In this document: positions 1 to 64,000 of the stretch, piece after piece
Layout of the letters: every line of letters starts with the position of its first letter
Position numbering within the stretch: position 1 is the first letter of the stretch
Source of the DNA: Candidatus Pacebacteria bacterium CG2_30_36_39
GTDB taxonomy: Bacteria > Patescibacteriota > Microgenomatia > UBA1400 > PJMF01
Reading direction: 5' to 3'
DNA: 64,000 nucleotides
NCBI GenBank assembly: GCA_001873435.1
Contig: MNZB01000003.1
Coordinates: 137,789 to 201,788 of the forward strand
Position numbers and translations under genes: made by a program
Notes under the pieces: model-generated
What the model saw: the letters and a program-made list of their open reading frames with translations, nothing else
Database searches by the model: none
What the model was told of the DNA's origin: nothing

Positions 1-1694
1 AGATCATCATTTTCATGGAAATTACCTCTAGAAGCAAAAGTTGCTCCACCAGAGCTTGAGATTCTAATATCCTGGGTTCCTGGCAAGTTGCCTTGTTGAA
101 CATTTAAGAAGAACATGAAGTCACCTGTTTCGGGACTGAAAACTGGAATGTAGAAACTATTAGTTGGCATTTCTCTATATATTCTATGAGCTTCTGGTAG
201 TTCAGCGACACTAGATGTTCCTGCTCCTTGTAGAAGAGCAAAGAAATTGTTTTGTGGGCCAACAGCCCAACCTGGGAAGAATCTAGCTACATTTCTTTGG
301 GCATCTGTTTGAGTCCAGCCTTGACCGCCAATATCTGCACCTTGATAGATTTGTAACATTAAATCGGTTATGTAATTGGCTAAATTTTGACCACCATGCT
401 CACCTCTATATAGATCTCTAAGAGAAACTTCACCAATTCCTGGTAAGTTAACTCTTGGTAAGACTATTTGATTACCAGTAGCTGGATCAATTAAGGCAAA
501 AGTACCATCTGGATTTTCAATACCAGGAACAGTTAGATCAGGGAAGCTCTCACCATACATATCTAGTTCAGATTCTGGAGTATTGTGAGCAGATCTCCAA
601 GAGCCTAGTCCTAACTTGTATTCTCCAGCTGCTGTTGGACTCCAGTAAGTTGGATAGTTTTCTCCACCCTCAACATCAGGAAACACCTCTACCAACCCAT
701 CATAAGTATTAGCTCTCTCCACTAGTGCTTGTGAATATTGAAGTCTCTCTTGGTCAGTCATCTCTGCATATGGCTTAGTTACTAATTCTGGAGCTAAACC
801 CCTCTCGCCAGCTGTCCATTGACCAGTCTGACCATCGACATAAGCAACCACCACACCATTAGCATCTAAGGCTACTGGCAAACCATCTGCCCCAATTGCA
901 AGTTGCACCGCTCTATTCTCACATACACTATTAGCTCCATCTAGTGAAATAGTTAATGTTTCTCCTTGATGTCCAGTTACAAAAGAAATCGTAAAATGAG
1001 TACCAGCTGGGTAATCATCGGTTCTTCCCTGTTGTAAAACCTCAACAATAATATTGTTTGATGAAACATCAACTAGTTTCACTGCGCTTGGCGCAGCCAA
1101 TCCCCTATTGAAAATATATTGATTCATTAAATTCCAAGAATTCTCAATAACTGGATCAATAACTGGATCAATAACATTTTCTTGACCAGCATATCTTCCG
1201 TAATCAATACTCAATTCATCAAAAGGCATTGCAGTAGCAGTTTCTATTGGATTACCACCTGCTTCAGTAGCAGGAGGAACATTAGCAGTCTCAGTAGCAA
1301 CAGTAGTAGGAACAATCACATCAGGACCACCAGTTGGGCCACTAGCACAACTAGCCAAGAAGATCATCAAAAAGATCATGGTAACTAAAGTTAAAATTAA
1401 TCTCTTACGTTCTGGAGCAAAACCAACAGTCTGACTATCAAAACTCTTCTTATTAAATCCACTATCTGCTCCAACTGAAGCATAAGCTAGTTGAACATCA
1501 TCTGGCTTAAGTACAGCCTCTAACTTATATAGTTCAAACTGAACCTTTTGCCAGCCAGCAGTAAGAAGTGATTGGATTTCAGACAACCCTACTCCAGCTT
1601 CTCTACCAAACTCTTTTAATTTTGAATCAGCCTTATTCTTTTGAAAAGCAAAACGATCAAAACCTCTTTGTTCTGGAAAATTGTTTTTAGACAT
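1..1694 (-). CDS. Partial CDS running off the window start. Membrane-anchored, probably surface protein: ~100-aa N-terminal cytoplasmic segment, one TM/lipoprotein-like helix (ILTLVTMIFLMIFLASCASG), then a >450-aa extracytoplasmic domain of unknown function.
   Basis: Continuous reverse-strand reading frame from ATG (rc of cat at 1692-1694) to position 1 with no stops. Hydrophobic stretch followed by a Cys. No recognisable catalytic motif. Confidence 0.5.
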   Translation of the reverse strand, partial: MSKNNFPEQRGFDRFAFQKNKADSKLKEFGREAGVGLSEIQSLLTAGWQKVQFELYKLEAVLKPDDVQLAYASVGADSGFNKKSFDSQTVGFAPERKRLILTLVTMIFLMIFLASCASGPTGGPDVIVPTTVATETANVPPATEAGGNPIETATAMPFDELSIDYGRYAGQENVIDPVIDPVIENSWNLMNQYIFNRGLAAPSAVKLVDVSSNNIIVEVLQQGRTDDYPAGTHFTISFVTGHQGETLTISLDGANSVCENRAVQLAIGADGLPVALDANGVVVAYVDGQTGQWTAGERGLAPELVTKPYAEMTDQERLQYSQALVERANTYDGLVEVFPDVEGGENYPTYWSPTAAGEYKLGLGSWRSAHNTPESELDMYGESFPDLTVPGIENPDGTFALIDPATGNQIVLPRVNLPGIGEVSLRDLYRGEHGGQNLANYITDLMLQIYQGADIGGQGWTQTDAQRNVARFFPGWAVGPQNNFFALLQGAGTSSVAELPEAHRIYREMPTNSFYIPVFSPETGDFMFFLNVQQGNLPGTQDIRISSSGGATFASRGNFHENDD

Positions 1695-1987
1695 TTGTTT
1701 TGTAGTTTCTAGGTATATAACCTGTCGCTAATACAAAACTCTTTAACTATATAAAACTATATACTTCAGAGTCTAAAAGACTATTATAATCATTTTTTTC
1801 TTTAAATGCAACCCTTTGTATATCTTCTTATATATTAATATAGGATTGGTGTTAGCCATTAAAACAAAAAAATACCAACAAAACCACTATCCTCATAAGA
1901 CAATATTTAGCAACTTGATTTTTTTCTCCAACTTGGTTAGAATCATCTCTTCAGTTACATTGCTATTCAAAAATAGAGAAAGAACCT

Positions 1988-2155
1988 ATGGGAGCAGTAC
2001 CAAAAAACAAAATCACCAGTGTCGAACGCGGCAAAAGACGCGCCGGCAACACACCAAGCTTAAAAAAAGACACTAAAATTAGTAAAACCCCTTTACACAA
2101 ACAGGGCCTAATGGCTAGTTTCTTAAAAGCTATATCTGGCGAGAAAAAAGCTTAA
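1988..2155 (+). CDS. rpmF: Ribosomal protein L32 (55 aa; below the ORF-track size cutoff)
   Basis: Translation MGAVPKNKITSVERGKRRAGN... matches the L32 N-terminal signature AVPKxKxSxxRRxxRR. Small basic protein. Confidence 0.5.
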   Translation: MGAVPKNKITSVERGKRRAGNTPSLKKDTKISKTPLHKQGLMASFLKAISGEKKA

Positions 2156-2278
2156 GCTTTTTTAACTGGGTTTACTCAAGCAACTCCTGCTTGCATTTTA
2201 TAATTTTGTCCCCTACTCTAACCAGTAGAGACTCTCATATTGAGAGAGTGTTTTTGTTTGTTAAAACAGAAAGTTAAC

Positions 2279-2659
2279 ATGACCGAACAGGCTGATCCGA
2301 GACATGAAAAAAGAGCACAGCTCATGCAAACCATTTTTGCGCTTATGTTCTCAGGAGAAGAAGGCCAAGAATTGGAAGAACTATTTTTTCTTGAAGAAGC
2401 CAGAGAAATAATAGCTTCTTCAGCTGAAATAGACACCCAAATCACTCAGCACGCCCCAGAACGTCCGTTAACCGAGATAAACCAAGTAGATTTAGCCATT
2501 ATGCGCCAAATCATCTTTGAAGCCACACACAAAAACACCCCCAAAAAAGTCTTAATAAACGAAGCAGTAGAACTAGCAAAAGAATATGGCTCAGAAAGCT
2601 CACCAAAATTTGTAAATGGCGTGCTAGGAAAAGTCCTAATGGAGGAAACCAATGAATAA
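2279..2659 (+). CDS. nusB: Transcription antitermination factor NusB
   Basis: NusB-family motifs (ERPLTEINQVDLAIMRQ..., ...PKKVLINEAVELAKEYGSESSPKFVNGVLGKV). Internal ATG (MTEQ...) preferred over the track start at 2240. Confidence 0.8.
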   Translation: MTEQADPRHEKRAQLMQTIFALMFSGEEGQELEELFFLEEAREIIASSAEIDTQITQHAPERPLTEINQVDLAIMRQIIFEATHKNTPKKVLINEAVELAKEYGSESSPKFVNGVLGKVLMEETNE

Positions 2660-2915
2660 CCAAACATTTTTAGAAATACAAGAACTCTTGGCTCTAGCAA
2701 CGGGCCACAACTCACAAGAAATCATGCCAATCACCCAATTAGAGGTAGACCTAGGCATTGACATGGAAGAAGACTTTCCTCGCCTATTGGCTGTTATCAA
2801 CCAAAAATTTGATATCGACCTAGAACTAGACCATGTTCTAGATGAACTAGATGAAGCCGGAGACACAGTCGAACATCTAGTTAAATTGATCTTTGAAGAA
2901 GTAGAACTAGGATAA
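2652..2915 (+). CDS. Acyl-carrier-protein-like small acidic protein. The phosphopantetheine-attachment Ser is replaced by Met (DLGIDMEED instead of DLGADSLD).
   Basis: 87 aa, acidic, alignable to ACP helix II region. Located immediately upstream of rnc as acpP is in Firmicutes. 8-nt overlap with nusB (translational coupling). Confidence 0.6.
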   Translation: MNNQTFLEIQELLALATGHNSQEIMPITQLEVDLGIDMEEDFPRLLAVINQKFDIDLELDHVLDELDEAGDTVEHLVKLIFEEVELG

Positions 2916-2925
2916 AACAATTGAC

Positions 2926-3594
2926 ATGCTACCTAAGTTTAATAATCCAGAACTATTAACCACAGCCCTCTCACATCGAAGCTCATTGAATGAAGCTGAT
3001 TCTGGCACAACAGCCAAAGAATCCTATGAAAGATTTGAGTTTTTAGGCGACGCAGTTCTAGAACTTGTAACCACCGAATTCTTATTTGCCAAATACCCCA
3101 CTGACCCAGAAGGAGTTTTGACTGCATACAGAAGCGCCTTGGTCAAAACCACTACTCTAGCCTCTATAGCCAGAAAACTAGAGCTGGGCAAGATAATGTT
3201 TATGAGCAGAGGCGAAGAAGCCACTGGGGGCCGTGAAAACGAAGGCCTCTTAGCCGACGTATTCGAAGCTGTCATTGGTGGTCTATACCTCGACCAAGGC
3301 TATGAAGTAGTTAAAACATTTTTAAACGAAGAACTCTTCCCTTACTTCGAAGAAATAAAAAGTAAAAAATTATATAAAGACAGCAAAAGCGCTCTACAAG
3401 AAGCAGTTCAAGCCAGCGGCCTATCTACCCCTGAATACAAAGTGATAAACGAAGAAGGCCCAGACCACGAAAAGACATTTACCGTTGAAGTAATAGTAGC
3501 CAATAAAGTAATGGGACAAGGAACTGGCAAGAGCAAACAAATCGCTCAACAAGAAGCTGCCACTCAAGCTTTATCTGCTTTTGAAAAAAAATAA
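2926..3594 (+). CDS. rnc: Ribonuclease III
   Basis: RNase III signature ERFEFLGDAVLEL and catalytic E...DVFEAVIGGLYLD. C-terminal dsRBD (GPDHEKTFTVEV...). Confidence 0.9.
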   Translation: MLPKFNNPELLTTALSHRSSLNEADSGTTAKESYERFEFLGDAVLELVTTEFLFAKYPTDPEGVLTAYRSALVKTTTLASIARKLELGKIMFMSRGEEATGGRENEGLLADVFEAVIGGLYLDQGYEVVKTFLNEELFPYFEEIKSKKLYKDSKSALQEAVQASGLSTPEYKVINEEGPDHEKTFTVEVIVANKVMGQGTGKSKQIAQQEAATQALSAFEKK

Positions 3595-3614
3595 TTAGTA
3601 AAATATCTTTCGTC

Positions 3615-3643
3615 TTGAGAATTTTGACAAAAAGATATACAAT
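3615..3643 (+). promoter_or_regulatory. Sigma-70-type promoter for rpsP-khpA (TTGAGA - 17 nt - TACAAT)
   Basis: ttgaga at 3615-3620, 17-nt spacer, tacaat at 3638-3643. ~90 nt upstream of rpsP, with a possible leader hairpin (gatcttg...caagatt) between. Confidence 0.45.
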
Positions 3644-3736
3644 TCTCCCCTATGATCTTGCTAGCTCGTGCTCCGAGAATCAAGATTGAAGAGGCTAATT
3701 GTATAAATATTAATAAAAAAAGAGAAAAAATAACTT

Positions 3737-4147
3737 ATGTTAAAGATCAAACTCGCTCGTTTTGGTAAAACAAAACAGCCACAATACCGCATCGTTGTTA
3801 ACGAAGCCAAAGACAAAAGAGACGGCAAATATGTAGAACAAGTCGGTCGTTACGTCCCTGCTCAAATTCCAAAAATCTTAGAATTTGAAGTCGAAAAATA
3901 CAACGAATGGCTCAAAAAAGGCGCTCAACCAACTGAAACAGTAGCCAGCCTTTTCACTCGTTACACTTCAGGCAACCCTTTCCCAGCTAGAAAACCTCAA
4001 CTTTCTCGTAAAGCCAAGGCCAAAGCTGAAGCAGCCGCCAAAGAAGCTGAAGAAAAGAAAAATGCCCCAGTTGAAACTGTTGAAACCACTGCTGCTCCAG
4101 AAGCCCCAGTCGAAACTCCAGTTGAAACCGTTGCAGCTACCGAATAA
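3737..4147 (+). CDS. rpsP: Ribosomal protein S16 with a ~50-aa Ala/Glu/Lys/Pro-rich C-terminal extension
   Basis: N-terminus MLKIKLARFGKTKQPQYRIVV is the classic S16 motif. Tail contains PVETV repeats. Confidence 0.9.
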   Translation: MLKIKLARFGKTKQPQYRIVVNEAKDKRDGKYVEQVGRYVPAQIPKILEFEVEKYNEWLKKGAQPTETVASLFTRYTSGNPFPARKPQLSRKAKAKAEAAAKEAEEKKNAPVETVETTAAPEAPVETPVETVAATE

Positions 4148-4169
4148 TTAAGTAAGCACAAAGGAAAAA

Positions 4170-4400
4170 ATGAAAAACTTTGTTGAGTATCTGTTGGTAC
4201 GATTAATCGATCATCCAGATGAACTTCAGGTTACTGAACAAGAAACTGCAGAAGGCTTGTTAATCCAAATCACCGTCAACCCAGAAGACATGGGACGAGT
4301 AATCGGCAAAGGTGGAAAAGTCATCAAATCAGTTCGCAAACTAGTTCAAGTCAAAGCAGCTCGTGACGGCATTCGCGTTAGAGTTGAAGTAGCTGAATAA
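4170..4400 (+). CDS. khpA: KH-domain RNA-binding protein KhpA (YlqC/UPF0109)
   Basis: VIGKGGKVIKSVR GXXG KH motif. Conserved position directly downstream of rpsP. Confidence 0.8.
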   Translation: MKNFVEYLLVRLIDHPDELQVTEQETAEGLLIQITVNPEDMGRVIGKGGKVIKSVRKLVQVKAARDGIRVRVEVAE

Positions 4401-4422
4401 AATAAATTTTATAATGAAAAAT

Positions 4423-4450
4423 AAAACCCGCTCAACAAGCGGGTTTTTTA
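4423..4450. terminator. Bidirectional rho-independent terminator between convergent khpA and pilO
   Basis: acccgct-caaca-agcgggt hairpin followed by tttttt, with an A-tract upstream. Confidence 0.7.
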
Positions 4451-5287
4451 TTGAGAAAAATTAACATCAGTACTAATCTGCTTTTCCAAATCACTCACTG
4501 CCAAACCCTCAATCCCAAATAAATCTGTGTTATCTCCACCAATAATCTCTGTCTGATCCTCAATCTTAGGAGGAGTAAATTTTAAAATATCCTGGAAAAT
4601 AATTTTTTCCTCATCAGTAATCTTTGGCAAAGCTGAAGCCAAAGTCGCAGAAACAGGCTTAGTATAATAATAAGTATTGAGAGTAATATCTGCCCTAGTC
4701 ATCTGATCTCCACTCAACACACTCTTACTTTCACGATCAATAGAAAGACTAGTAATTGTAGTAATAGGCGAAACTCTTTCAATCATCGTCATAAACTCTT
4801 TTACCTGATTCAACTCCCCCACCACACTCAACTCCAATTCAAGTTGATCATAATCAGCAGACCTCTTTTGCTTAATCGGAGCAACCTTTTTATTTGCCTC
4901 CTGATCTGCCTCAGAAACTATTTCCCCAGGATTAATCTTAAATTCTGTAATAGAAACACGTGTCTCATTGGCAACTGAATTCAAATTATTAAGCAACTCC
5001 AACAAAGGCTTATGAGAAGGCAAAATCTCACTCATCCTCTCTGCCTGAGCATATTCATCAGTGTATTTAAGCTGTTGTAATTCCTCTGTTTTCTTCTTTA
5101 ATTGATCTACCTTCTTTTGAGTAGTAGCAATCTTGCTTTGAGTCTGAAAAATAGCAGTTACCTGCGAATAAGTTAGAACCAACAAAACCAAACTAGTAAA
5201 AATTAAAGCACCAGCAATTACCAACTTCCTCCTGGTACTAAGAATCAAATTGAAATTGAGATTACTCAGCTTATTTAGCGTTGGCAT
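4448..5287 (-). CDS. pilO: Type IV pilus assembly protein PilO-like (bitopic, coiled coil then periplasmic domain)
   Basis: N-terminal TM (LVIAGALIFTSLVLLVLTY), coiled-coil segment. Position downstream of pilM/pilN. Confidence 0.55.
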   Translation of the reverse strand: MPTLNKLSNLNFNLILSTRRKLVIAGALIFTSLVLLVLTYSQVTAIFQTQSKIATTQKKVDQLKKKTEELQQLKYTDEYAQAERMSEILPSHKPLLELLNNLNSVANETRVSITEFKINPGEIVSEADQEANKKVAPIKQKRSADYDQLELELSVVGELNQVKEFMTMIERVSPITTITSLSIDRESKSVLSGDQMTRADITLNTYYYTKPVSATLASALPKITDEEKIIFQDILKFTPPKIEDQTEIIGGDNTDLFGIEGLAVSDLEKQISTDVNFSQ

Positions 5288-5843
5288 CAGCTGTCTCCCC
5301 CTGCTTCAATAGCTCTACTGCGATATCAATATTGTAACTGCCATTATCATCTCGACGTAGACCACTCTTATTAATTGCTGAAAACTCTTTTTTCACTGAA
5401 TCAGAATCTAAAGTATCCAGAATTTTTTCTAAGGCAAAAATATTTTCACTAGTCAATCTTAATGAAAGCTGATTCTCTTCTCCGCCATAATTCATACCAG
5501 ACAAAAATACTTGACTACCAAATAAATTAGAAAAATACTCAATCGACTGCTGCTTATTACTTCTATTCTGATAAAGATCTTTAACTGTCTTGAGCTTTTG
5601 CGTAAAAACCAAAAAAGTCATCTCCGTTGATTCCTCATTGAGAATACTAGAAGAATAAGCTTTTTCGCTCTCATTAGTAGCCTTCAACTTATTAGTTGAA
5701 AAAATATTGACACCCACCACTATAGCAAAAACAGCAAAAACCACACCAAAAACCCACATACTATATTTTTCATAAATAGCATCCTTTTCACCAACCTTAG
5801 TTAGGGTAATGCGGCGTTGAGATAAAAAATTAATCTCAGTCAT
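5271..5843 (-). CDS. pilN: Type IV pilus assembly protein PilN-like
   Basis: 190 aa, short cytoplasmic N-terminus, single TM (MWVFGVVFAVFAIVVGVNIF), periplasmic domain. Overlaps pilM/pilO as in pilMNO operons. Confidence 0.55.
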   Translation of the reverse strand: MTEINFLSQRRITLTKVGEKDAIYEKYSMWVFGVVFAVFAIVVGVNIFSTNKLKATNESEKAYSSSILNEESTEMTFLVFTQKLKTVKDLYQNRSNKQQSIEYFSNLFGSQVFLSGMNYGGEENQLSLRLTSENIFALEKILDTLDSDSVKKEFSAINKSGLRRDDNGSYNIDIAVELLKQGETADANAK

Positions 5844-5844
5844 A

Positions 5845-6852
5845 TCATGCTAATTCCCTCATTAATAAACCAAGACAAACAGAATATGTTTGCTGGTTCT
5901 CTTGAGGAATTTCTCCTGTAGCTGAAGCAAAAGGAGCTGAGAAAAGAATTTCTGTGCCTAAGCTTTCTGACAAATACTCAACCAACCCAGGCAGTTGAGA
6001 AGTACCACCAGTAATAACAATTCTAGAAAGAGTATTTTGAGGGAATTGACTTGCAAAATACCTTTGAGCCTTTTGAATTTCATTAGTCAAAGTATTAATA
6101 ACCGGGATTAACGCATTTCTAACTCTACCCTCAAATTGATTTGGATCTAAACCATAAGTTCGCTTATATTGCTCTGCTTGTTGCAAATCTAAACCTAAAG
6201 TCTGTTGTAGAGTTTTAGTTAACAAAGCACCTGCCCCAGAATGAGTAAAAACAAACTGAATCTCACCCTTAAAAATTACCACCACATCCATATTAGTCGC
6301 ACCGATATTGAGAACCATAGTTGGAGGTTCATCTGCCCCAATATCAAGCGAACGTAATAAAGACAAAACATGAGTCTCTAATAAAGTTGGCTCAATACCC
6401 ATAGCAATAAACATGTTGATAAAACGATCAACCAAGCTCTTACGTGTACCAATTAATAAAACCCTCATCTGCTCTTGCTTGCTTTTTTCTGGTCTATAAA
6501 GAACTTTGTATTGCAAAGACAAATCTTCTTTAGGAATTGGAATATGTTGCTCTGCTTGCCAATTAATAGCAGAAGCCAACTCAGCATCAGTCAAAGGAGG
6601 AATGCTAATAACCTTGGAAGAAACAATAGACTCTGGCAAGCTCAATCTAATATCAGCATGAGGAATTTTATTATCAAAAACAATATTATTCACTAATTCA
6701 CCAACCTGCTCAATTTGAAGATCATCAATTGGCATGGCAATCCCATGTGGATTCAAAGTTTCAACCGTTCTTATAATATTGGGTTGTTTTCCAGGATCAG
6801 CTGAAATAACTTTGACGGCATAAGTACCGATGTCGATGGCTGTGGCAGGCAT
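5845..6852 (-). CDS. pilM: Type IV pilus assembly protein PilM (actin-like ATPase fold)
   Basis: N-terminus MPATAIDIGTYAVKVIS (actin/FtsA-like phosphate-1 motif), 335 aa, GGTSQLPGL motif. Confidence 0.7.
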   Translation of the reverse strand: MPATAIDIGTYAVKVISADPGKQPNIIRTVETLNPHGIAMPIDDLQIEQVGELVNNIVFDNKIPHADIRLSLPESIVSSKVISIPPLTDAELASAINWQAEQHIPIPKEDLSLQYKVLYRPEKSKQEQMRVLLIGTRKSLVDRFINMFIAMGIEPTLLETHVLSLLRSLDIGADEPPTMVLNIGATNMDVVVIFKGEIQFVFTHSGAGALLTKTLQQTLGLDLQQAEQYKRTYGLDPNQFEGRVRNALIPVINTLTNEIQKAQRYFASQFPQNTLSRIVITGGTSQLPGLVEYLSESLGTEILFSAPFASATGEIPQENQQTYSVCLGLLMRELA

Positions 6853-6864
6853 GATTTTTTTTAT

Positions 6865-7671
6865 TTAGTTTTTAATAATAGAACTTCCACTGACTAAGGC
6901 ATATTCCATGAACGCTGGTGCGGTAGACAATGTTCTTTTAACTTCAAAAGTACGAGCTTCTTGTCCAGCTAAAGAATTCTGCGCTTGGGAGTTGATCGTA
7001 AACTGACTAGTAGCTGGAGAGCCGACAATTTTAATATCAGTATCATTGTAGACAGGCTTTACTCTAACAAATTGATCTGTTGCAGAAGTAAAAAGTGTAT
7101 ATCCATACTTATACGGAGCTGGACCAACATCATTAGCTATGAAGTTATCTCCCCTTGTACCAGCACCACTACAATTACCAACGGCATAATGCTTGGCTGT
7201 GATATTCCCAGCATCATTTGAATAAACCGAAAGCAACAAAGAAGCACTATCAGCACAAGCAGCTTCTGTAGCCCAATAAAAACTAATACTACCAGCTGCT
7301 GGCACTAATAACTCAGTACTAGTACCCTGCTTTAAGTGAGTTTCCAAAATATTGCTTTTAGTAATACTGTAATTAATATTTGAATTACTTTCTGTAAGAT
7401 CTAGCGAAGCTATTTCTTCAGAAATGCCAGAAACATCATTAGCTTCTTCATGTTGATAGATACTTGCCAAAGCAGCCTCTACACCAGATTCAGCAGCATT
7501 AAATACTCTAGTAGTATCTTCTTGTTGGATAGCAATTTCTGCTTGTTGAGAGGTTCTAGCAGCAAGAGAAAGTCCTAGAGATAGGATGACCACCATGATT
7601 AAGAGGATAATTAAACCTACTTGACCAGATTGTCCTTGCCACTTTGATTTGGATGGGCTTTTCATAGCCAT
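6865..7671 (-). CDS. Pilus-associated protein with pilin-like N-terminal hydrophobic segment. Minor pilin/PilX-like candidate; non-canonical prepilin motif.
   Basis: Basic N-terminus then GQVGLIILLIMVVILSLGLSLAA hydrophobic helix. No Glu at +5. First gene of the pilMNO transcription unit. Confidence 0.35.
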   Translation of the reverse strand: MAMKSPSKSKWQGQSGQVGLIILLIMVVILSLGLSLAARTSQQAEIAIQQEDTTRVFNAAESGVEAALASIYQHEEANDVSGISEEIASLDLTESNSNINYSITKSNILETHLKQGTSTELLVPAAGSISFYWATEAACADSASLLLSVYSNDAGNITAKHYAVGNCSGAGTRGDNFIANDVGPAPYKYGYTLFTSATDQFVRVKPVYNDTDIKIVGSPATSQFTINSQAQNSLAGQEARTFEVKRTLSTAPAFMEYALVSGSSIIKN

Positions 7672-7728
7672 TCCATGATACGAATAATAATCTCAAGAAA
7701 CAAGACTGAATTGCAGCCCAATATTTTT

Positions 7729-9732
7729 TTAGTTTGGAGCTGGAAGATCAGAATTTGCTTGGAAACTAAAAATAGGCTGCCAATTAGTATTTTTGATCAA
7801 TTGATAACTAGTATGAGCAGCCTGAATTAGCTCCAAGTTTGTCCAAGAAGCAAAACGCAAAGTATCAAGTCCATGTTGTTGAAAACCAAACAAATCCCCA
7901 GCTCCCCTATTTTGCAAATCTCTTTCAGCCAATTTCAAACCATTATTTTCTTGAGTAAACAACTGCAAACGATCAATAGTCTCTGAAGTCTTAGAATTGC
8001 TGAATAACAAACAATAACTTTCTTGACCAGCGCGCCCCACTCTACCCCTCAACTGATGCAAGCTTGCCAACCCAAAACGCTCTGCAGCCTCAATCATAAT
8101 AATATTGGCTTGAGGCAAATCAACACCCACCTCCACAACTGGTGTTGTAACCAAAACATCAATCTTTTTGGCAAAAACACCATCAATAGCCAGTTGTTTT
8201 TCTTTTGCTGACAATTTGCCATGCAACAAACCAACTCTTAATTTAGGATTGGACTTTTGGTAAAAATCTTTAATAGTTACAAACAAATCTTTGGCTGCTG
8301 CAACATTAGAAAGAGTTTCTTGTACTGACGGCTCAATAAACGGACAGACAATCAGAGCTTGACCCTTGGTTTTTTCCAAAGTCTCACCAATCCATTGTAA
8401 TGAACTAATTTTTTTCTGATCTCCAACCAACCAGGTCTTTGTAGGCAATCTTCCTTTTGGCATTTCATCAATAATACTGAGAGTCATATGTGAAAAGAGA
8501 GTCAACATCAAACTACGAGGAATAGGTGTAGCTGATAGAGTTAGGGTATGAGGAGTTCCATGGCTCATGGTAGGCAAGGAACGCTGTTTAACACCAAAGC
8601 GATGTTGCTCATCATAAGCTACTAAAACAGGATCGATTTTTTCTAACTGATTCAGCACCGCATGAGTACCAATGTATAGAGTTGGAGTTGTTCTAACCTC
8701 AAACTTTTTAGCTTCTTTAGTTGTTAAAAGAGCCACTGGCATTGTGGGAAAAAGTTTTTTGATAGTTTCAATATGCTGTTGGGCAAGAATTTGAGTTGGA
8801 GCAACGATCACTGCATTTTTTTTGTTTAACACCACAGCAACAAAACAACCAATCCCAACCACTACAGTTTTACCAGAACCAACATCTCCAATTAACAAGC
8901 GATTCATTGGTAAATCATTTTGCAAATCACCAAGAACCTCTTGCACCGATCTTTCTTGGGCCGCAGTCAAAGCAAAAGGCAATTTATTTGCCAACCACTT
9001 ATGGTAATCATTACTTTTCTCAGGCAACTCCATAGGTAGGGCACTATGAGTATTTTTCCAAGCCTCTTTAATTTGATGTGAATGAAAAATTAAACTTAAC
9101 AACTCTTCCAAAGCTAGTCTTTCACGAGCTAATGGCACCTGATCCGCGTCTTCAGGAAAATGTAGCACCTTCAAAGCTTTGGCCAATGGCATGAGATTAT
9201 TTGGCAATAATTTATCTTGAGAATCATCTTCCAAGCGATCAATAATTTCTTTAACAATTCTTCTAAAGCTACCAACCTTAAGATGTGGACCGATTTCTGA
9301 ATACATCGGCACTAGCCTACCGGTATTAATAGTTTCTGTTTGAATTTTTTCCACCACTGGTTGAACTAAAACATTACGATCAGAAAGTTTGCCTGAAAAA
9401 AACCATTCACTTCCTTTTTTTAATTGACTACCAATAAATCTATTATTAAACCAAAAAGCATTAATTCTCCCAGTTGTATCTTGAAGAGTAGCTTTAGTCA
9501 TTACCTTGCGACCGCGATATGAAGTAGAAATCTGCATCACATGCGCCTGGAAAGTAATAACAACATCTTTTTGCAATTGATCTATAGTGCCGAATTGAGA
9601 ACGATCCTCATAGCGAAAAGGCAGTCTAAGCAAAATATCTAGGACGGAAGAAATATTCTTTGTTTCCAAATCATTTGCCAAAGTAGGACCGATGCCCTTG
9701 ACGACATGAATTGATTCTTTGAAATGATACAT
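7729..9732 (-). CDS. recG: ATP-dependent DNA helicase RecG
   Basis: Walker A GDVGSGKT, DEQH box (DEQHRFGV), helicase C motifs (QLRGRVGR). RecG-typical LTAAQERSV. Confidence 0.85.
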   Translation of the reverse strand: MYHFKESIHVVKGIGPTLANDLETKNISSVLDILLRLPFRYEDRSQFGTIDQLQKDVVITFQAHVMQISTSYRGRKVMTKATLQDTTGRINAFWFNNRFIGSQLKKGSEWFFSGKLSDRNVLVQPVVEKIQTETINTGRLVPMYSEIGPHLKVGSFRRIVKEIIDRLEDDSQDKLLPNNLMPLAKALKVLHFPEDADQVPLARERLALEELLSLIFHSHQIKEAWKNTHSALPMELPEKSNDYHKWLANKLPFALTAAQERSVQEVLGDLQNDLPMNRLLIGDVGSGKTVVVGIGCFVAVVLNKKNAVIVAPTQILAQQHIETIKKLFPTMPVALLTTKEAKKFEVRTTPTLYIGTHAVLNQLEKIDPVLVAYDEQHRFGVKQRSLPTMSHGTPHTLTLSATPIPRSLMLTLFSHMTLSIIDEMPKGRLPTKTWLVGDQKKISSLQWIGETLEKTKGQALIVCPFIEPSVQETLSNVAAAKDLFVTIKDFYQKSNPKLRVGLLHGKLSAKEKQLAIDGVFAKKIDVLVTTPVVEVGVDLPQANIIMIEAAERFGLASLHQLRGRVGRAGQESYCLLFSNSKTSETIDRLQLFTQENNGLKLAERDLQNRGAGDLFGFQQHGLDTLRFASWTNLELIQAAHTSYQLIKNTNWQPIFSFQANSDLPAPN

Positions 9733-9733
9733 C

Positions 9734-9838
9734 TTAATAACTTATAGTTAAGAGACTTAATAGACTACCTGCTACCAAAGCGATAATAGCCAAAATGGCA
9801 AAAGTCTTAACTATTTTTTCTCGTTGTTTACGTGTCAT
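9734..9838 (-). CDS. Possible 34-aa single-TM micro-protein (MTRKQREKIVKTFAILAIIALVAGSLLSLLTISY)
   Basis: ORF fills the tyrS-recG intergenic gap. Its stop abuts the recG ATG (1 nt). No SD. Confidence 0.2.
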   Translation of the reverse strand: MTRKQREKIVKTFAILAIIALVAGSLLSLLTISY

Positions 9839-9843
9839 ATCAA

Positions 9844-11046
9844 TTAAACTAATTTATAGAACCTGCGTTTACCAATTCTAATTCCAGCAACATTTTTTAA
9901 ATCTGGAATTGCTTGGATATCAGCTAATTTTATCTCATCAGGAAGCAATGAAACAGCTCCTTGCTCTATCAATCTACGGGCCTGACTATTACTTTCTCTA
10001 GTAAGCAAAACTACAATTTCATTTGCATTCTTACCCACCAAATCCTCTTTCTTTGCAGTTTCCGCAGTATCAACTAAAGTTTTGTTTTGAATTGTTGCCT
10101 CAAAATGTTTCTGAGCCTCATCAGCAGCAGTTTCATCATGATATTGACGGGTAATTTCCCAAGCCAAAATCTTTTTCCACTCCATTGGATTTTTACCTTG
10201 CTCTAAATCTTTTTTAATCTTATCTATTTCATCTTGATGAATATCAGTAAGCAAAGTGAAGTATTCCACGATTAGCTCATCAGCTACTCTCATTAACTTG
10301 CCATACATATCAAGATTAGTTTCTGTTAAAGCAACAAAGTTATTAAATGACTTACTCATTTTTCTGCCATCAGTACCATTAATAATTGGGGTAGTTAAAA
10401 CCCATTTCTCCTTATTGTTGTAGGTTTTTTGCAAAGTTCTGCCCATCATCATATTGAAAGTTTGATCAGTCCCACCAATTTCAAGATCGACATCCATTGC
10501 AACAGAATCATAGCCTTGCATCAGAGGATACATGATCTCATGACCATGAATAGGTAATCCCTTTTTCAATCTCTCTTGGAACATATCTCGTTCCATTAAT
10601 TGTTGAACAGTCGTTTTGGCCATTAATTTAATTAATTCAGCATAATTCAATTTATCTAACCAATCACCATTGTGTTTAATGGTAATCAAATCAAAATTCA
10701 AGATTTTACTTGCTTGAGCTTTCCAATTAACAAAGTTCTTTTCAATCTCCTCATCAGTCAATACTGGTCTGGACTCATCTCTGCCGGTTGGATCGCCTAT
10801 TCTTACGGTGCCATTACCAATGAGAAGAATTACTTCGTGGCCTAATTGAGCAAATTGCTGAAGCTTACGCAATACAACAGAATGTCCCAGATGCAAAAAA
10901 GAACCAGTTGGATCAATTCCCAGATATAACCTGATTTTCCCCTTTTCAAGTCTTTGCGCAAAACCATTAGTGTTGGGAAGAATTTCTGCAACCCCACGAG
11001 TCAGAACTTCTTCTATGGGAAAAGTAGTTTTTTTTAACATAATCAA
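9844..11046 (-). CDS. tyrS: Tyrosyl-tRNA synthetase
   Basis: Class I HIGH (HLGH) and KMSKS motifs. GIDPTGSFLHLGH...IGDPTG pattern typical of TyrRS. C-terminal S4-like domain. Confidence 0.85.
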   Translation of the reverse strand: MIMLKKTTFPIEEVLTRGVAEILPNTNGFAQRLEKGKIRLYLGIDPTGSFLHLGHSVVLRKLQQFAQLGHEVILLIGNGTVRIGDPTGRDESRPVLTDEEIEKNFVNWKAQASKILNFDLITIKHNGDWLDKLNYAELIKLMAKTTVQQLMERDMFQERLKKGLPIHGHEIMYPLMQGYDSVAMDVDLEIGGTDQTFNMMMGRTLQKTYNNKEKWVLTTPIINGTDGRKMSKSFNNFVALTETNLDMYGKLMRVADELIVEYFTLLTDIHQDEIDKIKKDLEQGKNPMEWKKILAWEITRQYHDETAADEAQKHFEATIQNKTLVDTAETAKKEDLVGKNANEIVVLLTRESNSQARRLIEQGAVSLLPDEIKLADIQAIPDLKNVAGIRIGKRRFYKLV

Positions 11047-11129
11047 GATTCCTATTTTTCTATTTTATACCACCTTCTTGATTTGGTCAGGGGTTCTTTG
11101 CAATAAAAACCTGTTACAATAGACCCGAT

Positions 11130-13871
11130 ATGGAGATTAATTTAACTCAACTTGGCGATCAAGCTCAAGCCATGTATCGTAAATTAATGCGCAAACTTAG
11201 AGTTTATAGCATTCGTTTTAGTAGAGGTAGAATGCGTCAAAGTCGAGTTTCTCCTGCTTTGCAAGAACTTCACAAGGCTCAAAGAATGCGTTTAATTGCT
11301 AGAGCATCTGTTGCAGGAGTAATTGTTGCTGTCGTTGGGTTTATTGGTATGTTTGCTTGGTACTCAAAGGACCTACCAAAGCCAGGAGAAGTAATTCGTC
11401 GAGATGGTTTTAGTACCAAACTTTATGATCGTAGTGGTGTTCTTCTCTATGATTTATTTGATACCGAGCGTCGCAATCCCATCAGCATCAACGGGGTTTC
11501 TGAGTATTTGAAGCAAGCCACTGTTGCCATTGAAGACAAGGATTTTTATAAGCATAGCGGCTTTGATTTTCTTACTATTGTTCGCATTCCATATAATGTG
11601 GTTTTTAAACAAAGAGTTGTGGGTGGATCCACTCTCACCCAACAGTTAGTTAAAAATGCCTTATTAAGCAATGAGCGCACTGTTTCTCGTAAATTCAAAG
11701 AACTAGTCCTTTCTATTCAAATAGAACGTACTTTTACTAAAGACCAAATTTTGGAAATGTATCTCAATGAAGCTCCTTATGGTGGAACAGCTTGGGGAGC
11801 TGGTACTGCAGCCGAACTTTATTTTAATAAATCAGCAGCAGATTTAACTTTGGCAGAATCTGCATTTCTGGCTGGTTTACCTCAAAGACCAAGTGTTTAC
11901 TCTCCTTTTGCCGGCAAAAAAGATGACAACGGCGTTCCTTATTGGAAAATTAGAACAGAAAGCGTGTTGCGAGCCATGGAAAAAAGTGGTTACATCACTA
12001 AACTACAGATGGAAGAAACAATTTCTTCCTTAGATAGCTTAGCTTTTAATTCTACTGATACAGACATTAAAGCTCCTCACTTTGTTTTTTATGTAAGAGA
12101 CAAACTTGAAGAAATGTTTGGAGCTGATTTGGTGGAACGAGGTGGTCTTAAAGTGACCACCAGCCTTGACCTAGAATTACACCAAAAAGCTCAGGCTATT
12201 GTAGCTGAGGAAGTAGCTGGAGTTGAAAGTTATCACATCACCAATGGATCGGCTGTAGTAATGAACCCCAAAACTGGTGAAATCTTAAGTATGGTTGGAA
12301 GCAAAGATTTTTTTGCCAAAGACATTGATGGACAATATAACGTTGCTGCTGATGGCTTGCGTCAACCAGGATCATCTATTAAGCCCGTAACTTATTTATC
12401 GCTATTCCGTCGTGGCTATAGCCCAGCCTCAATGATTGCTGATGTAGAAACGGTTTTTAAACCCAATGAAAATTCCGATGAATATAAGCCAAAAAACTAT
12501 GACGGCAAATTCCGCGGGCCAGTTAGTTTACGCAATAGTCTTGGTAGTTCATTAAATATCCCAGCAGTCAAAGGAGTGGCAATTGTGGGGGTTAAAGAGT
12601 TTTTACAAAATGCATATGATATGGGTTTTGTAACTTTAGAACCAACTGATGACAACATGAAACGCTTTGGTTTAGCAGTTACTTTGGGAGGCGCTGAAGT
12701 ACATTTGTTAGATACCACTACAGCATATAGTGCTTTTGCCAATGGTGGTTTAAAAGTCCAACCAGTATCAATTCTCAAGGTTGAAGATAAAGATGGCAGA
12801 GTCCTATTTGAACATAAACAAGTCGAGGGCAAGAGAGTGATGACAACTGGAGAAGCATTTTTAATTAATGATGTTTTATCAGACAACAACGCTCGCTTAT
12901 TAGCCTTTGGTGTTAACTCTTTATTAAATACTGGCAAAGCCATTGCTGTTAAAACTGGTACCACTAATGACCAACGTGATAACTGGACCATTGGCTGGAG
13001 CCAAGAAATAATGGTTGGTGTTTGGGTTGGTAATAATGACAATACTCAAATGACTAAGGTTGCATCAGGTATTACTGGCGCCTCCCCCATTTGGCGTCGT
13101 ATTATTTTTACTGCTTTAGACAAAGGCTATGGTGCTCCAGCTTGGACTGTTCCAAGTGATATTGAACAAGTAGAAGTAGATCTTGTTTCTGGCTATCCAA
13201 AACATGATGATTTTCCAGCTCGCACCGATTACTTTCTCAAAGGCACAGTACCTAGTTTGCCAGACCCAATTCACGCTAAACTACCAGTCTGTCGTGATGA
13301 TGGCAGTAAGCTGGCAACGGAAGCTAAGGTAAGTTCTGGAGATTATGACACTCGTGAATTTGTAGTTCTTCAGGAAAGAGATCCATTTAGCACTGATGGA
13401 GTCAATCGATGGCAGTTGTCTATTGATGCTTGGATAAATGGCCAGGATGACTCTAGATATAAAGTACCAACTCAGTATTGTGGAGAAACTGGTGAAGTTT
13501 ATGTTCATATTTCTAAACCAGAAAATGAAAAATCTTATAGTGACACAAAAATCGAGGTTCACATCGATGCTGGTAGCGATGCCGGTATTGAAAAAATTGA
13601 AATTTATTTGGACGGTAATAAAACTGAAACAGTCAATGATCGTAAATATCGTGGTTGGATTATTTTTCCAACTGGGAAACATGAACTATATGCCAAGGCA
13701 TTTTCTAGGGATGGCAAAGAATCAAAGAGCAATACAATCAAACTAGGTTCAGGTGGATCTGATTGGAAAGATCCAGAACCAACTGCTACACCAGTGCCAC
13801 CAAAGCCAACCGCCACGCCTATTCCAATCGTGCCCACAATAATCTTAATCTCACCTACTCCAACACCTTAA
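11130..13871 (+). CDS. Class A penicillin-binding protein (GT51 transglycosylase + transpeptidase) with ~230-aa C-terminal extension ending in a Pro/Thr-rich tail
   Basis: GT51 motifs (EDKDFYKHSGFD, GGSTLTQQLVKN), transpeptidase region, N-terminal TM. Tail PEPTATPVPPKPTATPIPIVPTIILISPTPTP. Confidence 0.85.
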   Translation: MEINLTQLGDQAQAMYRKLMRKLRVYSIRFSRGRMRQSRVSPALQELHKAQRMRLIARASVAGVIVAVVGFIGMFAWYSKDLPKPGEVIRRDGFSTKLYDRSGVLLYDLFDTERRNPISINGVSEYLKQATVAIEDKDFYKHSGFDFLTIVRIPYNVVFKQRVVGGSTLTQQLVKNALLSNERTVSRKFKELVLSIQIERTFTKDQILEMYLNEAPYGGTAWGAGTAAELYFNKSAADLTLAESAFLAGLPQRPSVYSPFAGKKDDNGVPYWKIRTESVLRAMEKSGYITKLQMEETISSLDSLAFNSTDTDIKAPHFVFYVRDKLEEMFGADLVERGGLKVTTSLDLELHQKAQAIVAEEVAGVESYHITNGSAVVMNPKTGEILSMVGSKDFFAKDIDGQYNVAADGLRQPGSSIKPVTYLSLFRRGYSPASMIADVETVFKPNENSDEYKPKNYDGKFRGPVSLRNSLGSSLNIPAVKGVAIVGVKEFLQNAYDMGFVTLEPTDDNMKRFGLAVTLGGAEVHLLDTTTAYSAFANGGLKVQPVSILKVEDKDGRVLFEHKQVEGKRVMTTGEAFLINDVLSDNNARLLAFGVNSLLNTGKAIAVKTGTTNDQRDNWTIGWSQEIMVGVWVGNNDNTQMTKVASGITGASPIWRRIIFTALDKGYGAPAWTVPSDIEQVEVDLVSGYPKHDDFPARTDYFLKGTVPSLPDPIHAKLPVCRDDGSKLATEAKVSSGDYDTREFVVLQERDPFSTDGVNRWQLSIDAWINGQDDSRYKVPTQYCGETGEVYVHISKPENEKSYSDTKIEVHIDAGSDAGIEKIEIYLDGNKTETVNDRKYRGWIIFPTGKHELYAKAFSRDGKESKSNTIKLGSGGSDWKDPEPTATPVPPKPTATPIPIVPTIILISPTPTP

Positions 13872-13876
13872 ATTAG

Positions 13877-15130
13877 TTAGCTGTTTTTATTCTTATCACT
13901 TGGCATTAAATAAATCGTGACAATGATCATTCCACCCAACCATTGGGTTAATAAATAATGATCAAGTAAAAATAGGGGTAGAACTGAAAAAGCAATTAAA
14001 CTGTGGCTGTTCCACCACTCTCTTATCTTTTTCCTTAATGAAACTAAAAACATAATTCCCAGAAAACCAGTTTCTGCTAACCAGAGCAAAAAAACATTAT
14101 GAACTGGCTGAATAAACCTAGCTATCTCATCGCTAGATTGCGGTTTTATAGCATAAAGAAAGCTATTGAGTCCTGTGCCAAAAACAGGCTGATTTTGCCA
14201 AGCTAGAACGGCCTGAGCATTAAGAAATATCCTACGTTGGAGTGACAAAAGAGGAAATTCTGTGGCCAATTTAACTAAAATTAATGGTGAAAATAAGATA
14301 GCAATAATTGTTCCAAGCTTAAATAATTTAGTGCCAACTTTTGGATATAAAAAAGACCAATTTTTAAGTACAAAGTAAAAAACTAAAACACCAATAGCTC
14401 CATAGGCTTGAGTGAGAAAAATAGTTTGACAAGTAATTGCCAATAAACCAAGTAAGAGCCAAGGTTTTTTTATTTGTTTATTATTTTTAGTTTCTGTTTC
14501 AAAAACATAAACCAAACCAACAGCCAATAGTCCAGCCAAAATATTGGGGTGAGCAGTGGTTCCATATGGAAGAATTTGTAGTTTTTCAGCTAATTGAGCT
14601 CGGCTAATATTAATGAAATTTGTCAGTTGAGATTCTCCCAGAAAACGATATGGAAGAAGATTGCTCTGATAAATAAATTGTAGATTTGCTATGAAGATTT
14701 GTAGAATTAATGCAAATAAAACTCCATATTTAAAAGCATTTAGCAATCTCGATTGTTTGACAATTAAAACCGAAAAAACAATTAACTCAAAAGCCTTAAT
14801 CAGCCAAAGAAAACTATTTAATGGTTTGGGTGTAAAAAACTGGAAGATGAAAAGTATTAAGAATAAAACACTTGTTAAGTTTAATTTGATTTTTATTTTA
14901 TGCAGTTGTCCAACTGAAAAACTTATTATTAAAACTAAAACAAATATTTCTGCTAGCCAAAACTTAGGAATCAGGTAATCACTAAAAATGCCATTAAGAT
15001 AGGCACTATTAATTTGCCATTTTAAAAATAAATTTAAGGAAGAAAAAACAACTGCAAGAATCACTAAAAGTTCTTGAATTTTTTCTTTCCAATTCATGCG
15101 TTGATTATAACTTGCCAACCAATTTGCCAT
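13877..15130 (-). CDS. O-antigen ligase (Wzy_C/WaaL) family polytopic membrane protein
   Basis: ~10 TM helices. Conserved Wzy_C-like motif GTGLNSF...HNVFLLWLAETGFLG. Confidence 0.55.
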   Translation of the reverse strand: MANWLASYNQRMNWKEKIQELLVILAVVFSSLNLFLKWQINSAYLNGIFSDYLIPKFWLAEIFVLVLIISFSVGQLHKIKIKLNLTSVLFLILFIFQFFTPKPLNSFLWLIKAFELIVFSVLIVKQSRLLNAFKYGVLFALILQIFIANLQFIYQSNLLPYRFLGESQLTNFINISRAQLAEKLQILPYGTTAHPNILAGLLAVGLVYVFETETKNNKQIKKPWLLLGLLAITCQTIFLTQAYGAIGVLVFYFVLKNWSFLYPKVGTKLFKLGTIIAILFSPLILVKLATEFPLLSLQRRIFLNAQAVLAWQNQPVFGTGLNSFLYAIKPQSSDEIARFIQPVHNVFLLWLAETGFLGIMFLVSLRKKIREWWNSHSLIAFSVLPLFLLDHYLLTQWLGGMIIVTIYLMPSDKNKNS

Positions 15131-17069
15131 TAAATTGTTTTGTTACCATTGCCACCACTTTTTCTCTCAGTGGTTTAATATTTTCATTTGCTAAGTTTTT
15201 CTTTTGATCCCAGTACTCAATGCCAAAGCTGCAGTTTTGTTGATAAACATCTTCTAGAGTAACACTTTTAATATATTGACTAAGGCCAGCTATTTCATCA
15301 ATTACTGGTCCTATTTGAGTTTCAACTGGTAAGGTAAAAGTCAAACTTTCTTTTATGCTTGAAGTCTTCGGCAGTGGTTGATAGTTGGGATGTTGTTTAA
15401 CCAATGGCAATAAAATGGCTAGCTCTATTTCTATACAAGTTAAATTATTTTCTAGCCAGATTCTACCAATCTTTATTGAGTCTACTAAAATCTCTCCATA
15501 ACTTTCCCCATTTTTTTGTTTAACAACAGGTTTAGTTAAATAGAATTTTCTCAGTAAAGCTTCGAAATCACCTTTAACTATTGCAAGTGGTTTTTGGGAT
15601 ACCAAGCTCAACAACATTGTTTCATTGGGCAATTCATTTTCTTGTGGATGATAAACATTTGCTAATTCAAATACTGATAAGTTTTCTACCTGTGGATTAT
15701 TAGCAATTGTTTCTTGAAGTGAAGGAGAAAGTGAGCGACGCAAATATACTTTATCTTCAGTTAAAGAGTTGGCTAATTGTAAGTGTCTGGTAATTTGAAA
15801 ACCACTCTGTTGAGCAATTTTTTCACTCACCATCGAGTAGGTATAAATTTCAAACCAACCTCTATCTGCTAAAAAATGCTTGATTGTTTCTTCTGCAGAA
15901 AAGTTTAGATCTTTTGGTTTAGTCAAAGGAATTTTAGTAGGCATTAGGACACTGGGTAAATTATGGTAACCATGGATGCGAGCTATTTCTTCTACAATGT
16001 CGGCTGGTATTTGTAGGTCTTTACGGAAAGTAGGAGGAACAATGTGGAAAGTATTTCTTATTACCTCCACTTTGCACTCTAGTTTCTTTAGTATTTCTAC
16101 AATTCTTTCCTTTTCAATTTCTAGACCAAGATATATATCAATTTTTTCTTTATCAAAAATAATTGGTTGTGGCTGTTCTTCTCCAGAAAAATCATCATGA
16201 ATTTTACTAGCAACAGTTGCTTCACAAAGATCTTGATAAAGTTCGATAGCTCTAACAAAAGTTGGTTCAGCTAAATGTGGATCAATCCCTTTTTCAGATA
16301 ATTGAGCAGCCACAGTTCTAATAGCATGAGACATTGAAGCAAATCTAATTTTGCTTGGTTCTAATGATTCAATCCAAAGCAAAATATTTTTTGTATCAGC
16401 ATTAACTGAGGAGTTTGCTGTGCCCTTAATTGCTGGTAGATCAATAATTTCACCTTTGGAATTTTTGAAAACAATCTCACCTCCCACGCAGCTATGCAAC
16501 TCACCATCCAAAGTTACAAAAGCCTCACCCTTCTTTGCTTCAGTAACATGAATTTCTCCACCAAGAGCCATAATTCTATCGTAATCAAAGGCATGAATAG
16601 GGTGACCAAGCTCATGAGTTACATAGTTTGTGATATCTATAGCACTGTCATGAATATTCATTTCTACTTGAGTTAAACGATCTGCCATCCATTTTGGAGT
16701 AACTGTTCTTTTAACATTTTGCAGAACTACACACAAAGTTCTTTTGCAAAATTTATGAGGATCTATGATTTTAGGTAAAGGTAATAAATTATTTTCTTTT
16801 AAATTTTTTAAGGTTAAATTTTGCTTGGCTAATTTAGCAGGAATATCAAATTGTCCTAGAATAACTGCAGCCTCGCGAGCAACACCACGAACAGACATAC
16901 TATCAACGCGGTTGGTAGTAATTTCAATGTCGTAGACTTTATCATTACCTCTTTCATAAATGCGTTCAATAGAGGGTCCGCAGAGAGAAACATATTCCTG
17001 AATTTTTGTAGGGCTTAATTCAGTTTCTAGTTGTTCAAGTAACCATTTATGAGGGATTAATATATTCAT
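15105..17069 (-). CDS. pheT: Phenylalanyl-tRNA synthetase beta subunit (shortened, 654 aa)
   Basis: Downstream of pheS. B3/B4 and B5 region motifs. The N-terminal tRNA-binding domain appears absent. Confidence 0.8.
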   Translation of the reverse strand: MNILIPHKWLLEQLETELSPTKIQEYVSLCGPSIERIYERGNDKVYDIEITTNRVDSMSVRGVAREAAVILGQFDIPAKLAKQNLTLKNLKENNLLPLPKIIDPHKFCKRTLCVVLQNVKRTVTPKWMADRLTQVEMNIHDSAIDITNYVTHELGHPIHAFDYDRIMALGGEIHVTEAKKGEAFVTLDGELHSCVGGEIVFKNSKGEIIDLPAIKGTANSSVNADTKNILLWIESLEPSKIRFASMSHAIRTVAAQLSEKGIDPHLAEPTFVRAIELYQDLCEATVASKIHDDFSGEEQPQPIIFDKEKIDIYLGLEIEKERIVEILKKLECKVEVIRNTFHIVPPTFRKDLQIPADIVEEIARIHGYHNLPSVLMPTKIPLTKPKDLNFSAEETIKHFLADRGWFEIYTYSMVSEKIAQQSGFQITRHLQLANSLTEDKVYLRRSLSPSLQETIANNPQVENLSVFELANVYHPQENELPNETMLLSLVSQKPLAIVKGDFEALLRKFYLTKPVVKQKNGESYGEILVDSIKIGRIWLENNLTCIEIELAILLPLVKQHPNYQPLPKTSSIKESLTFTLPVETQIGPVIDEIAGLSQYIKSVTLEDVYQQNCSFGIEYWDQKKNLANENIKPLREKVVAMVTKQFNGKLVGKL

Positions 17070-17078
17070 GTTTGCCTT

Positions 17079-18140
17079 TTAGAATTGTGCTAAGAAACGA
17101 GTTTCTCCAGAATAGAAATACCTAATATCATCAATATTCAGGCCTTTGCGGAGGGTATAAGTTCTTTCCACTCCCCACCCAAAAGCAAAACCAGTGTATT
17201 CCTGAGGATCAATGCCACCAGCTTTAAGAACATTGGGGTGAACCATACCAGCACCTCCTACTTCATGCCAACCAGACTTACAGAGACCACATTTTTGTTT
17301 ATCTCCATGTTCATCAGCGATAAGGCCAGTGCCATGACAAATGTGACAACTAAAATCTACTTCAAAAGATGGCTCTGTAAATTGGAAATGAAATGGACGA
17401 ATACGACTTTTTGTTCCTGGTCCATAGAATTCTTGAGCAAAATAATCTAAAGTGCCTTTTAAATGTTGAATATTAATTCCTTTATCTACAACTAAACCTT
17501 CAAATTGATGAAACATTTGAGTATGAGTAACGTCTTGTTGGCGACGATAACAACGAGCAATATTTATCATTCTAATTGGCGGTTGATGTTTGAGTCTTTC
17601 CATTTCTCTTACCTGACCATTAGAGGTATGTGGAGTAAGAACTACCTTGCCCATTTTTTTATTTGGCGGTACTTTGACAAAGAATGTTTCCCATTCATCT
17701 CTAGCTGGGTGATCGGCCGGCATATTCAAGGCTTCAAAAGCATAGTGATCCCAGTCAACTTCAGGATAGCGCACTCGTGTAAAGCCAATTTTTTGAAAAA
17801 TCCCAGAAATTTCTTCTATAGCTTGAGAAATAGGATGTACATGACCAGATTCTTGGTCTTTACCTGGAATAGTTAAATCAACCCATTTGTTTTTATGATC
17901 AACAGAGGAATTTGTTTCCAAACGATTTTGTAGATATGTTTTGAGCTCATTGAGTAATTGTCCAGCAACTTTTTTGTTTTCATTAGAAACATTTTTTATT
18001 TCTTTTGAAAGTTCATTGAACAATCCTTTTTTTCCAAGGTAGATAAGTTTTTTATCTGCATTGATTTGTTGATTTTGATCAAAATCTTTTTTAAGTTTTT
18101 CGATCTGAATCTTTAAATTGGATAAAGTATCGGCTGACAT
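17079..18140 (-). CDS. pheS: Phenylalanyl-tRNA synthetase alpha subunit
   Basis: Class II motifs (FQFTEPSFEVDF..., GWGVERT). N-terminal coiled-coil. Confidence 0.9.
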   Translation of the reverse strand: MSADTLSNLKIQIEKLKKDFDQNQQINADKKLIYLGKKGLFNELSKEIKNVSNENKKVAGQLLNELKTYLQNRLETNSSVDHKNKWVDLTIPGKDQESGHVHPISQAIEEISGIFQKIGFTRVRYPEVDWDHYAFEALNMPADHPARDEWETFFVKVPPNKKMGKVVLTPHTSNGQVREMERLKHQPPIRMINIARCYRRQQDVTHTQMFHQFEGLVVDKGINIQHLKGTLDYFAQEFYGPGTKSRIRPFHFQFTEPSFEVDFSCHICHGTGLIADEHGDKQKCGLCKSGWHEVGGAGMVHPNVLKAGGIDPQEYTGFAFGWGVERTYTLRKGLNIDDIRYFYSGETRFLAQF

Positions 18141-18377
18141 AATTTCTTTATTGTACCAGGCTAGGGAGAATTATTAAAAGGTGGTTCTCCATTATTCTGA
18201 TTCCTCTTCTTGATTATCGGTTGATTGAATAGGAAGTTTTGAGCGCAAGTTGATGACTTTTTCGAGTCTCCCAGCTTGTTTCCAATCCTCAGCTGCTTCA
18301 TAACGATCGAAGCTGTGCTGTTTAGCTAAGTGTGAGAAATAGAACATCCTTTCTCGCATTCTTCCTTTCCGAAAAAC

Positions 18378-18413
18378 CAAAAACCCCGCTCTTTTGGAGC
18401 GGGGTTGTTTTTC
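18378..18413. terminator. Bidirectional intrinsic terminator ending the infC-rpmI-rplT operon
   Basis: ccccgctc-ttttg-gagcgggg hairpin with an A-tract upstream and ttgtttttc downstream. Confidence 0.7.
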
Positions 18414-18539
18414 TTTTATTACTTCTTCAAGTTCTACAACACCACTCCACTAGCCTTTTGGATAAACAAAAAGGAGCAAATTGAATGGTTGGTACGAACA
18501 CGAAGACTATTCATGATATCTATAGTTTTAACAGATTTA

Positions 18540-18896
18540 TTAAGCTTTAGCAACTTTTTCTACGACTGCTTTAAAGGCAGCCATATTTTCTGCAGCAAAT
18601 TTTGCTAGGATCTTACGATCCAAAGCAATATTAGCTTTTTTCAAACCATTGATGAAGCGAGAGTATTTTAAACCATCGCCAACTTGAGTAAGGGCTGCAG
18701 TAATACGAACGATCCAAAGTTTGCGCATATCTCTTTTGCGAAGTTTACGACCTACGAAGGCGTATTGACCAGCATGAAGATTGGCTTCTATAGCTCTTTT
18801 AATTAAACGACGATTTGTGCCACGGAAACCCTTGTTCATTTTTAGGATTTTTTTGTGTGCTTTGCGTCTGACAATTCCAGTTTTAACTCTAGACAT
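18540..18896 (-). CDS. rplT: Ribosomal protein L20
   Basis: [19 protein letters not shown]... classic L20. Confidence 0.9.
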
Positions 18897-18921
18897 ATTT
18901 TTCCTCTATTTATATTTTCTA

Positions 18922-19125
18922 TTAGGCTAAGCCAAGCATTTTCTTAACTTTAGTAGCCCATTTTCCTTTTACTTGAACCAAGATGCGGTAATTTCTCTTA
19001 GCCTTCTTGCTTTTGTTGCGAAGCAGATGACGTTGATTTTGTACTCTGTGCATTACTTTGCCAGTGCCGGTGATTTTAAATCGACGAGCAGCACCTTTGC
19101 GGGTTTTTTGTTTGATTTTTTTCAT
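18922..19125 (-). CDS. rpmI: Ribosomal protein L35
   Basis: [24 protein letters not shown]... classic L35. Confidence 0.9.
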
Positions 19126-19138
19126 GGCTTTGCCTTAT

Positions 19139-19708
19139 TTACTTTATTTCTTTTTTCTTATCAGGTGAGAGCTGGGCAATTAGTTTTTTTCCTAATAATT
19201 TTGCTTCAATCTCAACTTTTGATATTGTTTGGGTGCGCTCTATTACTCGATTAAAGACTTCGAAACCTTGGTCTTTATTAGCAATAGTGCGACCTTTAAA
19301 CATCAAACTTAAACGAACTTTATGACCCTTTTCCAAGAATCCAGTTACTTTTCTCAAGCGTGTTTCAAAGTCACCTTCTCCAATAAATGGAGAAAAACGA
19401 ACTTCTTTTAGTTCTTGAACCTTAGCACTTTTTCGTTGATCAGCCTGTTTTTGTTGTAGCTGATATTTGTATTTACTCAGCTCAATAATTTTGACTACAG
19501 GTGGATCAGCTTTTTCAGTGACTACAACCAAGTCTTTTTCAACTTCCCTAGCTTTTTCCAAAGCTTCCTGAGAACTCATTATTCCCAAGGATTCCCCTCT
19601 TTCTGCCAGAACTCTGACTTGAGGGAAGCGAATGTGGTGGTTTGCCTGAATGAAATCTGCTTTTCTTCTGTTGTATCTATCTTGTTGGTTGTATGGTTTG
19701 TTGATCAC
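19139..19708 (-). CDS. infC: Translation initiation factor IF-3
   Basis: IRFPQVRVL...GIMSSQEALEKA IF3 N-domain, C-domain. Conserved infC-rpmI-rplT order. Confidence 0.85.
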   Translation of the reverse strand: MINKPYNQQDRYNRRKADFIQANHHIRFPQVRVLAERGESLGIMSSQEALEKAREVEKDLVVVTEKADPPVVKIIELSKYKYQLQQKQADQRKSAKVQELKEVRFSPFIGEGDFETRLRKVTGFLEKGHKVRLSLMFKGRTIANKDQGFEVFNRVIERTQTISKVEIEAKLLGKKLIAQLSPDKKKEIK

Positions 19709-19840
19709 TCGTTTTTTAAGTTACTTATTACTATGTTTTCCCGAGAAAAAGTCCCGGAACAACGAACGTTGATTATATCATTTTCTTTGTGATTGTGTAT
19801 TAGAGTTTCATTGGGTATAATTCCCACCATTACTCGGTGA

Positions 19841-19914
19841 GAGCCCGTAGCTCAGTTGGTTAGAGCGCTTCATTGACATTGAAGAGGTCAGAGGTTCGAG
19901 TCCTCTCGGGCTCA
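19841..19914 (+). tRNA. tRNA-Val (anticodon GAC). CCA not encoded.
   Basis: Acceptor stem GAGCCCG/CGGGCTC, D-arm GCTCAGTTGGTTAGAGC, anticodon loop TTGACAT, T-arm GGTTCGAGTCC. TATAAT box ~20 nt upstream. Confidence 0.8.
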
Positions 19915-19927
19915 CCCAGATAAAAAC

Positions 19928-19951
19928 ACTCCCAATTTGGGAGTTTTTTTA
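19928..19951. terminator. Bidirectional intrinsic terminator shared by tRNA-Val and the convergent 1000-aa gene
   Basis: actccca-att-tgggagt perfect hairpin flanked by aaaaa and ttttttt. Confidence 0.7.
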
Positions 19952-22951
19952 TGCCAGTATTTCCTTTGTTTCTTTTAAATTTTCAGTTGAATCAGCCCAT
20001 TTTTTATAAGCTTGGTCTATTATCTCATCCAAAATGGGACCGAACTTCGCAATAATATTCTCTATACTAGCCTCTTCCCTACCCAGCCCAAGAAAAAGCT
20101 TATGGATATAGTCAAAATGGTTTTGACCTTGAGTAACTATTCCCTCAGTGACAAAAATCGACTTAGTTTTTCTCTTATTTTCTGGAGGATTCCAACTTAC
20201 TTTTTTATAATGTTCTAGCACTGCCAAAACTTTCTCTCTTGTTGGAATAAAACCAATGCTAACTAAATATGGATATTTACTCTTAAACTCTTCTAATTTA
20301 CTTTGTTTTTTAGAGTCCTTATTTATTTCTCCAGGATTATCATTAAGATGAACTCTTTTTTCTTTAATAGCTACTAAAAATTCTTCTGCACCTTTTTTTG
20401 CTCCATCTTCCGGATCATGATTATGAATACCTCTGTTTTGAATTATTGATATCTTCCCTTCTTTGCCACTTTCTAGTTCTAGAGTTGAAACCCTTGTCAT
20501 TTTTCCATCCACTATTTTTCTAATAGAAACTATATGGTGAGTTCCTTTGCTGCATTTATCTGAATAACCTCCCTTACCCACACAATGTGACATGGCGCTA
20601 CCCTCATCAACTAATTGTTGAGAGCTTGTGAGTGGAACAAAAAAGTATGTTGTTTTCCCCCATTCAAATCTATATTCTGGGTCGGAGAACAATGGTTTCC
20701 ATTCCCTAGTATCTACGAGATCTTTAATATTTTCTGGAAAATTATGCTGAGGCAAGTGTTCAGTTTGAGCAAACAAAGCCAGCTCACTAAAAGTTAAAGG
20801 TAAACCAAGTTGATTTAATCTCTGGTCATTGTTTAAAAACAAAAAATCCTCAGCAATAGTTTTTGCTAGTTCCAACTGCAGTTTACCAAGATCTTTGTCC
20901 ATGAACACTTCTGTTTTAAGCAATAACAATGGAGCAATAAAACTTCTACTGAATCCTTCTATCGAGTCTTTAATTAGATCAAATTTGTCGATGTCAATTT
21001 TTTCTAATTTTTCCCATAATTTTTCAAAAAAAACCTCATCTGCGTAATCACTTCCAACTTCATTATTCATTTTATTGAAAATGATTGAAAGGTTGTGTTC
21101 AGAAAAATCAATTTTTAGAGCAGAAAGAATTCCAGCAATTTTTTCTAAACAAGCTAGGGCAACCTCAATTTGTTCGGCAGAATAATTATTAAAAAGATCA
21201 TAAACTTCAACCGTTCTGCATAGTAACTCGCTAAAAAATTCATTATTTGAAAATTTTCTAATAGCCTCGACTTCTGCTTCTTTATTATTTTTTCCTTCCA
21301 ATCCTTGCAAAATAATTGTTTCAGAGGTAATCGAAGACCCAGATTTATAATCGAAGACTTTTTTACCAGTCAGAGGGTGTACTTGATTTACAATTTCCTT
21401 CCAATCATCTATTGAGAAGCTAGCTCTAATTTCAGCAAGAGCTTCTTTTTCTGGAAAACCAAACTTATCATAACTAAGTAGTAATAACTGAATTATCCAT
21501 GATGTCAGTGCTATTTCATTCTCTATGTCATCTGGAACTGGAAAATCTTGATTTTTGTATAAATATGTTAAAAAGGGTTTCCAATTTACAAATTTGTAGT
21601 TTTTATTGAGAGTATATCGATATATTTTTTGGATATTTTGCATTCTGCTTTCAGCAAAAGTCCAAACGTCAAGTCTTTCTGGTAAGGTTTTATTATTTTT
21701 TAGAAACCAATTCATTAATTTGTCATGGGTTTTTATTTCAAAAAAACTAAGATTTGATAGCAACCACTCAGTTTTTTTTGAATCTGGTCTATCAATATAG
21801 ATATCTAAAACACTTTGGGGGAATTTTCTTATTGTAGTTAAGTTTAGCTCTTTTATTTCTTCATCATCCCAGGTACTAAAGATTTTTCTTAATATTTGAT
21901 TTTTATTTATTCCTTTGACAATGGCAAATGCTTCAGCAAATTGTTTTCTTCTTTCTGAATTAGGGTTTTTTGATAATAGTTTCCAGATATATTTTCCATT
22001 TATTTCTGGAGGAAAAGCGTGTTGTGCAGAGAAAATAAAGTCCAATCTATCATTTTCAAATAAAAAATCAGCAGTTTCTTTTGTTAAACCATGAAACTTT
22101 GGAATTACGTCTTTTAATACAAACCATGGAAAATCATTATTCTCAACCATTTTTTGGATTAGAAAATTATGATCAAGGGTTGGATATAAATCTAGATTTT
22201 TTAAAATTGCCCAGGCTTTTTCTTTATCAGTCAATAAATTTATTAGATCATTATGAGAGAGATCTGGAAATTTTTCTGGATGTTTTGCCATTAGAAAAGG
22301 ATTTTCCTTAACCATTTCGATCGGAAAATTTGCTGAATCTGTTGCAAACCAATCCCAATAGAGTTCAAAAACATGAGGATAAGAAGACATTACTGAGACT
22401 GCTTCTTCATCGCTAAAATATGGAGGGTTTTTTGGAATTTCCTCTGACTTGGTTTTCTTTACAAATTTGGCAATTACTTCTATATCAACTTGAGAAAAAC
22501 TTTCTTTATATTCAGAATTTACAAATTTATCAAATGTTAAAGGATTTTTTTCTGCTAAAACCAACAAATACCTTTTTGACAAGGCAGTTTTATTGTTTTT
22601 TAAATAGACCTCCAGTAGATCTGCTGTTGCATCGGCTGGACTAGTTTCCCAAGCTCCAGACGGATCAGCTGCTTGATAAATCGTATTATGTTTATCTGAA
22701 ATTTCATAAAGCAGTTCTTCAGAGATGAGCTCTGGTTCTGTGGTGGCAAGTGATTTTGCTCTAACAATAGCACTCTCTTGACCAGAATCTATGGCTGTCA
22801 AAATGTATTGAATTTTTATCTCTGATGGAAAGGCTTTTACTTGCTCATCATAGTCTTTTGGTTTGTCATACCAATTACGGATTAACTCATCGAGTTGATC
22901 CATTTTTCTTTTATGAGAATTATCCAAGGTAGTTGCTATATTTTCTTGCAT
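19949..22951 (-). CDS. 1000-aa orphan protein. Largely alpha-helical N-terminal ~800 aa of unknown function. C-terminal ~150 aa resembles the uncharacterised PcfJ-like family (EG-x2-M-x-HCVG...Y...G..I.S.R...Q.RG..N).
   Basis: Uninterrupted ORF. Motif EGSAMSHCVGKGGYSDKCSKGTHHIVSIRK...IQNRGIHN. Very AT-rich codon usage relative to flanking housekeeping genes. Confidence 0.45.
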   Translation of the reverse strand: MQENIATTLDNSHKRKMDQLDELIRNWYDKPKDYDEQVKAFPSEIKIQYILTAIDSGQESAIVRAKSLATTEPELISEELLYEISDKHNTIYQAADPSGAWETSPADATADLLEVYLKNNKTALSKRYLLVLAEKNPLTFDKFVNSEYKESFSQVDIEVIAKFVKKTKSEEIPKNPPYFSDEEAVSVMSSYPHVFELYWDWFATDSANFPIEMVKENPFLMAKHPEKFPDLSHNDLINLLTDKEKAWAILKNLDLYPTLDHNFLIQKMVENNDFPWFVLKDVIPKFHGLTKETADFLFENDRLDFIFSAQHAFPPEINGKYIWKLLSKNPNSERRKQFAEAFAIVKGINKNQILRKIFSTWDDEEIKELNLTTIRKFPQSVLDIYIDRPDSKKTEWLLSNLSFFEIKTHDKLMNWFLKNNKTLPERLDVWTFAESRMQNIQKIYRYTLNKNYKFVNWKPFLTYLYKNQDFPVPDDIENEIALTSWIIQLLLLSYDKFGFPEKEALAEIRASFSIDDWKEIVNQVHPLTGKKVFDYKSGSSITSETIILQGLEGKNNKEAEVEAIRKFSNNEFFSELLCRTVEVYDLFNNYSAEQIEVALACLEKIAGILSALKIDFSEHNLSIIFNKMNNEVGSDYADEVFFEKLWEKLEKIDIDKFDLIKDSIEGFSRSFIAPLLLLKTEVFMDKDLGKLQLELAKTIAEDFLFLNNDQRLNQLGLPLTFSELALFAQTEHLPQHNFPENIKDLVDTREWKPLFSDPEYRFEWGKTTYFFVPLTSSQQLVDEGSAMSHCVGKGGYSDKCSKGTHHIVSIRKIVDGKMTRVSTLELESGKEGKISIIQNRGIHNHDPEDGAKKGAEEFLVAIKEKRVHLNDNPGEINKDSKKQSKLEEFKSKYPYLVSIGFIPTREKVLAVLEHYKKVSWNPPENKRKTKSIFVTEGIVTQGQNHFDYIHKLFLGLGREEASIENIIAKFGPILDEIIDQAYKKWADSTENLKETKEILA

Positions 22952-23008
22952 GAAATGACATGCTCAAGGCTAGCAGAAAACTAATTGAAAAGGAACAATT
23001 ATTAATAT

Positions 23009-23674
23009 TTAACTACCACTAAAAGCAGTGGATTTTTCATGGTGCATAGTGTCTTGGACAAACTTAGTTTCTTGACTATCAACTACCATTCCCCCGCCTC
23101 GACGTTGAGACATTTTCTTTTTTCTAGAATTCATTTGTTTGGCCCAGGTACGAGCGCTTTTAACTTTTTGTCTCAATAACATGATAAAACTACGAAGTTT
23201 GGCAAAGAAGTTTTTATAGTAACTACCCTCTTGCCCTGGTTGAGTAATTTGAGTCATTAATGTAACTTCTGCTTCTTTTTGCAAAGAACCAAGGTCTGAC
23301 ATTAGTAATGCAATTTCTTTTTTAAGTTGGTTAATTTCTTTTAGCTCCCTCTCTTGGCGAGCGGCATAAATCTCATGGTTATCAACTGGGTTGATTTGAT
23401 CATGAAGTTTTTTACGCAAAGCATCTCGTTCAGCTTGTTTTTTTAACTCAGCTTGTTGTTGGGCTAATAGATCATTTTGACTGGAATTTTTGCCTTTAGG
23501 CTCAAGATTGCCACCGGTTTTAGCTAGAGCCTCACTAAAAAGTTGGCTTTCATTTTTACCAGTTTCTTGTCTGGCTTGATGAGCGTGAGATTCAGTTTCC
23601 ACCAAAGCTTGAGCAAACGGATTAATTCCGGATTGCTTTGCAGCTGGTTTTTTTGTTTGCCCAAGAGTTTGCAT
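23009..23674 (-). CDS. 221-aa Gln/Lys/Glu-rich coiled-coil protein, unknown function. Co-transcribed upstream partner of the 1000-aa gene.
   Basis: ORF with heptad-like charged repeats (LLAQQQAELKKQAERDALRKKL...). Basic C-terminus (RKKKMSQRRGGG). Confidence 0.4.
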   Translation of the reverse strand: MQTLGQTKKPAAKQSGINPFAQALVETESHAHQARQETGKNESQLFSEALAKTGGNLEPKGKNSSQNDLLAQQQAELKKQAERDALRKKLHDQINPVDNHEIYAARQERELKEINQLKKEIALLMSDLGSLQKEAEVTLMTQITQPGQEGSYYKNFFAKLRSFIMLLRQKVKSARTWAKQMNSRKKKMSQRRGGGMVVDSQETKFVQDTMHHEKSTAFSGS

Positions 23675-23687
23675 ATATAATAGCTTT

Positions 23688-23716
23688 AATTATAGGACTA
23701 TACCAGGCTATTGTCA
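23688..23716 (-). promoter_or_regulatory. Perfect consensus sigma-70 promoter (TTGACA - 17 nt - TATAAT) on the minus strand. -10 ends 13 nt before the ATG of the 221-aa gene, giving a leaderless or near-leaderless transcript.
   Basis: Plus strand attata (23688-23693) ... tgtcaa (23711-23716), i.e. rc TTGACA-N17-TATAAT. No SD between -10 and ATG. Confidence 0.55.
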
Positions 23717-23759
23717 AGAAATTTCTTATTAGGCAGAGCTAGGCTCATTAATGATGATT

Positions 23760-24719
23760 CTACGCAAGACTGAGCAAATGGTCTACTACCTTCTGCTTGA
23801 GAAGATTGGTTTCCAAATGACCAAGATAATGCTTGTCCTTTTTGACTTGCTCTCTCACCTTGAGGTCGGTGATGGTTTCAAAATATTTATCTTTATCTTG
23901 ATCAGTAACTGCTAGTTTTTGATCTTTAGCGATAGCACCAAGTAATAAATCTAGTTGAAGTCTACTGAGAGTAGAAACAGCTAATTCTTGAGAAAGAGTA
24001 TCCATAGTCATATTGCGACGGGTTAGATAATCATCAACTGTCATATTGAGCTGTTTGAGCTGATCAACAATGTGTTCAAACTCATGCTGAGTTTCATGTT
24101 TGAGTAATAACTCAGGTACTCCTGGCTTAAGTTGACCAACTAATTCGCGGAAAATATGTTGAAGCTTAGTTTCTTTTTCTTGTTCTGCAGTTGGAGCTGA
24201 CACTTCTTTAGTATCTTTATCTTTGTTTTCATTAGCTTTTTTCTTAGCTTCAGCCAATGCTTTCTCAGCATTTTTAGCACCTGCCTTAACATGTTTTTCA
24301 TAACCCTTAACAGTAACTTCTGGCAATTCAGCAAAATGTGCTTTAATTACCCAATCTTTGCCAATCTCAGTACTGGTGATAGAGAATTCTGGATGAGTAA
24401 TTGGTTTTTTCTTGGCAGCTTCCATGGTTTCTTGATAAGCTGCTGGAACCAATTCGTCTAAAACACGTTCAACTATTTGATTTTGACCAAGTTGTTCTTC
24501 TGCTACTTTGGCTGGAACATTGCCTTTTCTAAAGCCTGGAACAGAGACTTTTTTAGCTAAAGAAGCCAAAATACTTGAATATTTTTTGTTAACATCATCT
24601 TTTTTTAAGGTAATTGTAATAGTGCTATTTGGCAATAAAAGTGAGGTTCCTTCTTCTTTTTTAGGAGCAGTAGTAGCCTTAGTAACCTTTTTTTGTTCTT
24701 GAGTAGTTTTTTTTGTCAT
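23760..24719 (-). CDS. tig: Trigger factor (shortened, 319 aa; N-terminal ribosome-binding domain present)
   Basis: PGFRKGNVPAKV (GFRxGxxP TF signature). K/T-rich N-terminal extension. Shorter than typical ~430 aa. Confidence 0.7.
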   Translation of the reverse strand: MTKKTTQEQKKVTKATTAPKKEEGTSLLLPNSTITITLKKDDVNKKYSSILASLAKKVSVPGFRKGNVPAKVAEEQLGQNQIVERVLDELVPAAYQETMEAAKKKPITHPEFSITSTEIGKDWVIKAHFAELPEVTVKGYEKHVKAGAKNAEKALAEAKKKANENKDKDTKEVSAPTAEQEKETKLQHIFRELVGQLKPGVPELLLKHETQHEFEHIVDQLKQLNMTVDDYLTRRNMTMDTLSQELAVSTLSRLQLDLLLGAIAKDQKLAVTDQDKDKYFETITDLKVREQVKKDKHYLGHLETNLLKQKVVDHLLSLA

Positions 24720-24742
24720 GGTGCGATTATATCGTAGTTTGC

Positions 24743-24771
24743 AAGATTCACCAGGCTTGGTAGAATATAAC
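24743..24771 (+). promoter_or_regulatory. Candidate promoter for the DUF62 gene (TTGCAA - 16 nt - TAGAAT)
   Basis: ttgcaa at 24743, tagaat ~16 nt downstream, ~50 nt upstream of the ATG at 24819. Confidence 0.3.
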
Positions 24772-24818
24772 TCTCATTAATATAAATTTTTTTCATTAAA
24801 AAAAAGAAAGACATTCAT

Positions 24819-25640
24819 ATGCCTCAAGAAAAAAAACTTTTACATGTCGTTTGTGATTATAAAGCTGGTGGTTTGGAGTTTGGAGAAATAAACACTAGAA
24901 TTTTTGAAACTTTGGAAAATCCTACTGAAGTTCTAGTTCATACCACAGAAGTTCCTCCATTGGACACTGCTGCTTTGGGATTTGTTACAGCACAATACGC
25001 TTTAGCTCCTTTTACTGGTAAAAGAGTGATTTATGGCAATGCTGCTCCACGTAGAGACAAGAACACTGCTCTCAAAGACAATGTTGGTGATGGAATTAAG
25101 TATGCCAGATTAAAAAATGGCACCGAAGTAATTAATGTTGATTCTGAATATGCCTTTGGTTTTATTAAAGATGAAATTGTTGAATTTCGTGATATTGACT
25201 GTCCAGCTGGTGGCTCACAATTTCGTTCTAGAGATTTTTTTCCAGAGAGAGTGGCAAAAATAATGAATGGCGATCATTCTGTTTTGACAACTGAACTAGA
25301 CATTGCTTCTATTCCTGAAATTCCAGCCAACAGAGTTGCTTGGACAGATGGCTTTGGCAATATTAAAACTACTACTAGAGCTTCTCATCTCAAGGCTTTG
25401 GGCTTAAAACCTGGAGAGAAAGTACAAGTCACTCTTAATTCAATTAGTATGGTTGGTGTTGTAGCTATTGGTGGTTTTGGTGTTGATCGAGGTGTTTTGG
25501 CAATTAACTTTGGCTCTTCTGGTTATGCAGATCCTTTTGTCGAGTTATTCTTGCGTGTTCATCACATGAGTGAACAAACTGCTTCTGTGCGTTTTGGTTT
25601 TCCAGCCGGTGGAACAGAGTTGACAATCAAACCTTTGTAG
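24819..25640 (+). CDS. SAM hydroxide adenosyltransferase family protein (DUF62; fluorinase/chlorinase/SAM hydrolase superfamily)
   Basis: SQFRSRDFFPERVA matches the DUF62 S-TFHGRDIFAP motif. TDGFGNIKT matches the C-domain DDFGN motif. Two-domain size ~270 aa. Confidence 0.5.
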   Translation: MPQEKKLLHVVCDYKAGGLEFGEINTRIFETLENPTEVLVHTTEVPPLDTAALGFVTAQYALAPFTGKRVIYGNAAPRRDKNTALKDNVGDGIKYARLKNGTEVINVDSEYAFGFIKDEIVEFRDIDCPAGGSQFRSRDFFPERVAKIMNGDHSVLTTELDIASIPEIPANRVAWTDGFGNIKTTTRASHLKALGLKPGEKVQVTLNSISMVGVVAIGGFGVDRGVLAINFGSSGYADPFVELFLRVHHMSEQTASVRFGFPAGGTELTIKPL

Positions 25641-25661
25641 TTTGAGAAATAGAACTTTAGA

Positions 25662-25700
25662 ATTAAAAACCCCCCGCAATGCGGGGGTTTATGTTTTTAT
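25662..25700. terminator. Bidirectional intrinsic terminator between the convergent DUF62 gene and gap
   Basis: ccccccgc-aat-gcggggg hairpin, then tttatgttttt. Confidence 0.7.
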
Positions 25701-25715
25701 AAAAATTAATTGTTA

Positions 25716-26762
25716 TTAAAGCAAGTTTATGCTTTCAATTAAGCGGTGAGAATAACCCCACTCATTATCATACCAACTAATCACCTTAACCATATTGCCG
25801 CCAACAACTTGGGTTAAAAGTAAATCTACAATTGAAGATTCACTGCGGCCCACAATATCTGAGGAAACAATTGGGTCGTTGGTAACAGCTAAAATTCCTT
25901 GCCATTCTGGTTTTTGAGAGGCTTCAGTTAAAACCTTATTAACCTCTTCTACAGTAGTTTCTTTTTTAGTGATAAAAGTGATATCAGACAAAGAACCAGT
26001 TGCAGTTGGTACGCGGATGGCTAAGCCATCAAAGATGCCAATAAATTCTGGTACAACTTTACCAACAGCCTTAGCTGCTCCAGTTGATGTAGGAACAATG
26101 TTCTCGGCAGCACCACGAGCTCGACGCAAATCTTTGTGTGAGTTATCCTGCAGATTTTGATCATCAGTGTAAGCATGAATGGTGGTTAACATGGCTTTTT
26201 CCACTCCAAAATGCTGAGAGATAATCTTGGCTACTGGTGCAGTACAGTTGGTAGTGCAGGAAGCATTGGAGTGAATAATTTCAGGTTTGTCTGTTCCTCC
26301 TACTCCAATAACTCCAGTGCTAATTCCCTCACCTTTCCCTGGTGCTGAAAGTAAAACTTTTTTGGCTCCGCCCTGAAGATGGAGACTAGCTTTTTCTTTA
26401 GTGTTAAAAACTCCAGTTGATTCCACCACAACTTCTACACCATTTTTACCCCAAGGAATTTTATCTGGGCTACGTTGAGCAGTGATTAAGATTTCATATT
26501 GAGCAATTTTTAAAGTGCCCAAAACTGGATCTTCATCTGTTACCTTATCTCTTGTTTGATGCTCGGTATAGGTAAGTTCTTCTGAGAACATTCCATAATG
26601 AGAATCATATTTGAGCAAATGTACCCAACCAGCAATGTCCATTGATCCTGAGGTATTAATGACTTTTAATTCAAGAGTATCGCGATGAGCTTGCCACCAC
26701 ACCCTAAAAGCGTTTCTACCTATACGACCAAAACCATTAATACCAAAGACTTTTTTAGTCAT
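25716..26762 (-). CDS. gap: Glyceraldehyde-3-phosphate dehydrogenase
   Basis: MTKKVFGINGFGRIGRNAFR NAD-binding N-terminus, catalytic SNASCTTNC. Internal start chosen; the track start at 26852 would overlap pyrH. Confidence 0.9.
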   Translation of the reverse strand: MTKKVFGINGFGRIGRNAFRVWWQAHRDTLELKVINTSGSMDIAGWVHLLKYDSHYGMFSEELTYTEHQTRDKVTDEDPVLGTLKIAQYEILITAQRSPDKIPWGKNGVEVVVESTGVFNTKEKASLHLQGGAKKVLLSAPGKGEGISTGVIGVGGTDKPEIIHSNASCTTNCTAPVAKIISQHFGVEKAMLTTIHAYTDDQNLQDNSHKDLRRARGAAENIVPTSTGAAKAVGKVVPEFIGIFDGLAIRVPTATGSLSDITFITKKETTVEEVNKVLTEASQKPEWQGILAVTNDPIVSSDIVGRSESSIVDLLLTQVVGGNMVKVISWYDNEWGYSHRLIESINLL

Positions 26763-26793
26763 GGGAGTAACCTTTCTTTGTTGTCGCCAATTA

Positions 26794-27534
26794 TTAAACC
26801 AATTTTGTAGTGACATCGTTACTGACATAGGTGCCGATGTTTTCACCATCAACAGCTTTTTCTAGATTATCACCTTCGAAGAGTTTGAAGATCATAACTG
26901 CCAAATTGTTTTCTTGACTCATGGCTAAAGCTGAGGTGTCCATTACTTGAACATCATCCATAGAAATTGCATCTTTTAAAGAAAGAGTTTGGTAGCGCTT
27001 GGCATCTGGGAATTTCATTGGATCTTTTTCATATACACCATTAACTTTGGTGGCTTTCATGAATACATCACAATTGAGTTCTAAGGCGTGGAGTGATGCA
27101 CCAGTGTCAGTGGTTACGTAAGGTACGCCTGTTCCTGCACTAAGAATAACAACATGACCTTTTTCCATATGGCGAATTGCTTTGCGACGAATAAAAGTTT
27201 CAGCAACTGAAGGCATATCAAGGGCTGACTGTAAGCGGGTGGAAACATTTACTTTTTCCAAAGCATCTTGAAGAGCCAAACCATTCATAATGGTTGCTAA
27301 CATTCCCATATAGTCTGCTGTAGCACGATCAATTCCATTTTTACTTCCAGCAATACCGCGGAAAATGTTGCCACCACCAATTACAACTGCAATTTGTACT
27401 CCTTTATCATGAATAGATTTTATTTTTTGAGCAACCTCTAGAGCGGCTTGTGGATCAATGCCATATTCTCTGTTGCCAATCATAGATTCTCCACCTACCT
27501 TGAGGAGAATGCGTTTGAAGCGTGGGTTTTTCAT
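26794..27534 (-). CDS. pyrH: UMP kinase
   Basis: KRILLKVGGE...VVIGGGNIFRG amino-acid kinase family motifs typical of PyrH. Confidence 0.9.
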   Translation of the reverse strand: MKNPRFKRILLKVGGESMIGNREYGIDPQAALEVAQKIKSIHDKGVQIAVVIGGGNIFRGIAGSKNGIDRATADYMGMLATIMNGLALQDALEKVNVSTRLQSALDMPSVAETFIRRKAIRHMEKGHVVILSAGTGVPYVTTDTGASLHALELNCDVFMKATKVNGVYEKDPMKFPDAKRYQTLSLKDAISMDDVQVMDTSALAMSQENNLAVMIFKLFEGDNLEKAVDGENIGTYVSNDVTTKLV

Positions 27535-27551
27535 AAAACAGCTTTCTTTTT

Positions 27552-28598
27552 TTATATTCCTACTTTTTTACGTAAACGGAGGAACTTCCAACGAAGTTCT
27601 TCTATAACTCTATATAGTGAGTACATTGTTGAGTCTAGCACAAGGTCATAAGTACCAATAAATTCTTTAAGTTGGCCACCATAGCCCTTTTTAAAACGAT
27701 GAAAACCAAACCATGGATTTTTAGGATCTGGCTCTGGTCCTAATGATCCCCACATATCAAAAGTTTTGCAACCCAGTTGTTTGCCTAAACGAATCATTTC
27801 CCACATCATTAAATTGCTAGCCATTACATCTCTATATTCTCTACTAGATGCTCCATACGGATAATACAAAACGTTATCGAAAACAAACATAATCCAAGAA
27901 ACTAAGACTTTTCCTTCATAAACAGCATTGAAGATTCTCATCATGCCGCTATTACCCAATTCTTGCCACATAGTACGAAAATACTCTGGGGAATGAGCAT
28001 AAAAACCCTGTCTATCAGTAGTTTCTTTTAAGACGTTGAGATAAATTTCCATACCTTCAGCAGTGGAGTTTTCAAAAACCTTAACTCCTTTTTTATCTGC
28101 AACTCTAACGTTATAGCGAGTTTTATTGGAGAGTTGAGCAAATAGCTCTTCTTCAGTTTTATTTAAATCTAATTCAAAAGTGTATTGGGTAAAGAGAGGT
28201 CTCCCTGGTTTGCAGTCATGAGTTTTTAAAAATTTTCTAATGGCAGAGTGAGCTGAAGTTGCAGTTTCTGCAGCTTGAGAAACATTGGGTTCTAATTTGA
28301 TAAATAGAGCATTGTGGGCTTCTCCCAATTTTTTTAATGCTGCCAATTGATTTTCATCTGGCATGAAACCTTTGGGAAAGTAACCTGCTGTTTTACCAAT
28401 GAAAGGTAGGGGATGAAAACTGACTTGAAGACTTTGAGTGATTTTTCCATTTTCGAAAAATCCCAGTCTTTCTATTTCTACTCCAGTTTTTTTACGGAAT
28501 TCACCCCACTCCCAAGTTTGTAAAGGATGGTGAGCGCCTAAGTTATATAGTGCTTGTTCTTCGTTTCTAAGGGCCCTAATCAGCATAGCGGTACTCAA
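27552..28598 (-). CDS. FemAB-family peptidyl/aminoacyl-transferase (peptidoglycan interpeptide bridge formation family)
   Basis: ~350 aa. Conserved FemAB-like C-terminal region (YYPYGASS...MWEMIRLGKQLGCKTFDMWGS). Confidence 0.5.
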   Translation of the reverse strand: MSTAMLIRALRNEEQALYNLGAHHPLQTWEWGEFRKKTGVEIERLGFFENGKITQSLQVSFHPLPFIGKTAGYFPKGFMPDENQLAALKKLGEAHNALFIKLEPNVSQAAETATSAHSAIRKFLKTHDCKPGRPLFTQYTFELDLNKTEEELFAQLSNKTRYNVRVADKKGVKVFENSTAEGMEIYLNVLKETTDRQGFYAHSPEYFRTMWQELGNSGMMRIFNAVYEGKVLVSWIMFVFDNVLYYPYGASSREYRDVMASNLMMWEMIRLGKQLGCKTFDMWGSLGPEPDPKNPWFGFHRFKKGYGGQLKEFIGTYDLVLDSTMYSLYRVIEELRWKFLRLRKKVGI

Positions 28599-28636
28599 TT
28601 ATATGTTTTTTTTAATTTATTGTCAGGAAGAAAATC

Positions 28637-30559
28637 TCAACTATCCAAAAACTCTTTAATATTCATCTCTCCATCTAGTAATGCATCCAGGGTATCGTCA
28701 TCTATAATTTTTCTTCCAGTATATGTTGCAGTGTACCCTACTTTAACATTGCCATTAGGATGAGAAACGCCAATTTCTTCCAATAAGTGTTTTTTAATAT
28801 CAGATAAAAATCTACTACGGGTGCTGTGGGTTATTTTGCCAAAATTCCAACGTCTTTGGGCGTAAGTACAAAAAAGTTTTTCTTTGGCTCTAGTAATTCC
28901 TACATAGCAAAGTCTACGTTCTTCTTCTAGTTCCTCCTTATCCCAAAGTGATTGTTGATGTGGCAACAAGCCTTCTTCCATACCAACCAAAAAGACTACT
29001 GGAAACTCTAGTCCTTTGGCAGAATGTAGACTCATCAAAGTAACACCTGGTTTAGCATTACTACCATCAACATCATGGAAAAAACCGTCTTGAACTAGAG
29101 CTACATTTTCTAAAAATACAGTTGTGTCTTCAAATTGGGCGGCGGTATTTAATAGTTCTTGAATATTTTCGATTCTTGCAGAGTCCTGCGGGTCCTTCTC
29201 ATCAAAGGTACTAAGATATTCGGTTTTTTTAATTACTGACTCCAGTAGTTCCAGCGGACTTAGAGTTTTTATTTTTTCTTCTTCTGTTGTTTGCCATTGT
29301 AATAGTTTGTTTAGTCTACGTTTGCCGTTTTTTTGGGCTCTTTCCATGCTAACTAAATCTTGTGGATTGAGTAGTAGTCTGAGATATGAAATCAAATCTT
29401 TAATTTCTTTACGATCGTAAAAACGTACTCCGCCTACGATGCGATATGGAATTTTTTCTTTAACAAAAACCTCTTCAAAAGCTCTTGATTGAGCATTAGT
29501 GCGATAAAGAATGGCAAAGTCTTGGTATGAATACCCTACTTGTTGCCTAATGCATTGAGCAACTTTCATTGCCTCTGTAGTTTCATCAGCATTTTCAATC
29601 ACGGTAATTGGTTCTGATTGAGTGTTTTCTGTCCATAAGCCCAAAACTGGGTGGGAAGTGTTTTGTGATATTACTTGGGTAGCAGCATCGAGAATTGTTT
29701 GAGTAGAGCGATAGTTTTGTTCCAATTTGTATTCTTTAATTTTTTCGAAATCTTGGCCAAGGCGCATTAAGTTGCGATAGTCTGCCCCTCTCCAAGCATA
29801 AATGCTTTGAGAAAAATCACCTACTACATATAAATTGTCGTGTGGGTGAGCGAAAAATTTGGTTAAAAAATATTGAGCTTTATTTGTATCTTGATATTCA
29901 TCTACTAAAACATGTTCAACTTGATCTTGGTAATATCCTAAAATTTCTTTATCATTTTGGAGTAAATTTACTGTTTCTAAGAGCAAATCATCAAAATCAA
30001 AAGCATTTAGTTCACGTAGTTTATATTGATAGATTTGATAAACTTTGGCTGCAAATTCTTGAGCATCATCATGAGCCAGAGCCTTATATTCTTCTGGAAC
30101 AAGCATTTCATTTTTTGCTTGAGAAATTAATGATTTAACAAATTGAGGAGTGTATTTTTTTGGATCAAAACTACGGTCTTTATAGATATGCTTTATCAAA
30201 GACAATTGGTCATTGCTGTCATAAATTGTAAAATCATGGCTACGATTGGTTTTATCAGCATGAATTCTCAAGATTTTGGTACATAAACTGTGGAAAGTTC
30301 CAGAAAATCTCAATTGTCTGCCAGTTAATTCAAAAACTCTTTTATTCATTTCGCCAGCTGCTTTATTGGTAAAAGTAACTAATAAAATAGAATCTGGATT
30401 TACTTTTTTTTCAGCAATTAAATAAGCAACTCTGGTGGTAAGAACTTTAGTTTTGCCGCTACCAGCTCCAGCTAGAACAATAGCTGGTCCTTCTGGATGT
30501 AGGACGGCTGCTCTTTGTTGTTCATTGAGTTGGTCCAAGGAGTACGGCATGTTAGTCAT
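28637..30559 (-). CDS. pcrA: ATP-dependent DNA helicase PcrA/UvrD family
   Basis: LNEQQRAAV...AGAGSGKT (Walker A), DEYQDTN, UvrD motifs throughout. 640 aa. Confidence 0.85.
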   Translation of the reverse strand: MTNMPYSLDQLNEQQRAAVLHPEGPAIVLAGAGSGKTKVLTTRVAYLIAEKKVNPDSILLVTFTNKAAGEMNKRVFELTGRQLRFSGTFHSLCTKILRIHADKTNRSHDFTIYDSNDQLSLIKHIYKDRSFDPKKYTPQFVKSLISQAKNEMLVPEEYKALAHDDAQEFAAKVYQIYQYKLRELNAFDFDDLLLETVNLLQNDKEILGYYQDQVEHVLVDEYQDTNKAQYFLTKFFAHPHDNLYVVGDFSQSIYAWRGADYRNLMRLGQDFEKIKEYKLEQNYRSTQTILDAATQVISQNTSHPVLGLWTENTQSEPITVIENADETTEAMKVAQCIRQQVGYSYQDFAILYRTNAQSRAFEEVFVKEKIPYRIVGGVRFYDRKEIKDLISYLRLLLNPQDLVSMERAQKNGKRRLNKLLQWQTTEEEKIKTLSPLELLESVIKKTEYLSTFDEKDPQDSARIENIQELLNTAAQFEDTTVFLENVALVQDGFFHDVDGSNAKPGVTLMSLHSAKGLEFPVVFLVGMEEGLLPHQQSLWDKEELEEERRLCYVGITRAKEKLFCTYAQRRWNFGKITHSTRSRFLSDIKKHLLEEIGVSHPNGNVKVGYTATYTGRKIIDDDTLDALLDGEMNIKEFLDS

Positions 30560-30625
30560 ACTACCATGATCAGCAGACTTGTACAGGTTATGACTTCTGC
30601 CCCAGTGAAGTGGTAAGATGCTGTT

Positions 30626-31324
30626 ATGAGAAAAATTATTTTTGGTAATTGGAAAGCTAATAAATCCTTAACTCAAGCCAGAGAATGGCTTGAGATTTTT
30701 AATCAAGAATTAGCTGAAGATGCTCAGTTAGAAGTTGAAGGAGTAATAGCTCCTGCTTTTCCACTCTTATCTGAAGTAAAAGAAAATTTGCCTAAGCAAA
30801 TTAGTTTGGGTTTGCAAGATATTAGCGCTTATCCAGCTGGTTCATATACTGGTGGTGTTTCGGTGCAAAATATTGCCGGTTTTGGGGTGAAATATGCTTT
30901 AATTGCTCATTCAGAACGTCGCAAATACTTTACTGAAACATCCACCACCGCTGCTCAAAAAGTCACCCAATTACTTTCTATTGGTATTACTCCAATTGTT
31001 TGTGTTGAAAGAGAAACCATTGATGAGCAGATTGCTAGAATTTCTGTGGAAGAATTATCTAAATGTATTATTGCTTATGAGCCTTCTGCCTCAATTGGAT
31101 CTGGAAATAATGCTTCATTAAGTGATGTAACTGATTTTAAAGAAAAGGTTAAAAGACTTTGTGGAGATGTGCCATATCTTTATGGTGGAAGTGTTAATGA
31201 GCAATCAATTGCTGAGTATCTTTTTGTCACTGATGGAGTTATTATTGGCACTGCCTCACTTGAGGCAAAACAATTTGTATCAGTTTTACGAGCTGCCCAA
31301 GGGAAAACACCTATTGGCTCATGA
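30626..31324 (+). CDS. tpiA: Triosephosphate isomerase
   Basis: GNWKAN, IAHSERR, AYEP motifs. Confidence 0.85.
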   Translation: MRKIIFGNWKANKSLTQAREWLEIFNQELAEDAQLEVEGVIAPAFPLLSEVKENLPKQISLGLQDISAYPAGSYTGGVSVQNIAGFGVKYALIAHSERRKYFTETSTTAAQKVTQLLSIGITPIVCVERETIDEQIARISVEELSKCIIAYEPSASIGSGNNASLSDVTDFKEKVKRLCGDVPYLYGGSVNEQSIAEYLFVTDGVIIGTASLEAKQFVSVLRAAQGKTPIGS

Positions 31325-32583
31325 AACGATTATTTGAGATACCTTATAGCTTTTCACTATTAGCGATTCTGTTTTTTTCCTTGTTGGTAAGATTTTTTCA
31401 ACTTGGTCAACCTGCAGATTATGTTTTTGATGAGCGTTATCATCTTCCAGCTGTCAGATTGATTGCTGAAAATGACCCTAGAGCTTTTGAGTGGTGGCAT
31501 CCTCCAATTTATGGTGTTTCAAACCATGATTGGCTTCATCCTCCTTTGGCTAAATATATTCAAGCCACTGTTTATAAATTAGGTCATGGCTCAGTAGAGA
31601 GCTGGCGTTTGGGATCAGTTATTTTTGGTCTAGGGGGAATAGTTTTAACCTATGTATTAGGTAGTTTGGTTTTTAATAACAGATTGGTAGGAATTTTATC
31701 TGCTTTAATTTTGAGTTTAGATGGTTTGTGGCTAGTTCAATCTAGAGTGGGAATGAATGATGTTTTTGTTACTGTTTGGTTGCTACTGGCTGCTATTGTT
31801 TATGTAAAGCTGAAGAAAAAAACCAATAGTTCTTTGTTGCTGTTGGTCGGAATTTTTCTTGGTATTGGGATAGCTACCAAGTGGACAGCCATGTTTTGGT
31901 TGGTGGGAATTCTTAGCTATGAACTAGTTAATGTTTGGAGAAAAAAAACTTGGCGCTTGATTCCTTGGCAAGTTTTTTGTTTATTAGCTGTGCCTATTTT
32001 TATCTACTTATTAAGTTATTTGCCTATGTTTATTCAGGGTAAAGATTTTAGTTATTTTTTAGAATTACATAAAAATATTTGGTGGTATCAGACTCATCGT
32101 GAATCCTTGCATTTGTTTCAATCTATTCCAGCCCAATGGATAAATAATACTGGTGTTGTTTGGTATTGGCACGGCTCTAATTATGAAAATATTTATGCTT
32201 TTAATAATCCATTATTGGTTGTTCTAGAAAACATTGCTTTGTTGGTAACCATTTATGCAATTGCAAGAAAAAATGTTAATCATCAATATTTGTCTTTGCT
32301 ATTGTTTTTTTACGCCATGAGTTTTGTGCTATGGGTTTTTAGTCCACGGATACTTTTTTATTATCACTACACTCCAGCTCTGCCATTTTTGGCAATAATT
32401 TTGGGATATTGGTTGAAGAAAATTTATTTTTCGAATGTTGAAGTTAAAAAATCTTTATTATTCTTATTTACAATTGTTTGCCTGGTTTTTGTTTTCTGGC
32501 TTTATTATCCAGCTTGGATTGGATTTCCAGTTTCCAAAGATTTACAAGACACAGTATACTATTTCCTGCCTGGACAGATATAA
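31321..32583 (+). CDS. GT-C fold glycosyltransferase, PMT/ArnT-like (GT39/GT83-type) polytopic membrane protein
   Basis: N-terminal loop DE motif (VFDERYH), >10 TM helices. Confidence 0.55.
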   Translation: MKRLFEIPYSFSLLAILFFSLLVRFFQLGQPADYVFDERYHLPAVRLIAENDPRAFEWWHPPIYGVSNHDWLHPPLAKYIQATVYKLGHGSVESWRLGSVIFGLGGIVLTYVLGSLVFNNRLVGILSALILSLDGLWLVQSRVGMNDVFVTVWLLLAAIVYVKLKKKTNSSLLLLVGIFLGIGIATKWTAMFWLVGILSYELVNVWRKKTWRLIPWQVFCLLAVPIFIYLLSYLPMFIQGKDFSYFLELHKNIWWYQTHRESLHLFQSIPAQWINNTGVVWYWHGSNYENIYAFNNPLLVVLENIALLVTIYAIARKNVNHQYLSLLLFFYAMSFVLWVFSPRILFYYHYTPALPFLAIILGYWLKKIYFSNVEVKKSLLFLFTIVCLVFVFWLYYPAWIGFPVSKDLQDTVYYFLPGQI

Positions 32584-32584
32584 A

Positions 32585-33301
32585 ATGAAAAAACTATCTT
32601 CTCTATCTATTTTTTTTCCTTGTTTTAATGAAGAAAGAAATATTCCTTTTTTTATTGATGAAGCGCTTAATTTTCTTCCCAAAATTGCTGATAAGTTTGA
32701 GATTATTATCATAAATGATGGGAGTGTGGATGATACAAGATTAGTTACTGACAAACTAACCAAGGAAAATCCACTTATTAAGGTAATTCATCATTCAGAA
32801 AACTTGGGCTATGGTGCTGCTTTGAGAACTGGTTTTTCAGTAGCCAAATATGAGTGGGTGTTTTTTACCGATGGTGATTTGCAATTTAAATTGTCTCAAC
32901 TTAAAAAATTTATTCCTTATACTGATAAAAACCACGTGATAATTGGTTATCGCAAAAACAGAGCGGATGGCAAAGCTAGGGTTTTTAATGCTTGGTTATT
33001 TAAGCTTTATATTGATTTGCTTTTTAGAGTTGGGGTTAAAGATATTGACTGTGCATTTAAGTTATTTCATAGGAAAACTTTGCAATCTTTGCATTTAGAA
33101 TCTACTGGAGCTTTTACTAGCTCTGAGGTTCTTTATAAGTTAAAGAAAAAAGGTGAAGTTTTTGTTCAGCTGCCAGTTGATCATAAAAAAAGAAAATATG
33201 GTTCTCCAACTGGAAATAATTTGAAGGTAATTATTAAAGCTGGAATTGAGGCTTTGAGTTTATATTTAAAAATTAAGCTTGGAAGTTTAGTTCAAAAATG
33301 A
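32585..33301 (+). CDS. GT2 family glycosyltransferase, polyprenol-phosphate sugar synthase (DPM1/GtrB-like)
   Basis: LSIFFPCFNEE...IIIINDGSVDDT...DGDLQF (GT-A DxD). Start at 32585 preferred over the overlapping track start. Confidence 0.7.
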   Translation: MKKLSSLSIFFPCFNEERNIPFFIDEALNFLPKIADKFEIIIINDGSVDDTRLVTDKLTKENPLIKVIHHSENLGYGAALRTGFSVAKYEWVFFTDGDLQFKLSQLKKFIPYTDKNHVIIGYRKNRADGKARVFNAWLFKLYIDLLFRVGVKDIDCAFKLFHRKTLQSLHLESTGAFTSSEVLYKLKKKGEVFVQLPVDHKKRKYGSPTGNNLKVIIKAGIEALSLYLKIKLGSLVQK

Positions 33302-34557
33302 AAAAAATAGCAATTATCGGAGCTGGTTTTGCAGGTTTGGCTGCAGCATGGGAAGCTGTTAAATCAGGTTACAAAGTTGATATTTTTGAAGCTGAAAAAC
33401 TACCAGGTGGATTGGCTTCTGGATTAAAAAATGATAAATGGTTGTGGTCTTTGGAGCATCATTATCATCATATTTTTCAAACAGATAAAGATATTCTCAA
33501 TTTATTGTCAGAAATGAATTTGAATAAAAAAATATTTTTTAAGACAGTAAACACTAGATCATATTTTGATAAAAGAGCTTGGTCAGTTGATAGTCCCATT
33601 AATTTGCTTCGCTTCTCTCCCCTATCATTTTTTGATCGTTTACGAGTTGGTTTTGTTATTGCGTTTTTAAAATTTTTACCCAATGGTCGTTGGTTAGAAA
33701 AATACTCTGCTAAAGATTTTTTAATTAAGACTATGGGGAAAGCTGGTTGGGAAATTTTATGGCAACCCTTATTTGATGGCAAATTTGGCAAGCAAGCTGG
33801 AAAGATAAACATGGCTTGGTTTTGGGCTAGAATCAGTTCTCGCTCACAGCAATTGGGATATTATCAGGGTGGATTTTTATGTTTAGCAGAAGATATGGTT
33901 GAAGTTTTAAAATCAAAAGGTGTTAAGTTTCATTTTTCTGCTCCAGTATTAAAAATAAAAAGCAGTAACAAAAAAATAAATGTAATTTTGGAAAAAAATA
34001 AAAGTCTTCCTTTTGATAATGTTTTAATAACCCTTCCATCTCCAGTGGCTAGCAAGTTGGTTGATTTACCAAAGAATAATTTAAAAGGATTATCAGCAAG
34101 AACTTTAGTATTAGAGTTAGATAAAGAATTTTTTATTGATCAGACATATTGGCTGAGTATTCATGAGAAAAACTGGCCTTTTTTGGCTGTGGTTGAGCAT
34201 ACCAATCTTACTAACAAAAAAAATTATGGTAACAAAACTATTATTTATGTTGGTAAGTATTTAGATAAAAAAGAATCTTTTTATAAACTTAGTAAAGAAG
34301 AGATTCTTAAAATATATCAGCCATTTTTAGAAAAACTTTCTCCTGGATTTAATAAATATCTAAAGCGTAGCTGGATTTTTGATGCAGACTTTGCCCAACC
34401 ATTGGTTTTTACCAACCATTCTAAAGAGGTGCCATTAATTAAAACTGATATGAATGGAGTTTATTGGGTCAGCATGCAACATGTTTACCCTTGGGATCGT
34501 GGCATAAATTATGCGGTTAAATTTGGTTTAGAAGCTGTTAAATATTTTAATGATTAA
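33298..34557 (+). CDS. FAD/NAD(P)-binding oxidoreductase (amine-oxidase/CrtI/HemY-like family)
   Basis: N-terminal Rossmann GxGxxG (IAIIGAGFAGLAAA), EAE..PGG motif. ~420 aa. Confidence 0.55.
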   Translation: MKKIAIIGAGFAGLAAAWEAVKSGYKVDIFEAEKLPGGLASGLKNDKWLWSLEHHYHHIFQTDKDILNLLSEMNLNKKIFFKTVNTRSYFDKRAWSVDSPINLLRFSPLSFFDRLRVGFVIAFLKFLPNGRWLEKYSAKDFLIKTMGKAGWEILWQPLFDGKFGKQAGKINMAWFWARISSRSQQLGYYQGGFLCLAEDMVEVLKSKGVKFHFSAPVLKIKSSNKKINVILEKNKSLPFDNVLITLPSPVASKLVDLPKNNLKGLSARTLVLELDKEFFIDQTYWLSIHEKNWPFLAVVEHTNLTNKKNYGNKTIIYVGKYLDKKESFYKLSKEEILKIYQPFLEKLSPGFNKYLKRSWIFDADFAQPLVFTNHSKEVPLIKTDMNGVYWVSMQHVYPWDRGINYAVKFGLEAVKYFND

Positions 34558-36247
34558 ATATATGAAAAAAATATTTCAAAATTTGATTAATTTTTTTCAG
34601 CAAAAAAGCTCTAAAAAATATTTTGTAATTTTTGGAATTTTTTTTCTAATATGTTTTATTTTTTTTCAATCAACATTTTCTTATCATGAACAAAAATTTT
34701 TTATTAAAGCAAAATTGTGGAGCGATTTTGCTGCCCACCTTCCACTCATTAGGTCTTTTAGTCTTGGAGATAATTGGCCAGTGGAATATCCTTTTTTTGC
34801 TGGACTTAAGATTAACTATCATTTTCTGTTTTATGCAGTCGTTGGTGGTTTGGAAAGAATTGGTTTTAGAATTGATTACGCACTAAATTTTCTAAGTGCT
34901 TTGGGTGGCGCTGGTTTATTGACTAGTATTGTTTGGCTTGGTGAGTACTATTTTAGTTTTAGCGCTGGTTTATTGGCAGTTTTTTTATTTTTATTTAATG
35001 GTTCGTTAGTTTTTATTCAATTTTTTAAAGAAAATATTTTTACTAATTTTGAAAATTTTTATCAAACTTTAGTTACTCAAAGAACATTTGTTAGTTTTGG
35101 TCCTTGGAATGGAGATTTAATAAGTGCATTTTGGAATTTAAATATTTTTACCAATCAACGTCATTTGGGCTTGGGTATTAGTATTTTATTGTTTTTAATT
35201 GGTTGGTTTGAATTATTTTTTAAAGAGAAAAATAAGATTTATCAGAGAGATTATTTATTAATAGCTTTTTTAATAGTTTTACTGCCCCTATTTCATCAGG
35301 CCTCTTTTGCTGTTTTAGTAATTTATTTATTAATTGGTTTTTTCTCTAATCCAAAATTTTATTTAAAAAAACATTTATTATTTTTTATTATTACGGGATT
35401 TATTTCTTTTAAATCATATTTAATGTTTAAAAATGGTTTTATACCTATTTTAGACATTGGTTTTTTGGCTTTAGAAAAAAACTTACCAAGTATTTTTAAT
35501 TATTGTTTACAAAACTTTGGACTTTACCTATTTTTTATTCCGCTATTTTTATTTTTAGTATTTTTCAAAAAAGATTATTTTAAATTTCGTAAGATTTATT
35601 TAACTGGTTTATTTATTTTTATTATTTCTTTTATTTTTCGTTTTTCTACAGACATGATTAATAATCATAAATTTATTACTATTTTTCTGATTATTATGAA
35701 TTTAGGCGTTGCTGGCTTATTAGTTAAAACTTATCAAACACAAGTTTTTTTGAAGCAAATTGGTGTTTCTTTAATAGTCTTTTTCTTAACCTTTTCTGGC
35801 TTAATAGACTTATTTCCAATTCTCAATGATGGCTTGTATGTGCAAAAAGATTATCAGCGATCTGAGTTTGGTAGATGGGTAGTCACAATTGATCCACATT
35901 CGGTTTTTTTGGTAAATGAATATTTATATAATCCAATTTCTTTAGCTGGTAGAAAACTCTATCTAGATTATGGTTATTTTTCTTGGTCAATGGGTTATCC
36001 AGATCATGATCGTCGAAAAAAACAGGACCAGATTTTTAGTAAAGATATTGCTAAAGATGACTGGTGCAACCTACTAAGCTCTGAGGGTATTGATTATTTG
36101 GCATTAGACCAAAATCAAGGTGATTTTATGAGTAAGTACAGAGTTGATCAGTCTAGTTTTATTTATTTTTCTAAACCATTGATTTTTGATAAAGCAGAAA
36201 ATCAATCGAGCACATATGTTTATGATGTAAAGGAAATATGTCAATAA
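34550..36247 (+). CDS. Polytopic Phe-rich membrane protein (possible GT-C glycosyltransferase), function unknown
   Basis: ~14 predicted TM helices with a soluble C-terminal domain. Embedded in the glycosyltransferase cluster. Confidence 0.35.
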   Translation: MIKYMKKIFQNLINFFQQKSSKKYFVIFGIFFLICFIFFQSTFSYHEQKFFIKAKLWSDFAAHLPLIRSFSLGDNWPVEYPFFAGLKINYHFLFYAVVGGLERIGFRIDYALNFLSALGGAGLLTSIVWLGEYYFSFSAGLLAVFLFLFNGSLVFIQFFKENIFTNFENFYQTLVTQRTFVSFGPWNGDLISAFWNLNIFTNQRHLGLGISILLFLIGWFELFFKEKNKIYQRDYLLIAFLIVLLPLFHQASFAVLVIYLLIGFFSNPKFYLKKHLLFFIITGFISFKSYLMFKNGFIPILDIGFLALEKNLPSIFNYCLQNFGLYLFFIPLFLFLVFFKKDYFKFRKIYLTGLFIFIISFIFRFSTDMINNHKFITIFLIIMNLGVAGLLVKTYQTQVFLKQIGVSLIVFFLTFSGLIDLFPILNDGLYVQKDYQRSEFGRWVVTIDPHSVFLVNEYLYNPISLAGRKLYLDYGYFSWSMGYPDHDRRKKQDQIFSKDIAKDDWCNLLSSEGIDYLALDQNQGDFMSKYRVDQSSFIYFSKPLIFDKAENQSSTYVYDVKEICQ

Positions 36248-37938
36248 AAAAACCAATCAGAGTTGGTTTTGATTTGGATGGAGTTTTACTTTACAACCCA
36301 GTGAGAATTGTTCGTCCTATTATTTCTTTATTAAAAAAGAAAAAAATTATTCAGCGCAAGGAAATGCAATTTTTTGTTCCCACTAGGAAATGGGAAATGA
36401 TTTTTTGGCGGCTATTTCATAAGACAAGTCTGTTTGTTTCTCCTGGAATTAAGGAAATTGAGAGGCTTGTTAAAGCTGGTGAAATTGAGGCCTATGTTGT
36501 AACTGCTAGATTTAAGTATCTTCAGCCAGATACTCAGTATTGGTTTAATAAGTTTGCCAAAAAGAAGATTTTTAAAACCTGTTATTTGAATGAAAAAAAT
36601 GAGCAACCGCACTTATTTAAAGCAAGGAAAATTGATGAATTAAAGTTAGATTATTTTGTTGAAGACAATTGGGATATTGTTCAGTTTTTAAATAAAAAAT
36701 TTGGTCAAAAGAAAAAGATTTTTTGGATTACCAATTTAGTTGATAATAAAAAGAATTATGAATATAAATTTTTGAGTTTGCAAAAAATATTTAAATCATT
36801 GCCAAATTACAAACCAAAGCTTTTATTTTTTTCACCATACTTCTACCCGCATAAGTCTGGTATTACTCAGTATTCACTAAAGATGCTTTCGGAAATTGCT
36901 AATAAATATAGTATTACTGTATTAAGCTTTAAATTTTCAGCAAGATTAAAAAACTTTGAGTATTTCAACGGTTTAAAAATTATTAGAATGCCATTTTTAT
37001 TTTATTTTAAAAAAGGATTTATTTCTTTTCAATCAATTATTTATTTTTTTAAAAATTTAATTAACACAGATTTGGTTGTCGTTGACTATCCTAATCTAGA
37101 AGGTTTGCCATTAATTATTTTTGCCAAACTAATGAGAAAAAAAATAGTTACAGCTTTTCATTGTAAAATTCAATTTGAAACTGGATTAATTAATTATTTG
37201 ATAAAAAAATTATTGGAATTTTCAGCCTTAGTTCATTTGGATCTTAGTGATAAAGTTGCCGTATTAGCAGATGACTATTTTTATCAATTCTCAAGCTATC
37301 AAAAATATTCACCAAAGATAAAAGAAATTCATCCACATTTTGGATCAGAAAAAAAAGATCAATTATTTTTCAAGAAAATTAAGCAGCAGAAGAAAAAAAA
37401 TATTTGGCTTGGATTTGTTGGAAGAATAGCTTCTGAAAAAGGCATAGAAACACTTTTAAAAGCTTTGCAAAAATTACCAGCAAACCATCAATTAATTATT
37501 GCTGGTCCATCTTTAGTTACTGGAGAAAATGAATATCGAAAGAAAGTTCTAAAAATTGTTGAGAACCAATCGGCTAGGATTATTTTTTTTAATGACTTAA
37601 ATAATAATAAATTAGTTAGTTTATTTTCATTATTAGATGTTTTAATTCTTCCTTCAGAAAAACATACTGAGGCTTTCGGAATTGTACAACTTGAAGCAAT
37701 GGAACAAGGTATTCCAGTTGTGGCTTCAAATCTTCCTGGTATTAGAGTTCCAGTGTTAAAAACTGGTTTGGGAATGTTATTTAAACCAAAAGATGAATTT
37801 AGTTTATACAAAGCAATTAAGCAAACTTTGGATAAACGACAACTCAAGGATAAGACAAAAAATATTAAAAAATTTAATCAGATATTTTCTAGCAAAGAAA
37901 CAGTTAATCAGTTTTTAGATTTATTGCGAAAAATATAA
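36238..37938 (+). CDS. Fusion protein: N-terminal HAD-like phosphatase domain + C-terminal GT4 (GT-B) glycosyltransferase
   Basis: HAD motif I FDLDGVL near the N-terminus. GT4 E-x7-E region (EAFGIVQLEAMEQGIPVVAS) in the C-terminal half. Confidence 0.6.
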   Translation: MSIKKPIRVGFDLDGVLLYNPVRIVRPIISLLKKKKIIQRKEMQFFVPTRKWEMIFWRLFHKTSLFVSPGIKEIERLVKAGEIEAYVVTARFKYLQPDTQYWFNKFAKKKIFKTCYLNEKNEQPHLFKARKIDELKLDYFVEDNWDIVQFLNKKFGQKKKIFWITNLVDNKKNYEYKFLSLQKIFKSLPNYKPKLLFFSPYFYPHKSGITQYSLKMLSEIANKYSITVLSFKFSARLKNFEYFNGLKIIRMPFLFYFKKGFISFQSIIYFFKNLINTDLVVVDYPNLEGLPLIIFAKLMRKKIVTAFHCKIQFETGLINYLIKKLLEFSALVHLDLSDKVAVLADDYFYQFSSYQKYSPKIKEIHPHFGSEKKDQLFFKKIKQQKKKNIWLGFVGRIASEKGIETLLKALQKLPANHQLIIAGPSLVTGENEYRKKVLKIVENQSARIIFFNDLNNNKLVSLFSLLDVLILPSEKHTEAFGIVQLEAMEQGIPVVASNLPGIRVPVLKTGLGMLFKPKDEFSLYKAIKQTLDKRQLKDKTKNIKKFNQIFSSKETVNQFLDLLRKI

Positions 37939-39611
37939 ACCGTAGGGTGATCATAGACAGTAAATGCTTCCTCTGCCCATTGATCATCAATCGTGACTGG
38001 AATACCTAGCCATTCTAATGATGGACTAGTCTGAAAAACTTTTTCCATTTGATAGTTAGTTTCGCCACCAAACAAGTTTTGATAAAAAATGCTTGTTTGA
38101 GGATATCTATTTGGAATTCTAGAAATACTGGCCCAAGCTCTATTTGAGGACAGAATATAATAATCTGCATTTGCTAGTTCATAATTAATAGTTTCCCATT
38201 TTTGAGTTGAGTCTTGGTCAAATACTGAAATTGCTTTGGCTTGATAATTATTGATTTTTCCAGGGACATAAGCCAATGGCAAAGAATCATCCCAGTACTC
38301 ATAGAGAATCATTGAGTTGTTGGGAACATTTTGATAAATCCATCTAGTGGCTTCTGCCCTAGTAAATGGTTTGACAAAAATATTTGTAAACATCAAAGGC
38401 CAAAACATAATTATGATGATGAGTACGATGGCAGTGGTAAAAGGCTTCTTATTGCCAATAGTTTGTTGGATTCTAGCTGCTCCTAGTCCACCAAAAAAGG
38501 CAAAGAATGGGTAAAGCATGGCGAAGTAGCGTAGGTTTTGTGTGAATTGTGATCCCTGCCAACAAATAAATAGTATTATCCAGATTGAAAGTATTGATAA
38601 AAATGTTTTTGGTCTTTTAATAGTTAGCCAAAGCCAACCAATTAAAATTAACAAGCTTTGCCAAATGCCTATGCCAAAAAAGACCATGTTTTTTAGACTG
38701 AATAGAATTGGGGTTCTATCTAGCCATTGCATGGATGGTGGAAACCAAGTATCTGGTTTTGACCATGATTGGAGTGTTTGTAAGTTTTTTATAAAGGCTG
38801 GAGAAATTTGAGGATCTAGCCATGAATTATTGAAAAAATAATCTGGATTTAAAATTCTTAGGGTTACGTAACTAACTAAGCCAAAAAATAGTCCATTTCT
38901 TAATAACAACCAGATTGATTGCCATAGTTTTTTTTTATTTAAAACTGTTTGCCAAATAAAAACTGCAGCAAGTAAGGGTGCGTAATAAATGGCTGATGAT
39001 TTGCTGGCTAGTGCCATGCCCCAAAAAATTCCAGCTAGTTGAATAAAAAATATTTCAATAAAGATGTTATTTGATTTTTTAATAGCTGCAAAAATGCTTA
39101 ACAAACTAGCTAAGCAAAAAAAAGTAACAAAAGGATCAACTGTAAAGAAGTGAGAGAGTTGAATAGGTAGAACCATTAAGGCATAGATGAGAGTTGCCCA
39201 GAGAGAGGTTTTTTTTGGTAAATTAAATTTTTGAGTAAAATAGCGAGCCAACAAAAAGACAAGAACAATGGTGCCTGTTTCCAAGATAATATTTATTGTT
39301 CTGCCAAGCAAAACAAATGGTAAAAAGGCATCCTTTGTGTGAGTGAGTTGGGCGATCACTTTAATAACAGTTAATGGAAAACTGCCATAGACATAAAATT
39401 GATAGGAAGTATTTTTAACTCTCAGGGGTGAGTCTGAAGAGAAATATTCGTTTAGATTTTTGGGAATTTTTAGTTCTTGAGCAACCATGACCAAAAATCT
39501 TTCATCTGGATGCATGAAAGTGCCTTGATCCCAGTAAATTCCTAAAACTCTTATAAAAAAGCCTAGTAAGACCAAGGTGACTAGAGAAAGAAATGCTTTC
39601 ACGTATTTCAT
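37908..39611 (-). CDS. GT-C fold glycosyltransferase (ArnT/PMT-like, COG1807-type)
   Basis: HPDERF DE-motif in the first periplasmic loop, ~12 TM helices. 567 aa. Confidence 0.6.
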   Translation of the reverse strand: MKYVKAFLSLVTLVLLGFFIRVLGIYWDQGTFMHPDERFLVMVAQELKIPKNLNEYFSSDSPLRVKNTSYQFYVYGSFPLTVIKVIAQLTHTKDAFLPFVLLGRTINIILETGTIVLVFLLARYFTQKFNLPKKTSLWATLIYALMVLPIQLSHFFTVDPFVTFFCLASLLSIFAAIKKSNNIFIEIFFIQLAGIFWGMALASKSSAIYYAPLLAAVFIWQTVLNKKKLWQSIWLLLRNGLFFGLVSYVTLRILNPDYFFNNSWLDPQISPAFIKNLQTLQSWSKPDTWFPPSMQWLDRTPILFSLKNMVFFGIGIWQSLLILIGWLWLTIKRPKTFLSILSIWIILFICWQGSQFTQNLRYFAMLYPFFAFFGGLGAARIQQTIGNKKPFTTAIVLIIIIMFWPLMFTNIFVKPFTRAEATRWIYQNVPNNSMILYEYWDDSLPLAYVPGKINNYQAKAISVFDQDSTQKWETINYELANADYYILSSNRAWASISRIPNRYPQTSIFYQNLFGGETNYQMEKVFQTSPSLEWLGIPVTIDDQWAEEAFTVYDHPTVYIFRNKSKN

Positions 39612-39688
39612 TATAACGGAGTCTTTTTTTCCTAGTTACTGGGTTTTCAATCTCTCTTTTTACCTGATATTTTGGTATATTCGAGCGT

Positions 39689-41788
39689 ATGTTTTTAAAT
39701 GGTATTTACTTATTATTTTTAGCCACTTCTACATTACTTTTTCAAATTCTTGGTTTTGCTTTGCTAAATTTATTTTTGCCTAAAAAAAGAATGACAGCTG
39801 AAGTATGGGCTTGGGGGAGAATTGTCGGTTGGTTAGTTATTGGTTTGTTTATGTGGTTTTTGGGTCATTTGTTACCTTTTAATACTGATTTGGGTTTTTG
39901 GTTGATTTTTATATTTACGTATTTTGTTGTATTTATTAAAAATAAAGAGTTGAAGAGTGAATTAAAACAATTTGTTGCAAAGTTTAAAAAAGAAATAATT
40001 TTATTTGAACTAATATTTTTATTTGGTTTTATATTTCTTGGTTTGATGAGAACTTATAATCCTCAGGTTTTAGATTTAGAAAAATTTATGGATGGTGGTT
40101 TAATGCAGCGCTATTTAGTTTCCCCTACCCTTCCTATTCAGGATATGTGGCTGGCTGGTGAAAAAATTAATTATTATACTTTTGGTCATTTTTTAGGAAG
40201 CTTGATGCTGCGGTTTTGGAAGTTGCCAATGGAATGGGGCTACAATATTTTATTAGCTTATATTCTTGGCTTGATGTGTATAGAGTCTTTTGCTTTTGGC
40301 AGAATTTTATTAAAGCCTTTCATTGCTCAGGCTCCAAAAAAACATCTCAAAAGAAATGCTTTTTTACTAACTTTTATTGGTTTACTTTCAATGCTTTTGG
40401 TAAATTTTGCTGGCAATACCCACCCACTTTGGTATCTTATTAAGAATGGGAGTTTTGACAAATATTGGTATCCAGACGCAACTAGATTCATTGAAAGAAC
40501 TATCCACGAATTTCCAGCTTATAGTTATATAGTTAGCGATTTGCATGCTCATGTTTGGGCAATGCCAATCGTTATTTTGATGCTGTTTATTGCTTGGGAA
40601 TGGAAATTGAGTTTGGCTGAAGAAAAGAAATATCTTTCATTTCGTTCGAAACTTGGCGATTTTAAATCTTTAAAAATTGGTAGTTTATTAAATCAGTCAT
40701 ATTTTCGTGAATCTTTGGCTATGGGTGCTATTTTGGGAATTTTAGCAATGACTAGTACCTGGGATACCATGATCTATGGTTTGTTTTTAGCTGTACTTGG
40801 TGTGTTTTTGCTGTTGGAATTTACTGAAAAATTTTGGTTATTTGTTTTTTCTGCTATAGCAGTTGGTTTGGCAGCTATTGTTAGTGTTAGTTTATGGATG
40901 TTAAATTTTACCTCCATTTCTCAGGGAGTATTTTTGGCTTATGAGCATTCACCATTTTGGCAATTAATTGCTTTATGGGGAGGACATTTTTTATTTAGTT
41001 TATTGAGTTTAATATTTGTAGCAATGATTAAGTTTTCCCCAAAATTAAAACCTAGTTATATATTTTTATTGAGTATGGGTATTACAGCTTTTATTTTATT
41101 AGTTTTACCAGAATTGATTTATTTTAAAGATATATACCCCAATCATCCTAGGGCTAACACGATGTTTAAGTTTACTTTTCAAGCTTTTATTTTGATGAGT
41201 TTCTTAATCAGTTGGGGTTTTGGTATGTTGCTGCAAAAATCTACTAAATCTTTAATTTCTTTATTATTAAAAATCTTAGTTTTAATTTTTGTAGGAGGTT
41301 TTTTTCTTGTTGCTTTGTGTTTTCCTTTTTTGGGTTATCCGAGTTACTATGGTCACTTTAAAACTAATGATGGTTGGGATGGCTTGAGTTGGATGAAACG
41401 TGAAACTCCAGCCGATTATCAAGCTATTTTATGGTTAAGAAAAAATGTAGATCCTAATGCAATTATTTTGGAGGCTGTAGGAGAGAGTTATAGTAAAAAA
41501 GCTAGAGTATCTGTTTTTACTGGTATGCCTACAGTGCTTGGTTGGAGGGTTCATGAATGGTTATGGAGAGGTGGATTTGCAATACCTGGTCAAAGAACTA
41601 CTGAGGTAGCCAAAATTTTTGAACAGCCAAATTCTGTGGAGGCTTCAAATCTATTAAATCAATATAAAGTGAAATATATTTTTGTAGGTTCTCAAGAAAA
41701 AATAGTTTATAAATTAAATCATGATTTGTTAGTTGATTTGGGTAAAGTGATTTATTCTAAGGATGGAGTTTATATTATTGAAAGATAA
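39689..41788 (+). CDS. DUF2298 / Chlor_Arch_YYY family polytopic membrane protein (putative GT-C glycosyltransferase)
   Basis: MWLAGEKINYYTFGHFLG matches the family-defining YYY motif region. ~16 TM helices and a C-terminal soluble domain. Confidence 0.5.
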   Translation: MFLNGIYLLFLATSTLLFQILGFALLNLFLPKKRMTAEVWAWGRIVGWLVIGLFMWFLGHLLPFNTDLGFWLIFIFTYFVVFIKNKELKSELKQFVAKFKKEIILFELIFLFGFIFLGLMRTYNPQVLDLEKFMDGGLMQRYLVSPTLPIQDMWLAGEKINYYTFGHFLGSLMLRFWKLPMEWGYNILLAYILGLMCIESFAFGRILLKPFIAQAPKKHLKRNAFLLTFIGLLSMLLVNFAGNTHPLWYLIKNGSFDKYWYPDATRFIERTIHEFPAYSYIVSDLHAHVWAMPIVILMLFIAWEWKLSLAEEKKYLSFRSKLGDFKSLKIGSLLNQSYFRESLAMGAILGILAMTSTWDTMIYGLFLAVLGVFLLLEFTEKFWLFVFSAIAVGLAAIVSVSLWMLNFTSISQGVFLAYEHSPFWQLIALWGGHFLFSLLSLIFVAMIKFSPKLKPSYIFLLSMGITAFILLVLPELIYFKDIYPNHPRANTMFKFTFQAFILMSFLISWGFGMLLQKSTKSLISLLLKILVLIFVGGFFLVALCFPFLGYPSYYGHFKTNDGWDGLSWMKRETPADYQAILWLRKNVDPNAIILEAVGESYSKKARVSVFTGMPTVLGWRVHEWLWRGGFAIPGQRTTEVAKIFEQPNSVEASNLLNQYKVKYIFVGSQEKIVYKLNHDLLVDLGKVIYSKDGVYIIER

Positions 41789-41790
41789 TT

Positions 41791-42579
41791 ATGTTGATTG
41801 TTTTTACACTCATTCCAGTTTTAGCAATTTTGGCAGCATTATTTGTTTATAGGCACAATGGTAAAAAAGAGATTTTACGTTTTGATATGGTGCAGTTTTT
41901 TTATGCTTTTATCTTGATGCCCACTGTTTATGTGTGGTTTAAAGGTTTTTTATATTTATTATTAAAAACTGAATTAAATCAAAAAATTTCTCAACAAGAA
42001 TTGTTTTTTTACGATACTGCTTATTCTATTTTTTTCCTTTTTATCTTTGCTTTTGCTGTTATTCATTCTTTAACAAAAAGCTTTGAGCTAAAAATAAAAA
42101 AAGATCCTCTTTATGATTTGTTTGAGCATTCTGAGTACTATCATCTTTGGTTGTCTCACACCATTTTTTTTGTTGGTTCAATGATTCTATCTACTTCATT
42201 GGCTATTTTTAATATTTGGTTTGATTTGCCAATTGTATTTCCTAAAGCTATTTTCTATTTTATTCTTCTAACTACTCCATTTGTTGCTATGGCTGTTTTT
42301 AAAGTATTTAAAATTTCAGATTTTGGTGATTTTCGTTTTTTAAAATTAATGAAACTTTTTAATGGATTATTCTTTTTAATTCATGGAGTTTTGTTTATTG
42401 TTTTTGAGCCTGTTTTTATGAGTGAAAAACTTATGTATTGGTATTTGACTAATGTTTTTGGCTTCCTATCTTTGATCTCTATTTTTCATTCTCCAGAGCC
42501 AAAGCCAGATTCTTTGCGTAAGAGAATAGCTTATAAGGCTAAGGTTGTAGTTGGAAAATTAATTCATTCTAAAAAATAA
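41791..42579 (+). CDS. Polytopic membrane protein, unknown function
   Basis: ORF with 6-7 hydrophobic helices, 3-nt gap to the upstream gene. Confidence 0.4.
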   Translation: MLIVFTLIPVLAILAALFVYRHNGKKEILRFDMVQFFYAFILMPTVYVWFKGFLYLLLKTELNQKISQQELFFYDTAYSIFFLFIFAFAVIHSLTKSFELKIKKDPLYDLFEHSEYYHLWLSHTIFFVGSMILSTSLAIFNIWFDLPIVFPKAIFYFILLTTPFVAMAVFKVFKISDFGDFRFLKLMKLFNGLFFLIHGVLFIVFEPVFMSEKLMYWYLTNVFGFLSLISIFHSPEPKPDSLRKRIAYKAKVVVGKLIHSKK

Positions 42580-42620
42580 AAAAAAGAGGGCAACCAATGG
42601 TTACCCTCTTTACATATTTT
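42570..42620. terminator. Bidirectional intrinsic terminator between convergent genes
   Basis: aagagggcaacc-aat-ggttaccctctt hairpin flanked by A-tract and T-rich tail. Confidence 0.55.
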
Positions 42621-42631
42621 CTTCTATATTT

Positions 42632-43429
42632 TTAACGACTTATTTCGTAAATAACGGTCACTGTTTTACTTAGTTCTTGTGAACCTGGCTCAACACCAAT
42701 ACTTTCTGCTAGATCCATACCACCTCCAGCCATTGGTAGAGCTGATTTATACATTATTGGATAAGTGCTGCCCATATATCCTTCACTAACTTGCAAGACT
42801 CTGCGGATTTTTTGCTTGGATCCTTCAAGTAGTAAATTAGCTTTTTCTTCGGCATTTGACATAGCTTTGGCTAATAATTCTCTTTCAAGTCCGTCAGTGT
42901 CGCCTGCTTGAAAATTTGGGCCATAAACATCAGTTGCTCCAGAATCCATTAGTAAAGTAGCAAAGTCAGATGCTTTGCTGATATCAGTAATAGTTACTAC
43001 TACTGTATTTGAAGCTCGCCATTTCTTCTCTGTTTTAGTTGGTCTCCCTGGATACATCATATCTATTTCTTGAGTATAAATAGGCTCCTCATACTCATAG
43101 ACACTTAGATTTTGAGTTTTAATATCTTTTGCTTCTATTCCAAAATTTTTAATTTGTTCAATTAAGCTATTGGTTTTTTCTGTTAATTCCTTAACAGCTA
43201 CTGTTTTATCTACATTTTCAGCAGTAACAGTGGCATTAAAACTAGCTTTTTGGTTTAGTTGTGAGCCATCTGCTGTGCCAGTAACAGTAATGGTTGAAGG
43301 ACTGGCTAATTGTAGCGTTCCCCATTCGAAACCTTGGTATTGAGTCCACCAGAAGGTAAGACCAATGATAGCTAATACAAATAGGGTTTTAGGAAACCCA
43401 TGAGAACAGTTTGGCATTTGCATATGCAT
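42632..43429 (-). CDS. SIMPL/DUF541 (BP26-like) family secreted protein
   Basis: N-terminal signal/TM. Two-lobe ~230-aa domain with conserved C-terminal region typical of DUF541. Confidence 0.45.
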   Translation of the reverse strand: MHMQMPNCSHGFPKTLFVLAIIGLTFWWTQYQGFEWGTLQLASPSTITVTGTADGSQLNQKASFNATVTAENVDKTVAVKELTEKTNSLIEQIKNFGIEAKDIKTQNLSVYEYEEPIYTQEIDMMYPGRPTKTEKKWRASNTVVVTITDISKASDFATLLMDSGATDVYGPNFQAGDTDGLERELLAKAMSNAEEKANLLLEGSKQKIRRVLQVSEGYMGSTYPIMYKSALPMAGGGMDLAESIGVEPGSQELSKTVTVIYEISR

Positions 43430-43469
43430 CTACTATACCTAAATTAATAGGAAAATGCATGATGCCTAT

Positions 43470-44372
43470 TTAAGGGGAGATTTTTTGACTATATTGATTA
43501 GCAATCCAGCCTATTTGACCATCAAAATCTATGGCGAACCATTCGCCACTTTGCTCTCGATAAGGGTAGCTTTGGCCAACTTTAGCAAAACCTATTTCTG
43601 TTCCAGCTGAGCTAGGAGAATTTCTAACTCTAAGAACTTCTTGGCCCTCAACAAAAAAACCAGTGCTTAGGATTTGCACTTTTGCATCGCTATTTCCAAG
43701 CAAGCTACTAGTATTTGGTTTGGCAGAGTCTGTTGCAATACCTGTTTCAGTGGCTTCTGGATTTGTTTCTGCTGGAATATTGGGAATTATTTCTTGCGGT
43801 GGGACTATTGGAGTGAGCTCTTTGCCCAGAATGATTGTGAGTTTAATTGAGTGGTTTTTAATGACATTAACCGCTCGTTGCTGAGTTTGATATGAAGGTA
43901 AGCTTACTTCAAAAGTATGATTGCCTTCAGATACATCCATGGTCAATGGACTGAATTGTTTAGTGCCTTCATCAACAGTTATGATGGCATTATTAGGGAT
44001 GCTTTCAAATTCTAATGTAGTTTGACCATTTTTTGATTTATCCATCTCAAAAACTACACCACCAGTGGTTTCTAGGCTGCTAGATGGATTCCAATCAACA
44101 ACGGTAATCATGCCCTTGCGTAAGACTACTGGGATATCATATGGAACCAAACTTTTATCATCTGGTTGGATGCGTAAATTATAGTTTCCAGGTTTAATTT
44201 TTTTATTGATAAAAGGTGTTTTATCCAAATATTGATCGTCAAGGAAAAGACTAGCTGGGATTTCATTGGTTATGACTTGTAATCCAGCTTGTTGTTTAAA
44301 TTCCAATGGATTGCAGCCAGCTAAAAAAATACTTGTAAAGACAGCAAAAAAAAGAAATAGAATTTTTCTCAT
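43470..44372 (-). CDS. Lipoprotein with PEGA-like beta-sandwich repeats and C-terminal SH3b-like domain
   Basis: Lipobox FLAGC after signal peptide (start taken at MRKILFLFF...). C-terminal ...GEWFAIDFDGQIGWIANQY SH3b-like. Confidence 0.45.
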   Translation of the reverse strand: MRKILFLFFAVFTSIFLAGCNPLEFKQQAGLQVITNEIPASLFLDDQYLDKTPFINKKIKPGNYNLRIQPDDKSLVPYDIPVVLRKGMITVVDWNPSSSLETTGGVVFEMDKSKNGQTTLEFESIPNNAIITVDEGTKQFSPLTMDVSEGNHTFEVSLPSYQTQQRAVNVIKNHSIKLTIILGKELTPIVPPQEIIPNIPAETNPEATETGIATDSAKPNTSSLLGNSDAKVQILSTGFFVEGQEVLRVRNSPSSAGTEIGFAKVGQSYPYREQSGEWFAIDFDGQIGWIANQYSQKISP

Positions 44373-44394
44373 CTGTTGATAGTGTACCAGACTT

Positions 44395-46758
44395 TTAAAG
44401 TGGTTTAACAAGAGCAATTTTGAGTACTTCTTCGATCATAGCTACTGGTTTAAAAGTAATAACTTTTTTAACTGAATCTGGAATTTTTTCCAAATCTCTC
44501 TTGTTTTCAGCTGGAATGATAATAGTTGTAATGCCAGCTCGGTGAGCTGCAATGCTTTTCTCTTTTAGACCACCAATTCTTAAAACTTTTCCTCTTAAAG
44601 TAATTTCTCCGGTCATAGCAACTGTGCGTTTAACTGGGATTTTTGTTAAAGCAGATACTAAGGCTGTGGTTAGGGTTACACCGGCAGAAGGTCCATCTTT
44701 TGGTACTGCTCCCTCTGGAACATGGATGTGGATATCTGTTTCTTCTATTTTCTTTTGAGTTATTTTTAATTCTTTGAGATGGGATTTGACAAAAGTTAAA
44801 GCTGCTTGAGCAGATTCTTTCATTACATCTCCTAATTGGCCAGTGAGCTGAATTTTTCCTTTACCAGGAGAAAGAGCTACTTCGATAAAAAGAATATCTC
44901 CCCCCACTGGTGTCCATGCTAATCCTGTGGCTGCACCAGTTAAGTTTTTCTTTTCAGCTAGTCCCTCATCGTAGTCTTTTGGTCCTAAGAATTTTTTTAA
45001 ATCCTTGGTTTCAATGGCAATCTTCTTTTTACGTGGTTTGAGCACTAATTCTTTGGCAACTTTTCTGGCTAAATTATGGATGGTTCTTTCCAGACTGCGA
45101 ACACCAGCTTCTCTGGTATAACCAGAAATAATGGCTTCAATGGTGGCTGTAGGAATAACAACATTTTCCATACTTAGGCCATTACTGGTTACTACTTTTT
45201 CCAATAAGTGTTTTTCAGCAATTTGTAGTTTTTCTTCAGGAGTGTAGCCAGAATATCTAATTATTTCCAAACGATCTCTTAGAGCTGGAGGAATAGTATC
45301 AAGAGTGTTTGCAGTGGTAATAAAAATAGTTTGTGAGAGATCAAATGGTAAATCTAAATAGTGATCCACAAATTCTTTGTTTTGTTCTGGATCTAGAACT
45401 TCTAGTAAGGCAGACGCAGGATCACCCCTGAAGTCATTACCGATTTTGTCTATTTCATCTAGCATAAAGACTGGATTCATAGATTGAGCTTGTTTGATGC
45501 CAGCAATAATTTTTCCAGTCATAGCACCAACATAAGTTTTGCGATGGCCTCTTATTTCGGCTTCATCTCTAATGCCACCAAGAGAAACTTTAACAAATTT
45601 TCGATTTAAAGCTTCTGCGATAGAACGACCGATGCTGGTTTTACCAACTCCGGGTGGTCCAACAAAACATAAGATTGTAGGAGTTTGTTGTTTATTGTTT
45701 TTGATATTTTTTTGCTGTAGTTGTAATACAGCGATATATTCAAGAACTCTATCTTTTACTTCTTGTAGGCCATGATGGTGGAGATCAAGAATTTTTGCTG
45801 ATTCTTTTAAATCAACTTTGTTATTAGTAGTTTTTCCCCAAGGTAAATCAAAAACTATGTCCAACCAAGATCTAATATATCCACTTTCTGGATTATTAGG
45901 AGACATTTGTCTTAAGCGTTTAACTTCTTTTTTTATTTTTTGTTTAGTTTCGGCATCAACTTTTAGTTTTTTAAGTTTAGCCAAATACGCATCAGCTGCC
46001 TCATCTTCATCATCTATTTCGCCTAGTTCTTTTTGAATAGTTCTTAGGCGTTCGCGCAAAATTGTTTCACGCATATGTTTATCAAATTGTTCTTGAGTTT
46101 TGAAAACAACGTCTTTTTCTATTTCTAAAACTTTGATTTCTCTAGTTAAATGATGAGTTACGATTTTTAGTCTCTCTTTAACATCGATGGTTTCCAAGAT
46201 TGATTGTTTGATTGTGGTATCAATGCTTAGAGTGCTAGCAATTTGGTCTGCTAATTCTCCAGCCTTGACTCCACCAAGGAGTTTCATGAAGTTTAAAAAT
46301 TCGACTTGCTTGCCCATTTGAACAGTTTTACGGAATGATTTTTGTAGATTGTTGGCTAGGGCTTTAGTTTCATCATCACTATTTTCTATGTCATTAATTC
46401 TGATAACCTGAGCCTCTAGATATGGACTTGATTGAGTGAAATGTTGAATTTTAACTCTGCCAATTCCTCTAACTAAGGCGTTGACAATGTTTTCTGTTTT
46501 AATTGTTCTTTCAACTATGGCCAATGTTCCTACTTCATATAGGTCGCTTGGTTTTGGTAAAGCTGTGGTTGATTTTTTTTGTGCGACTAAAACAACTAGT
46601 TTTTGGGGGTTTTTTGCTGCTGCTTTTATTCCAGATAAAGAAATATCTCGACCAAAAGTTAGAACAGATTCAGTCACAGGAAATAGGATTCCCTCTTTAA
46701 GTGGGACTATTGGTAAAAGAAGTTGGCTAGTAAGGCTTTGCGAAGTTTTTTCAGTCAT
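44395..46758 (-). CDS. lon: ATP-dependent Lon protease
   Basis: Lon N domain, AAA+ Walker A GPPGVGKTS, proteolytic Ser motif PKDGPSAGVT. Confidence 0.9.
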   Translation of the reverse strand: MTEKTSQSLTSQLLLPIVPLKEGILFPVTESVLTFGRDISLSGIKAAAKNPQKLVVLVAQKKSTTALPKPSDLYEVGTLAIVERTIKTENIVNALVRGIGRVKIQHFTQSSPYLEAQVIRINDIENSDDETKALANNLQKSFRKTVQMGKQVEFLNFMKLLGGVKAGELADQIASTLSIDTTIKQSILETIDVKERLKIVTHHLTREIKVLEIEKDVVFKTQEQFDKHMRETILRERLRTIQKELGEIDDEDEAADAYLAKLKKLKVDAETKQKIKKEVKRLRQMSPNNPESGYIRSWLDIVFDLPWGKTTNNKVDLKESAKILDLHHHGLQEVKDRVLEYIAVLQLQQKNIKNNKQQTPTILCFVGPPGVGKTSIGRSIAEALNRKFVKVSLGGIRDEAEIRGHRKTYVGAMTGKIIAGIKQAQSMNPVFMLDEIDKIGNDFRGDPASALLEVLDPEQNKEFVDHYLDLPFDLSQTIFITTANTLDTIPPALRDRLEIIRYSGYTPEEKLQIAEKHLLEKVVTSNGLSMENVVIPTATIEAIISGYTREAGVRSLERTIHNLARKVAKELVLKPRKKKIAIETKDLKKFLGPKDYDEGLAEKKNLTGAATGLAWTPVGGDILFIEVALSPGKGKIQLTGQLGDVMKESAQAALTFVKSHLKELKITQKKIEETDIHIHVPEGAVPKDGPSAGVTLTTALVSALTKIPVKRTVAMTGEITLRGKVLRIGGLKEKSIAAHRAGITTIIIPAENKRDLEKIPDSVKKVITFKPVAMIEEVLKIALVKPL

Positions 46759-46877
46759 AACTGACTTTCTTTGCCAGGGTTAGTATATAGAGTATTTAGA
46801 TACTCCCCTTCTAGTGGGTTAGCATTCTATATTTTCGTCTGCTAGATGGCAAGGTTCAAAACTTTAGAAAGCCGTTC

Positions 46878-47432
46878 TTAAGATTTTGTTCGAAACCACT
46901 TGGTTGGTTTTCCCATAATTAGGCTAGTTAAATCCAAATGAGCAATGTGGATCCACCATTCTATAAACATTTTGCTGACAAATACTATGCTGAAAACTGT
47001 GGTTACACCCCAAAGATTAAATGATTGGGGAAAGCCAACTACTACTAAGAAAACTGGTTCAAAGAGATTGGGCAGAACAAATAATAACCATTCTTTGTTA
47101 AATTTGGCAAAAGCTAAAATGCCTACTAGTCTCATGGTGAACAATCCCATGAGCAATAAATAATAAGGTGAGGTTTGTAAAAATTGATAAGTATAAAAAG
47201 CCATAGCAATGTAAAACCATAAATCAAGCCACTTATCATATACTTCATAAGTATCTCGTTGAATGCCAAATGATTCAAACATGTGGCCATCTACAGCATC
47301 AATTAAAATATTGAGCACTGCTCCCCAAAAGGGATTCCAAATCCATAATGTAATTACAGCTATTAAACGAAGAAGAGTCCAGAAACTTATGAAGAAAGAG
47401 AATTTTATTTTATTCTTTTTTTGCTTGCGCAT
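46878..47432 (-). CDS. Small polytopic membrane protein, unknown function
   Basis: 184 aa, 4-5 TM helices. Weak D-x2-DG resemblance only. Confidence 0.35.
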   Translation of the reverse strand: MRKQKKNKIKFSFFISFWTLLRLIAVITLWIWNPFWGAVLNILIDAVDGHMFESFGIQRDTYEVYDKWLDLWFYIAMAFYTYQFLQTSPYYLLLMGLFTMRLVGILAFAKFNKEWLLFVLPNLFEPVFLVVVGFPQSFNLWGVTTVFSIVFVSKMFIEWWIHIAHLDLTSLIMGKPTKWFRTKS

Positions 47433-47462
47433 TTAAACAATAGTGTAACTATAATATGCTCC

Positions 47463-48332
47463 ATGTTTCAACCATGGGTTTTATTAGTTTTGGGTGCATC
47501 CATAACTGGAGCTATCGCCAGAATTTTGCAAAAAAAAGTGATGATGAATCCAAAGCATGATTCAATGGCACTGAGTTTTTTATTTCAGTTTATGGCTGCT
47601 GTTATTTTTTTTATTTACAGTAAAGCAACTAATACTTTTGAAATTCCCAATTTATGGACTGTTTGGCCACATGTCATTGCTATGATTTTTCTTTATGCTG
47701 CTGGTAATATTCTTTCTTTTTTAGCTTTTGAACATGCCGAAGCTTCGGAGGCAAGTATTCTATTTCCTACTAGTACGATTTGGGCAGTCTTAACGGCTGT
47801 TATTTTTCTTGGAGAACAGCTTAGTGTTTGGCAAATCGTGGGAATTGCGGTCGTAATTTTGGGTATTATATTTACCTATTTTGAGAAATCGAGTTGGAGG
47901 TTTAATAAAGGTCATGTTTTTGCTTTATTGAGTTCTTTTTTATACGGAATTGCTTTTACCAATGATGTTTATATTTTGAAATTATTCCAATCAGTTTCTT
48001 CTTATATGTTTATGATTTTTCTTTTACCCTCTTTGGTAATTTTATTTTTTAAGCCAAAGCTAACCAAATCTTTGGCTTCATATTTTTCTTCAATAAAAAT
48101 TTCAAATATGCTTATTAGTGCAGTAGTGCTTTATTGTTTTTCTTCTATTGCCTATTTTACTGCTTATAAGGTTGGCGGTCAGGCTTCATTAATTTCTCCA
48201 ATATTTCAAACGAGCGTTATTCTTACGGTTTTCTTAAGTGTCTTTTTCTTGGGTGAACGCAAACATCTTTTGCAGAAGGCCATTGGTTCTTTAGTAACTA
48301 TTGCTGGGGTAATTCTTTTAATAACAACATAA
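47463..48332 (+). CDS. EamA/DMT-superfamily transporter
   Basis: 10 TM helices in two 5-TM repeats. Internal start chosen to avoid overlap with the divergent gene. Confidence 0.55.
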   Translation: MFQPWVLLVLGASITGAIARILQKKVMMNPKHDSMALSFLFQFMAAVIFFIYSKATNTFEIPNLWTVWPHVIAMIFLYAAGNILSFLAFEHAEASEASILFPTSTIWAVLTAVIFLGEQLSVWQIVGIAVVILGIIFTYFEKSSWRFNKGHVFALLSSFLYGIAFTNDVYILKLFQSVSSYMFMIFLLPSLVILFFKPKLTKSLASYFSSIKISNMLISAVVLYCFSSIAYFTAYKVGGQASLISPIFQTSVILTVFLSVFFLGERKHLLQKAIGSLVTIAGVILLITT

Positions 48333-48339
48333 AGTTACT

Positions 48340-49593
48340 GTGAAAAAAACCTTATTGCAACGTCTTAGCATCGAATGGAGTCATTACCAAAGCATGGGTA
48401 TTAACCTTCAAAGATTAATGCTTTCCTATATTTTTTATTTAATGGCTCGTCCCCTACTAGATGTTTTTATGAGTGCTTTTTTATGGCGTCAAGCTAATGG
48501 AGCTATCTTGGTGATTATGTATTATTTGGGTTGGGTATTGGGTTTACCAGTTGGTTTTTTGATTAATGGTTTTCTTCTAAAGAAAATTCATGTTAAAAAT
48601 CTTTATTTTTTCGGGGTTGTTTTTCAAGGAGCCGGTGCTGCTTTGGCCGTTTTTTCAACAGTATTTTCTCCTTTTTCAATATTAAGTTATGGTTTTCTCT
48701 TTGGTCTGACGGCCTCATTTTTTTGGGCTAATAAGAATTCTTTAAGTTATCTATTGAGCAAGGGTAAAGATCGAATGTATTACAATTCCATAGAATCATC
48801 CTTAAGATTGGTGGTTGGAGTTGTAGTTCCAGTAATTGTTGGTTGGTTTCTGGCTTTGGGAGAAACAATTTCTTTTTATTCAGTGGCTAGTGCTTATAAA
48901 ATTATGATCGTTATCGCTTTATTTTTATTATTTGTTAGTGGGCTGTTGATGAAGTTTTCCGCTTTTGAAGATATTGGCTCAGCTCAATTATGGGTTACAA
49001 AGAAAAGTAAGAATTGGTCTATGGCTAGAGCGATCAATTTTATTTATAGCTGTTTAATGGGTATTAATCTTTTTTATCCAGCATTATTGATTTTAAATTT
49101 TGGGGCTAAGGAAGGGTTGCTGGGTACTTTGCAGTCTGTGATGCAGTTGTTGGCTGCTGGCAGTTTATATATTGCTGGCCGTAAAATGAAGGATGGCCAT
49201 GTGCTTCGCTTTATGAATGTTGCTCATTTGCTCTATTTGATAACTATGAGCTTGCTTCTTTGGCAGTTTTCTTGGTTATTTGGTTTAGTTTATTTAATGA
49301 CTCAGATTATTTTAGAATCAGTTAGATGGACCAATAGTTATACTTTAGTGATGAGTGCAATGGATGAGGAGCTCAAGGGTCAGAATGAACATGCTGGTTA
49401 TGCCTACGTTTTTGATAATGAGATATTTTTTAATTTAGGAAGAGCTGTGGGGATTTTGAGCTTTTTATCTGTGATGGCATTCTCAAATCTTGAGTTTGCT
49501 ATGCGTTGGGCTCCCCCAATCTTTATTTTGCTTCAATTCTTTTTGTATTGGCCAATGAAATATTTGTTGGAGCGTAAGGCAAAACGAATCTAG
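48340..49593 (+). CDS. MFS-like transporter (12 TM)
   Basis: 417 aa, 12 hydrophobic helices with a central loop. Confidence 0.45.
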   Translation: MKKTLLQRLSIEWSHYQSMGINLQRLMLSYIFYLMARPLLDVFMSAFLWRQANGAILVIMYYLGWVLGLPVGFLINGFLLKKIHVKNLYFFGVVFQGAGAALAVFSTVFSPFSILSYGFLFGLTASFFWANKNSLSYLLSKGKDRMYYNSIESSLRLVVGVVVPVIVGWFLALGETISFYSVASAYKIMIVIALFLLFVSGLLMKFSAFEDIGSAQLWVTKKSKNWSMARAINFIYSCLMGINLFYPALLILNFGAKEGLLGTLQSVMQLLAAGSLYIAGRKMKDGHVLRFMNVAHLLYLITMSLLLWQFSWLFGLVYLMTQIILESVRWTNSYTLVMSAMDEELKGQNEHAGYAYVFDNEIFFNLGRAVGILSFLSVMAFSNLEFAMRWAPPIFILLQFFLYWPMKYLLERKAKRI

Positions 49594-49611
49594 TTTTCAG
49601 GGAATAAAAAG

Positions 49612-49685
49612 TGGGTGTACTACGAATCGAACGTAGGACCTCTGTCTTATCAGGACAGCGCTCTAACCATCTGAGCTATACACCC
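49612..49685 (-). tRNA. tRNA-Ile (anticodon GAU). CCA not encoded.
   Basis: rc gives GGGTGTATAGCTCAGATGGTTAGAGCGCTGTCCTGATAAGACAG...GGTTCGATTCGTAGTACACCCA. Anticodon loop CTGATAA. Confidence 0.8.
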
Positions 49686-50038
49686 AAAATAATAACCAGT
49701 ATTGTAACATGCTCGGATATTTTTGCTATCTGAAATTTTCTTTTTTCTATTGTAAAACCTTGAGGTTGTTTTAGAAATAAACTTTGTATTGTTGTTAGAT
49801 TTTTTTATTAAAAATTATTAAAAAATTTTCAATAAAAAACTATCCTCTTTCCTATGAAAAATATAACCCTATCTATCAAATAATATCAAAGTATATCATA
49901 TAAAAAATAATGATATATCAATATATATTTTATAAACTAGCAATTAGCAGAGTTTGCCATTGTCTGCTAATGACCTATATTGTATTGACTATTTTAGTGA
50001 TGAATCAGGATATTATTTAATAATAGAGTAATTAAATA

Positions 50039-50070
50039 CAAAAAAACCCTCAGTACTGAGGGTTGGTTTT
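50039..50070. terminator. Strong intrinsic terminator within the 16S to tRNA-Ile spacer
   Basis: Perfect 16-nt palindrome ccctcagtactgaggg. On the minus (rRNA) strand it is followed by TTTTTTTG. Confidence 0.6.
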
Positions 50071-50245
50071 GTCATCTGCTCTTTTTAAGGGCAGTGAGAC
50101 AGATGTTAACATCAGAATAAATTCTGAGCTAAACACGGTGGTGAAAAATGGCCTAGATATGGTGATCATAGGACTTGTTATTTCGAGAACATTACTGTTC
50201 TCGGGAGAAAGGAGGTCGTGATATCTCCTACCCGTTCTCCTTAGA

Positions 50246-51770
<1,525 letters not shown>

Positions 51771-52132
51771 TAAAAATTTATTTTTAAGTTTGAAACTGAT
51801 CTTTTTTTCTTCGTTATCTAAAAGATTTATTGTTTCTGGTTGATAATTTACCCCTGCTGGGATAAATCATCGATTTGGAATTAACGGATTCTTTTTTTAA
51901 AAAAAATCCATCAATGTAACATATTTCACCACCATGTTCATATCAGAATATGAATCCATGGTGTAAATTCTGTCTTAAGTCTATTAATTTGTTAATGTTC
52001 AACTTCTTTTTCACCGAAAAAAAGAAACAATCCCCGCTGGGGGCCGTCTCTTCTTTCCCGCGATTTGTGAATTCTATGTCATGTGACACGAATTGTGAAG
52101 TGGGAGATATTGTATCAAGTAATCATGAGATG

Positions 52133-53227
52133 TCAAAGGATGATTCCACCACCACCACAGATTATCTGATTTTGAGTATCTAAATAGAAAACAGCTGATT
52201 GCCCACTGGCTATTCCATGGGTTTTTTTTGTTAATTTTACCCTGAAATGTCCGTCTTTTTTTTCAATTACTCCACTTATTCTTTCACCAGTATGGCGAAT
52301 TCTAATAGTAAGCTTTTTATTAGCTAAAAGCTCATCTTCGCTTATTCCCAAGACATGCAATTTTTCCAAAGCAAAAGAATTTTTTAGTACTTGAAGGTGA
52401 GGACCAACTACTAATTGATTAATTTTTGGTTTTTTATCAATCACATAGAGAGCTGGTAATTCACCCTTTGATAGTTCTGGATTAAGTTTTGCATATTTTT
52501 TCTTATCATAGGTAAAACCATGTCTTTGGCCTATGGTATGAAACCATAAACCATGATGTTTTCCTAAGATATTTCCAGCTTCATCAACTATTTCACCTGG
52601 TTTTTCGCCCAAATTATCTTTGAGGAATTTGGGTACATTTATATCGCCCACAAAACAAATACCAACAGAATCTTTTTTATTGGCGACTGACAACTGATTT
52701 TTTATAGCTATTTCGCGAACTTCATCTTTATTTAGCTCTTGCAAGGGAAAAACAATATGAGGTAACTGCTCGCTTTTTATTTCATAAAGAAAATATGTTT
52801 GATCTTTATGTTTATCTTTTGGTATGAGTAATTGTTTGCCGTTTGTACCAGCATAATGACCAGTAGCAACGGCTTCATAGCCGTTTTTTATTGCCCATTC
52901 ATAAAATAAACCAAATTTAATAATCTTATTACACATCACATCAGGATTGGGAGTTCGACCAGCTTGATATTCACTTAAAAAATATCCCATGACTTTTTCT
53001 TTATATTCTTTTTTGAAATCTAAAACTTGAAAAGGAAGGTTGAGTTGTAAAGCAACCTTGAGTGCGTCTTTACGATCACCTTCAGCTCTACAGCCTGGTT
53101 CGTTCCAGCACTCAATATAGGCAGTATGCACATCATAACCAGCATCTCTAAGAAGCAGAGCGCTAACGGCGGAATCAACACCACCAGAGAGGCCTAAGAC
53201 TATTTTTTTACTATCGGGTACTAACAT
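52133..53227 (-). CDS. mnmA: tRNA-specific 2-thiouridylase MnmA
   Basis: PP-loop SGGVDSAV, catalytic Cys region, MnmA C-terminal beta-barrel. Confidence 0.85.
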   Translation of the reverse strand: MLVPDSKKIVLGLSGGVDSAVSALLLRDAGYDVHTAYIECWNEPGCRAEGDRKDALKVALQLNLPFQVLDFKKEYKEKVMGYFLSEYQAGRTPNPDVMCNKIIKFGLFYEWAIKNGYEAVATGHYAGTNGKQLLIPKDKHKDQTYFLYEIKSEQLPHIVFPLQELNKDEVREIAIKNQLSVANKKDSVGICFVGDINVPKFLKDNLGEKPGEIVDEAGNILGKHHGLWFHTIGQRHGFTYDKKKYAKLNPELSKGELPALYVIDKKPKINQLVVGPHLQVLKNSFALEKLHVLGISEDELLANKKLTIRIRHTGERISGVIEKKDGHFRVKLTKKTHGIASGQSAVFYLDTQNQIICGGGGIIL

Positions 53228-53253
53228 AAGTGGTCAGTATTATAGCTCAATGA

Positions 53254-54213
53254 CTAGACTAAGAAATTTTCTTTGGCAATCTCAGCAACTTTTCTTTTAT
53301 AAGCATCTGGATCTTTAGTGTAAAAACGAGGCAAAATCGGCTGAAACTTGGGATTTAAAACAACTGCTTTTGTAATATCCTGCCAAGATATTTTTCCATA
53401 ATAGAGTTCTTTTAAAGGAAAATTATTTTCTACCATAAACTTGGTAGTTTCCACAAAACCCTCAAAATAAACATAATCCTTAGTAAAACCTCCTGGCCTG
53501 CTAGTATCAGTGAGTCCTCTTTTCTTTTTGAAGGTTAAAGTAAAAGCTCGTTCTGCATCGCCTAGATAGTGATTTAAATATTGCCATACTTCTAAAAATG
53601 ATTCTTCCTGAGCTTTAATTGTGGCTAAAAAGTTTAGGGCAGCCATGTAGGTTAACTGCATTTTTTGTGGATACATAGCATGTAAGACAGCTAAACCTTC
53701 TTCAGTTTTTAGGTATGGAGCAAAACCGTAGTTCTTTTTTTTCTTAAACCAAGGTTGTTGTTCATAATTAATTCGACGTAGGGCATGAGTTCCAATTTCG
53801 TGGTAAAGCAAACTATCTAGGTCTTCTTTATAAATTGAACAAGGGAGTCTTAGTTTAATTTCGTTGGCATTGATAGCTGCTCTACTGACGAACTCTGCCG
53901 ACCAAATAATCTCAAATTTTCTTTCCAATCCATGAAGTTTGAGAAAATTTCTAATTTCACGAGAAACAATTTCTTCATTCAAAAGTTCGCCTCGTTGAGA
54001 CTGAAGCTCTTCAATAGAAAATTTGGTAAAAGTAGTTTCAATAATTTTTTCAGCTAAATCAATATATTTTGTATTGGGTAAACCATTTTGCACTAAATCT
54101 TCAGTAGCGAAAAAACGATAATAATTAAATTGAGGATTAAAGTTGGGACTAGCTAGAAAACGTTGTTTCTCTGCTAAAAAATTAGTTGGTTGTAGATCTG
54201 CAACGAGTCCCAT
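53254..54213 (-). CDS. DUF1704 / QEGLA-motif protein (putative HExxH zinc metallopeptidase)
   Basis: HEIGTHALR (HExxH) and TEEGLAV (QEGLA-like motif). 319 aa. Confidence 0.55.
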   Translation of the reverse strand: MGLVADLQPTNFLAEKQRFLASPNFNPQFNYYRFFATEDLVQNGLPNTKYIDLAEKIIETTFTKFSIEELQSQRGELLNEEIVSREIRNFLKLHGLERKFEIIWSAEFVSRAAINANEIKLRLPCSIYKEDLDSLLYHEIGTHALRRINYEQQPWFKKKKNYGFAPYLKTEEGLAVLHAMYPQKMQLTYMAALNFLATIKAQEESFLEVWQYLNHYLGDAERAFTLTFKKKRGLTDTSRPGGFTKDYVYFEGFVETTKFMVENNFPLKELYYGKISWQDITKAVVLNPKFQPILPRFYTKDPDAYKRKVAEIAKENFLV

Positions 54214-54230
54214 GTTTTTAACTTAGCTTT

Positions 54231-55511
54231 TTAAGCAGGTCTAATAACAAATCCTGCCAAATCATTCCTACCTATTTCAATTTTTTGAGTGCCTTTATTG
54301 AGTTTTTTGGAAACAACTGCTGAAGTAGTAATTACTTTATCTTTGAGTTTGAATTTCAATTCCACTACAGGGCGCTTACCTTCTCCAGCTACTTGTTGAT
54401 ACCACAAGAGATCATCGACATCTATTAAGCCTAGTTCTTTTGCTAGTTCACTAGAAATAATGGTGCGAAAACGACCAGTGTTAATAAGGGCTTTTTCATC
54501 GATTTTTTGTTTATCGTCACCATAGATAGTAACTGTTTCTTCAATTTCAATAATTGGAATTTCGCCGTCTTCCTTGATTTTACTGGCAAAATTTTCAGCA
54601 AACAGAGCTTGGGCAATTCTAACCCCATGTTCTGTGCTTAGAACATTGAGATCTCTAACTCTTTCCAAGCGTCTTCTGAGTCCCGCTTTATTTGCTACTT
54701 GAATAGATAAGCCAGGATAAGCATTGAGCTCTACTACCATAGGACCTTTTTCTTGATGGATAAAAATATCAACTCCGGTAAAAACTAGGCCAGCTGCTCT
54801 TGCCGCTCCTACCGCAGTCAAAAGAATTTCTTTCCAAAATGGAACGCGAATGCCATTGAGCTTAATTTTTGTATCGGGCATGTATTGAATTAATTGATTT
54901 TTATGAGCAGCTGCGTGAGTAGTAATGCCGGTAGCTATATCAACACCTACTCCCAAAGCTCCCTGGCTTTGATTGGCGCGTCCACCAGATTCTTCAGTTG
55001 GCAAACGTAAAAGAGCCATAACCGGAACGCTATTAAAGACGACCACTCTAACATCAGGAGTGCCTTTATAGCTATATTTTAGTAGTTTGGGGTGAATTGG
55101 AATACGTTCTTCAACAATGATGTTGTGATTTGAACCATGAGTACTATATTCTCCAGACAAAATGTCACCACAATGCAATTTAATATCATCGAGACTCCAA
55201 ACGTGACCTATAGCATCAGTCCAATGTTCTTTATCAGCATGTTGATTGCGGAAAGCAACTACTCCCTTACCAGCATGGCCATTAGTAGGTTTGATCACGA
55301 AGTCTTTTTCTAGTTTTTTCCAGTCAAATTCTTCAATGTCTTCTGAGGTTGCCAAGATACCATAAACTTGAGCGGTGGGAATATTTTGGCTTTGTAATAA
55401 TAATTTAGTAGCGTATTTTGAAATACAAAAAGATCGAGCTTTGCGAGAGTTGAGTGGGACATAAAGCTGGTTGCGAGCATTCATGCCCAGGATGTCATTG
55501 GCGAGTACCAT
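54231..55511 (-). CDS. RimK-like ATP-grasp ligase (alpha-L-glutamate-ligase-related) with ~110-aa C-terminal extra domain
   Basis: N-terminus MVLANDILGMNARNQLY typical of RimK-related ligases. ATP-grasp core (KPTNGHAGKGV, VVELNAYPGL). Internal start preferred. Confidence 0.6.
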   Translation of the reverse strand: MVLANDILGMNARNQLYVPLNSRKARSFCISKYATKLLLQSQNIPTAQVYGILATSEDIEEFDWKKLEKDFVIKPTNGHAGKGVVAFRNQHADKEHWTDAIGHVWSLDDIKLHCGDILSGEYSTHGSNHNIIVEERIPIHPKLLKYSYKGTPDVRVVVFNSVPVMALLRLPTEESGGRANQSQGALGVGVDIATGITTHAAAHKNQLIQYMPDTKIKLNGIRVPFWKEILLTAVGAARAAGLVFTGVDIFIHQEKGPMVVELNAYPGLSIQVANKAGLRRRLERVRDLNVLSTEHGVRIAQALFAENFASKIKEDGEIPIIEIEETVTIYGDDKQKIDEKALINTGRFRTIISSELAKELGLIDVDDLLWYQQVAGEGKRPVVELKFKLKDKVITTSAVVSKKLNKGTQKIEIGRNDLAGFVIRPA

Positions 55512-55515
55512 AAGC

Positions 55516-56448
55516 TTATTCCTCTTCTTCAATGATTGAAGTAAAGCGCACTCTCTCCAAGAGACGCAAACCGGTATATCTACCAATTAAAATATTTAGG
55601 CCAGCAACAGCTAATAAACTGAATTCTGGATAAAGTAAGACGAATTTTTGAATTGACTCTAGATTGATTAATAGTGCACAAAGAATAGCAACTAGAAGAG
55701 TTTCAAAAGTAATACTCAGGGCTTCTTTTTGACTACTGAATAGTTGAGTACTCATAAAGTTTTCTGTTAAGAGCATGATAATTAAAAGTGGAAAAATACT
55801 AATGCTTAGGAGTGAGCTAACATTAATCCAGGAAGCAAGTATTAGTAAACTGAGGATTAAGAAAGTTACTACCCAAAGCAACATGGCAGTTCTGGGTAGC
55901 AATGGTAGCTTGAAGTGTTTTACAGCGCTACGAGCAATGGTTGCGGCTGCTAAGACTGCTACAAATACTAAGACACCAGTTATGATTCCGGTTGAAACAA
56001 AAGCCACAGATAAGACGGCTGGAATGTAGACACCAAAGCCTTTTAGACCCACAACATGACGGGAAACAGCAATTAATGAGGCAATTAATGGAAATAATAA
56101 CATCAACACAATAATATTGGCTGGTAAGCCATTGGCAATGGCTCTACGAATGGCGTGTTGTAAAGGATTGTGCCAAGACAATCCTCCGATGGGATGTTCG
56201 TCTAAGTAGGCAGCTAATTTGCTTTTTTGCTTACCACCAGTTTCTGTAATGTCTTGATCTTTTTTTTCTTGAATTTTTTGGTCTAGTTCAGCCGATGAAG
56301 ATGCTAGATTTCCAGCATCGCTAGCTTCGATGGGGCTGGTTGCTTCTAATACCTGTTTTAGTGGTTCTACTGTTAAGGCTTTGGCTGGAAAGACAGCGAT
56401 AAGTCCGAATAGTAGAACAAATAGAAGGGTTAATCCGAGCTTTTTCAT
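55516..56448 (-). CDS. Seven-TM membrane protein with N-terminal signal peptide (7TM partner of the ATP-grasp cassette; no fused transglutaminase domain)
   Basis: Signal peptide, ~90-aa exported segment, then 7 hydrophobic helices, acidic C-terminus EEEE. Confidence 0.5.
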   Translation of the reverse strand: MKKLGLTLLFVLLFGLIAVFPAKALTVEPLKQVLEATSPIEASDAGNLASSSAELDQKIQEKKDQDITETGGKQKSKLAAYLDEHPIGGLSWHNPLQHAIRRAIANGLPANIIVLMLLFPLIASLIAVSRHVVGLKGFGVYIPAVLSVAFVSTGIITGVLVFVAVLAAATIARSAVKHFKLPLLPRTAMLLWVVTFLILSLLILASWINVSSLLSISIFPLLIIMLLTENFMSTQLFSSQKEALSITFETLLVAILCALLINLESIQKFVLLYPEFSLLAVAGLNILIGRYTGLRLLERVRFTSIIEEEE

Positions 56449-56501
56449 ATTGTTATTATACCAGGATTGATTGGTCAGTGCATTTTTTTACACAACCAAA
56501 C

Positions 56502-56858
56502 TTAGATTACTAATGTGACAAAACCTTGAACAAAACCGATTAAAATTGAAGCAAAGAGAATCGAGCCAAATCGACTCAAGTGATAGCCAAAAACGATCAT
56601 GTTGGAAATTTCGAAACCAGGTACTAAATAGGTAACTAACCACAACATTGCTACGTTGATTACGACGGAAAACAGACCAAAAGTAACAACATTGATAGGT
56701 AAAAATAGAAATTTAATAATTGGTTTAATGATTTTTTGTACAAAGACCATGACTAGACTGGCAATGAGCATAGTGGTCCAGTCTGAAAAACTAATGGTGG
56801 GAAGAAAATAAGAGAGAATCCAAAAAGTAACGCTGGTGTTGAGAAAAAGTCTAAGCAT
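56502..56858 (-). CDS. DUF360 / phage-holin-4-like small membrane protein
   Basis: LPINVVTFGLFSVVINVAMLWLVTYLVPGFEI matches the DUF360 core. Confidence 0.55.
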   Translation of the reverse strand: MLRLFLNTSVTFWILSYFLPTISFSDWTTMLIASLVMVFVQKIIKPIIKFLFLPINVVTFGLFSVVINVAMLWLVTYLVPGFEISNMIVFGYHLSRFGSILFASILIGFVQGFVTLVI

Positions 56859-56865
56859 TAATTGT

Positions 56866-57417
56866 TTATGTATATTTTCTTATTTCTTCAGCTGCTTTAC
56901 TTGCAACTTCTTTTATTAATTCATCACCTTCTAAGTTAAACAATTCCAAGATAAGTTTAGTTGCTTCTGGATCATTTTTCAAAAGTTCAATAAATTTATC
57001 CATTTCTTCACCGGTTGGCAAAATTGGTAAAACTTTTTCCCATAACAGAAATCCATGCTCAGTCATTCCAGAAGGAGTCCAATCAATACTAGCATCTGCA
57101 ACCCGAACAGTTTTATAAGTTATTTCTCTGCCATTGGGAAGTGTATTTTGTAAATGAGTTAGTTGTTTTTGAGAGGTAATAGAAGTTTGATCATCTTGGA
57201 AAACAACAATTTTATGTTTTAATTTTTTATCAGCAAAAAATCTAGACAAAATTCCATATAATTTATCTGCTAAAACATCACCTTCAAAACCTTCTTTAAA
57301 ACTTGTTCTTATTTCAACTAATTCGCTATGTTGCGGGTTAGATTCTTTTTCTTGGGCGGCATCAAACTCTTCAAAAGCTGATTCTAGCCCTGCCAATAGA
57401 TTATTTTCTTCATTCAT
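56866..57417 (-). CDS. Hypothetical acidic cytoplasmic protein (183 aa)
   Basis: ORF tightly packed between uvrC and the DUF360 gene. No recognisable motif. Confidence 0.35.
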   Translation of the reverse strand: MNEENNLLAGLESAFEEFDAAQEKESNPQHSELVEIRTSFKEGFEGDVLADKLYGILSRFFADKKLKHKIVVFQDDQTSITSQKQLTHLQNTLPNGREITYKTVRVADASIDWTPSGMTEHGFLLWEKVLPILPTGEEMDKFIELLKNDPEATKLILELFNLEGDELIKEVASKAAEEIRKYT

Positions 57418-57441
57418 AGTTACATTTTACACACTTTTTAA

Positions 57442-58788
57442 CTATTTATTCAACAAAGCTCTAGTGTGTCTTTTACTCCATTGTTTTTTGGCAAAGCGAT
57501 GAGCTTCGTTTCTTAATTGTTGAATTAGTTTCAATGCTGGATGATCAGGTCCAAGATTAAGAATTTGATATTTTTCTTGTTTTTCTACTGGTAGTGGGAT
57601 AACTAATCTATCTGGATTTTTAGCAATACCTATTACTGGTATTTGCCATTGCCAAATTTGTAAAACTGCTTTGACTTGGCCTTTGCCACCATCTATAACC
57701 ACCAAGTCTGGCTTCCCCCACTCTGGATGATTTTGGCGACGAACCAAAGCTTCTTTCATCATATGATAATCATTAGGAGTATCAAGAGAATAGATATTAA
57801 ATAACTTATATTCACTTGGATTTGCTATTCCATTTTCTGTTACCACCATCGAAACAGCGGCATTTTTACCTTGAACATTGCTTACGTCATAACCTTCAAT
57901 TCTGGATAATTTTTTAGTTTTTGGAAATCTAGTATAAGTTGAAAGAATTTTTTTTAATTCAATAATACCTAATTCTTGTTGATTGAGGCCAAAGCCAGGT
58001 AAAACTAAATCCGGTTTAAGTTGATAGTTTTTTTGTGTAACTTCTTGGATGTATTGAATGCGTTGCTTAATTATCTGTGCCTGTTCATATTCTTGAGTCT
58101 CAGAAAATTGACGCATTTGTAGGGTTAGGTTTTTAAGTACTTCTCTCTTTTTGCCTTTAAGAAAAAGTTTTAAATTATTGATATTTTCTGCGTAGTTTTC
58201 TGGAGAAATTAAGTCAAGACAAACCCCTGGACATTGATCTAAATGGTAGTAAAAACAAGCCTTTTTTTGATCAGTAATTGGTTGATTGCACCAAGGAAAT
58301 ATTTTTCGAGCAATTTTTAAAACTTCATTAACCTTATAACTACTTTGGAATGGCCCAAGAATAGTTCCTTTGGGATTTTCGGTAATCAAATCTGTTTTAC
58401 GCTTTTTTAAGACTTTAGGAAACTTTTCATTAGTAATTAATAAGTAGATGGGAGATTTGTCGTCTTTGAGCCTGATATTAAAAAAGGGTTGATGGGTATG
58501 AATTAGTTCTGCTTCAATTAATAGAGCCTCTAACTCACTATCTAAAACTTGATATCTTACTTCAGTTGCAGTTGTGACGAGTTTTTTAATTCGTGAAGAA
58601 AGCTGTGAATATTGAGTGTAACTAGTGAGGCGATTTTTTAGATTTTTGGCTTTACCAACGTAAAGAATCTTAGCGTTTTTGTCTAAGAACGAGTACACTC
58701 CCGGTTCCAAGGGCCAAGAGGATCGCTGCTCCGCCCAAGGCAAAGATGGTGTAAGGATGGGCAATGGTTTGGACGAAGTTCGGTGCAT
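57442..58788 (-). CDS. uvrC: Excinuclease ABC subunit C (short form lacking C-terminal HhH). Start uncertain, may be further downstream.
   Basis: GIY-YIG N-terminus (PGVYSFLDKNAKILYVGKAKNLKNRL), UvrC homology region, RNase H-like endonuclease domain. Track ORF begins with TTG at 58800 and overlaps the upstream gene by ~130 nt. Confidence 0.75.
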   Translation of the reverse strand: MHRTSSKPLPILTPSLPWAEQRSSWPLEPGVYSFLDKNAKILYVGKAKNLKNRLTSYTQYSQLSSRIKKLVTTATEVRYQVLDSELEALLIEAELIHTHQPFFNIRLKDDKSPIYLLITNEKFPKVLKKRKTDLITENPKGTILGPFQSSYKVNEVLKIARKIFPWCNQPITDQKKACFYYHLDQCPGVCLDLISPENYAENINNLKLFLKGKKREVLKNLTLQMRQFSETQEYEQAQIIKQRIQYIQEVTQKNYQLKPDLVLPGFGLNQQELGIIELKKILSTYTRFPKTKKLSRIEGYDVSNVQGKNAAVSMVVTENGIANPSEYKLFNIYSLDTPNDYHMMKEALVRRQNHPEWGKPDLVVIDGGKGQVKAVLQIWQWQIPVIGIAKNPDRLVIPLPVEKQEKYQILNLGPDHPALKLIQQLRNEAHRFAKKQWSKRHTRALLNK

Positions 58789-60547
58789 TGGTGATAGCAA
58801 AGTCTTTTGTTACGACACTTTCACCATTCATGTTGAAAGTGAAATGGAGAGTGTCCTTGGTCGGCAGTGCTCCATGTGTATTATAAACAAAGAGTTGCAA
58901 ACTTAAGGTTTCAAAAGGTAGTAGAGCTTTTATGGCTGTGTCACCAAAAACTCTAACTCCAGAATTATTTGAAGCTAAATCAAAATTTAGGTTATACCAA
59001 GCAGCTCCTGATTTGTTTTTAATTTTAAGATCATAAAAACCAGGCATTCCAATCCAGGTGTTTTTTTGTGGTTCCAAAGTAACTTCAAAATTTGGTTCTT
59101 GTTCTGGAAAGCTTTTGCCAAAGTTTACTTCTAGGGTTTTTTCTTTTTGCTGTTTGTCTGTTTTATATGATCCAGCTGGGTATGGCAAAGTACTTGATTC
59201 TCCATTAATGGCTAGAACAATATGATTAAGATCAAAGTGATTAAAATAATCAACGCCACCAGTAGTATTTTCCCAGGTGGGGTCAATTGGTTGCCAGTTT
59301 TGTTTTTCCTCATTCCAGTATTCTGGCCAGGCATGCAAAATATCATTGCCTAAACTTAGTGGTCGCAAACGACTGTTTTCTGCATAGCCATAACCAGTAA
59401 TTACTCTAGCAGGGATTTTGTTTATTCTAGCTAGGGTTACAAATAAATCGGAGAATTCTTGACAGGCCGCTTGATCTGGTTTTTCTAAAGCCTTAATTGC
59501 TCCTTTGCGCTCCAAATTATCAATAGAATCTATTTGTGCATATTCCAATTGACTAGTAACAAAGTCATAAACTTCTTTTGGACTAGGGTGTTCAGCGGCA
59601 ATTTTCTGTAAGTCAGCATTGTCTGTTTCCCAAAATGGTTGTTTGGCCAAATTAAAAGCTTGGGGATAAGCAATGGGAACCAAAGGATTTTGCTCTAAAG
59701 TTAAAAGTGCTTGAGCTTTAACTTTAACCGCTTGAGCAGTGTTGCCTTGCATATAAAAAGTAGCGATCCAGTTACCATCTTTATCTAGTTTCATTTCGGT
59801 TGGCTCTGGTTCAATGGATGAATAATTCATTCTTTGGAAAGGAGTATCTGGTGGTAAAGCTGTTTGCAATAGAATGGGCTGAGAATTATTGTTTTCTAAA
59901 AAGTAAGTAAAGTTCAAATCATAAATTTGTTCATAACCAAAAAGAGCAGAGACTCCTTGGTCACCCAAATCTCCGAACACCATTTGAACGCCTTTTTCAG
60001 TTAATTTTTGCACATAGTTAGTAGCTGGAGTTACTCTAGTTGCTGAACCAAAGCGAATTGGTGTATTGAGCACAACTTCAATATGTGCATATTTATGAGG
60101 ATCAGCTTGTTTGGGAACTGCTACTTCCAAAACACTGCCGTTGGCTTGAGCAAGATCTGGGTTGGTGTAACTAATGGTAAAAGTTCTTGTTTTGCCTTCA
60201 CCAACCAATTTATCTGGAAAAGTAATACCAATGTTAGTTTGGTTGTCTACCTGAGTAACTTCTGGATCAAGATTTTTGCCATTTTCCATTACTCTCACAC
60301 CAGAAATACTAGTAGAGCTAGTGCGTAGGCCATGCTTAGTAATGTAATAGGTTGGGGTAAGGTTTTTGATGGTAAATGTATGCTCAACGTAAGTAGAGCC
60401 ATTTTCTTGGACGTTGTAAGTACTTTTTAGGGAGTTTTCAAAAGCTTGCTCTGCTTCTATTTGCTCTTGTTGAGCAAGGACTACAGAATTAAAGCCAAAA
60501 AGGCTGATTATGCTAAAAAATAATCCAAGTAATAACTTACGCATCAT
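58670..60547 (-). CDS. Secreted transglutaminase-like cysteine protease/cross-linking enzyme with C-terminal TM anchor
   Basis: Signal peptide. TGase core motifs with intact triad (C in ACQEFSDLFVTLARINKIPARVITGYGY; H in HAWPEYW; D in IDPTWEN). C-terminal hydrophobic helix + RQKR. Confidence 0.6.
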   Translation of the reverse strand: MMRKLLLGLFFSIISLFGFNSVVLAQQEQIEAEQAFENSLKSTYNVQENGSTYVEHTFTIKNLTPTYYITKHGLRTSSTSISGVRVMENGKNLDPEVTQVDNQTNIGITFPDKLVGEGKTRTFTISYTNPDLAQANGSVLEVAVPKQADPHKYAHIEVVLNTPIRFGSATRVTPATNYVQKLTEKGVQMVFGDLGDQGVSALFGYEQIYDLNFTYFLENNNSQPILLQTALPPDTPFQRMNYSSIEPEPTEMKLDKDGNWIATFYMQGNTAQAVKVKAQALLTLEQNPLVPIAYPQAFNLAKQPFWETDNADLQKIAAEHPSPKEVYDFVTSQLEYAQIDSIDNLERKGAIKALEKPDQAACQEFSDLFVTLARINKIPARVITGYGYAENSRLRPLSLGNDILHAWPEYWNEEKQNWQPIDPTWENTTGGVDYFNHFDLNHIVLAINGESSTLPYPAGSYKTDKQQKEKTLEVNFGKSFPEQEPNFEVTLEPQKNTWIGMPGFYDLKIKNKSGAAWYNLNFDLASNNSGVRVFGDTAIKALLPFETLSLQLFVYNTHGALPTKDTLHFTFNMNGESVVTKDFAITNAPNFVQTIAHPYTIFALGGAAILLALGTGSVLVLRQKR

Positions 60548-60593
60548 ACTAAGGCTATATTAGCCAATAAATTTAGTTAATGCTAGATAAGGT

Positions 60594-63572
60594 TTATTTT
60601 TTTTGAGCGGCGAACTCTGATTTGAGATATTGGCCAGTAAAAGAATTTGTAATTTGAGCTAGTTCTTGTGGTGAACCAGTTGCAATGATTTCACCACCAT
60701 ATTCCCCACCCTCTGGTCCCAAATCAATGATCCAGTCGGCATTTTTAATAACATCGAGATTGTGTTCGATTAAAACAACTGTATTATTTTGAGAAACCAA
60801 TTGATGTAAAACAAAAAGTAACTTTTGTACGTCAGCAAAATGTAGACCGGTGGTTGGCTCATCTAATAAGTAAACTACGTGGTCATTGGTGCGTAAACTT
60901 AATTCACGAGCTAATTTAACACGTTGGGCTTCTCCACCACTCAAAGTTGGAGCTGGTTGTCCTAGTTCCAAATATCCCAAACCGACTTCGACTAGGGTTT
61001 GGAGTTTTTGCTTTAAGTTGCTATTGGTTTTGAAAAATTCTAAAGCATCTTCAATGCTTAATTTAAGAATTTCAGCAATGTTTTTGCCCTTGTATAAAAC
61101 TTGTAGTGTTTCTTCATTATATCGTTGGCCATTGCAGACATCACAAGTAACATAAACATCTGGTAAAAACTGCATTTCAATCTTAATTTGTCCATCTCCT
61201 TGGCAGGTTTCACAGCGTCCACCTTTGACGTTAAAACTAAACCTACCGGGATTATAACCACGAATATGAGCTTCTTGGGTATTGGCAAAAATTTTACGAA
61301 TGTAATCAAAAATCTTGGTATAAGTAGCTGGATTGGAGCGAGGTGTTTTGCCAATAGGACTCTGATCAATTAATGAGACTCTACGGACAACATCTGGAAT
61401 CATAACTTGCTGTACTGAGCCAGCATAATTTTCAGTTTTACGTTCCAAGTGTTTCATTAGTTGGTGATAGAGAGTGTCGTGAAGCAAAGTAGATTTGCCG
61501 CTGCCAGAGAGGCCAGTAATACAGTTTAAAGAATTAAGTGGAAAGTCTACGTCAATGTTTTTAAGATTATGATGAGTTGCACCACGAAGCTGAATAGCTC
61601 CAGAGTGACCTTTAACTTTAGCAGTTTCATCTGGGTCAATGATTTTTCTTGTTACTTCTTTTTCTCTAGTTACGTCTTTTTTACGAGATAAGTATTTACC
61701 AGTTATAGAGCTGGGTAATTTCATTATCTCTTCTGGAGTGCCTTCGGCAATGATTGAACCTCCATGTTTGCCAGCTCCAGGTCCAAAGTCAAAAATGTAA
61801 TCAGAAGACAACATTACATCGCGGTCATGTTCAACTACGATAACGGTGTTACCTTGATTTTTGAGGTTTTGTAAAGTTTCAACTAAACGATCATTGTCTC
61901 TAGGATGCAAGCCAATAGTTGGTTCATCTAAAATATATAAAACCCCAGTTAGGCCGGTACCAATTTGTGAGGCTAGGCGAATACGCTGAGCTTCTCCTCC
62001 AGCTAGAGTTGAGGCTTCACGACTGAGTGATAAATAATTCAAACCAACTGAAGTTAAGAAACGAAGACGAGCCACAATTTCTTTTAAGATTGGTTTACTA
62101 ATTTCTATTTCTTTATTAGAAAGTTTCTTTTCTAGTTGTAAGGCATCTGACCAATCTAGTGCGCGCTGAATTGTCATTCCAGTTACATCAGCAATATTTT
62201 TTTGATCGATTTTAACTGCTAGCGAAGCTGGTTTGAGACGAAGGCCTTTACAATCTGGACAAGTTTCTTTGTGCATGAATTGTTCAATTTCCTTGCGGAT
62301 ATAGTCACTGTCTGTTTCTTGATAGCGTCTTTCTAGGTTGGTGATAAAGCCTTCAAATTTTTCTTGGATTAAAGTTTCCTTGCCAAAACGGTTTTCACCA
62401 GTAACGGTATAAATTTTAGGCGAGCCGTAAAGTAAAGTTTTTTGGAATTCTTCACTCATTTCTTCATAGGTGGTTTTGCGGAAGTCATAGCCATTTTCAA
62501 TTACTACTGTTTGGACAAGTCTGGCCCACCAAGTGTCATTGCTCATAGTGCGAGCAAAGGGAATAATGGCTCCTTCGCTAAGAGTTAAACTTGGGGCAAT
62601 GATTTTTTCAGAGTTAACTCTTAAAAGAGATCCAAGTCCATTACAAGTAGCACAGGCTCCTTCTGGTGCGTTGAAAGAAAATATTCTTGGCTCAAGTTCT
62701 TTAATAGAAATCCCGCAATGACTACAAGCTAGTTTTTCACTAAAAAGATAATCTTCCATGTTTTTTGGTTTGTCTGGAAAATTAAGTGAGTCATCATTAA
62801 TGAAACTAGCTACAACTAGACCGGCAGAAAGTTTTAAGGCTTCTTCTATGGTTTGTGATAAACGTGATTTTAGAGTTTTCATTTCTTGTTTGTCGCGGAG
62901 TTGTTTTTTGGAAAAACTCAAGCGATCAAGAATTGCTTCAATAGTGTGTTTATTGGTTTTTAGTAAAGAAATATTTTCATTTAAATCAAAGACTTCTCCA
63001 TCAATACGCACTCTGCTATATCCTTGCTTTTGCAAGTTATTAAACATTGAGGAGAACTCACCTTTGCGATTTTGAATAACTGGAGAAAGGATCATGAATC
63101 GAGTTGGTTGAGCATCAGCTTTTTCTTCCAATTTATTTACGATTTGACCAATAATTTGGTCGATGCTTTGAGTGCTAACTTCACGACCACATTCTGGACA
63201 ATGAGGATGACCAATGCGAGCAAAAAGTAAGCGTAAATAATCATAGATTTCTGTGATGGTGCCAACTGTAGAACGAGGGTTGTGTGAAGTAGTTTTTTGG
63301 TCAATAGAAATAGCTGGAGATAATCCTTGGATTTGGTCAACATCAGGTTTCTGCATGATGCCCAAAAACTGTCTGGCATAAGAACTCAATGATTCCACGT
63401 ATCGACGTTGGCCCTCCGCGTAGAGAGTGTCGAAGGCTAAGGATGTTTTGCCACTGCCAGAAAGGCCGGTAAAAACTACTAGCTGATTTTTAGGAATTGA
63501 GAGCGAGACATTTTTTAAGTTGTGTTCACGAGCTCCAGAGATAATGATGTGGTCCAAAGAAGTTTTAAGCAT
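60594..63572 (-). CDS. uvrA: Excinuclease ABC subunit A
   Basis: Two ABC ATPase modules (GLSGSGKTSLAFDT, GLSGSGKSTL), zinc-finger Cys clusters. 992 aa. Confidence 0.9.
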   Translation of the reverse strand: MLKTSLDHIIISGAREHNLKNVSLSIPKNQLVVFTGLSGSGKTSLAFDTLYAEGQRRYVESLSSYARQFLGIMQKPDVDQIQGLSPAISIDQKTTSHNPRSTVGTITEIYDYLRLLFARIGHPHCPECGREVSTQSIDQIIGQIVNKLEEKADAQPTRFMILSPVIQNRKGEFSSMFNNLQKQGYSRVRIDGEVFDLNENISLLKTNKHTIEAILDRLSFSKKQLRDKQEMKTLKSRLSQTIEEALKLSAGLVVASFINDDSLNFPDKPKNMEDYLFSEKLACSHCGISIKELEPRIFSFNAPEGACATCNGLGSLLRVNSEKIIAPSLTLSEGAIIPFARTMSNDTWWARLVQTVVIENGYDFRKTTYEEMSEEFQKTLLYGSPKIYTVTGENRFGKETLIQEKFEGFITNLERRYQETDSDYIRKEIEQFMHKETCPDCKGLRLKPASLAVKIDQKNIADVTGMTIQRALDWSDALQLEKKLSNKEIEISKPILKEIVARLRFLTSVGLNYLSLSREASTLAGGEAQRIRLASQIGTGLTGVLYILDEPTIGLHPRDNDRLVETLQNLKNQGNTVIVVEHDRDVMLSSDYIFDFGPGAGKHGGSIIAEGTPEEIMKLPSSITGKYLSRKKDVTREKEVTRKIIDPDETAKVKGHSGAIQLRGATHHNLKNIDVDFPLNSLNCITGLSGSGKSTLLHDTLYHQLMKHLERKTENYAGSVQQVMIPDVVRRVSLIDQSPIGKTPRSNPATYTKIFDYIRKIFANTQEAHIRGYNPGRFSFNVKGGRCETCQGDGQIKIEMQFLPDVYVTCDVCNGQRYNEETLQVLYKGKNIAEILKLSIEDALEFFKTNSNLKQKLQTLVEVGLGYLELGQPAPTLSGGEAQRVKLARELSLRTNDHVVYLLDEPTTGLHFADVQKLLFVLHQLVSQNNTVVLIEHNLDVIKNADWIIDLGPEGGEYGGEIIATGSPQELAQITNSFTGQYLKSEFAAQKK

Positions 63573-63650
63573 AATTTTTTTGTCTTAAAAACGAGGAGCT
63601 ATTATACCTCAGATTCGGTTATATTTCGAGTATGGGAGTAGTAAAAAAGA

Positions 63651-64000
63651 TTACTGTTTTAAATCTTGGATTATGTCTCTTAATTCAGCAGCTAATTCAA
63701 AATCAAGATCAACGGCTGCGCGACGCATTTTTAAATCAAGTTTTTTAATATATTGCTCTTTTTCATCAGGGGTTAAGGAGTCTGGTTTGAGATCTTGTAG
63801 ATTAACAAACTCATTTTTTTTGAGTTGGATTACTCTACCCTTTCTTTTATGGGCAGCTATTTCTGTACCTTCCTCATCTTCTTCTTTTAGTAATAGTTTT
63901 TCACGAATTGGTTTTTGAATTCCAGTTGGGGTGATGTTGTATTGTAAGTTGTAAGCGACTTGAACTTCTCGGCGTCTTTGTGTTTCTTCAATAGATTTTC
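63651..64000 (-). CDS. uvrB: Excinuclease ABC subunit B, C-terminal part (gene continues beyond the window end)
   Basis: rc translation ends ...MRRAAVDLDFELAAELRDIIQDLKQ*, the UvrB C-terminal UVR domain. Confidence 0.7.
   Translation of the reverse strand, partial: KSIEETQRRREVQVAYNLQYNITPTGIQKPIREKLLLKEEDEEGTEIAAHKRKGRVIQLKKNEFVNLQDLKPDSLTPDEKEQYIKKLDLKMRRAAVDLDFELAAELRDIIQDLKQ

What the first reader, a model, noticed from the sequence alone, without database searches (positions are those of the whole stretch)
53254..56448. 7TM / RimK-like ATP-grasp / QEGLA (DUF1704) three-gene cassette, uncharacterised, in a reduced genome
Seen: three consecutive minus-strand genes with 5-18 nt gaps. The first is a signal-peptide 7TM protein. 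The second is a RimK-related ATP-grasp ligase carrying an extra ~110-aa C-terminal domain. The third is a protein with HEIGTH (HExxH) and a TEEGLAV motif. Established: this trio recurs in bacterial genomes and has only been discussed computationally, as a putative peptide or protein gamma-glutamyl or peptide-tag ligation system with an associated metallopeptidase. No substrate is known. Inference: retention of this cassette in a streamlined genome implies an important envelope-associated modification reaction. Possibilities include poly-Glu tagging of a membrane or surface substrate, with the HExxH protein as the trimming peptidase.
Basis: partly seen in the sequence, partly recalled or inferred. 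Interest (0 to 1): 0.75.

Follow-up and report, generated by a model that had tools for sequence, protein, structure and literature searches.

The report
Glutamate-tail ligase, membrane partner, MATCAP trimmer
Three adjacent genes in a tiny-genome bacterium (Candidatus Pacebacteria) look like a variant of the Pseudomonas Rlo/Rim poly-glutamate "add and trim" system, in which a close relative of the human tubulin-trimming enzyme MATCAP has replaced the usual protease and the membrane partner itself ends in a run of glutamates that may be the target.

Summary
Three minus-strand genes sit 4 and 17 nt apart. They are a signal-peptide 7TM protein (PF14402), an RloC/TIGR02291-like ATP-grasp ligase with a 113-aa C-terminal domain, and a MATCAP/DUF1704 metallopeptidase.

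New points:
- The extra ligase domain is a RimB/RloA-type retropepsin whose catalytic Asp is Asn (NTGR instead of DTGA).
- Across 80 species-level loci, the 7TM gene adjoins the ligase wherever upstream sequence is held (79 of 80).
- Loci with a dead retropepsin domain carry MATCAP, or in 3 cases a stand-alone active retropepsin. The 17 loci with an active fused retropepsin never carry MATCAP. So each locus has one active "eraser".
- The peptidase matches human MATCAP1 at E=2e-36, with identical HEIGTH (HExxxH, not HExxH) and TEEGLA motifs.
- The 7TM protein ends in ...IIEEEE on the inferred cytoplasmic side. This Glu end is enriched in MATCAP-type loci only.

The cassette is a new variant of the Rlo/Rim alpha-glutamylation systems, which now have genetics and biochemistry (2025), so "only computational" is outdated. 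The substrate is still unproven. The 7TM tail as acceptor is a testable lead, not a result.

The parts
55516..56448 (-). RloB-like 7TM membrane protein without the inactive-transglutaminase domain (310 aa). It has a signal peptide (residues 1-24), a variable linker, a conserved outer segment (residues 57-86, nt 56191-56280), 7 predicted TM helices, and a juxtamembrane motif GLRLLERVRF (nt 55543-55572).
   Evidence: PF14402 at 1e-29. NF052267 RloB aligns only its positions 314-507 of 508. AF2 model pLDDT is 72.8, and 78-91 in the membrane part. It lies next to the ligase in every related locus that holds upstream sequence (79 of 80). N-out/C-in topology is inferred from the signal peptide and the positive-inside rule, read from the sequence.
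55519..55530 (-). Four terminal Glu codons (…SIIEEEE-stop) of the 7TM protein, on the inferred cytoplasmic side. Candidate acceptor or docking tail.
   Evidence: It is the only ORF of at least 100 aa in the window that ends in EE or an acidic run. 48 of 59 MATCAP-type loci end in E, 32 of them in two or more, with different linkers (IIEEEE, NSQEEE, PGLEE, DDQSE, IDPEE). Tails are basic in the active-retropepsin clade and not acidic-ended in gammaproteobacterial RloB or the three retropepsin-7TM fusions read.
54573..55511 (-). ATP-grasp ligase domain (residues 1-313) of the RloC / TIGR02291 / ATPgrasp_ST type. ATP and Mg motifs are intact: FVIKPTNG at 55278-55301, GVDIF at 54762-54776, VELNAYPG at 54711-54734.
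   Evidence: PF14397 at 1.6e-59. TIGR02291 at 2.9e-72, below its cut-off. K74, E134, E135, D248, E261 and N263 are invariant in 27 homologues. The Mg-site motif is present in 77 of 82 locus copies.
54234..54572 (-). C-terminal retropepsin-like (RimB/RloA-type) domain, residues 314-426, catalytically dead. It has N344-T-G-R (nt 54471-54482) where active relatives have D-T-G-A. The retropepsin GR motif IGRNDL is retained (nt 54258-54275).
   Evidence: phmmer from this domain reaches the DTGA-bearing domains of distant ligases at 1e-9 to 1e-16. Those domains, and stand-alone copies, match PF05618 (L026 ORF 37.9 bits against a cut-off of 27; L071 at 1e-5). The joint profile hits solved PF05618 proteins 9g59, 2pma and 9g58 at 2.7e-15 to 1.8e-13, and Ddi1 at 6.5e-5. 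The catalytic position reads N in 53, K in 8, H in 3 and D in 19 aligned domains. RloA D48N is used as an inactive control (PMC12239564).
53254..54213 (-). MATCAP/DUF1704-family metallocarboxypeptidase (319 aa, no signal peptide). HEIGTH (HExxxH) is at nt 53785-53802 and TEEGLA at nt 53689-53706.
   Evidence: PF08014 at 1.3e-29. Human MATCAP1 structures 7z5g and 7z6s match at E=2.4e-36 over residues 5-283, with identical HEIGTH and TEEGLA. HExxxH is found in 57 of 58 and [TV]EEG[LMI]A in 56 of 58 locus orthologues.
56455..56463 (-). Extended -10 box TGGTATAAT, ending 6 nt before the 7TM ATG. Probable operon promoter giving a leaderless or near-leaderless mRNA.
   Evidence: An exact TATAAT ends 5-9 nt upstream of the 7TM start in 48 of 63 loci of this clade, against 0.8% of background 25-nt windows. 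No experimental transcription start site is available.

Best explanation
The cassette is a Patescibacterial variant of the Rlo/Rim alpha-poly-glutamylation modules, organised as a writer, a membrane partner and an eraser.

- Writer (inferred): the cytoplasmic RloC-type ATP-grasp ligase adds amino acids, most likely alpha-linked glutamates, to a carboxyl end.
- Membrane partner: the ligase works at the membrane with the RloB-type 7TM protein. Obligatory pairing is shown by gene adjacency and by domain fusions elsewhere.
- Dead domain: the RimB/RloA-type retropepsin fused to the ligase has lost its catalytic Asp (shown). It is probably kept for a non-catalytic role (inferred). That role could be dimerising or activating the ligase, as RimB activates RimK, or holding an acidic tail.
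- Eraser: the cytoplasmic MATCAP-family metallocarboxypeptidase has taken over trimming. Displacement is shown by the complementary gene pattern. Glu-trimming activity is inferred from the eukaryotic enzymes.
- Acceptor: the most specific candidate is the cytoplasmic C-terminal tail of the 7TM protein itself, which ends in Glu in this clade. This would parallel RpsF-EE for RimK and the acidic tubulin tail for TTL/TTLL and MATCAP. Free poly-Glu remains possible.

The three genes are transcribed from their own promoter at the 7TM start codon.
For: Families:
- All three family assignments pass Pfam thresholds.
- The ligase's best NCBIfam match is TIGR02291, the alpha-L-glutamate ligase-like family to which RloC belongs. 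A tblastn search with it retrieves Legionella and Aeromonas loci with the rloABC-like gene order.

Linkage:
- 7TM and ligase are adjacent in all loci with upstream sequence.
- Fusions tie the three activities together. One is ligase+retropepsin (these loci). Another is signal peptide+retropepsin+7TM (P0284 and seven others).

One active eraser per locus:
- Dead fused domain with MATCAP present: 56 loci.
- Dead fused domain with a stand-alone DTGA retropepsin instead of MATCAP: 3 loci (L016, L026, L058), at three separate tree positions.
- Active fused domain with no MATCAP: 17 loci.
- Active fused domain plus MATCAP: 0 loci.

Chemistry by analogy:
- RloA and RimB cleave poly-Glu, and RloA D48N is used as an inactive control (PMC12239564).
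- RimB binds RimK and stimulates its ATPase and poly-alpha-Glu synthesis, and active RimB-RimK hybrids exist (PMC11957791).
- MATCAP/TMCP remove C-terminal Tyr/Glu and shorten poly-Glu chains (PMC10499314).
- The window protein shares its metal and catalytic motifs with human MATCAP1 at E=2e-36.

Tail:
- Terminal-Glu enrichment in the 7TM tail is specific to MATCAP-type loci: 48 of 59 against 4 of 21 (3 of those 4 are truncated loci).
- Background is about 8% E-ended and about 1% EE-ended ORFs.
- 72 of the 120 nearest non-redundant homologues end in three or more E.

Selection and transcription:
- Median identity to the window is 64% for the ligase and 59% for the 7TM, against 53% for UvrC and 52.5% for MnmA in the same genomes.
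- The -10 box is conserved.
Against: - No biochemical activity has been shown for any RloC-type ligase. The amino acid added and the acceptor are unknown.
- The E-tail is not universal. The HTGR subclade ends in ER/KR, several loci with extra RimK-like ligases end in non-acidic residues, and the active-retropepsin clade has basic tails although it keeps the same 7TM-ligase pair. The tail therefore cannot be the general acceptor of the family.
- In P. aeruginosa, and in the retropepsin-7TM fusions, the protease is extracytoplasmic. That argues for an exported product rather than a cytoplasmic tail.
- All correlations come from related genomes. Apart from the three MATCAP-to-retropepsin swaps, they may reflect few evolutionary events.
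- The window's own C-terminal domain does not reach any Pfam threshold. The dead-clade-only profile finds only Ddi1 at E=0.14. Its AF2 model was poor (pLDDT 46.6). The fold assignment therefore rests on a transitive sequence link.
Confidence: 0.55

Rival explanations
1. Export model, as suggested by the Pseudomonas genetics. The ligase makes free or carrier-bound poly-alpha-glutamate (or another acidic peptide). The 7TM protein moves it across the membrane to the cell surface. The MATCAP-like enzyme only limits chain length or recycles product in the cytoplasm. The Glu tail of the 7TM protein is a docking or autoinhibitory element, not the acceptor.
For: - Deleting rloB or rloC suppresses the lethality of losing the secreted RloA proteases, so the RloB+RloC product is harmful outside the cytoplasm (PMC12239564).
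- Some lineages fuse an active retropepsin, behind a signal peptide, to the outer side of the 7TM domain.
- RimK with RimB makes free poly-Glu up to about 28-36 residues.
- The 7TM-ligase pair is kept in clades whose 7TM tail is basic.
Against: - In this clade all peptidase domains lack signal peptides.
- This model does not explain why terminal Glu on the 7TM tail tracks with the carboxypeptidase-type eraser.
Confidence: 0.27
2. Single-residue cycle resembling tubulin tyrosination. The ligase adds one non-Glu residue (for example an aromatic one) to the ...EE end, as TTL does on alpha-tubulin. The MATCAP homologue removes it.
For: - MATCAP1's defining activity is removal of the C-terminal Tyr after ...GEE, and it has active-site motifs identical to the window protein.
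- NCBI names one plasmid-borne relative a 'tyrosine/phenylalanine carboxypeptidase domain-containing protein' (H15).
- The genome-encoded EEEE end resembles detyrosinated tubulin.
Against: - The ligase belongs to the RimK-related alpha-Glu ligase group, not the TTL family. No PF03133 hit was returned for it at E up to 0.01.
- The displaced partner proteases RimB and RloA are poly-Glu specific.
- TMCPs also deglutamylate.
Confidence: 0.08
3. Ordinary RimK-type ribosomal protein S6 modification, D-Ala-D-Ala ligase, or a surface-polysaccharide 'sugar-transfer associated' ligase, with the 7TM and MATCAP genes as unrelated neighbours.
For: There are weak sub-threshold hits to RimK, MptN, Ddl and GSH synthetase models. 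The Pfam name of PF14397 mentions sugar transfer.
Against: - All those models score far below their cut-offs: NF007764 19 against 331, TIGR00768 50 against 143, Ddl 26 against 243.
- No glycosyltransferase lies next to the cassette. The glycosylation cluster at 31-42 kb is at least 11 kb away.
- The trio stays together when the flanks change, and its composition co-varies.
Confidence: 0.05

Closest known systems
RloABC operon of Pseudomonas aeruginosa (Lormand et al., mBio 2025, PMC12239564)
   Same: - The same ligase family (TIGR02291/PF14397) and the same 7TM family (PF14402) are encoded side by side.
- A RimB/RloA-type retropepsin module is associated with them.
- An antagonistic writer/eraser logic is inferred from suppressor genetics.
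- The juxtamembrane motif G-x-R-x-x-E-x-x-R-F after TM7 is shared.
   Different: - No inactive-transglutaminase ectodomain on the 7TM protein.
- No separate secreted protease. The retropepsin is fused to the C-terminus of the ligase, has no signal peptide, and has Asn in place of the catalytic Asp.
- A MATCAP-type metallopeptidase gene is added.
- The 7TM tail ends in Glu, whereas the two gammaproteobacterial RloB tails I read (Legionella, Aeromonas) end in ...KARS and ...GKDK.
- The window scores are below NCBI's cut-offs for RloB (77 against 900) and TIGR02291 (243 against 314).
RimK-RimB (and the RimBK hybrid) ribosomal protein S6 poly-glutamylation system (Little et al., JBC 2025, PMC11957791)
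   Same: - A cytoplasmic ATP-grasp Glu ligase is physically coupled to a retropepsin-like protein.
- Fusion of the two is precedented.
- RimB has a second, activating role on the ligase, which could explain why a dead domain is retained.
- The acceptor is a protein C-terminus ending in Glu-Glu.
   Different: - The ligase is not in the RimK family proper (TIGR00768 50 against 143).
- Domain order is reversed. RimBK has the protease N-terminal; here it is C-terminal.
- The protease is dead here.
- The system is membrane-linked through a 7TM partner.
- The eraser is a metallocarboxypeptidase, not an aspartic endopeptidase.
Eukaryotic MATCAP1/TMCP1 and MATCAP2/TMCP2 with TTL/TTLL ligases (the tubulin tail code)
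   Same: - The peptidase is a clear homologue: E=2e-36 to solved human MATCAP1, with identical HEIGTH and TEEGLA.
- The overall logic is shared: an ATP-grasp ligase extends an acidic C-terminal tail and a MATCAP-type carboxypeptidase shortens it.
   Different: - There is no tubulin.
- The bacterial protein matches only the catalytic domain (residues 141-426 of the 471-residue human chain 7z6s_C).
- The partner ligase is RimK-related, not TTL-family.
- Activity and substrate are untested.
Proteobacterial 'flavohemoglobin expression-modulating QEGLA motif protein' (TIGR02421)
   Same: Same Pfam family (PF08014), with an HExxxH metal motif and an EGLA motif.
   Different: - The window protein scores 103 bits against the 339-bit equivalog cut-off and carries TEEGLA, not QEGLA.
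- The sampled proteobacterial members are longer (426-663 aa).
- They are stand-alone, or flanked by N-formylglutamate amidohydrolase and a GSH-synthetase-like ATP-grasp, with no 7TM partner.

Membership tests
Rlo system (RloA/RloB/RloC) | RloC-type ATP-grasp ligase (PF14397 / TIGR02291) | tested here: inconclusive
   PF14397 scores 201.8 bits against a cut-off of 31.4, which is met. TIGR02291 is the best NCBIfam hit but scores 243.3 against a cut-off of 314.2, which is not met. The protein is 34-37% identical by tblastn to the ligase-encoding stretches of the Legionella and Aeromonas rlo-like loci.
Rlo system (RloA/RloB/RloC) | RloB: 7TM domain fused to an N-terminal inactive transglutaminase domain | tested here: not met
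   The 7TM part is present (PF14402, 104 bits). NF052267 aligns only its positions 314-507 of 508 and scores 77 against 900. Residues 1-112 are a signal peptide, a linker and a short conserved segment with no TGase hit.
Rlo system (RloA/RloB/RloC) | Secreted, catalytically active retropepsin (RloA) with a D-T/S-G motif and a signal peptide | tested here: not met
   There is no separate gene. The homologous domain is fused to the cytoplasmic ligase and reads N-T-G-R.
Rlo system (RloA/RloB/RloC) | Ligase and 7TM genes adjacent in one operon | tested here: met
   The gap is 4 nt in the window. The two genes are adjacent in all related loci with upstream sequence.
Rlo system (RloA/RloB/RloC) | Role in hypo-osmotic tolerance, cell shape and antibiotic tolerance | not testable with these tools
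   This is a phenotype known only for P. aeruginosa (PMC12239564). The organism here is uncultured.
RimK/RimB S6 glutamylation | RimK-family ligase (TIGR00768 / NF007764) | tested here: not met
   TIGR00768 scores 49.6 against 143.4. NF007764 scores 18.9 against 331. Solved RimK 7qyr matches only at E=3.5e-3 over 43 residues.
RimK/RimB S6 glutamylation | Acceptor is ribosomal protein S6 ending in Glu-Glu | not tested
   I did not look for rpsF in the window, and the rest of the genome was not available to me.
Retropepsin-like PF05618 (RimB/RloA) | Sequence membership (Pfam gathering score) | tested here: inconclusive
   The window domain has no PF05618 hit, only gag-asp_proteas at 14.9 bits and Asp_protease_2 at 14.0 bits, both below cut-off. 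Homology is supported transitively. phmmer reaches DTGA domains at 1e-9 to 1e-16. Those reach PF05618 at 37.9 bits against a cut-off of 27, and solved 9g59, 2pma and 9g58 at 2.7e-15 to 1.8e-13. The dead-clade-only profile is not significant against the PDB.
Retropepsin-like PF05618 (RimB/RloA) | Catalytic Asp in a D-T/S-G-A motif | tested here: not met
   The window has N344-T-G-R. Among aligned domains from the loci the position reads N in 53, K in 8, H in 3 and D in 19. The D-to-N change is used as an inactive control in RloA.
Retropepsin-like PF05618 (RimB/RloA) | Retropepsin fold and dimer | tested here: inconclusive
   The AF2 model of the isolated domain is mostly beta but has pLDDT 46.6, so it is not usable for fold search.
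MATCAP / TMCP (PF08014) | Sequence membership | tested here: met
   PF08014 scores 103.8 bits against a cut-off of 27. Human MATCAP1 chains 7z5g and 7z6s match at E=2.4e-36 and 1.8e-35 over residues 5-283.
MATCAP / TMCP (PF08014) | HExxxH metal/catalytic motif plus a downstream Glu ligand (E281 and E316 in human TMCP1) | tested here: met
   HEIGTH and TEEGLA align residue for residue with the human motifs. E281A and E316A inactivate TMCP1. The motifs are conserved in 56-57 of 58 orthologues.
MATCAP / TMCP (PF08014) | Carboxypeptidase activity on acidic C-terminal tails (Tyr/Glu removal, deglutamylation) | not testable with these tools
   This needs an enzyme assay.
TIGR02421 QEGLA equivalog | Score above the equivalog cut-off, with a QEGLA motif | tested here: not met
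   The score is 102.7 against a cut-off of 338.65. The motif is TEEGLA.

The most novel reading that the evidence does not exclude
A bacterial membrane protein carries its own "tail code". The cytoplasmic Glu-ended C-terminus of the 7TM protein would be reversibly extended by the neighbouring ATP-grasp ligase and shortened by a bona fide MATCAP homologue. The dead retropepsin domain, with its active site rebuilt as N-T-G-R, would serve as a reader or clamp for the acidic tail. That would make this a prokaryotic counterpart, and possibly a forerunner, of the tubulin tyrosination/glutamylation cycle. It would also name the long-sought substrate class of the Rlo family. In genomes that keep extra RimK-like ligases, the first Glu residues would be added enzymatically instead of being encoded.
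Probability: 0.2. Interest if true: 0.85.

Novelty: new variant of a known kind. Interest (0 to 1): 0.62.

Why it matters
**The open question.** The Rlo operon affects osmotic survival, cell shape, biofilm formation and beta-lactam tolerance in P. aeruginosa, yet its substrate and the roles of RloB and RloC are unknown.

**What this variant adds.** It supplies three natural experiments.
- A metallocarboxypeptidase has replaced the aspartic endopeptidase. This argues that the thing removed is at a C-terminus.
- The retropepsin domain is kept after losing catalysis. This argues for a second, non-proteolytic role, as reported for RimB on RimK.
- The 7TM partner has a genome-encoded Glu end. This gives a concrete candidate acceptor that can be tested with a peptide and a mass spectrometer.

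**Link to eukaryotes.** The cassette places a close homologue of the human tubulin detyrosinase/deglutamylase in an operon with a Glu-type ligase in bacteria. This is relevant to where the tubulin-code enzymes came from.

**Why it is probably important to the cell.** The ligase and 7TM protein are more conserved than DNA-repair and tRNA-modification genes in these reduced genomes.

Tried and rejected
- **AF2 of the isolated C-terminal domain** (27-sequence alignment) gave pLDDT 46.6. I did not use it for fold search.
- **Dead-clade-only profile against the PDB.** It gave only Ddi1 at E=0.14, plus chance hits. The fold call therefore rests on the transitive link through the active domains.
- **Pfam on the isolated domain.** Only sub-threshold aspartyl-protease hits were found.
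- **Sequence search of the 7TM protein against the PDB.** No hit.
- **Iyer et al. 2009** (PMC3268129), the likely source of the computational prediction, is not held. What I recall of it is not used as evidence.
- **Full-text search for the Pfam/TIGRFAM identifiers.** It returned nothing. Searches combining MATCAP with bacterial terms turned up no paper on bacterial MATCAP operons in this library.
- **Generic promoter/terminator scan.** It was not enriched over shuffles and missed the extended -10 box.
- **TGase-uvrC-PF04020 synteny.** I considered it as part of the system and rejected it. It is lost in L063-L067 while the trio persists.
- **Bona fide RimK, Ddl, GSH synthetase and cyanophycin synthetase** were rejected on score.
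- **E-tail as universal acceptor** was rejected. Basic tails occur in the DTGA clade, and non-acidic ends occur in gammaproteobacterial RloB and the three retropepsin-7TM fusions read.

Full report
**1. What is there**

Region 53254-56448 holds three minus-strand ORFs.

- The first (55516-56448, 310 aa) starts with a signal-peptide-like segment and matches PF14402 7TM_transglut (1e-29).
  - NCBIfam's RloB model aligns only with its C-terminal 7TM half (positions 314-507 of 508; 77 bits against a 900 cut-off). The inactive-transglutaminase ectodomain of RloB is therefore absent.
- The second is listed from a TTG at 55586. An identical 426-aa database protein, and all homologues, begin at the ATG at 55511.
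  - It matches PF14397 ATPgrasp_ST (1.6e-59) and, best among NCBIfam models, TIGR02291 "alpha-L-glutamate ligase-like" (243 bits, below the 314 cut-off).
  - RimK, MptN, Ddl, GSH synthetase and cyanophycin synthetase models all score far below threshold.
- The third (53254-54213, 319 aa) matches PF08014 MATCAP (1.3e-29) and TIGR02421 QEGLA (103 bits against 339).
- The gaps are 4 and 17 nt.
- P0001 names the source as a Candidatus Pacebacteria MAG (CG10_big_fil_rev).

**2. The peptidase is a true MATCAP homologue**

- Against all PDB sequences, the only hits are human MATCAP1 (KIAA0895L): 7z5g and 7z5h at E=2.4e-36, and 7z6s. They cover residues 5-283, with HEIGTH and TEEGLA identical in both proteins.
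- HEIGTH is HExxxH, the unusual spacing noted for TMCPs, not HExxH.
- In human TMCP1, E281A and E316A abolish activity. Both Glu residues are present here and in 56-57 of 58 orthologues.
- TMCP1 and TMCP2 remove C-terminal Tyr/Glu from acidic tubulin tails and shorten poly-Glu chains.
- The bacterial protein has no signal peptide.

**3. The extra C-terminal domain of the ligase is a dead retropepsin**

- On its own, the domain gives only sub-threshold aspartyl-protease hits. Its isolated AF2 model is unusable (pLDDT 46.6).
- A scan of one genome per species returned 80 loci with full-length relatives of 38-86% identity.
- In the most distant group, L068-L084 (record titles mostly Shapirobacteria), the same domain reads AK[VI]DTGA[FY]RSS. 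The window domain finds these by phmmer at 1e-9 to 1e-16.
- These domains match PF05618, the RimB/RloA family:
  - L071 at 1e-5.
  - A stand-alone copy in L026 at 37.9 bits, against a cut-off of 27.
- A profile of dead and active domains plus two gammaproteobacterial RloA sequences hits solved PF05618 proteins 9g59, 2pma and 9g58 at 2.7e-15 to 1.8e-13, and Ddi1 retropepsin domains at 6.5e-5.
- In the window and its clade, the catalytic Asp is Asn (53 aligned domains), Lys (8) or His (3), and the following Ala is an invariant Arg, giving N-T-G-R. The retropepsin "GR" motif (IGRNDL) is retained.
- RloA D48N is used as an inactive control in the P. aeruginosa study, and RimB D31E is inactive.
- Three close metagenomic homologues retain D-T-G-R. 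They may be intermediates.

**4. One active eraser per locus**

I annotated the 80 loci with the window proteins as queries.

- The 7TM gene immediately precedes the ligase in every locus that holds upstream sequence (79 of 80).
- 56 loci with a dead fused domain have the MATCAP gene right after the ligase.
- Three truncated loci (L039, L061, L062) are uninformative, and L078 lacks upstream sequence.
- Three dead-domain loci (L016, L026, L058) lack MATCAP.
  - They have a stand-alone DTGA retropepsin ORF in its place.
  - L026 and L058 were read and have no signal peptide.
  - In a rough NJ tree of the ligase domain, the three fall in different places.
- All 17 loci with an active fused domain lack MATCAP.
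- No locus combines an active fused domain with MATCAP.
- I read this as non-orthologous displacement of a poly-Glu-specific aspartic endopeptidase by a MATCAP-type carboxypeptidase, with the old domain kept as a pseudo-enzyme.
- Caveat: the main split is probably a single evolutionary event.

**5. Further architecture links**

- An exhaustive search of 1.84 billion representative proteins with the window domain found only 93 hits at E of 0.001 or better.
- Eight of these hits, when scanned with Pfam, combine aspartyl-protease/PF05618 hits with 7TM_transglut.
  - The three sequences read (P0284, P0298, P0313) start with a hydrophobic signal-like segment and carry DTGA.
  - This is effectively an RloA-RloB fusion.
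- Together with the ligase-retropepsin fusion, this ties all three activities into one system.
- Many loci carry one to three additional RimK-family ligases after MATCAP (PF08443 up to 3e-30 in L071). The window genome has none.

**6. The 7TM tail**

- The window protein ends ...GLRLLERVRFTSIIEEEE.
- With a signal peptide, 7 hydrophobic segments and Arg/Lys-rich loops at 134-139 and 173-188 and in the tail, the C-terminus should be cytoplasmic. This is inferred from the sequence and from the helices in the AF2 model.
- It is the only one of 68 ORFs of at least 100 aa in the window that ends in EE or an acidic run.
- Counts by locus type:

| Set | Ends in E | Ends in two or more E |
|---|---|---|
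| 59 MATCAP-type loci | 48 | 32 |
| 21 loci without MATCAP | 4 (3 of them truncated loci) | 3 |
| Background ORFs in the same loci | about 8% | about 1% |

- The preceding linkers are unrelated between subclades: IIEEEE, NSQEEE, PGLEE, DDQSE, IDPEE.
- 72 of the 120 nearest non-redundant homologues end in three or more E.
- Tails in the active-retropepsin clade are basic (AIRKK).
- Legionella and Aeromonas RloB end in ...KARS and ...GKDK.
- The three retropepsin-7TM fusions read do not end in an acidic residue.
- Within MATCAP-type loci, 41 of 44 without extra RimK-like ligases end in E, against 7 of 15 with them.
- The pattern fits an acceptor, as RpsF-EE is for RimK, or a docking handle. It is not universal: the HTGR subclade ends in ER or KR.

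**7. Selection and transcription**

- Median identity to the window across the syntenic loci:

| Protein | Median identity |
|---|---|
| Ligase | 64% |
| 7TM | 59% |
| UvrC | 53% |
| MnmA | 52.5% |
| MATCAP | 41% |

- The trio persists with entirely different flanks in L066 and L067, which were annotated by Pfam, and without the uvrC synteny in L063-L067.
- TGGTATAAT ends 6 nt before the 7TM ATG.
- An exact TATAAT ends 5-9 nt upstream of that ATG in 48 of 63 loci, against 0.8% of background windows. This suggests a dedicated promoter and a leaderless mRNA.

**8. Comparison with what is known**

*Rlo (PMC12239564).*
- RloA proteases are secreted retropepsins that cleave stretches of eight or more Glu.
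- Loss of all three is lethal in low-salt medium and is suppressed by deleting rloB or rloC.
- The substrate is unknown.

*Rim (PMC11957791).*
- RimK poly-glutamylates S6 and makes free poly-alpha-Glu.
- RimB trims it and also stimulates RimK.
- An active RimB-RimK hybrid exists with the opposite domain order.

*The window cassette.*
- It shares the ligase and 7TM families with Rlo, and the cytoplasmic location and fusion logic with Rim.
- It differs from both in the dead protease domain, the MATCAP eraser, the missing TGase ectodomain and the Glu-ended tail.
- Proteobacterial QEGLA proteins sampled from plasmids and chromids are stand-alone. In Aminobacter, one is flanked by an N-formylglutamate amidohydrolase and a GSH-synthetase-like ATP-grasp, without a 7TM partner.
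- I found no paper in the held library describing a bacterial MATCAP operon. The 2009 computational survey could not be read.

**9. Verdict**

The supporting literature has moved beyond computation.
- The linkage is more likely alpha than gamma.
- The envelope location of the substrate is unproven.
- The cassette is a new variant of a known kind of system.
- Its value lies in the natural experiments it contains and in the concrete, cheap tests they suggest. The central test is whether the 7TM tail carries a +129 Da ladder.

Noticed in passing
window 56455-56463 (minus strand), and the equivalent positions in L004-L067: An extended -10 box, TGGTATAAT, ends 6 nt before the 7TM start codon. An exact TATAAT ends 5-9 nt upstream of that ATG in 48 of 63 related loci, against 0.8% of background windows. 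This suggests a conserved promoter and a leaderless mRNA with no Shine-Dalgarno sequence.
   Followed up: partly
window 58670-60547 (minus strand): A 625-aa protein with a signal peptide, a Transglut_core domain (7e-16) and a C-terminal membrane anchor. Its Cys-His-Asp triad looks intact (AACQEF / LHAWPEYW / IDPTW). It sits between uvrA and uvrC in all syntenic loci (L004-L064). This is intriguing because RloB carries an inactive TGase domain, but the gene is absent from the loci with different flanks.
   Followed up: partly
window 56502-56858 and 56866-57417 (minus strand): A PF04020 '4-TMS holin' family membrane protein (118 aa) lies directly upstream of the cassette in 58 loci but appears to be outside its promoter. 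Next to it is a 183-aa acidic protein with no family, found in only a few close relatives.
   Followed up: partly
L004, L010, L028, L034, L047, L049, L051, L053, L071 and others (downstream of the ligase or MATCAP gene): One to three additional RimK-family ATP-grasp genes follow the cassette in many relatives. The window genome has lost them. Loci without them almost always encode the terminal Glu on the 7TM tail (41 of 44, against 7 of 15). This hints at an initiator/elongator division of labour.
   Followed up: partly
P0049, P0054, P0070 (alignment A1, columns ~353-356): Three close ligase homologues read D-T-G-R in the otherwise dead domain. The Asp is kept but the Ala is already Arg. They may be intermediates in the inactivation.
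   Followed up: no
window 50245-51773 and 49612-49685 (minus strand): A complete 16S rRNA gene is followed by a tRNA, but there is no 23S rRNA anywhere in the 64-kb window. The rRNA genes therefore appear unlinked.
   Followed up: no
window ~31300-41800: A low-GC stretch (0.27-0.33 against about 0.36) is a surface-glycosylation cluster. It holds two PMT-like mannosyltransferases, GT2 and GT4 glycosyltransferases, an amine-oxidase-like flavoprotein and a DUF2298 membrane protein.
   Followed up: partly
L067 9934-10605 and 3838-5655: In one relative with different flanks, a Peptidase_S51 gene (the cyanophycinase/PepE family) lies two genes downstream of MATCAP, and a large serine recombinase lies upstream.
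   Followed up: no
L089 (Aminobacter aminovorans plasmid pAA02) 3938-7682: A proteobacterial QEGLA/MATCAP-family gene is flanked by an N-formylglutamate amidohydrolase and a GSH-synthetase-like ATP-grasp. This is a different MATCAP plus ATP-grasp pairing, without a 7TM partner.
   Followed up: no
[not shown]
   Followed up: partly
record titles of L005-L084: Many of the MAG records carrying this cassette are titled 'uncultured Pseudomonadales' or 'Gammaproteobacteria', and single ones TM6, Vitreimonas, Methanoperedens or Verrucomicrobiota. Their gene content and synteny match the Pacebacteria-type loci, so the titles look like mislabels or bin contamination.
   Followed up: no

Follow-up and report, generated by a model that had tools for sequence, protein, structure and literature searches.

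A large family of predicted membrane-anchored transglutaminase-like proteins occupies a conserved uvr gene order in Microgenomatia

TgpA is important for viability in Pseudomonas aeruginosa, and its periplasmic domain has transglutaminase activity in vitro; a cell-wall-linked role was proposed by the authors (PMC3507681). The rloB and rloC genes of P. aeruginosa have roles in cell shape, antibiotic resistance, and tolerance of osmotic stress (10.1101/2025.03.18.643919). RloB-type proteins, encoded in RloABC systems, combine the domains PF14400 and PF14402. Another type of protein is represented by 3isr, a putative cysteine protease of 286-293 residues from Cytophaga hutchinsonii that contains Bact_transglu_N and Transglut_core domains (COG1305 type). 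Members of the Bact_transglu_N plus Transglut_core family are mostly cytoplasmic and are tied to operons that encode a circularly permuted ATP-grasp protein and an Alpha-E protein. The transglutaminase fold is also found in hydrolases, namely, the pseudomurein endoisopeptidases PeiW and PeiP and the periplasmic protease LapG. The 7TM/ATP-grasp cassette is said to have been described originally by Iyer et al. in 2009.

We analyzed a 64,000-nucleotide stretch of a contig from a Candidatus Pacebacteria bacterium, referred to here as the window. An initial annotation of this DNA had described a 625-aa transglutaminase-like protein, which we refer to as TG, with a signal peptide, Cys, His, and Asp motifs, and a C-terminal transmembrane (TM) anchor followed by RQKR. 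A 625-aa ORF with an ATG start was indeed present at 58670-60547 on the minus strand. The features of the region are as follows.

53254..56448, minus strand: cassette composed of 7TM_transglut (55516-56448), ATPgrasp_ST (54231-55586), and MATCAP/QEGLA (53254-54213), identified with Pfam and NCBIfam
56502..56858, minus strand: gene for a 118-aa, 4-TM membrane protein of PF04020 (“Phage_holin_4_2”; E=1.4e-22)
57442..58800, minus strand: uvrC, short form, with GIY-YIG, UVR, and RNaseH-like domains (TIGR00194, 335 bits; Pfam)
58670..58800, minus strand: out-of-frame overlap of the TG 3' end and the uvrC 5' end (sequence and both translations)
58670..60547, minus strand: TG gene (ORF; PF01841, E=7.3e-16; more than 1900 full-length homologs; AF2 model)
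58673..58756, minus strand: C-terminal TM helix and RQKR tail, aa 598-625 (AF2 helix 598-624)
58778..59134, minus strand: C-terminal Ig-like beta-sandwich stalk, aa ~472-590 (AF2 strands 472-586, pLDDT ~90)
59138..59650, minus strand: transglutaminase core, aa ~300-470 (Cys362 at 59462-59464, His405 at 59333-59335, Asp422 at 59282-59284)
59678..60448, minus strand: pair of N-terminal beta-sandwich domains (aa ~34-290) in which the motifs LPPDTxFQ and DxDGNW are invariant
60473..60547, minus strand: signal peptide, aa 1-25 (MMRKLLLGLFFSIISLFGFNSVVLA), probable cleavage before QQ (read from the sequence)
60594..63572, minus strand: uvrA (ORF), directly upstream of TG with a 46-nt gap

When read by eye, the N terminus of TG is organized like a Sec signal peptide, with n-, h-, and c-regions, and equivalent hydrophobic N termini ending in A-Q are present in all 31 aligned homologs. 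The AF2 model of the protein is confident (pLDDT 85.9, pTM 0.79) and contains the helix expected of the C-terminal anchor, so that both ends of the protein agreed with the earlier description. TG is thus predicted from its sequence to be exported and to be anchored in the membrane by its C-terminal helix. The beta domains that precede the core are similar to DUF2207_N and Bact_transglu_N, with the match to Bact_transglu_N (PF08379; E=0.09) falling below the Pfam threshold, and the Ig-like stalk matched no Pfam family.

The core of TG has a transglutaminase/papain-like fold. Pfam analysis matched Transglut_core (PF01841) to aa 323-423 with a score of 58.8 bits, compared with a cutoff of 23, and the match was repeated when the isolated core was searched alone. 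The three motifs quoted in the initial annotation were all found, with Cys362 in CQEFSDLF, His405 in HAWPEYW, and Asp422 in IDPTWEN. They also occupy conserved positions: all three are conserved without exception among 31 aligned homologs with 40-72% identity, and the triad aligns with the C, HAW, and DPT motifs of the transglutaminase domain of TgpA, for which a structure has been solved (6g49). The active site therefore appears to be intact, and TG is predicted to be catalytically active. Its chemistry may be that of a protease or of a transglutaminase (cross-linker), as the sequence fits both.

Comparison with the systems described above places TG apart from each of them. TgpA (PA2873; PDB 6g49/6g4h) resembles TG in that it is membrane bound with a PF01841 core outside the cytoplasm and has aligning Cys-His-Asp motifs (C..., HAW.EYW, and DPT). 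However, TgpA is a proteobacterial protein with six TM helices and an N-terminal TgpA_N domain (PF11992), for which no Pfam match was found in TG, and the architecture of its family is TgpA_N, Transglut_core, and DUF4129, whereas TG combines a predicted cleavable signal peptide with two additional beta domains at the N terminus, a stalk of Ig-like fold, and only one TM helix, located at the C terminus. TG differs from the 3isr type in its additional domains and its predicted export and anchoring. PeiW, PeiP, and LapG are distant from TG, with ~10% identity and other accessory domains.

TG belongs to a large, uncharacterized family with a fixed architecture in Microgenomatia (Patescibacteria) that has so far been annotated merely as “transglutaminase-like.” Searches recovered 1892 representative clusters at E<=1e-3, 1097 at E<=1e-10, and 755 at E<=1e-30. 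The best 150 members listed are mostly ~600-650 aa long and align over most of their length, and the source names of the homologs are Pacebacteria, Woesebacteria, Beckwithbacteria, and Patescibacteria. Because Patescibacteria genomes are tiny, the maintenance of a ~620-aa surface enzyme, with its architecture unchanged, in hundreds of lineages probably means that it matters for the envelope or the lifestyle of these bacteria. An origin of TG in a defense system or a phage was rejected, as PADLOC and PHROG searches with TG, the PF04020 protein, the cassette proteins, and a 183-aa ORF all returned no matches.

To describe its genomic context, we counted the genes within 10 kb on either side of TG in 88 nonredundant loci; a metagenome scan with the TG alignment as the query yielded 80 loci, and a genome-contig scan with a single sequence yielded 6. 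TG is directly followed by uvrC in 59 of 79 loci and is preceded by uvrA, at a distance of at most 1.6 kb, in 35 of 53, and Pfam UvrA domains were found in the uvrA genes of the relatives. A PF04020 gene is located 3' of TG in 66 of 68 loci, and it directly adjoins or overlaps TG in every locus that lacks uvrC (20/20). The gene order uvrB-uvrA-TG-uvrC-PF04020-X is old and conserved, where X is the cassette in the Pacebacteria/Woesebacteria-type clade and a gene of the SBP_bac_5 family in the Beckwithbacteria-type clade. The 4-TM PF04020 protein is the constant partner of TG, and the adjacency of their genes suggests that the two proteins most likely cooperate. Promoter and terminator counts in a scan of 52000-64000 were not above those of shuffled controls, and operon boundaries could therefore not be set.

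The initial annotation had raised the possibility that TG and the cassette form a split and reactivated variant of a system in which the 7TM protein is normally fused to an inactive transglutaminase. The arrangement on which this idea was based proved to be correct. TG is encoded on the same strand as the 7TM protein and 2.2 kb upstream of it (2222 nt from the TG stop to the 7TM start), with uvrC, the 183-aa ORF, and the PF04020 gene between them, and the 7TM protein matched only PF14402 (aa 114-305) and positions 314-507 of the 508-position RloB model. No match to PF14400 was found in this protein even at E<=10, indicating that the inactive transglutaminase domain is missing there. The proposed descent of TG from this domain, however, was not supported. 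PF14400 was also absent from the TG core at E<=10, where PF01841 alone was found, and hhalign comparison of the TG-family profile with a Legionella PF14400+PF14402 protein gave a probability of 0.1% (E=0.56), a result of limited sensitivity obtained with one canonical sequence. TG is not fused to the PF14402 7TM module and has not lost its catalytic residues. Moreover, among 46 well-flanked TG loci, the PF04020 gene is followed by the cassette in 27, by an SBP_bac_5 gene instead in 18, by neither in 1, and by both in 0. We therefore rejected the view that TG is a split, reactivated domain of the cassette.

The cassette in the window shares the PF14402 7TM module and the ATPgrasp_ST ligase with the RloB type but has a MATCAP/QEGLA peptidase in place of the secreted RloA retropepsin. 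TG itself lacks similarity to PF14400, has an intact triad, is not part of a 7TM fusion, and is also found without the cassette. Co-occurrence of TG with the cassette, which a shared system would predict, was seen within the 10-kb flanks in the Pacebacteria/Woesebacteria-type clade only. In that clade the cassette always follows TG, and the pairing forms part of a longer conserved order that includes uvrA, uvrC, and mnmA; a functional link may or may not accompany it.

We consider it reasonably probable that TG is an independent extracytoplasmic Cys-His-Asp enzyme that acts on the envelope throughout Microgenomatia and was not split from the 7TM cassette. This reading, one of the two offered in the initial annotation (an independent surface cross-linking enzyme or protease), accommodates all of the evidence and is the best explanation of it. 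A Sec signal peptide would export TG, and the C-terminal TM helix would keep it at the outside of the cell membrane. By analogy with the superfamily, His405 and Asp422 would activate Cys362 for attack on an amide bond in an envelope peptide, forming a thioester intermediate; candidate substrates are found in peptidoglycan (a stem peptide or a cross-bridge) and among surface proteins. Resolution of the thioester by water would result in hydrolysis, as in a protease, isopeptidase, or deamidase, while resolution by an amine would result in transamidation and a cross-link. TG would most likely work with the coencoded PF04020 protein, and its position beside the cassette would reflect the old gene order. 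The split-domain account would then be replaced by an independent ectoenzyme with a constant 4-TM partner in a gene order frozen by the uvrC overlap. The alternation of the cassette and SBP_bac_5 at one slot, together with the embedding of the locus among lexA and uvr genes, also provides leads on the still-unexplained 7TM/ATP-grasp (RloBC-like) system.

A partnership between TG and the cassette could exist without common descent of the two transglutaminase domains. In this version of the earlier idea, active TG would dock extracellularly on the 7TM protein, replacing its lost inactive domain, and would process or cross-link the peptide product that the ATP-grasp ligase and the MATCAP-like peptidase handle. 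All of the 120 best patescibacterial 7TM homologs are without the extracellular inactive domain, which leaves room for such a partnership in trans. In 27/27 cassette-bearing loci, TG precedes the cassette by two to three genes and lies on the same strand, and reverse look-ups from unfused 7TM proteins in the cassette clade found TG upstream in 6/6. The association has outlasted the insertion of a radical-SAM gene in one locus (L005) and of six genes between uvrA and TG in another (L001), as well as the loss of uvrC in a third (L019), and the terminator signal between the genes is not above chance. Nevertheless, we regard docking as unlikely. TG and PF04020 occur with an SBP_bac_5 gene and no cassette in the 18 loci noted above, uvrC and the PF04020 gene lie between TG and the cassette, and the TG core has no sequence relation to PF14400. 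Because uvrA, uvrC, and mnmA belong to the same conserved order, nothing singles out the proximity of TG and the cassette, and the 7TM proteins inspected, all at least 57% identical, represent one shallow clade. We give the least credence, as very unlikely, to a role of TG in cleaving external or host-surface proteins or cell-wall peptides, after which, depending on the clade, the SBP_bac_5 protein would capture the fragments or the 7TM cassette would handle them. The predicted extracellular Cys-His-Asp peptidase fold is consistent with this role, and a membrane-anchored solute-binding protein of the oligopeptide-binding family (PF00496, E=5.6e-29) is encoded 3' of PF04020 in 18/18 cassette-less loci. 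Patescibacteria are widely regarded as epibionts that draw resources from their host cells (PMC13622651), a lifestyle that agrees with harvesting. Arguing against it, no ABC permease or ATPase genes were found beside the SBP gene in the loci inspected, TG appears to be tethered to the cell's own membrane, the searches for PADLOC and PHROG relatives were empty, and the substrate is a candidate only.

The position of TG among repair genes raises a question of regulation that is compatible with TG being an independent ectoenzyme. TG and the PF04020 protein might be cotranscribed with uvrBAC, under LexA control where lexA adjoins, with a role in envelope remodeling or in delaying cell division upon DNA damage. 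In support of this, TG sits between uvrA and uvrC at the frequencies given above and overlaps uvrC, and in two loci where uvrBAC does not surround TG (L054 and L085), it is found just downstream. In the SBP-type class, lexA, identified by its Peptidase_S24 and LexA_DNA_bind domains, is divergent and directly upstream of TG or uvrB in 17/19 loci, with intergenic regions of 38-112 nt. An element, CCCGAA-N9-14-TGTCAA, occurs once per locus and only beside lexA in 13 loci, but it includes a TTGACA when read on the lexA strand and probably represents the lexA promoter. The Cheo-type LexA box GAACN4GTTC, which may not be the consensus of this lineage, was found neither in the window nor in 28 lexA-proximal regions, including those between lexA and TG, and a count of exact palindromes in 23 intergenic regions gave no convincing LexA operator. 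Neither lexA nor the CCCGAA element was found in the window; in its clade, lexA is divergent beside TG in 0/17 loci and on the same strand within 3 kb in 4/17. Where genomes are tiny and operons are long and mixed, proximity is a weak indication of coregulation, and we judge a DNA damage response involving TG to be unlikely. YneA of Bacillus subtilis and ChiZ/Rv2719c of Mycobacterium tuberculosis, both Gram-positive bacteria, are membrane-anchored, cell-wall-directed division inhibitors whose genes are divergent from lexA. Beckwithbacteria-type TG, a membrane-anchored protein with an extracellular domain, is similar to these inhibitors in gene position only; no relation in sequence or fold exists, and lexA is not adjacent to TG in the window's clade. 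Less probable still is a composite reading in which TG and PF04020 form an envelope-remodeling pair within a nucleotide excision repair/lexA unit of Microgenomatia, with the cassette or an orphan SBP_bac_5 gene in the third slot and, in Pacebacteria/Woesebacteria, active TG supplying in trans the ectodomain that the 7TM protein lacks. If true, it would mean that ultrasmall bacteria couple DNA damage signaling to covalent modification of the cell surface.

The PF04020 partner gene, the uvrC overlap, and the dual coding of the RQKR tail with UvrC are new relative to the initial annotation. The true start of uvrC lies somewhere in 58704-58800, and the overlap with TG is at least 35 nt and covers the conserved PGVY motif of UvrC. 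Measured from the P codon of PGVY, the TG stop ends 35 nt away in the window, a spacing shared by 23/54 related loci. Both translations show that GTGSVLVLRQKR of TG, with its stop, has bases in common with EPGVYSFLDKNAK of UvrC. Because the genes overlap out of frame, the TG tail GSVLVLRQKR and the conserved PGVYSFLDKNAK of UvrC are coded by the same bases. The overlap probably holds TG and uvrC together as neighbors. All TG homologs have a TM helix and a basic tail, with or without the overlap. A GSLLVFRRKR motif at this position was considered as a C-terminal sorting signal and rejected, as it vanishes from the TG tails wherever the uvrC overlap is missing. The conserved adjacency and the “RRKR” tail thus derive partly from overprinting rather than from shared function or a sorting signal.

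The transglutaminase-like gene, TG, encodes 625 amino acids (aa) from an ATG start, and the features first read from its sequence were confirmed throughout: the open reading frame (ORF) and its position, the transglutaminase-like core and motifs, the signal peptide, and the C-terminal helix with its RQKR tail. PF01841 (Transglut_core; aa 323-423, E=7.3e-16; score 58.8 bits, cut-off 23) is the sole Pfam domain, and the three active-site motifs carry Cys362, His405, and Asp422, as a check of their codons confirmed. The N-terminus, MMRKLLLGLFFSIISLFGFNSVVLA followed by QQ, looks like a Sec signal peptide, and the protein ends in a hydrophobic helix and then RQKR. TG and its neighbors are arranged as follows.

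58670-60547, minus strand: TG
58670-58800, minus strand: out-of-frame overlap of at least 35 nt between the TG 3' end and the uvrC 5' end, seen from both translations
57442-58800, minus strand: uvrC
56866-57417, minus strand: ORF for a 183-aa acidic protein
56502-56858, minus strand: PF04020 gene, encoding a four-transmembrane (4-TM) protein
55516-56448, minus strand: 7TM gene (PF14402)
54231-55586, minus strand: ATPgrasp_ST gene
53254-54213, minus strand: MATCAP (QEGLA) gene

In an alignment of 31 family members (40-72% identity), C362, H405, and D422 were invariant, as were R347, G349, D367, R374, R381, W407, P408, W418, P423, T424, and W425 near the triad and the motifs LPPDTxFQ and DxDGNW in the N-terminal half. 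An AlphaFold2 model built from this alignment was confident (pLDDT 85.9, pTM 0.79) and contained the following elements.

TG N-terminus: signal helix
TG aa 36-283: beta domains
TG aa ~300-470: alpha/beta core
TG aa 472-586: beta sandwich
TG aa 598-624: TM helix

Compared with solved structures, the alignment profile matched the periplasmic transglutaminase domain of TgpA from P. aeruginosa (6g49, E=1e-6), with the C, HAW.EYW, and DPT motifs aligned, and a putative cysteine protease from Cytophaga (3isr, E=2.6e-6). Because the triad is invariant and placed as in TgpA, both structures match, and the model is confident, the description of TG as a catalytically intact, surface-anchored transglutaminase-like protein holds, with export and activity inferred. 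In vitro, TgpA acts as a transglutaminase; the protein is important for viability, and a cell-wall role has been proposed for it (PMC3507681). The architecture of TG is not of the TgpA type, and TG is similar in fold to 3isr-type proteins but differs from them in localization. TG also matches in fold the cell-wall isopeptidases PeiW and PeiP and the surface-protein protease LapG. A highly conserved loop, ENSRLRPLSLGND (59345-59386, minus strand; aa 388-401), adjoins the catalytic His; L394 and P396 are invariant and S398 nearly so, and residues 397-401 are the only internal stretch of the model with pLDDT below 50. This loop could serve as a mobile lid or take part in substrate binding.

TG belongs to a large family of fixed architecture that is spread over the Microgenomatia branch of Patescibacteria. 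A word-indexed search returned more than 1900 homologs; nearly all of the best 120 aligned over 90-100% of the query, were ~610-690 aa long, and contained PF01841 only, and those with names came from Patescibacteria, Pacebacteria, and Woesebacteria. When 1.84 billion cluster representatives were searched exhaustively with phmmer, the thresholds E<=1e-3, 1e-10, and 1e-30 gave 1892, 1097, and 755 clusters, respectively; the best 150 were largely proteins of ~600-650 aa, with alignments spanning most of their length. A second search seeded with a distant member added Beckwithbacteria. Public records already label these homologs "transglutaminase-like domain-containing protein," and a limited literature search found no paper on the family, its pairing with PF04020, or the uvrC overlap. 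The family is an uncharacterized, lineage-specific subfamily within a known kind of enzyme.

The initial annotation had raised the possibility that TG is a split and reactivated part of the 7TM/ATP-grasp/MATCAP cassette. One premise was borne out: the 7TM protein lacks the inactive transglutaminase domain, since only its PF14402 module matched (aa 114-305), its match to the 508-position RloB model is confined to positions 314-507, and PF14400 gave no match even at E<=10. The split itself found no support in two direct tests. The TG core matched only PF01841, with no PF14400 match at E<=10, and hhalign detected no similarity (probability 0.1%) between the TG family profile and one canonical PF14400+PF14402 protein, from the textbook retropepsin/inactive-TG-7TM/ATP-grasp operon of a Legionella adelaidensis plasmid. 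On every feature that could be tested, TG resembled the transglutaminase-like superfamily, and on none the PF14400 "inactive TG" domain. On these tests, we rejected an origin of TG by splitting from the cassette.

Co-occurrence of TG with the cassette was examined in 92 loci around TG-family members, annotated with profiles from the window's own neighbor genes; counts refer to 88 nonredundant loci, restricted to those with enough flank. The PF04020 gene lay downstream of TG in 66 of 68 loci, and uvrC was the next gene after TG in 59 of 79. Where uvrC was missing, the PF04020 gene directly adjoined or overlapped TG (20/20). In 35 of 53 loci uvrA was found upstream, no more than 1.6 kb away, and the 7TM gene lay within 6 kb in just 27 of 48. 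Further de-duplication left two exclusive classes of loci (neither, n=1; both, n=0): the slot after the PF04020 gene held the cassette in 27 and a membrane-anchored SBP_bac_5 gene (PF00496, E=5.6e-29) in 18. The cassette class took in the loci nearest to the window (TG identity ~37-100%, and one further locus at 32%); the SBP class was more distant (31-38%) and included Beckwithbacteria-type sequences. Conversely, the best 120 homologs of the window's 7TM protein were all unfused (283-394 aa, PF14402 only, at least 57% identical), and uvrB-uvrA-TG-uvrC-PF04020 lay directly upstream of 7TM in all six long contigs picked from that list. The co-occurrence is therefore real but clade-limited, and it belongs to a longer frozen gene order with uvrA, uvrC, and usually mnmA. 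The alternating third slot (cassette or SBP) is a reusable result. No relation to defense systems or phages was found, and PHROGs gave no support for the "holin" name of PF04020 (Phage_holin_4_2). The 183-aa ORF had no Pfam, NCBIfam, PADLOC, or PHROG match and no homolog in the 92 loci first collected, in which the PF04020 gene usually comes right after uvrC; it is apparently a lineage-specific insertion.

The conserved N-terminal UvrC motif EPGVYSFLDKNAK is encoded at ~58707-58669 in another frame, and the same bases encode the last TG residues, GTGSVLVLRQKR, and the stop codon, with TG ending at 58670. The overlap spans the conserved PGVYSFLDKNAK of UvrC and GSVLVLRQKR of TG. Measured from the P codon of PGVY to the last base of the TG stop codon, the distance is exactly 35 nt in the window; 23 of 54 related loci share this value, and most of the others have a positive one. 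Where the two genes do not overlap, TG still ends in a TM helix and basic residues but lacks GS(L/V)LV(F/L)R(R/Q)K(R/K). Because the motif vanishes in this way, the RQKR tail is, as judged from these sequences, a by-product of dual coding, and we rejected it as a sorting signal. An overlap this long, with conserved codons of TG and of uvrC inside it, leaves the two genes difficult to pull apart, which probably helps explain why a surface enzyme stays within a string of DNA repair genes; the adjacency should not be taken as shared function. The dual-coding overlap is likewise a reusable result. UvrC is short (about 420-450 aa here, 349-453 aa in relatives), with GIY-YIG, UVR, and RNaseH-like domains and no Pfam match to a C-terminal helix-hairpin-helix domain.

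TG would be exported, its signal peptide removed, and its ectodomain held on an Ig-like stalk over the C-terminal TM anchor. Cys362, working with His405 and Asp422, would attack a peptide-bound carbonyl and form a thioester, released by water (hydrolysis) or by an amine (cross-linking); TG may be a protease or a cross-linker, and its sequence fits either. Since the nearest characterized relatives work on envelope targets beyond the cytoplasm, we favor, with moderate confidence, a substrate in the envelope and the PF04020 protein as membrane partner. TG might instead act in trans with the domain-less 7TM protein, as their shared gene order in the cassette class could suggest; with SBP_bac_5 replacing the cassette elsewhere, we regard this as unlikely. 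A peptide-harvesting role with the SBP protein, a member of the oligopeptide-binding family SBP_bac_5, seems improbable. The gene is an N-terminally anchored orphan in its 18 loci (L054, L085, L088, L090, L091, and 13 others; e.g., L088:12300-13547), with no ABC permease genes beside it.

DNA damage-linked expression, which is compatible with an envelope role, is a rather doubtful proposal. In the SBP class, a divergent lexA (Peptidase_S24 and LexA_DNA_bind) lies immediately upstream in 17 of 19 loci, adjoining TG, or uvrB where uvrBA precede TG; where uvr genes do not surround TG, they are consolidated just downstream of it (L054, L085). The short lexA-TG intergenic regions share the element CCCGAA-N9-14-TGTCAA, once per locus and only there, in 13 loci (L053, L062-L064, L068-L071, L079, L081, L085 [L085:9958-9980], L088, and L091). 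It may simply be the lexA promoter, because the reverse (lexA) strand reads TTGACA, or it may be an operator of another type. No Cheo-type box occurs in the window or the lexA-TG intergenic regions, the element is absent from the window, and lexA is neither within the 64 kb nor adjacent to TG in the window's clade. These observations make SOS control a lead for some of the family, but they do not establish it in the window.

Farther downstream, a complete 16S rRNA gene (50245-51773, minus strand) lies just past mnmA and is followed by a tRNA (49612-49685, minus strand). An Rfam scan of the 64 kb detected neither 23S nor 5S rRNA, which suggests that the rRNA genes are unlinked. Within the cassette, the ATPgrasp_ST protein carries a C-terminal extension of ~130 aa (54231-54650, minus strand) that the canonical Legionella RloC-like protein (314 aa) lacks. 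Its weak retropepsin-like matches (PF13975, E=0.065; PF13650, E=0.13) and the sequence INTGRF where retropepsins carry D-T/S-G could reflect a fused RloA/RimB-like domain, perhaps an inactive one. Several loci (L005, L029, L036, L038, L040, L042, and L094) carry one to three additional RimK-like ATP-grasp paralogs after MATCAP or, in L099, between the ATP-grasp and MATCAP genes, and a radical-SAM gene is inserted between the PF04020 and 7TM genes in L005; the cassette is expandable in the window's clade.
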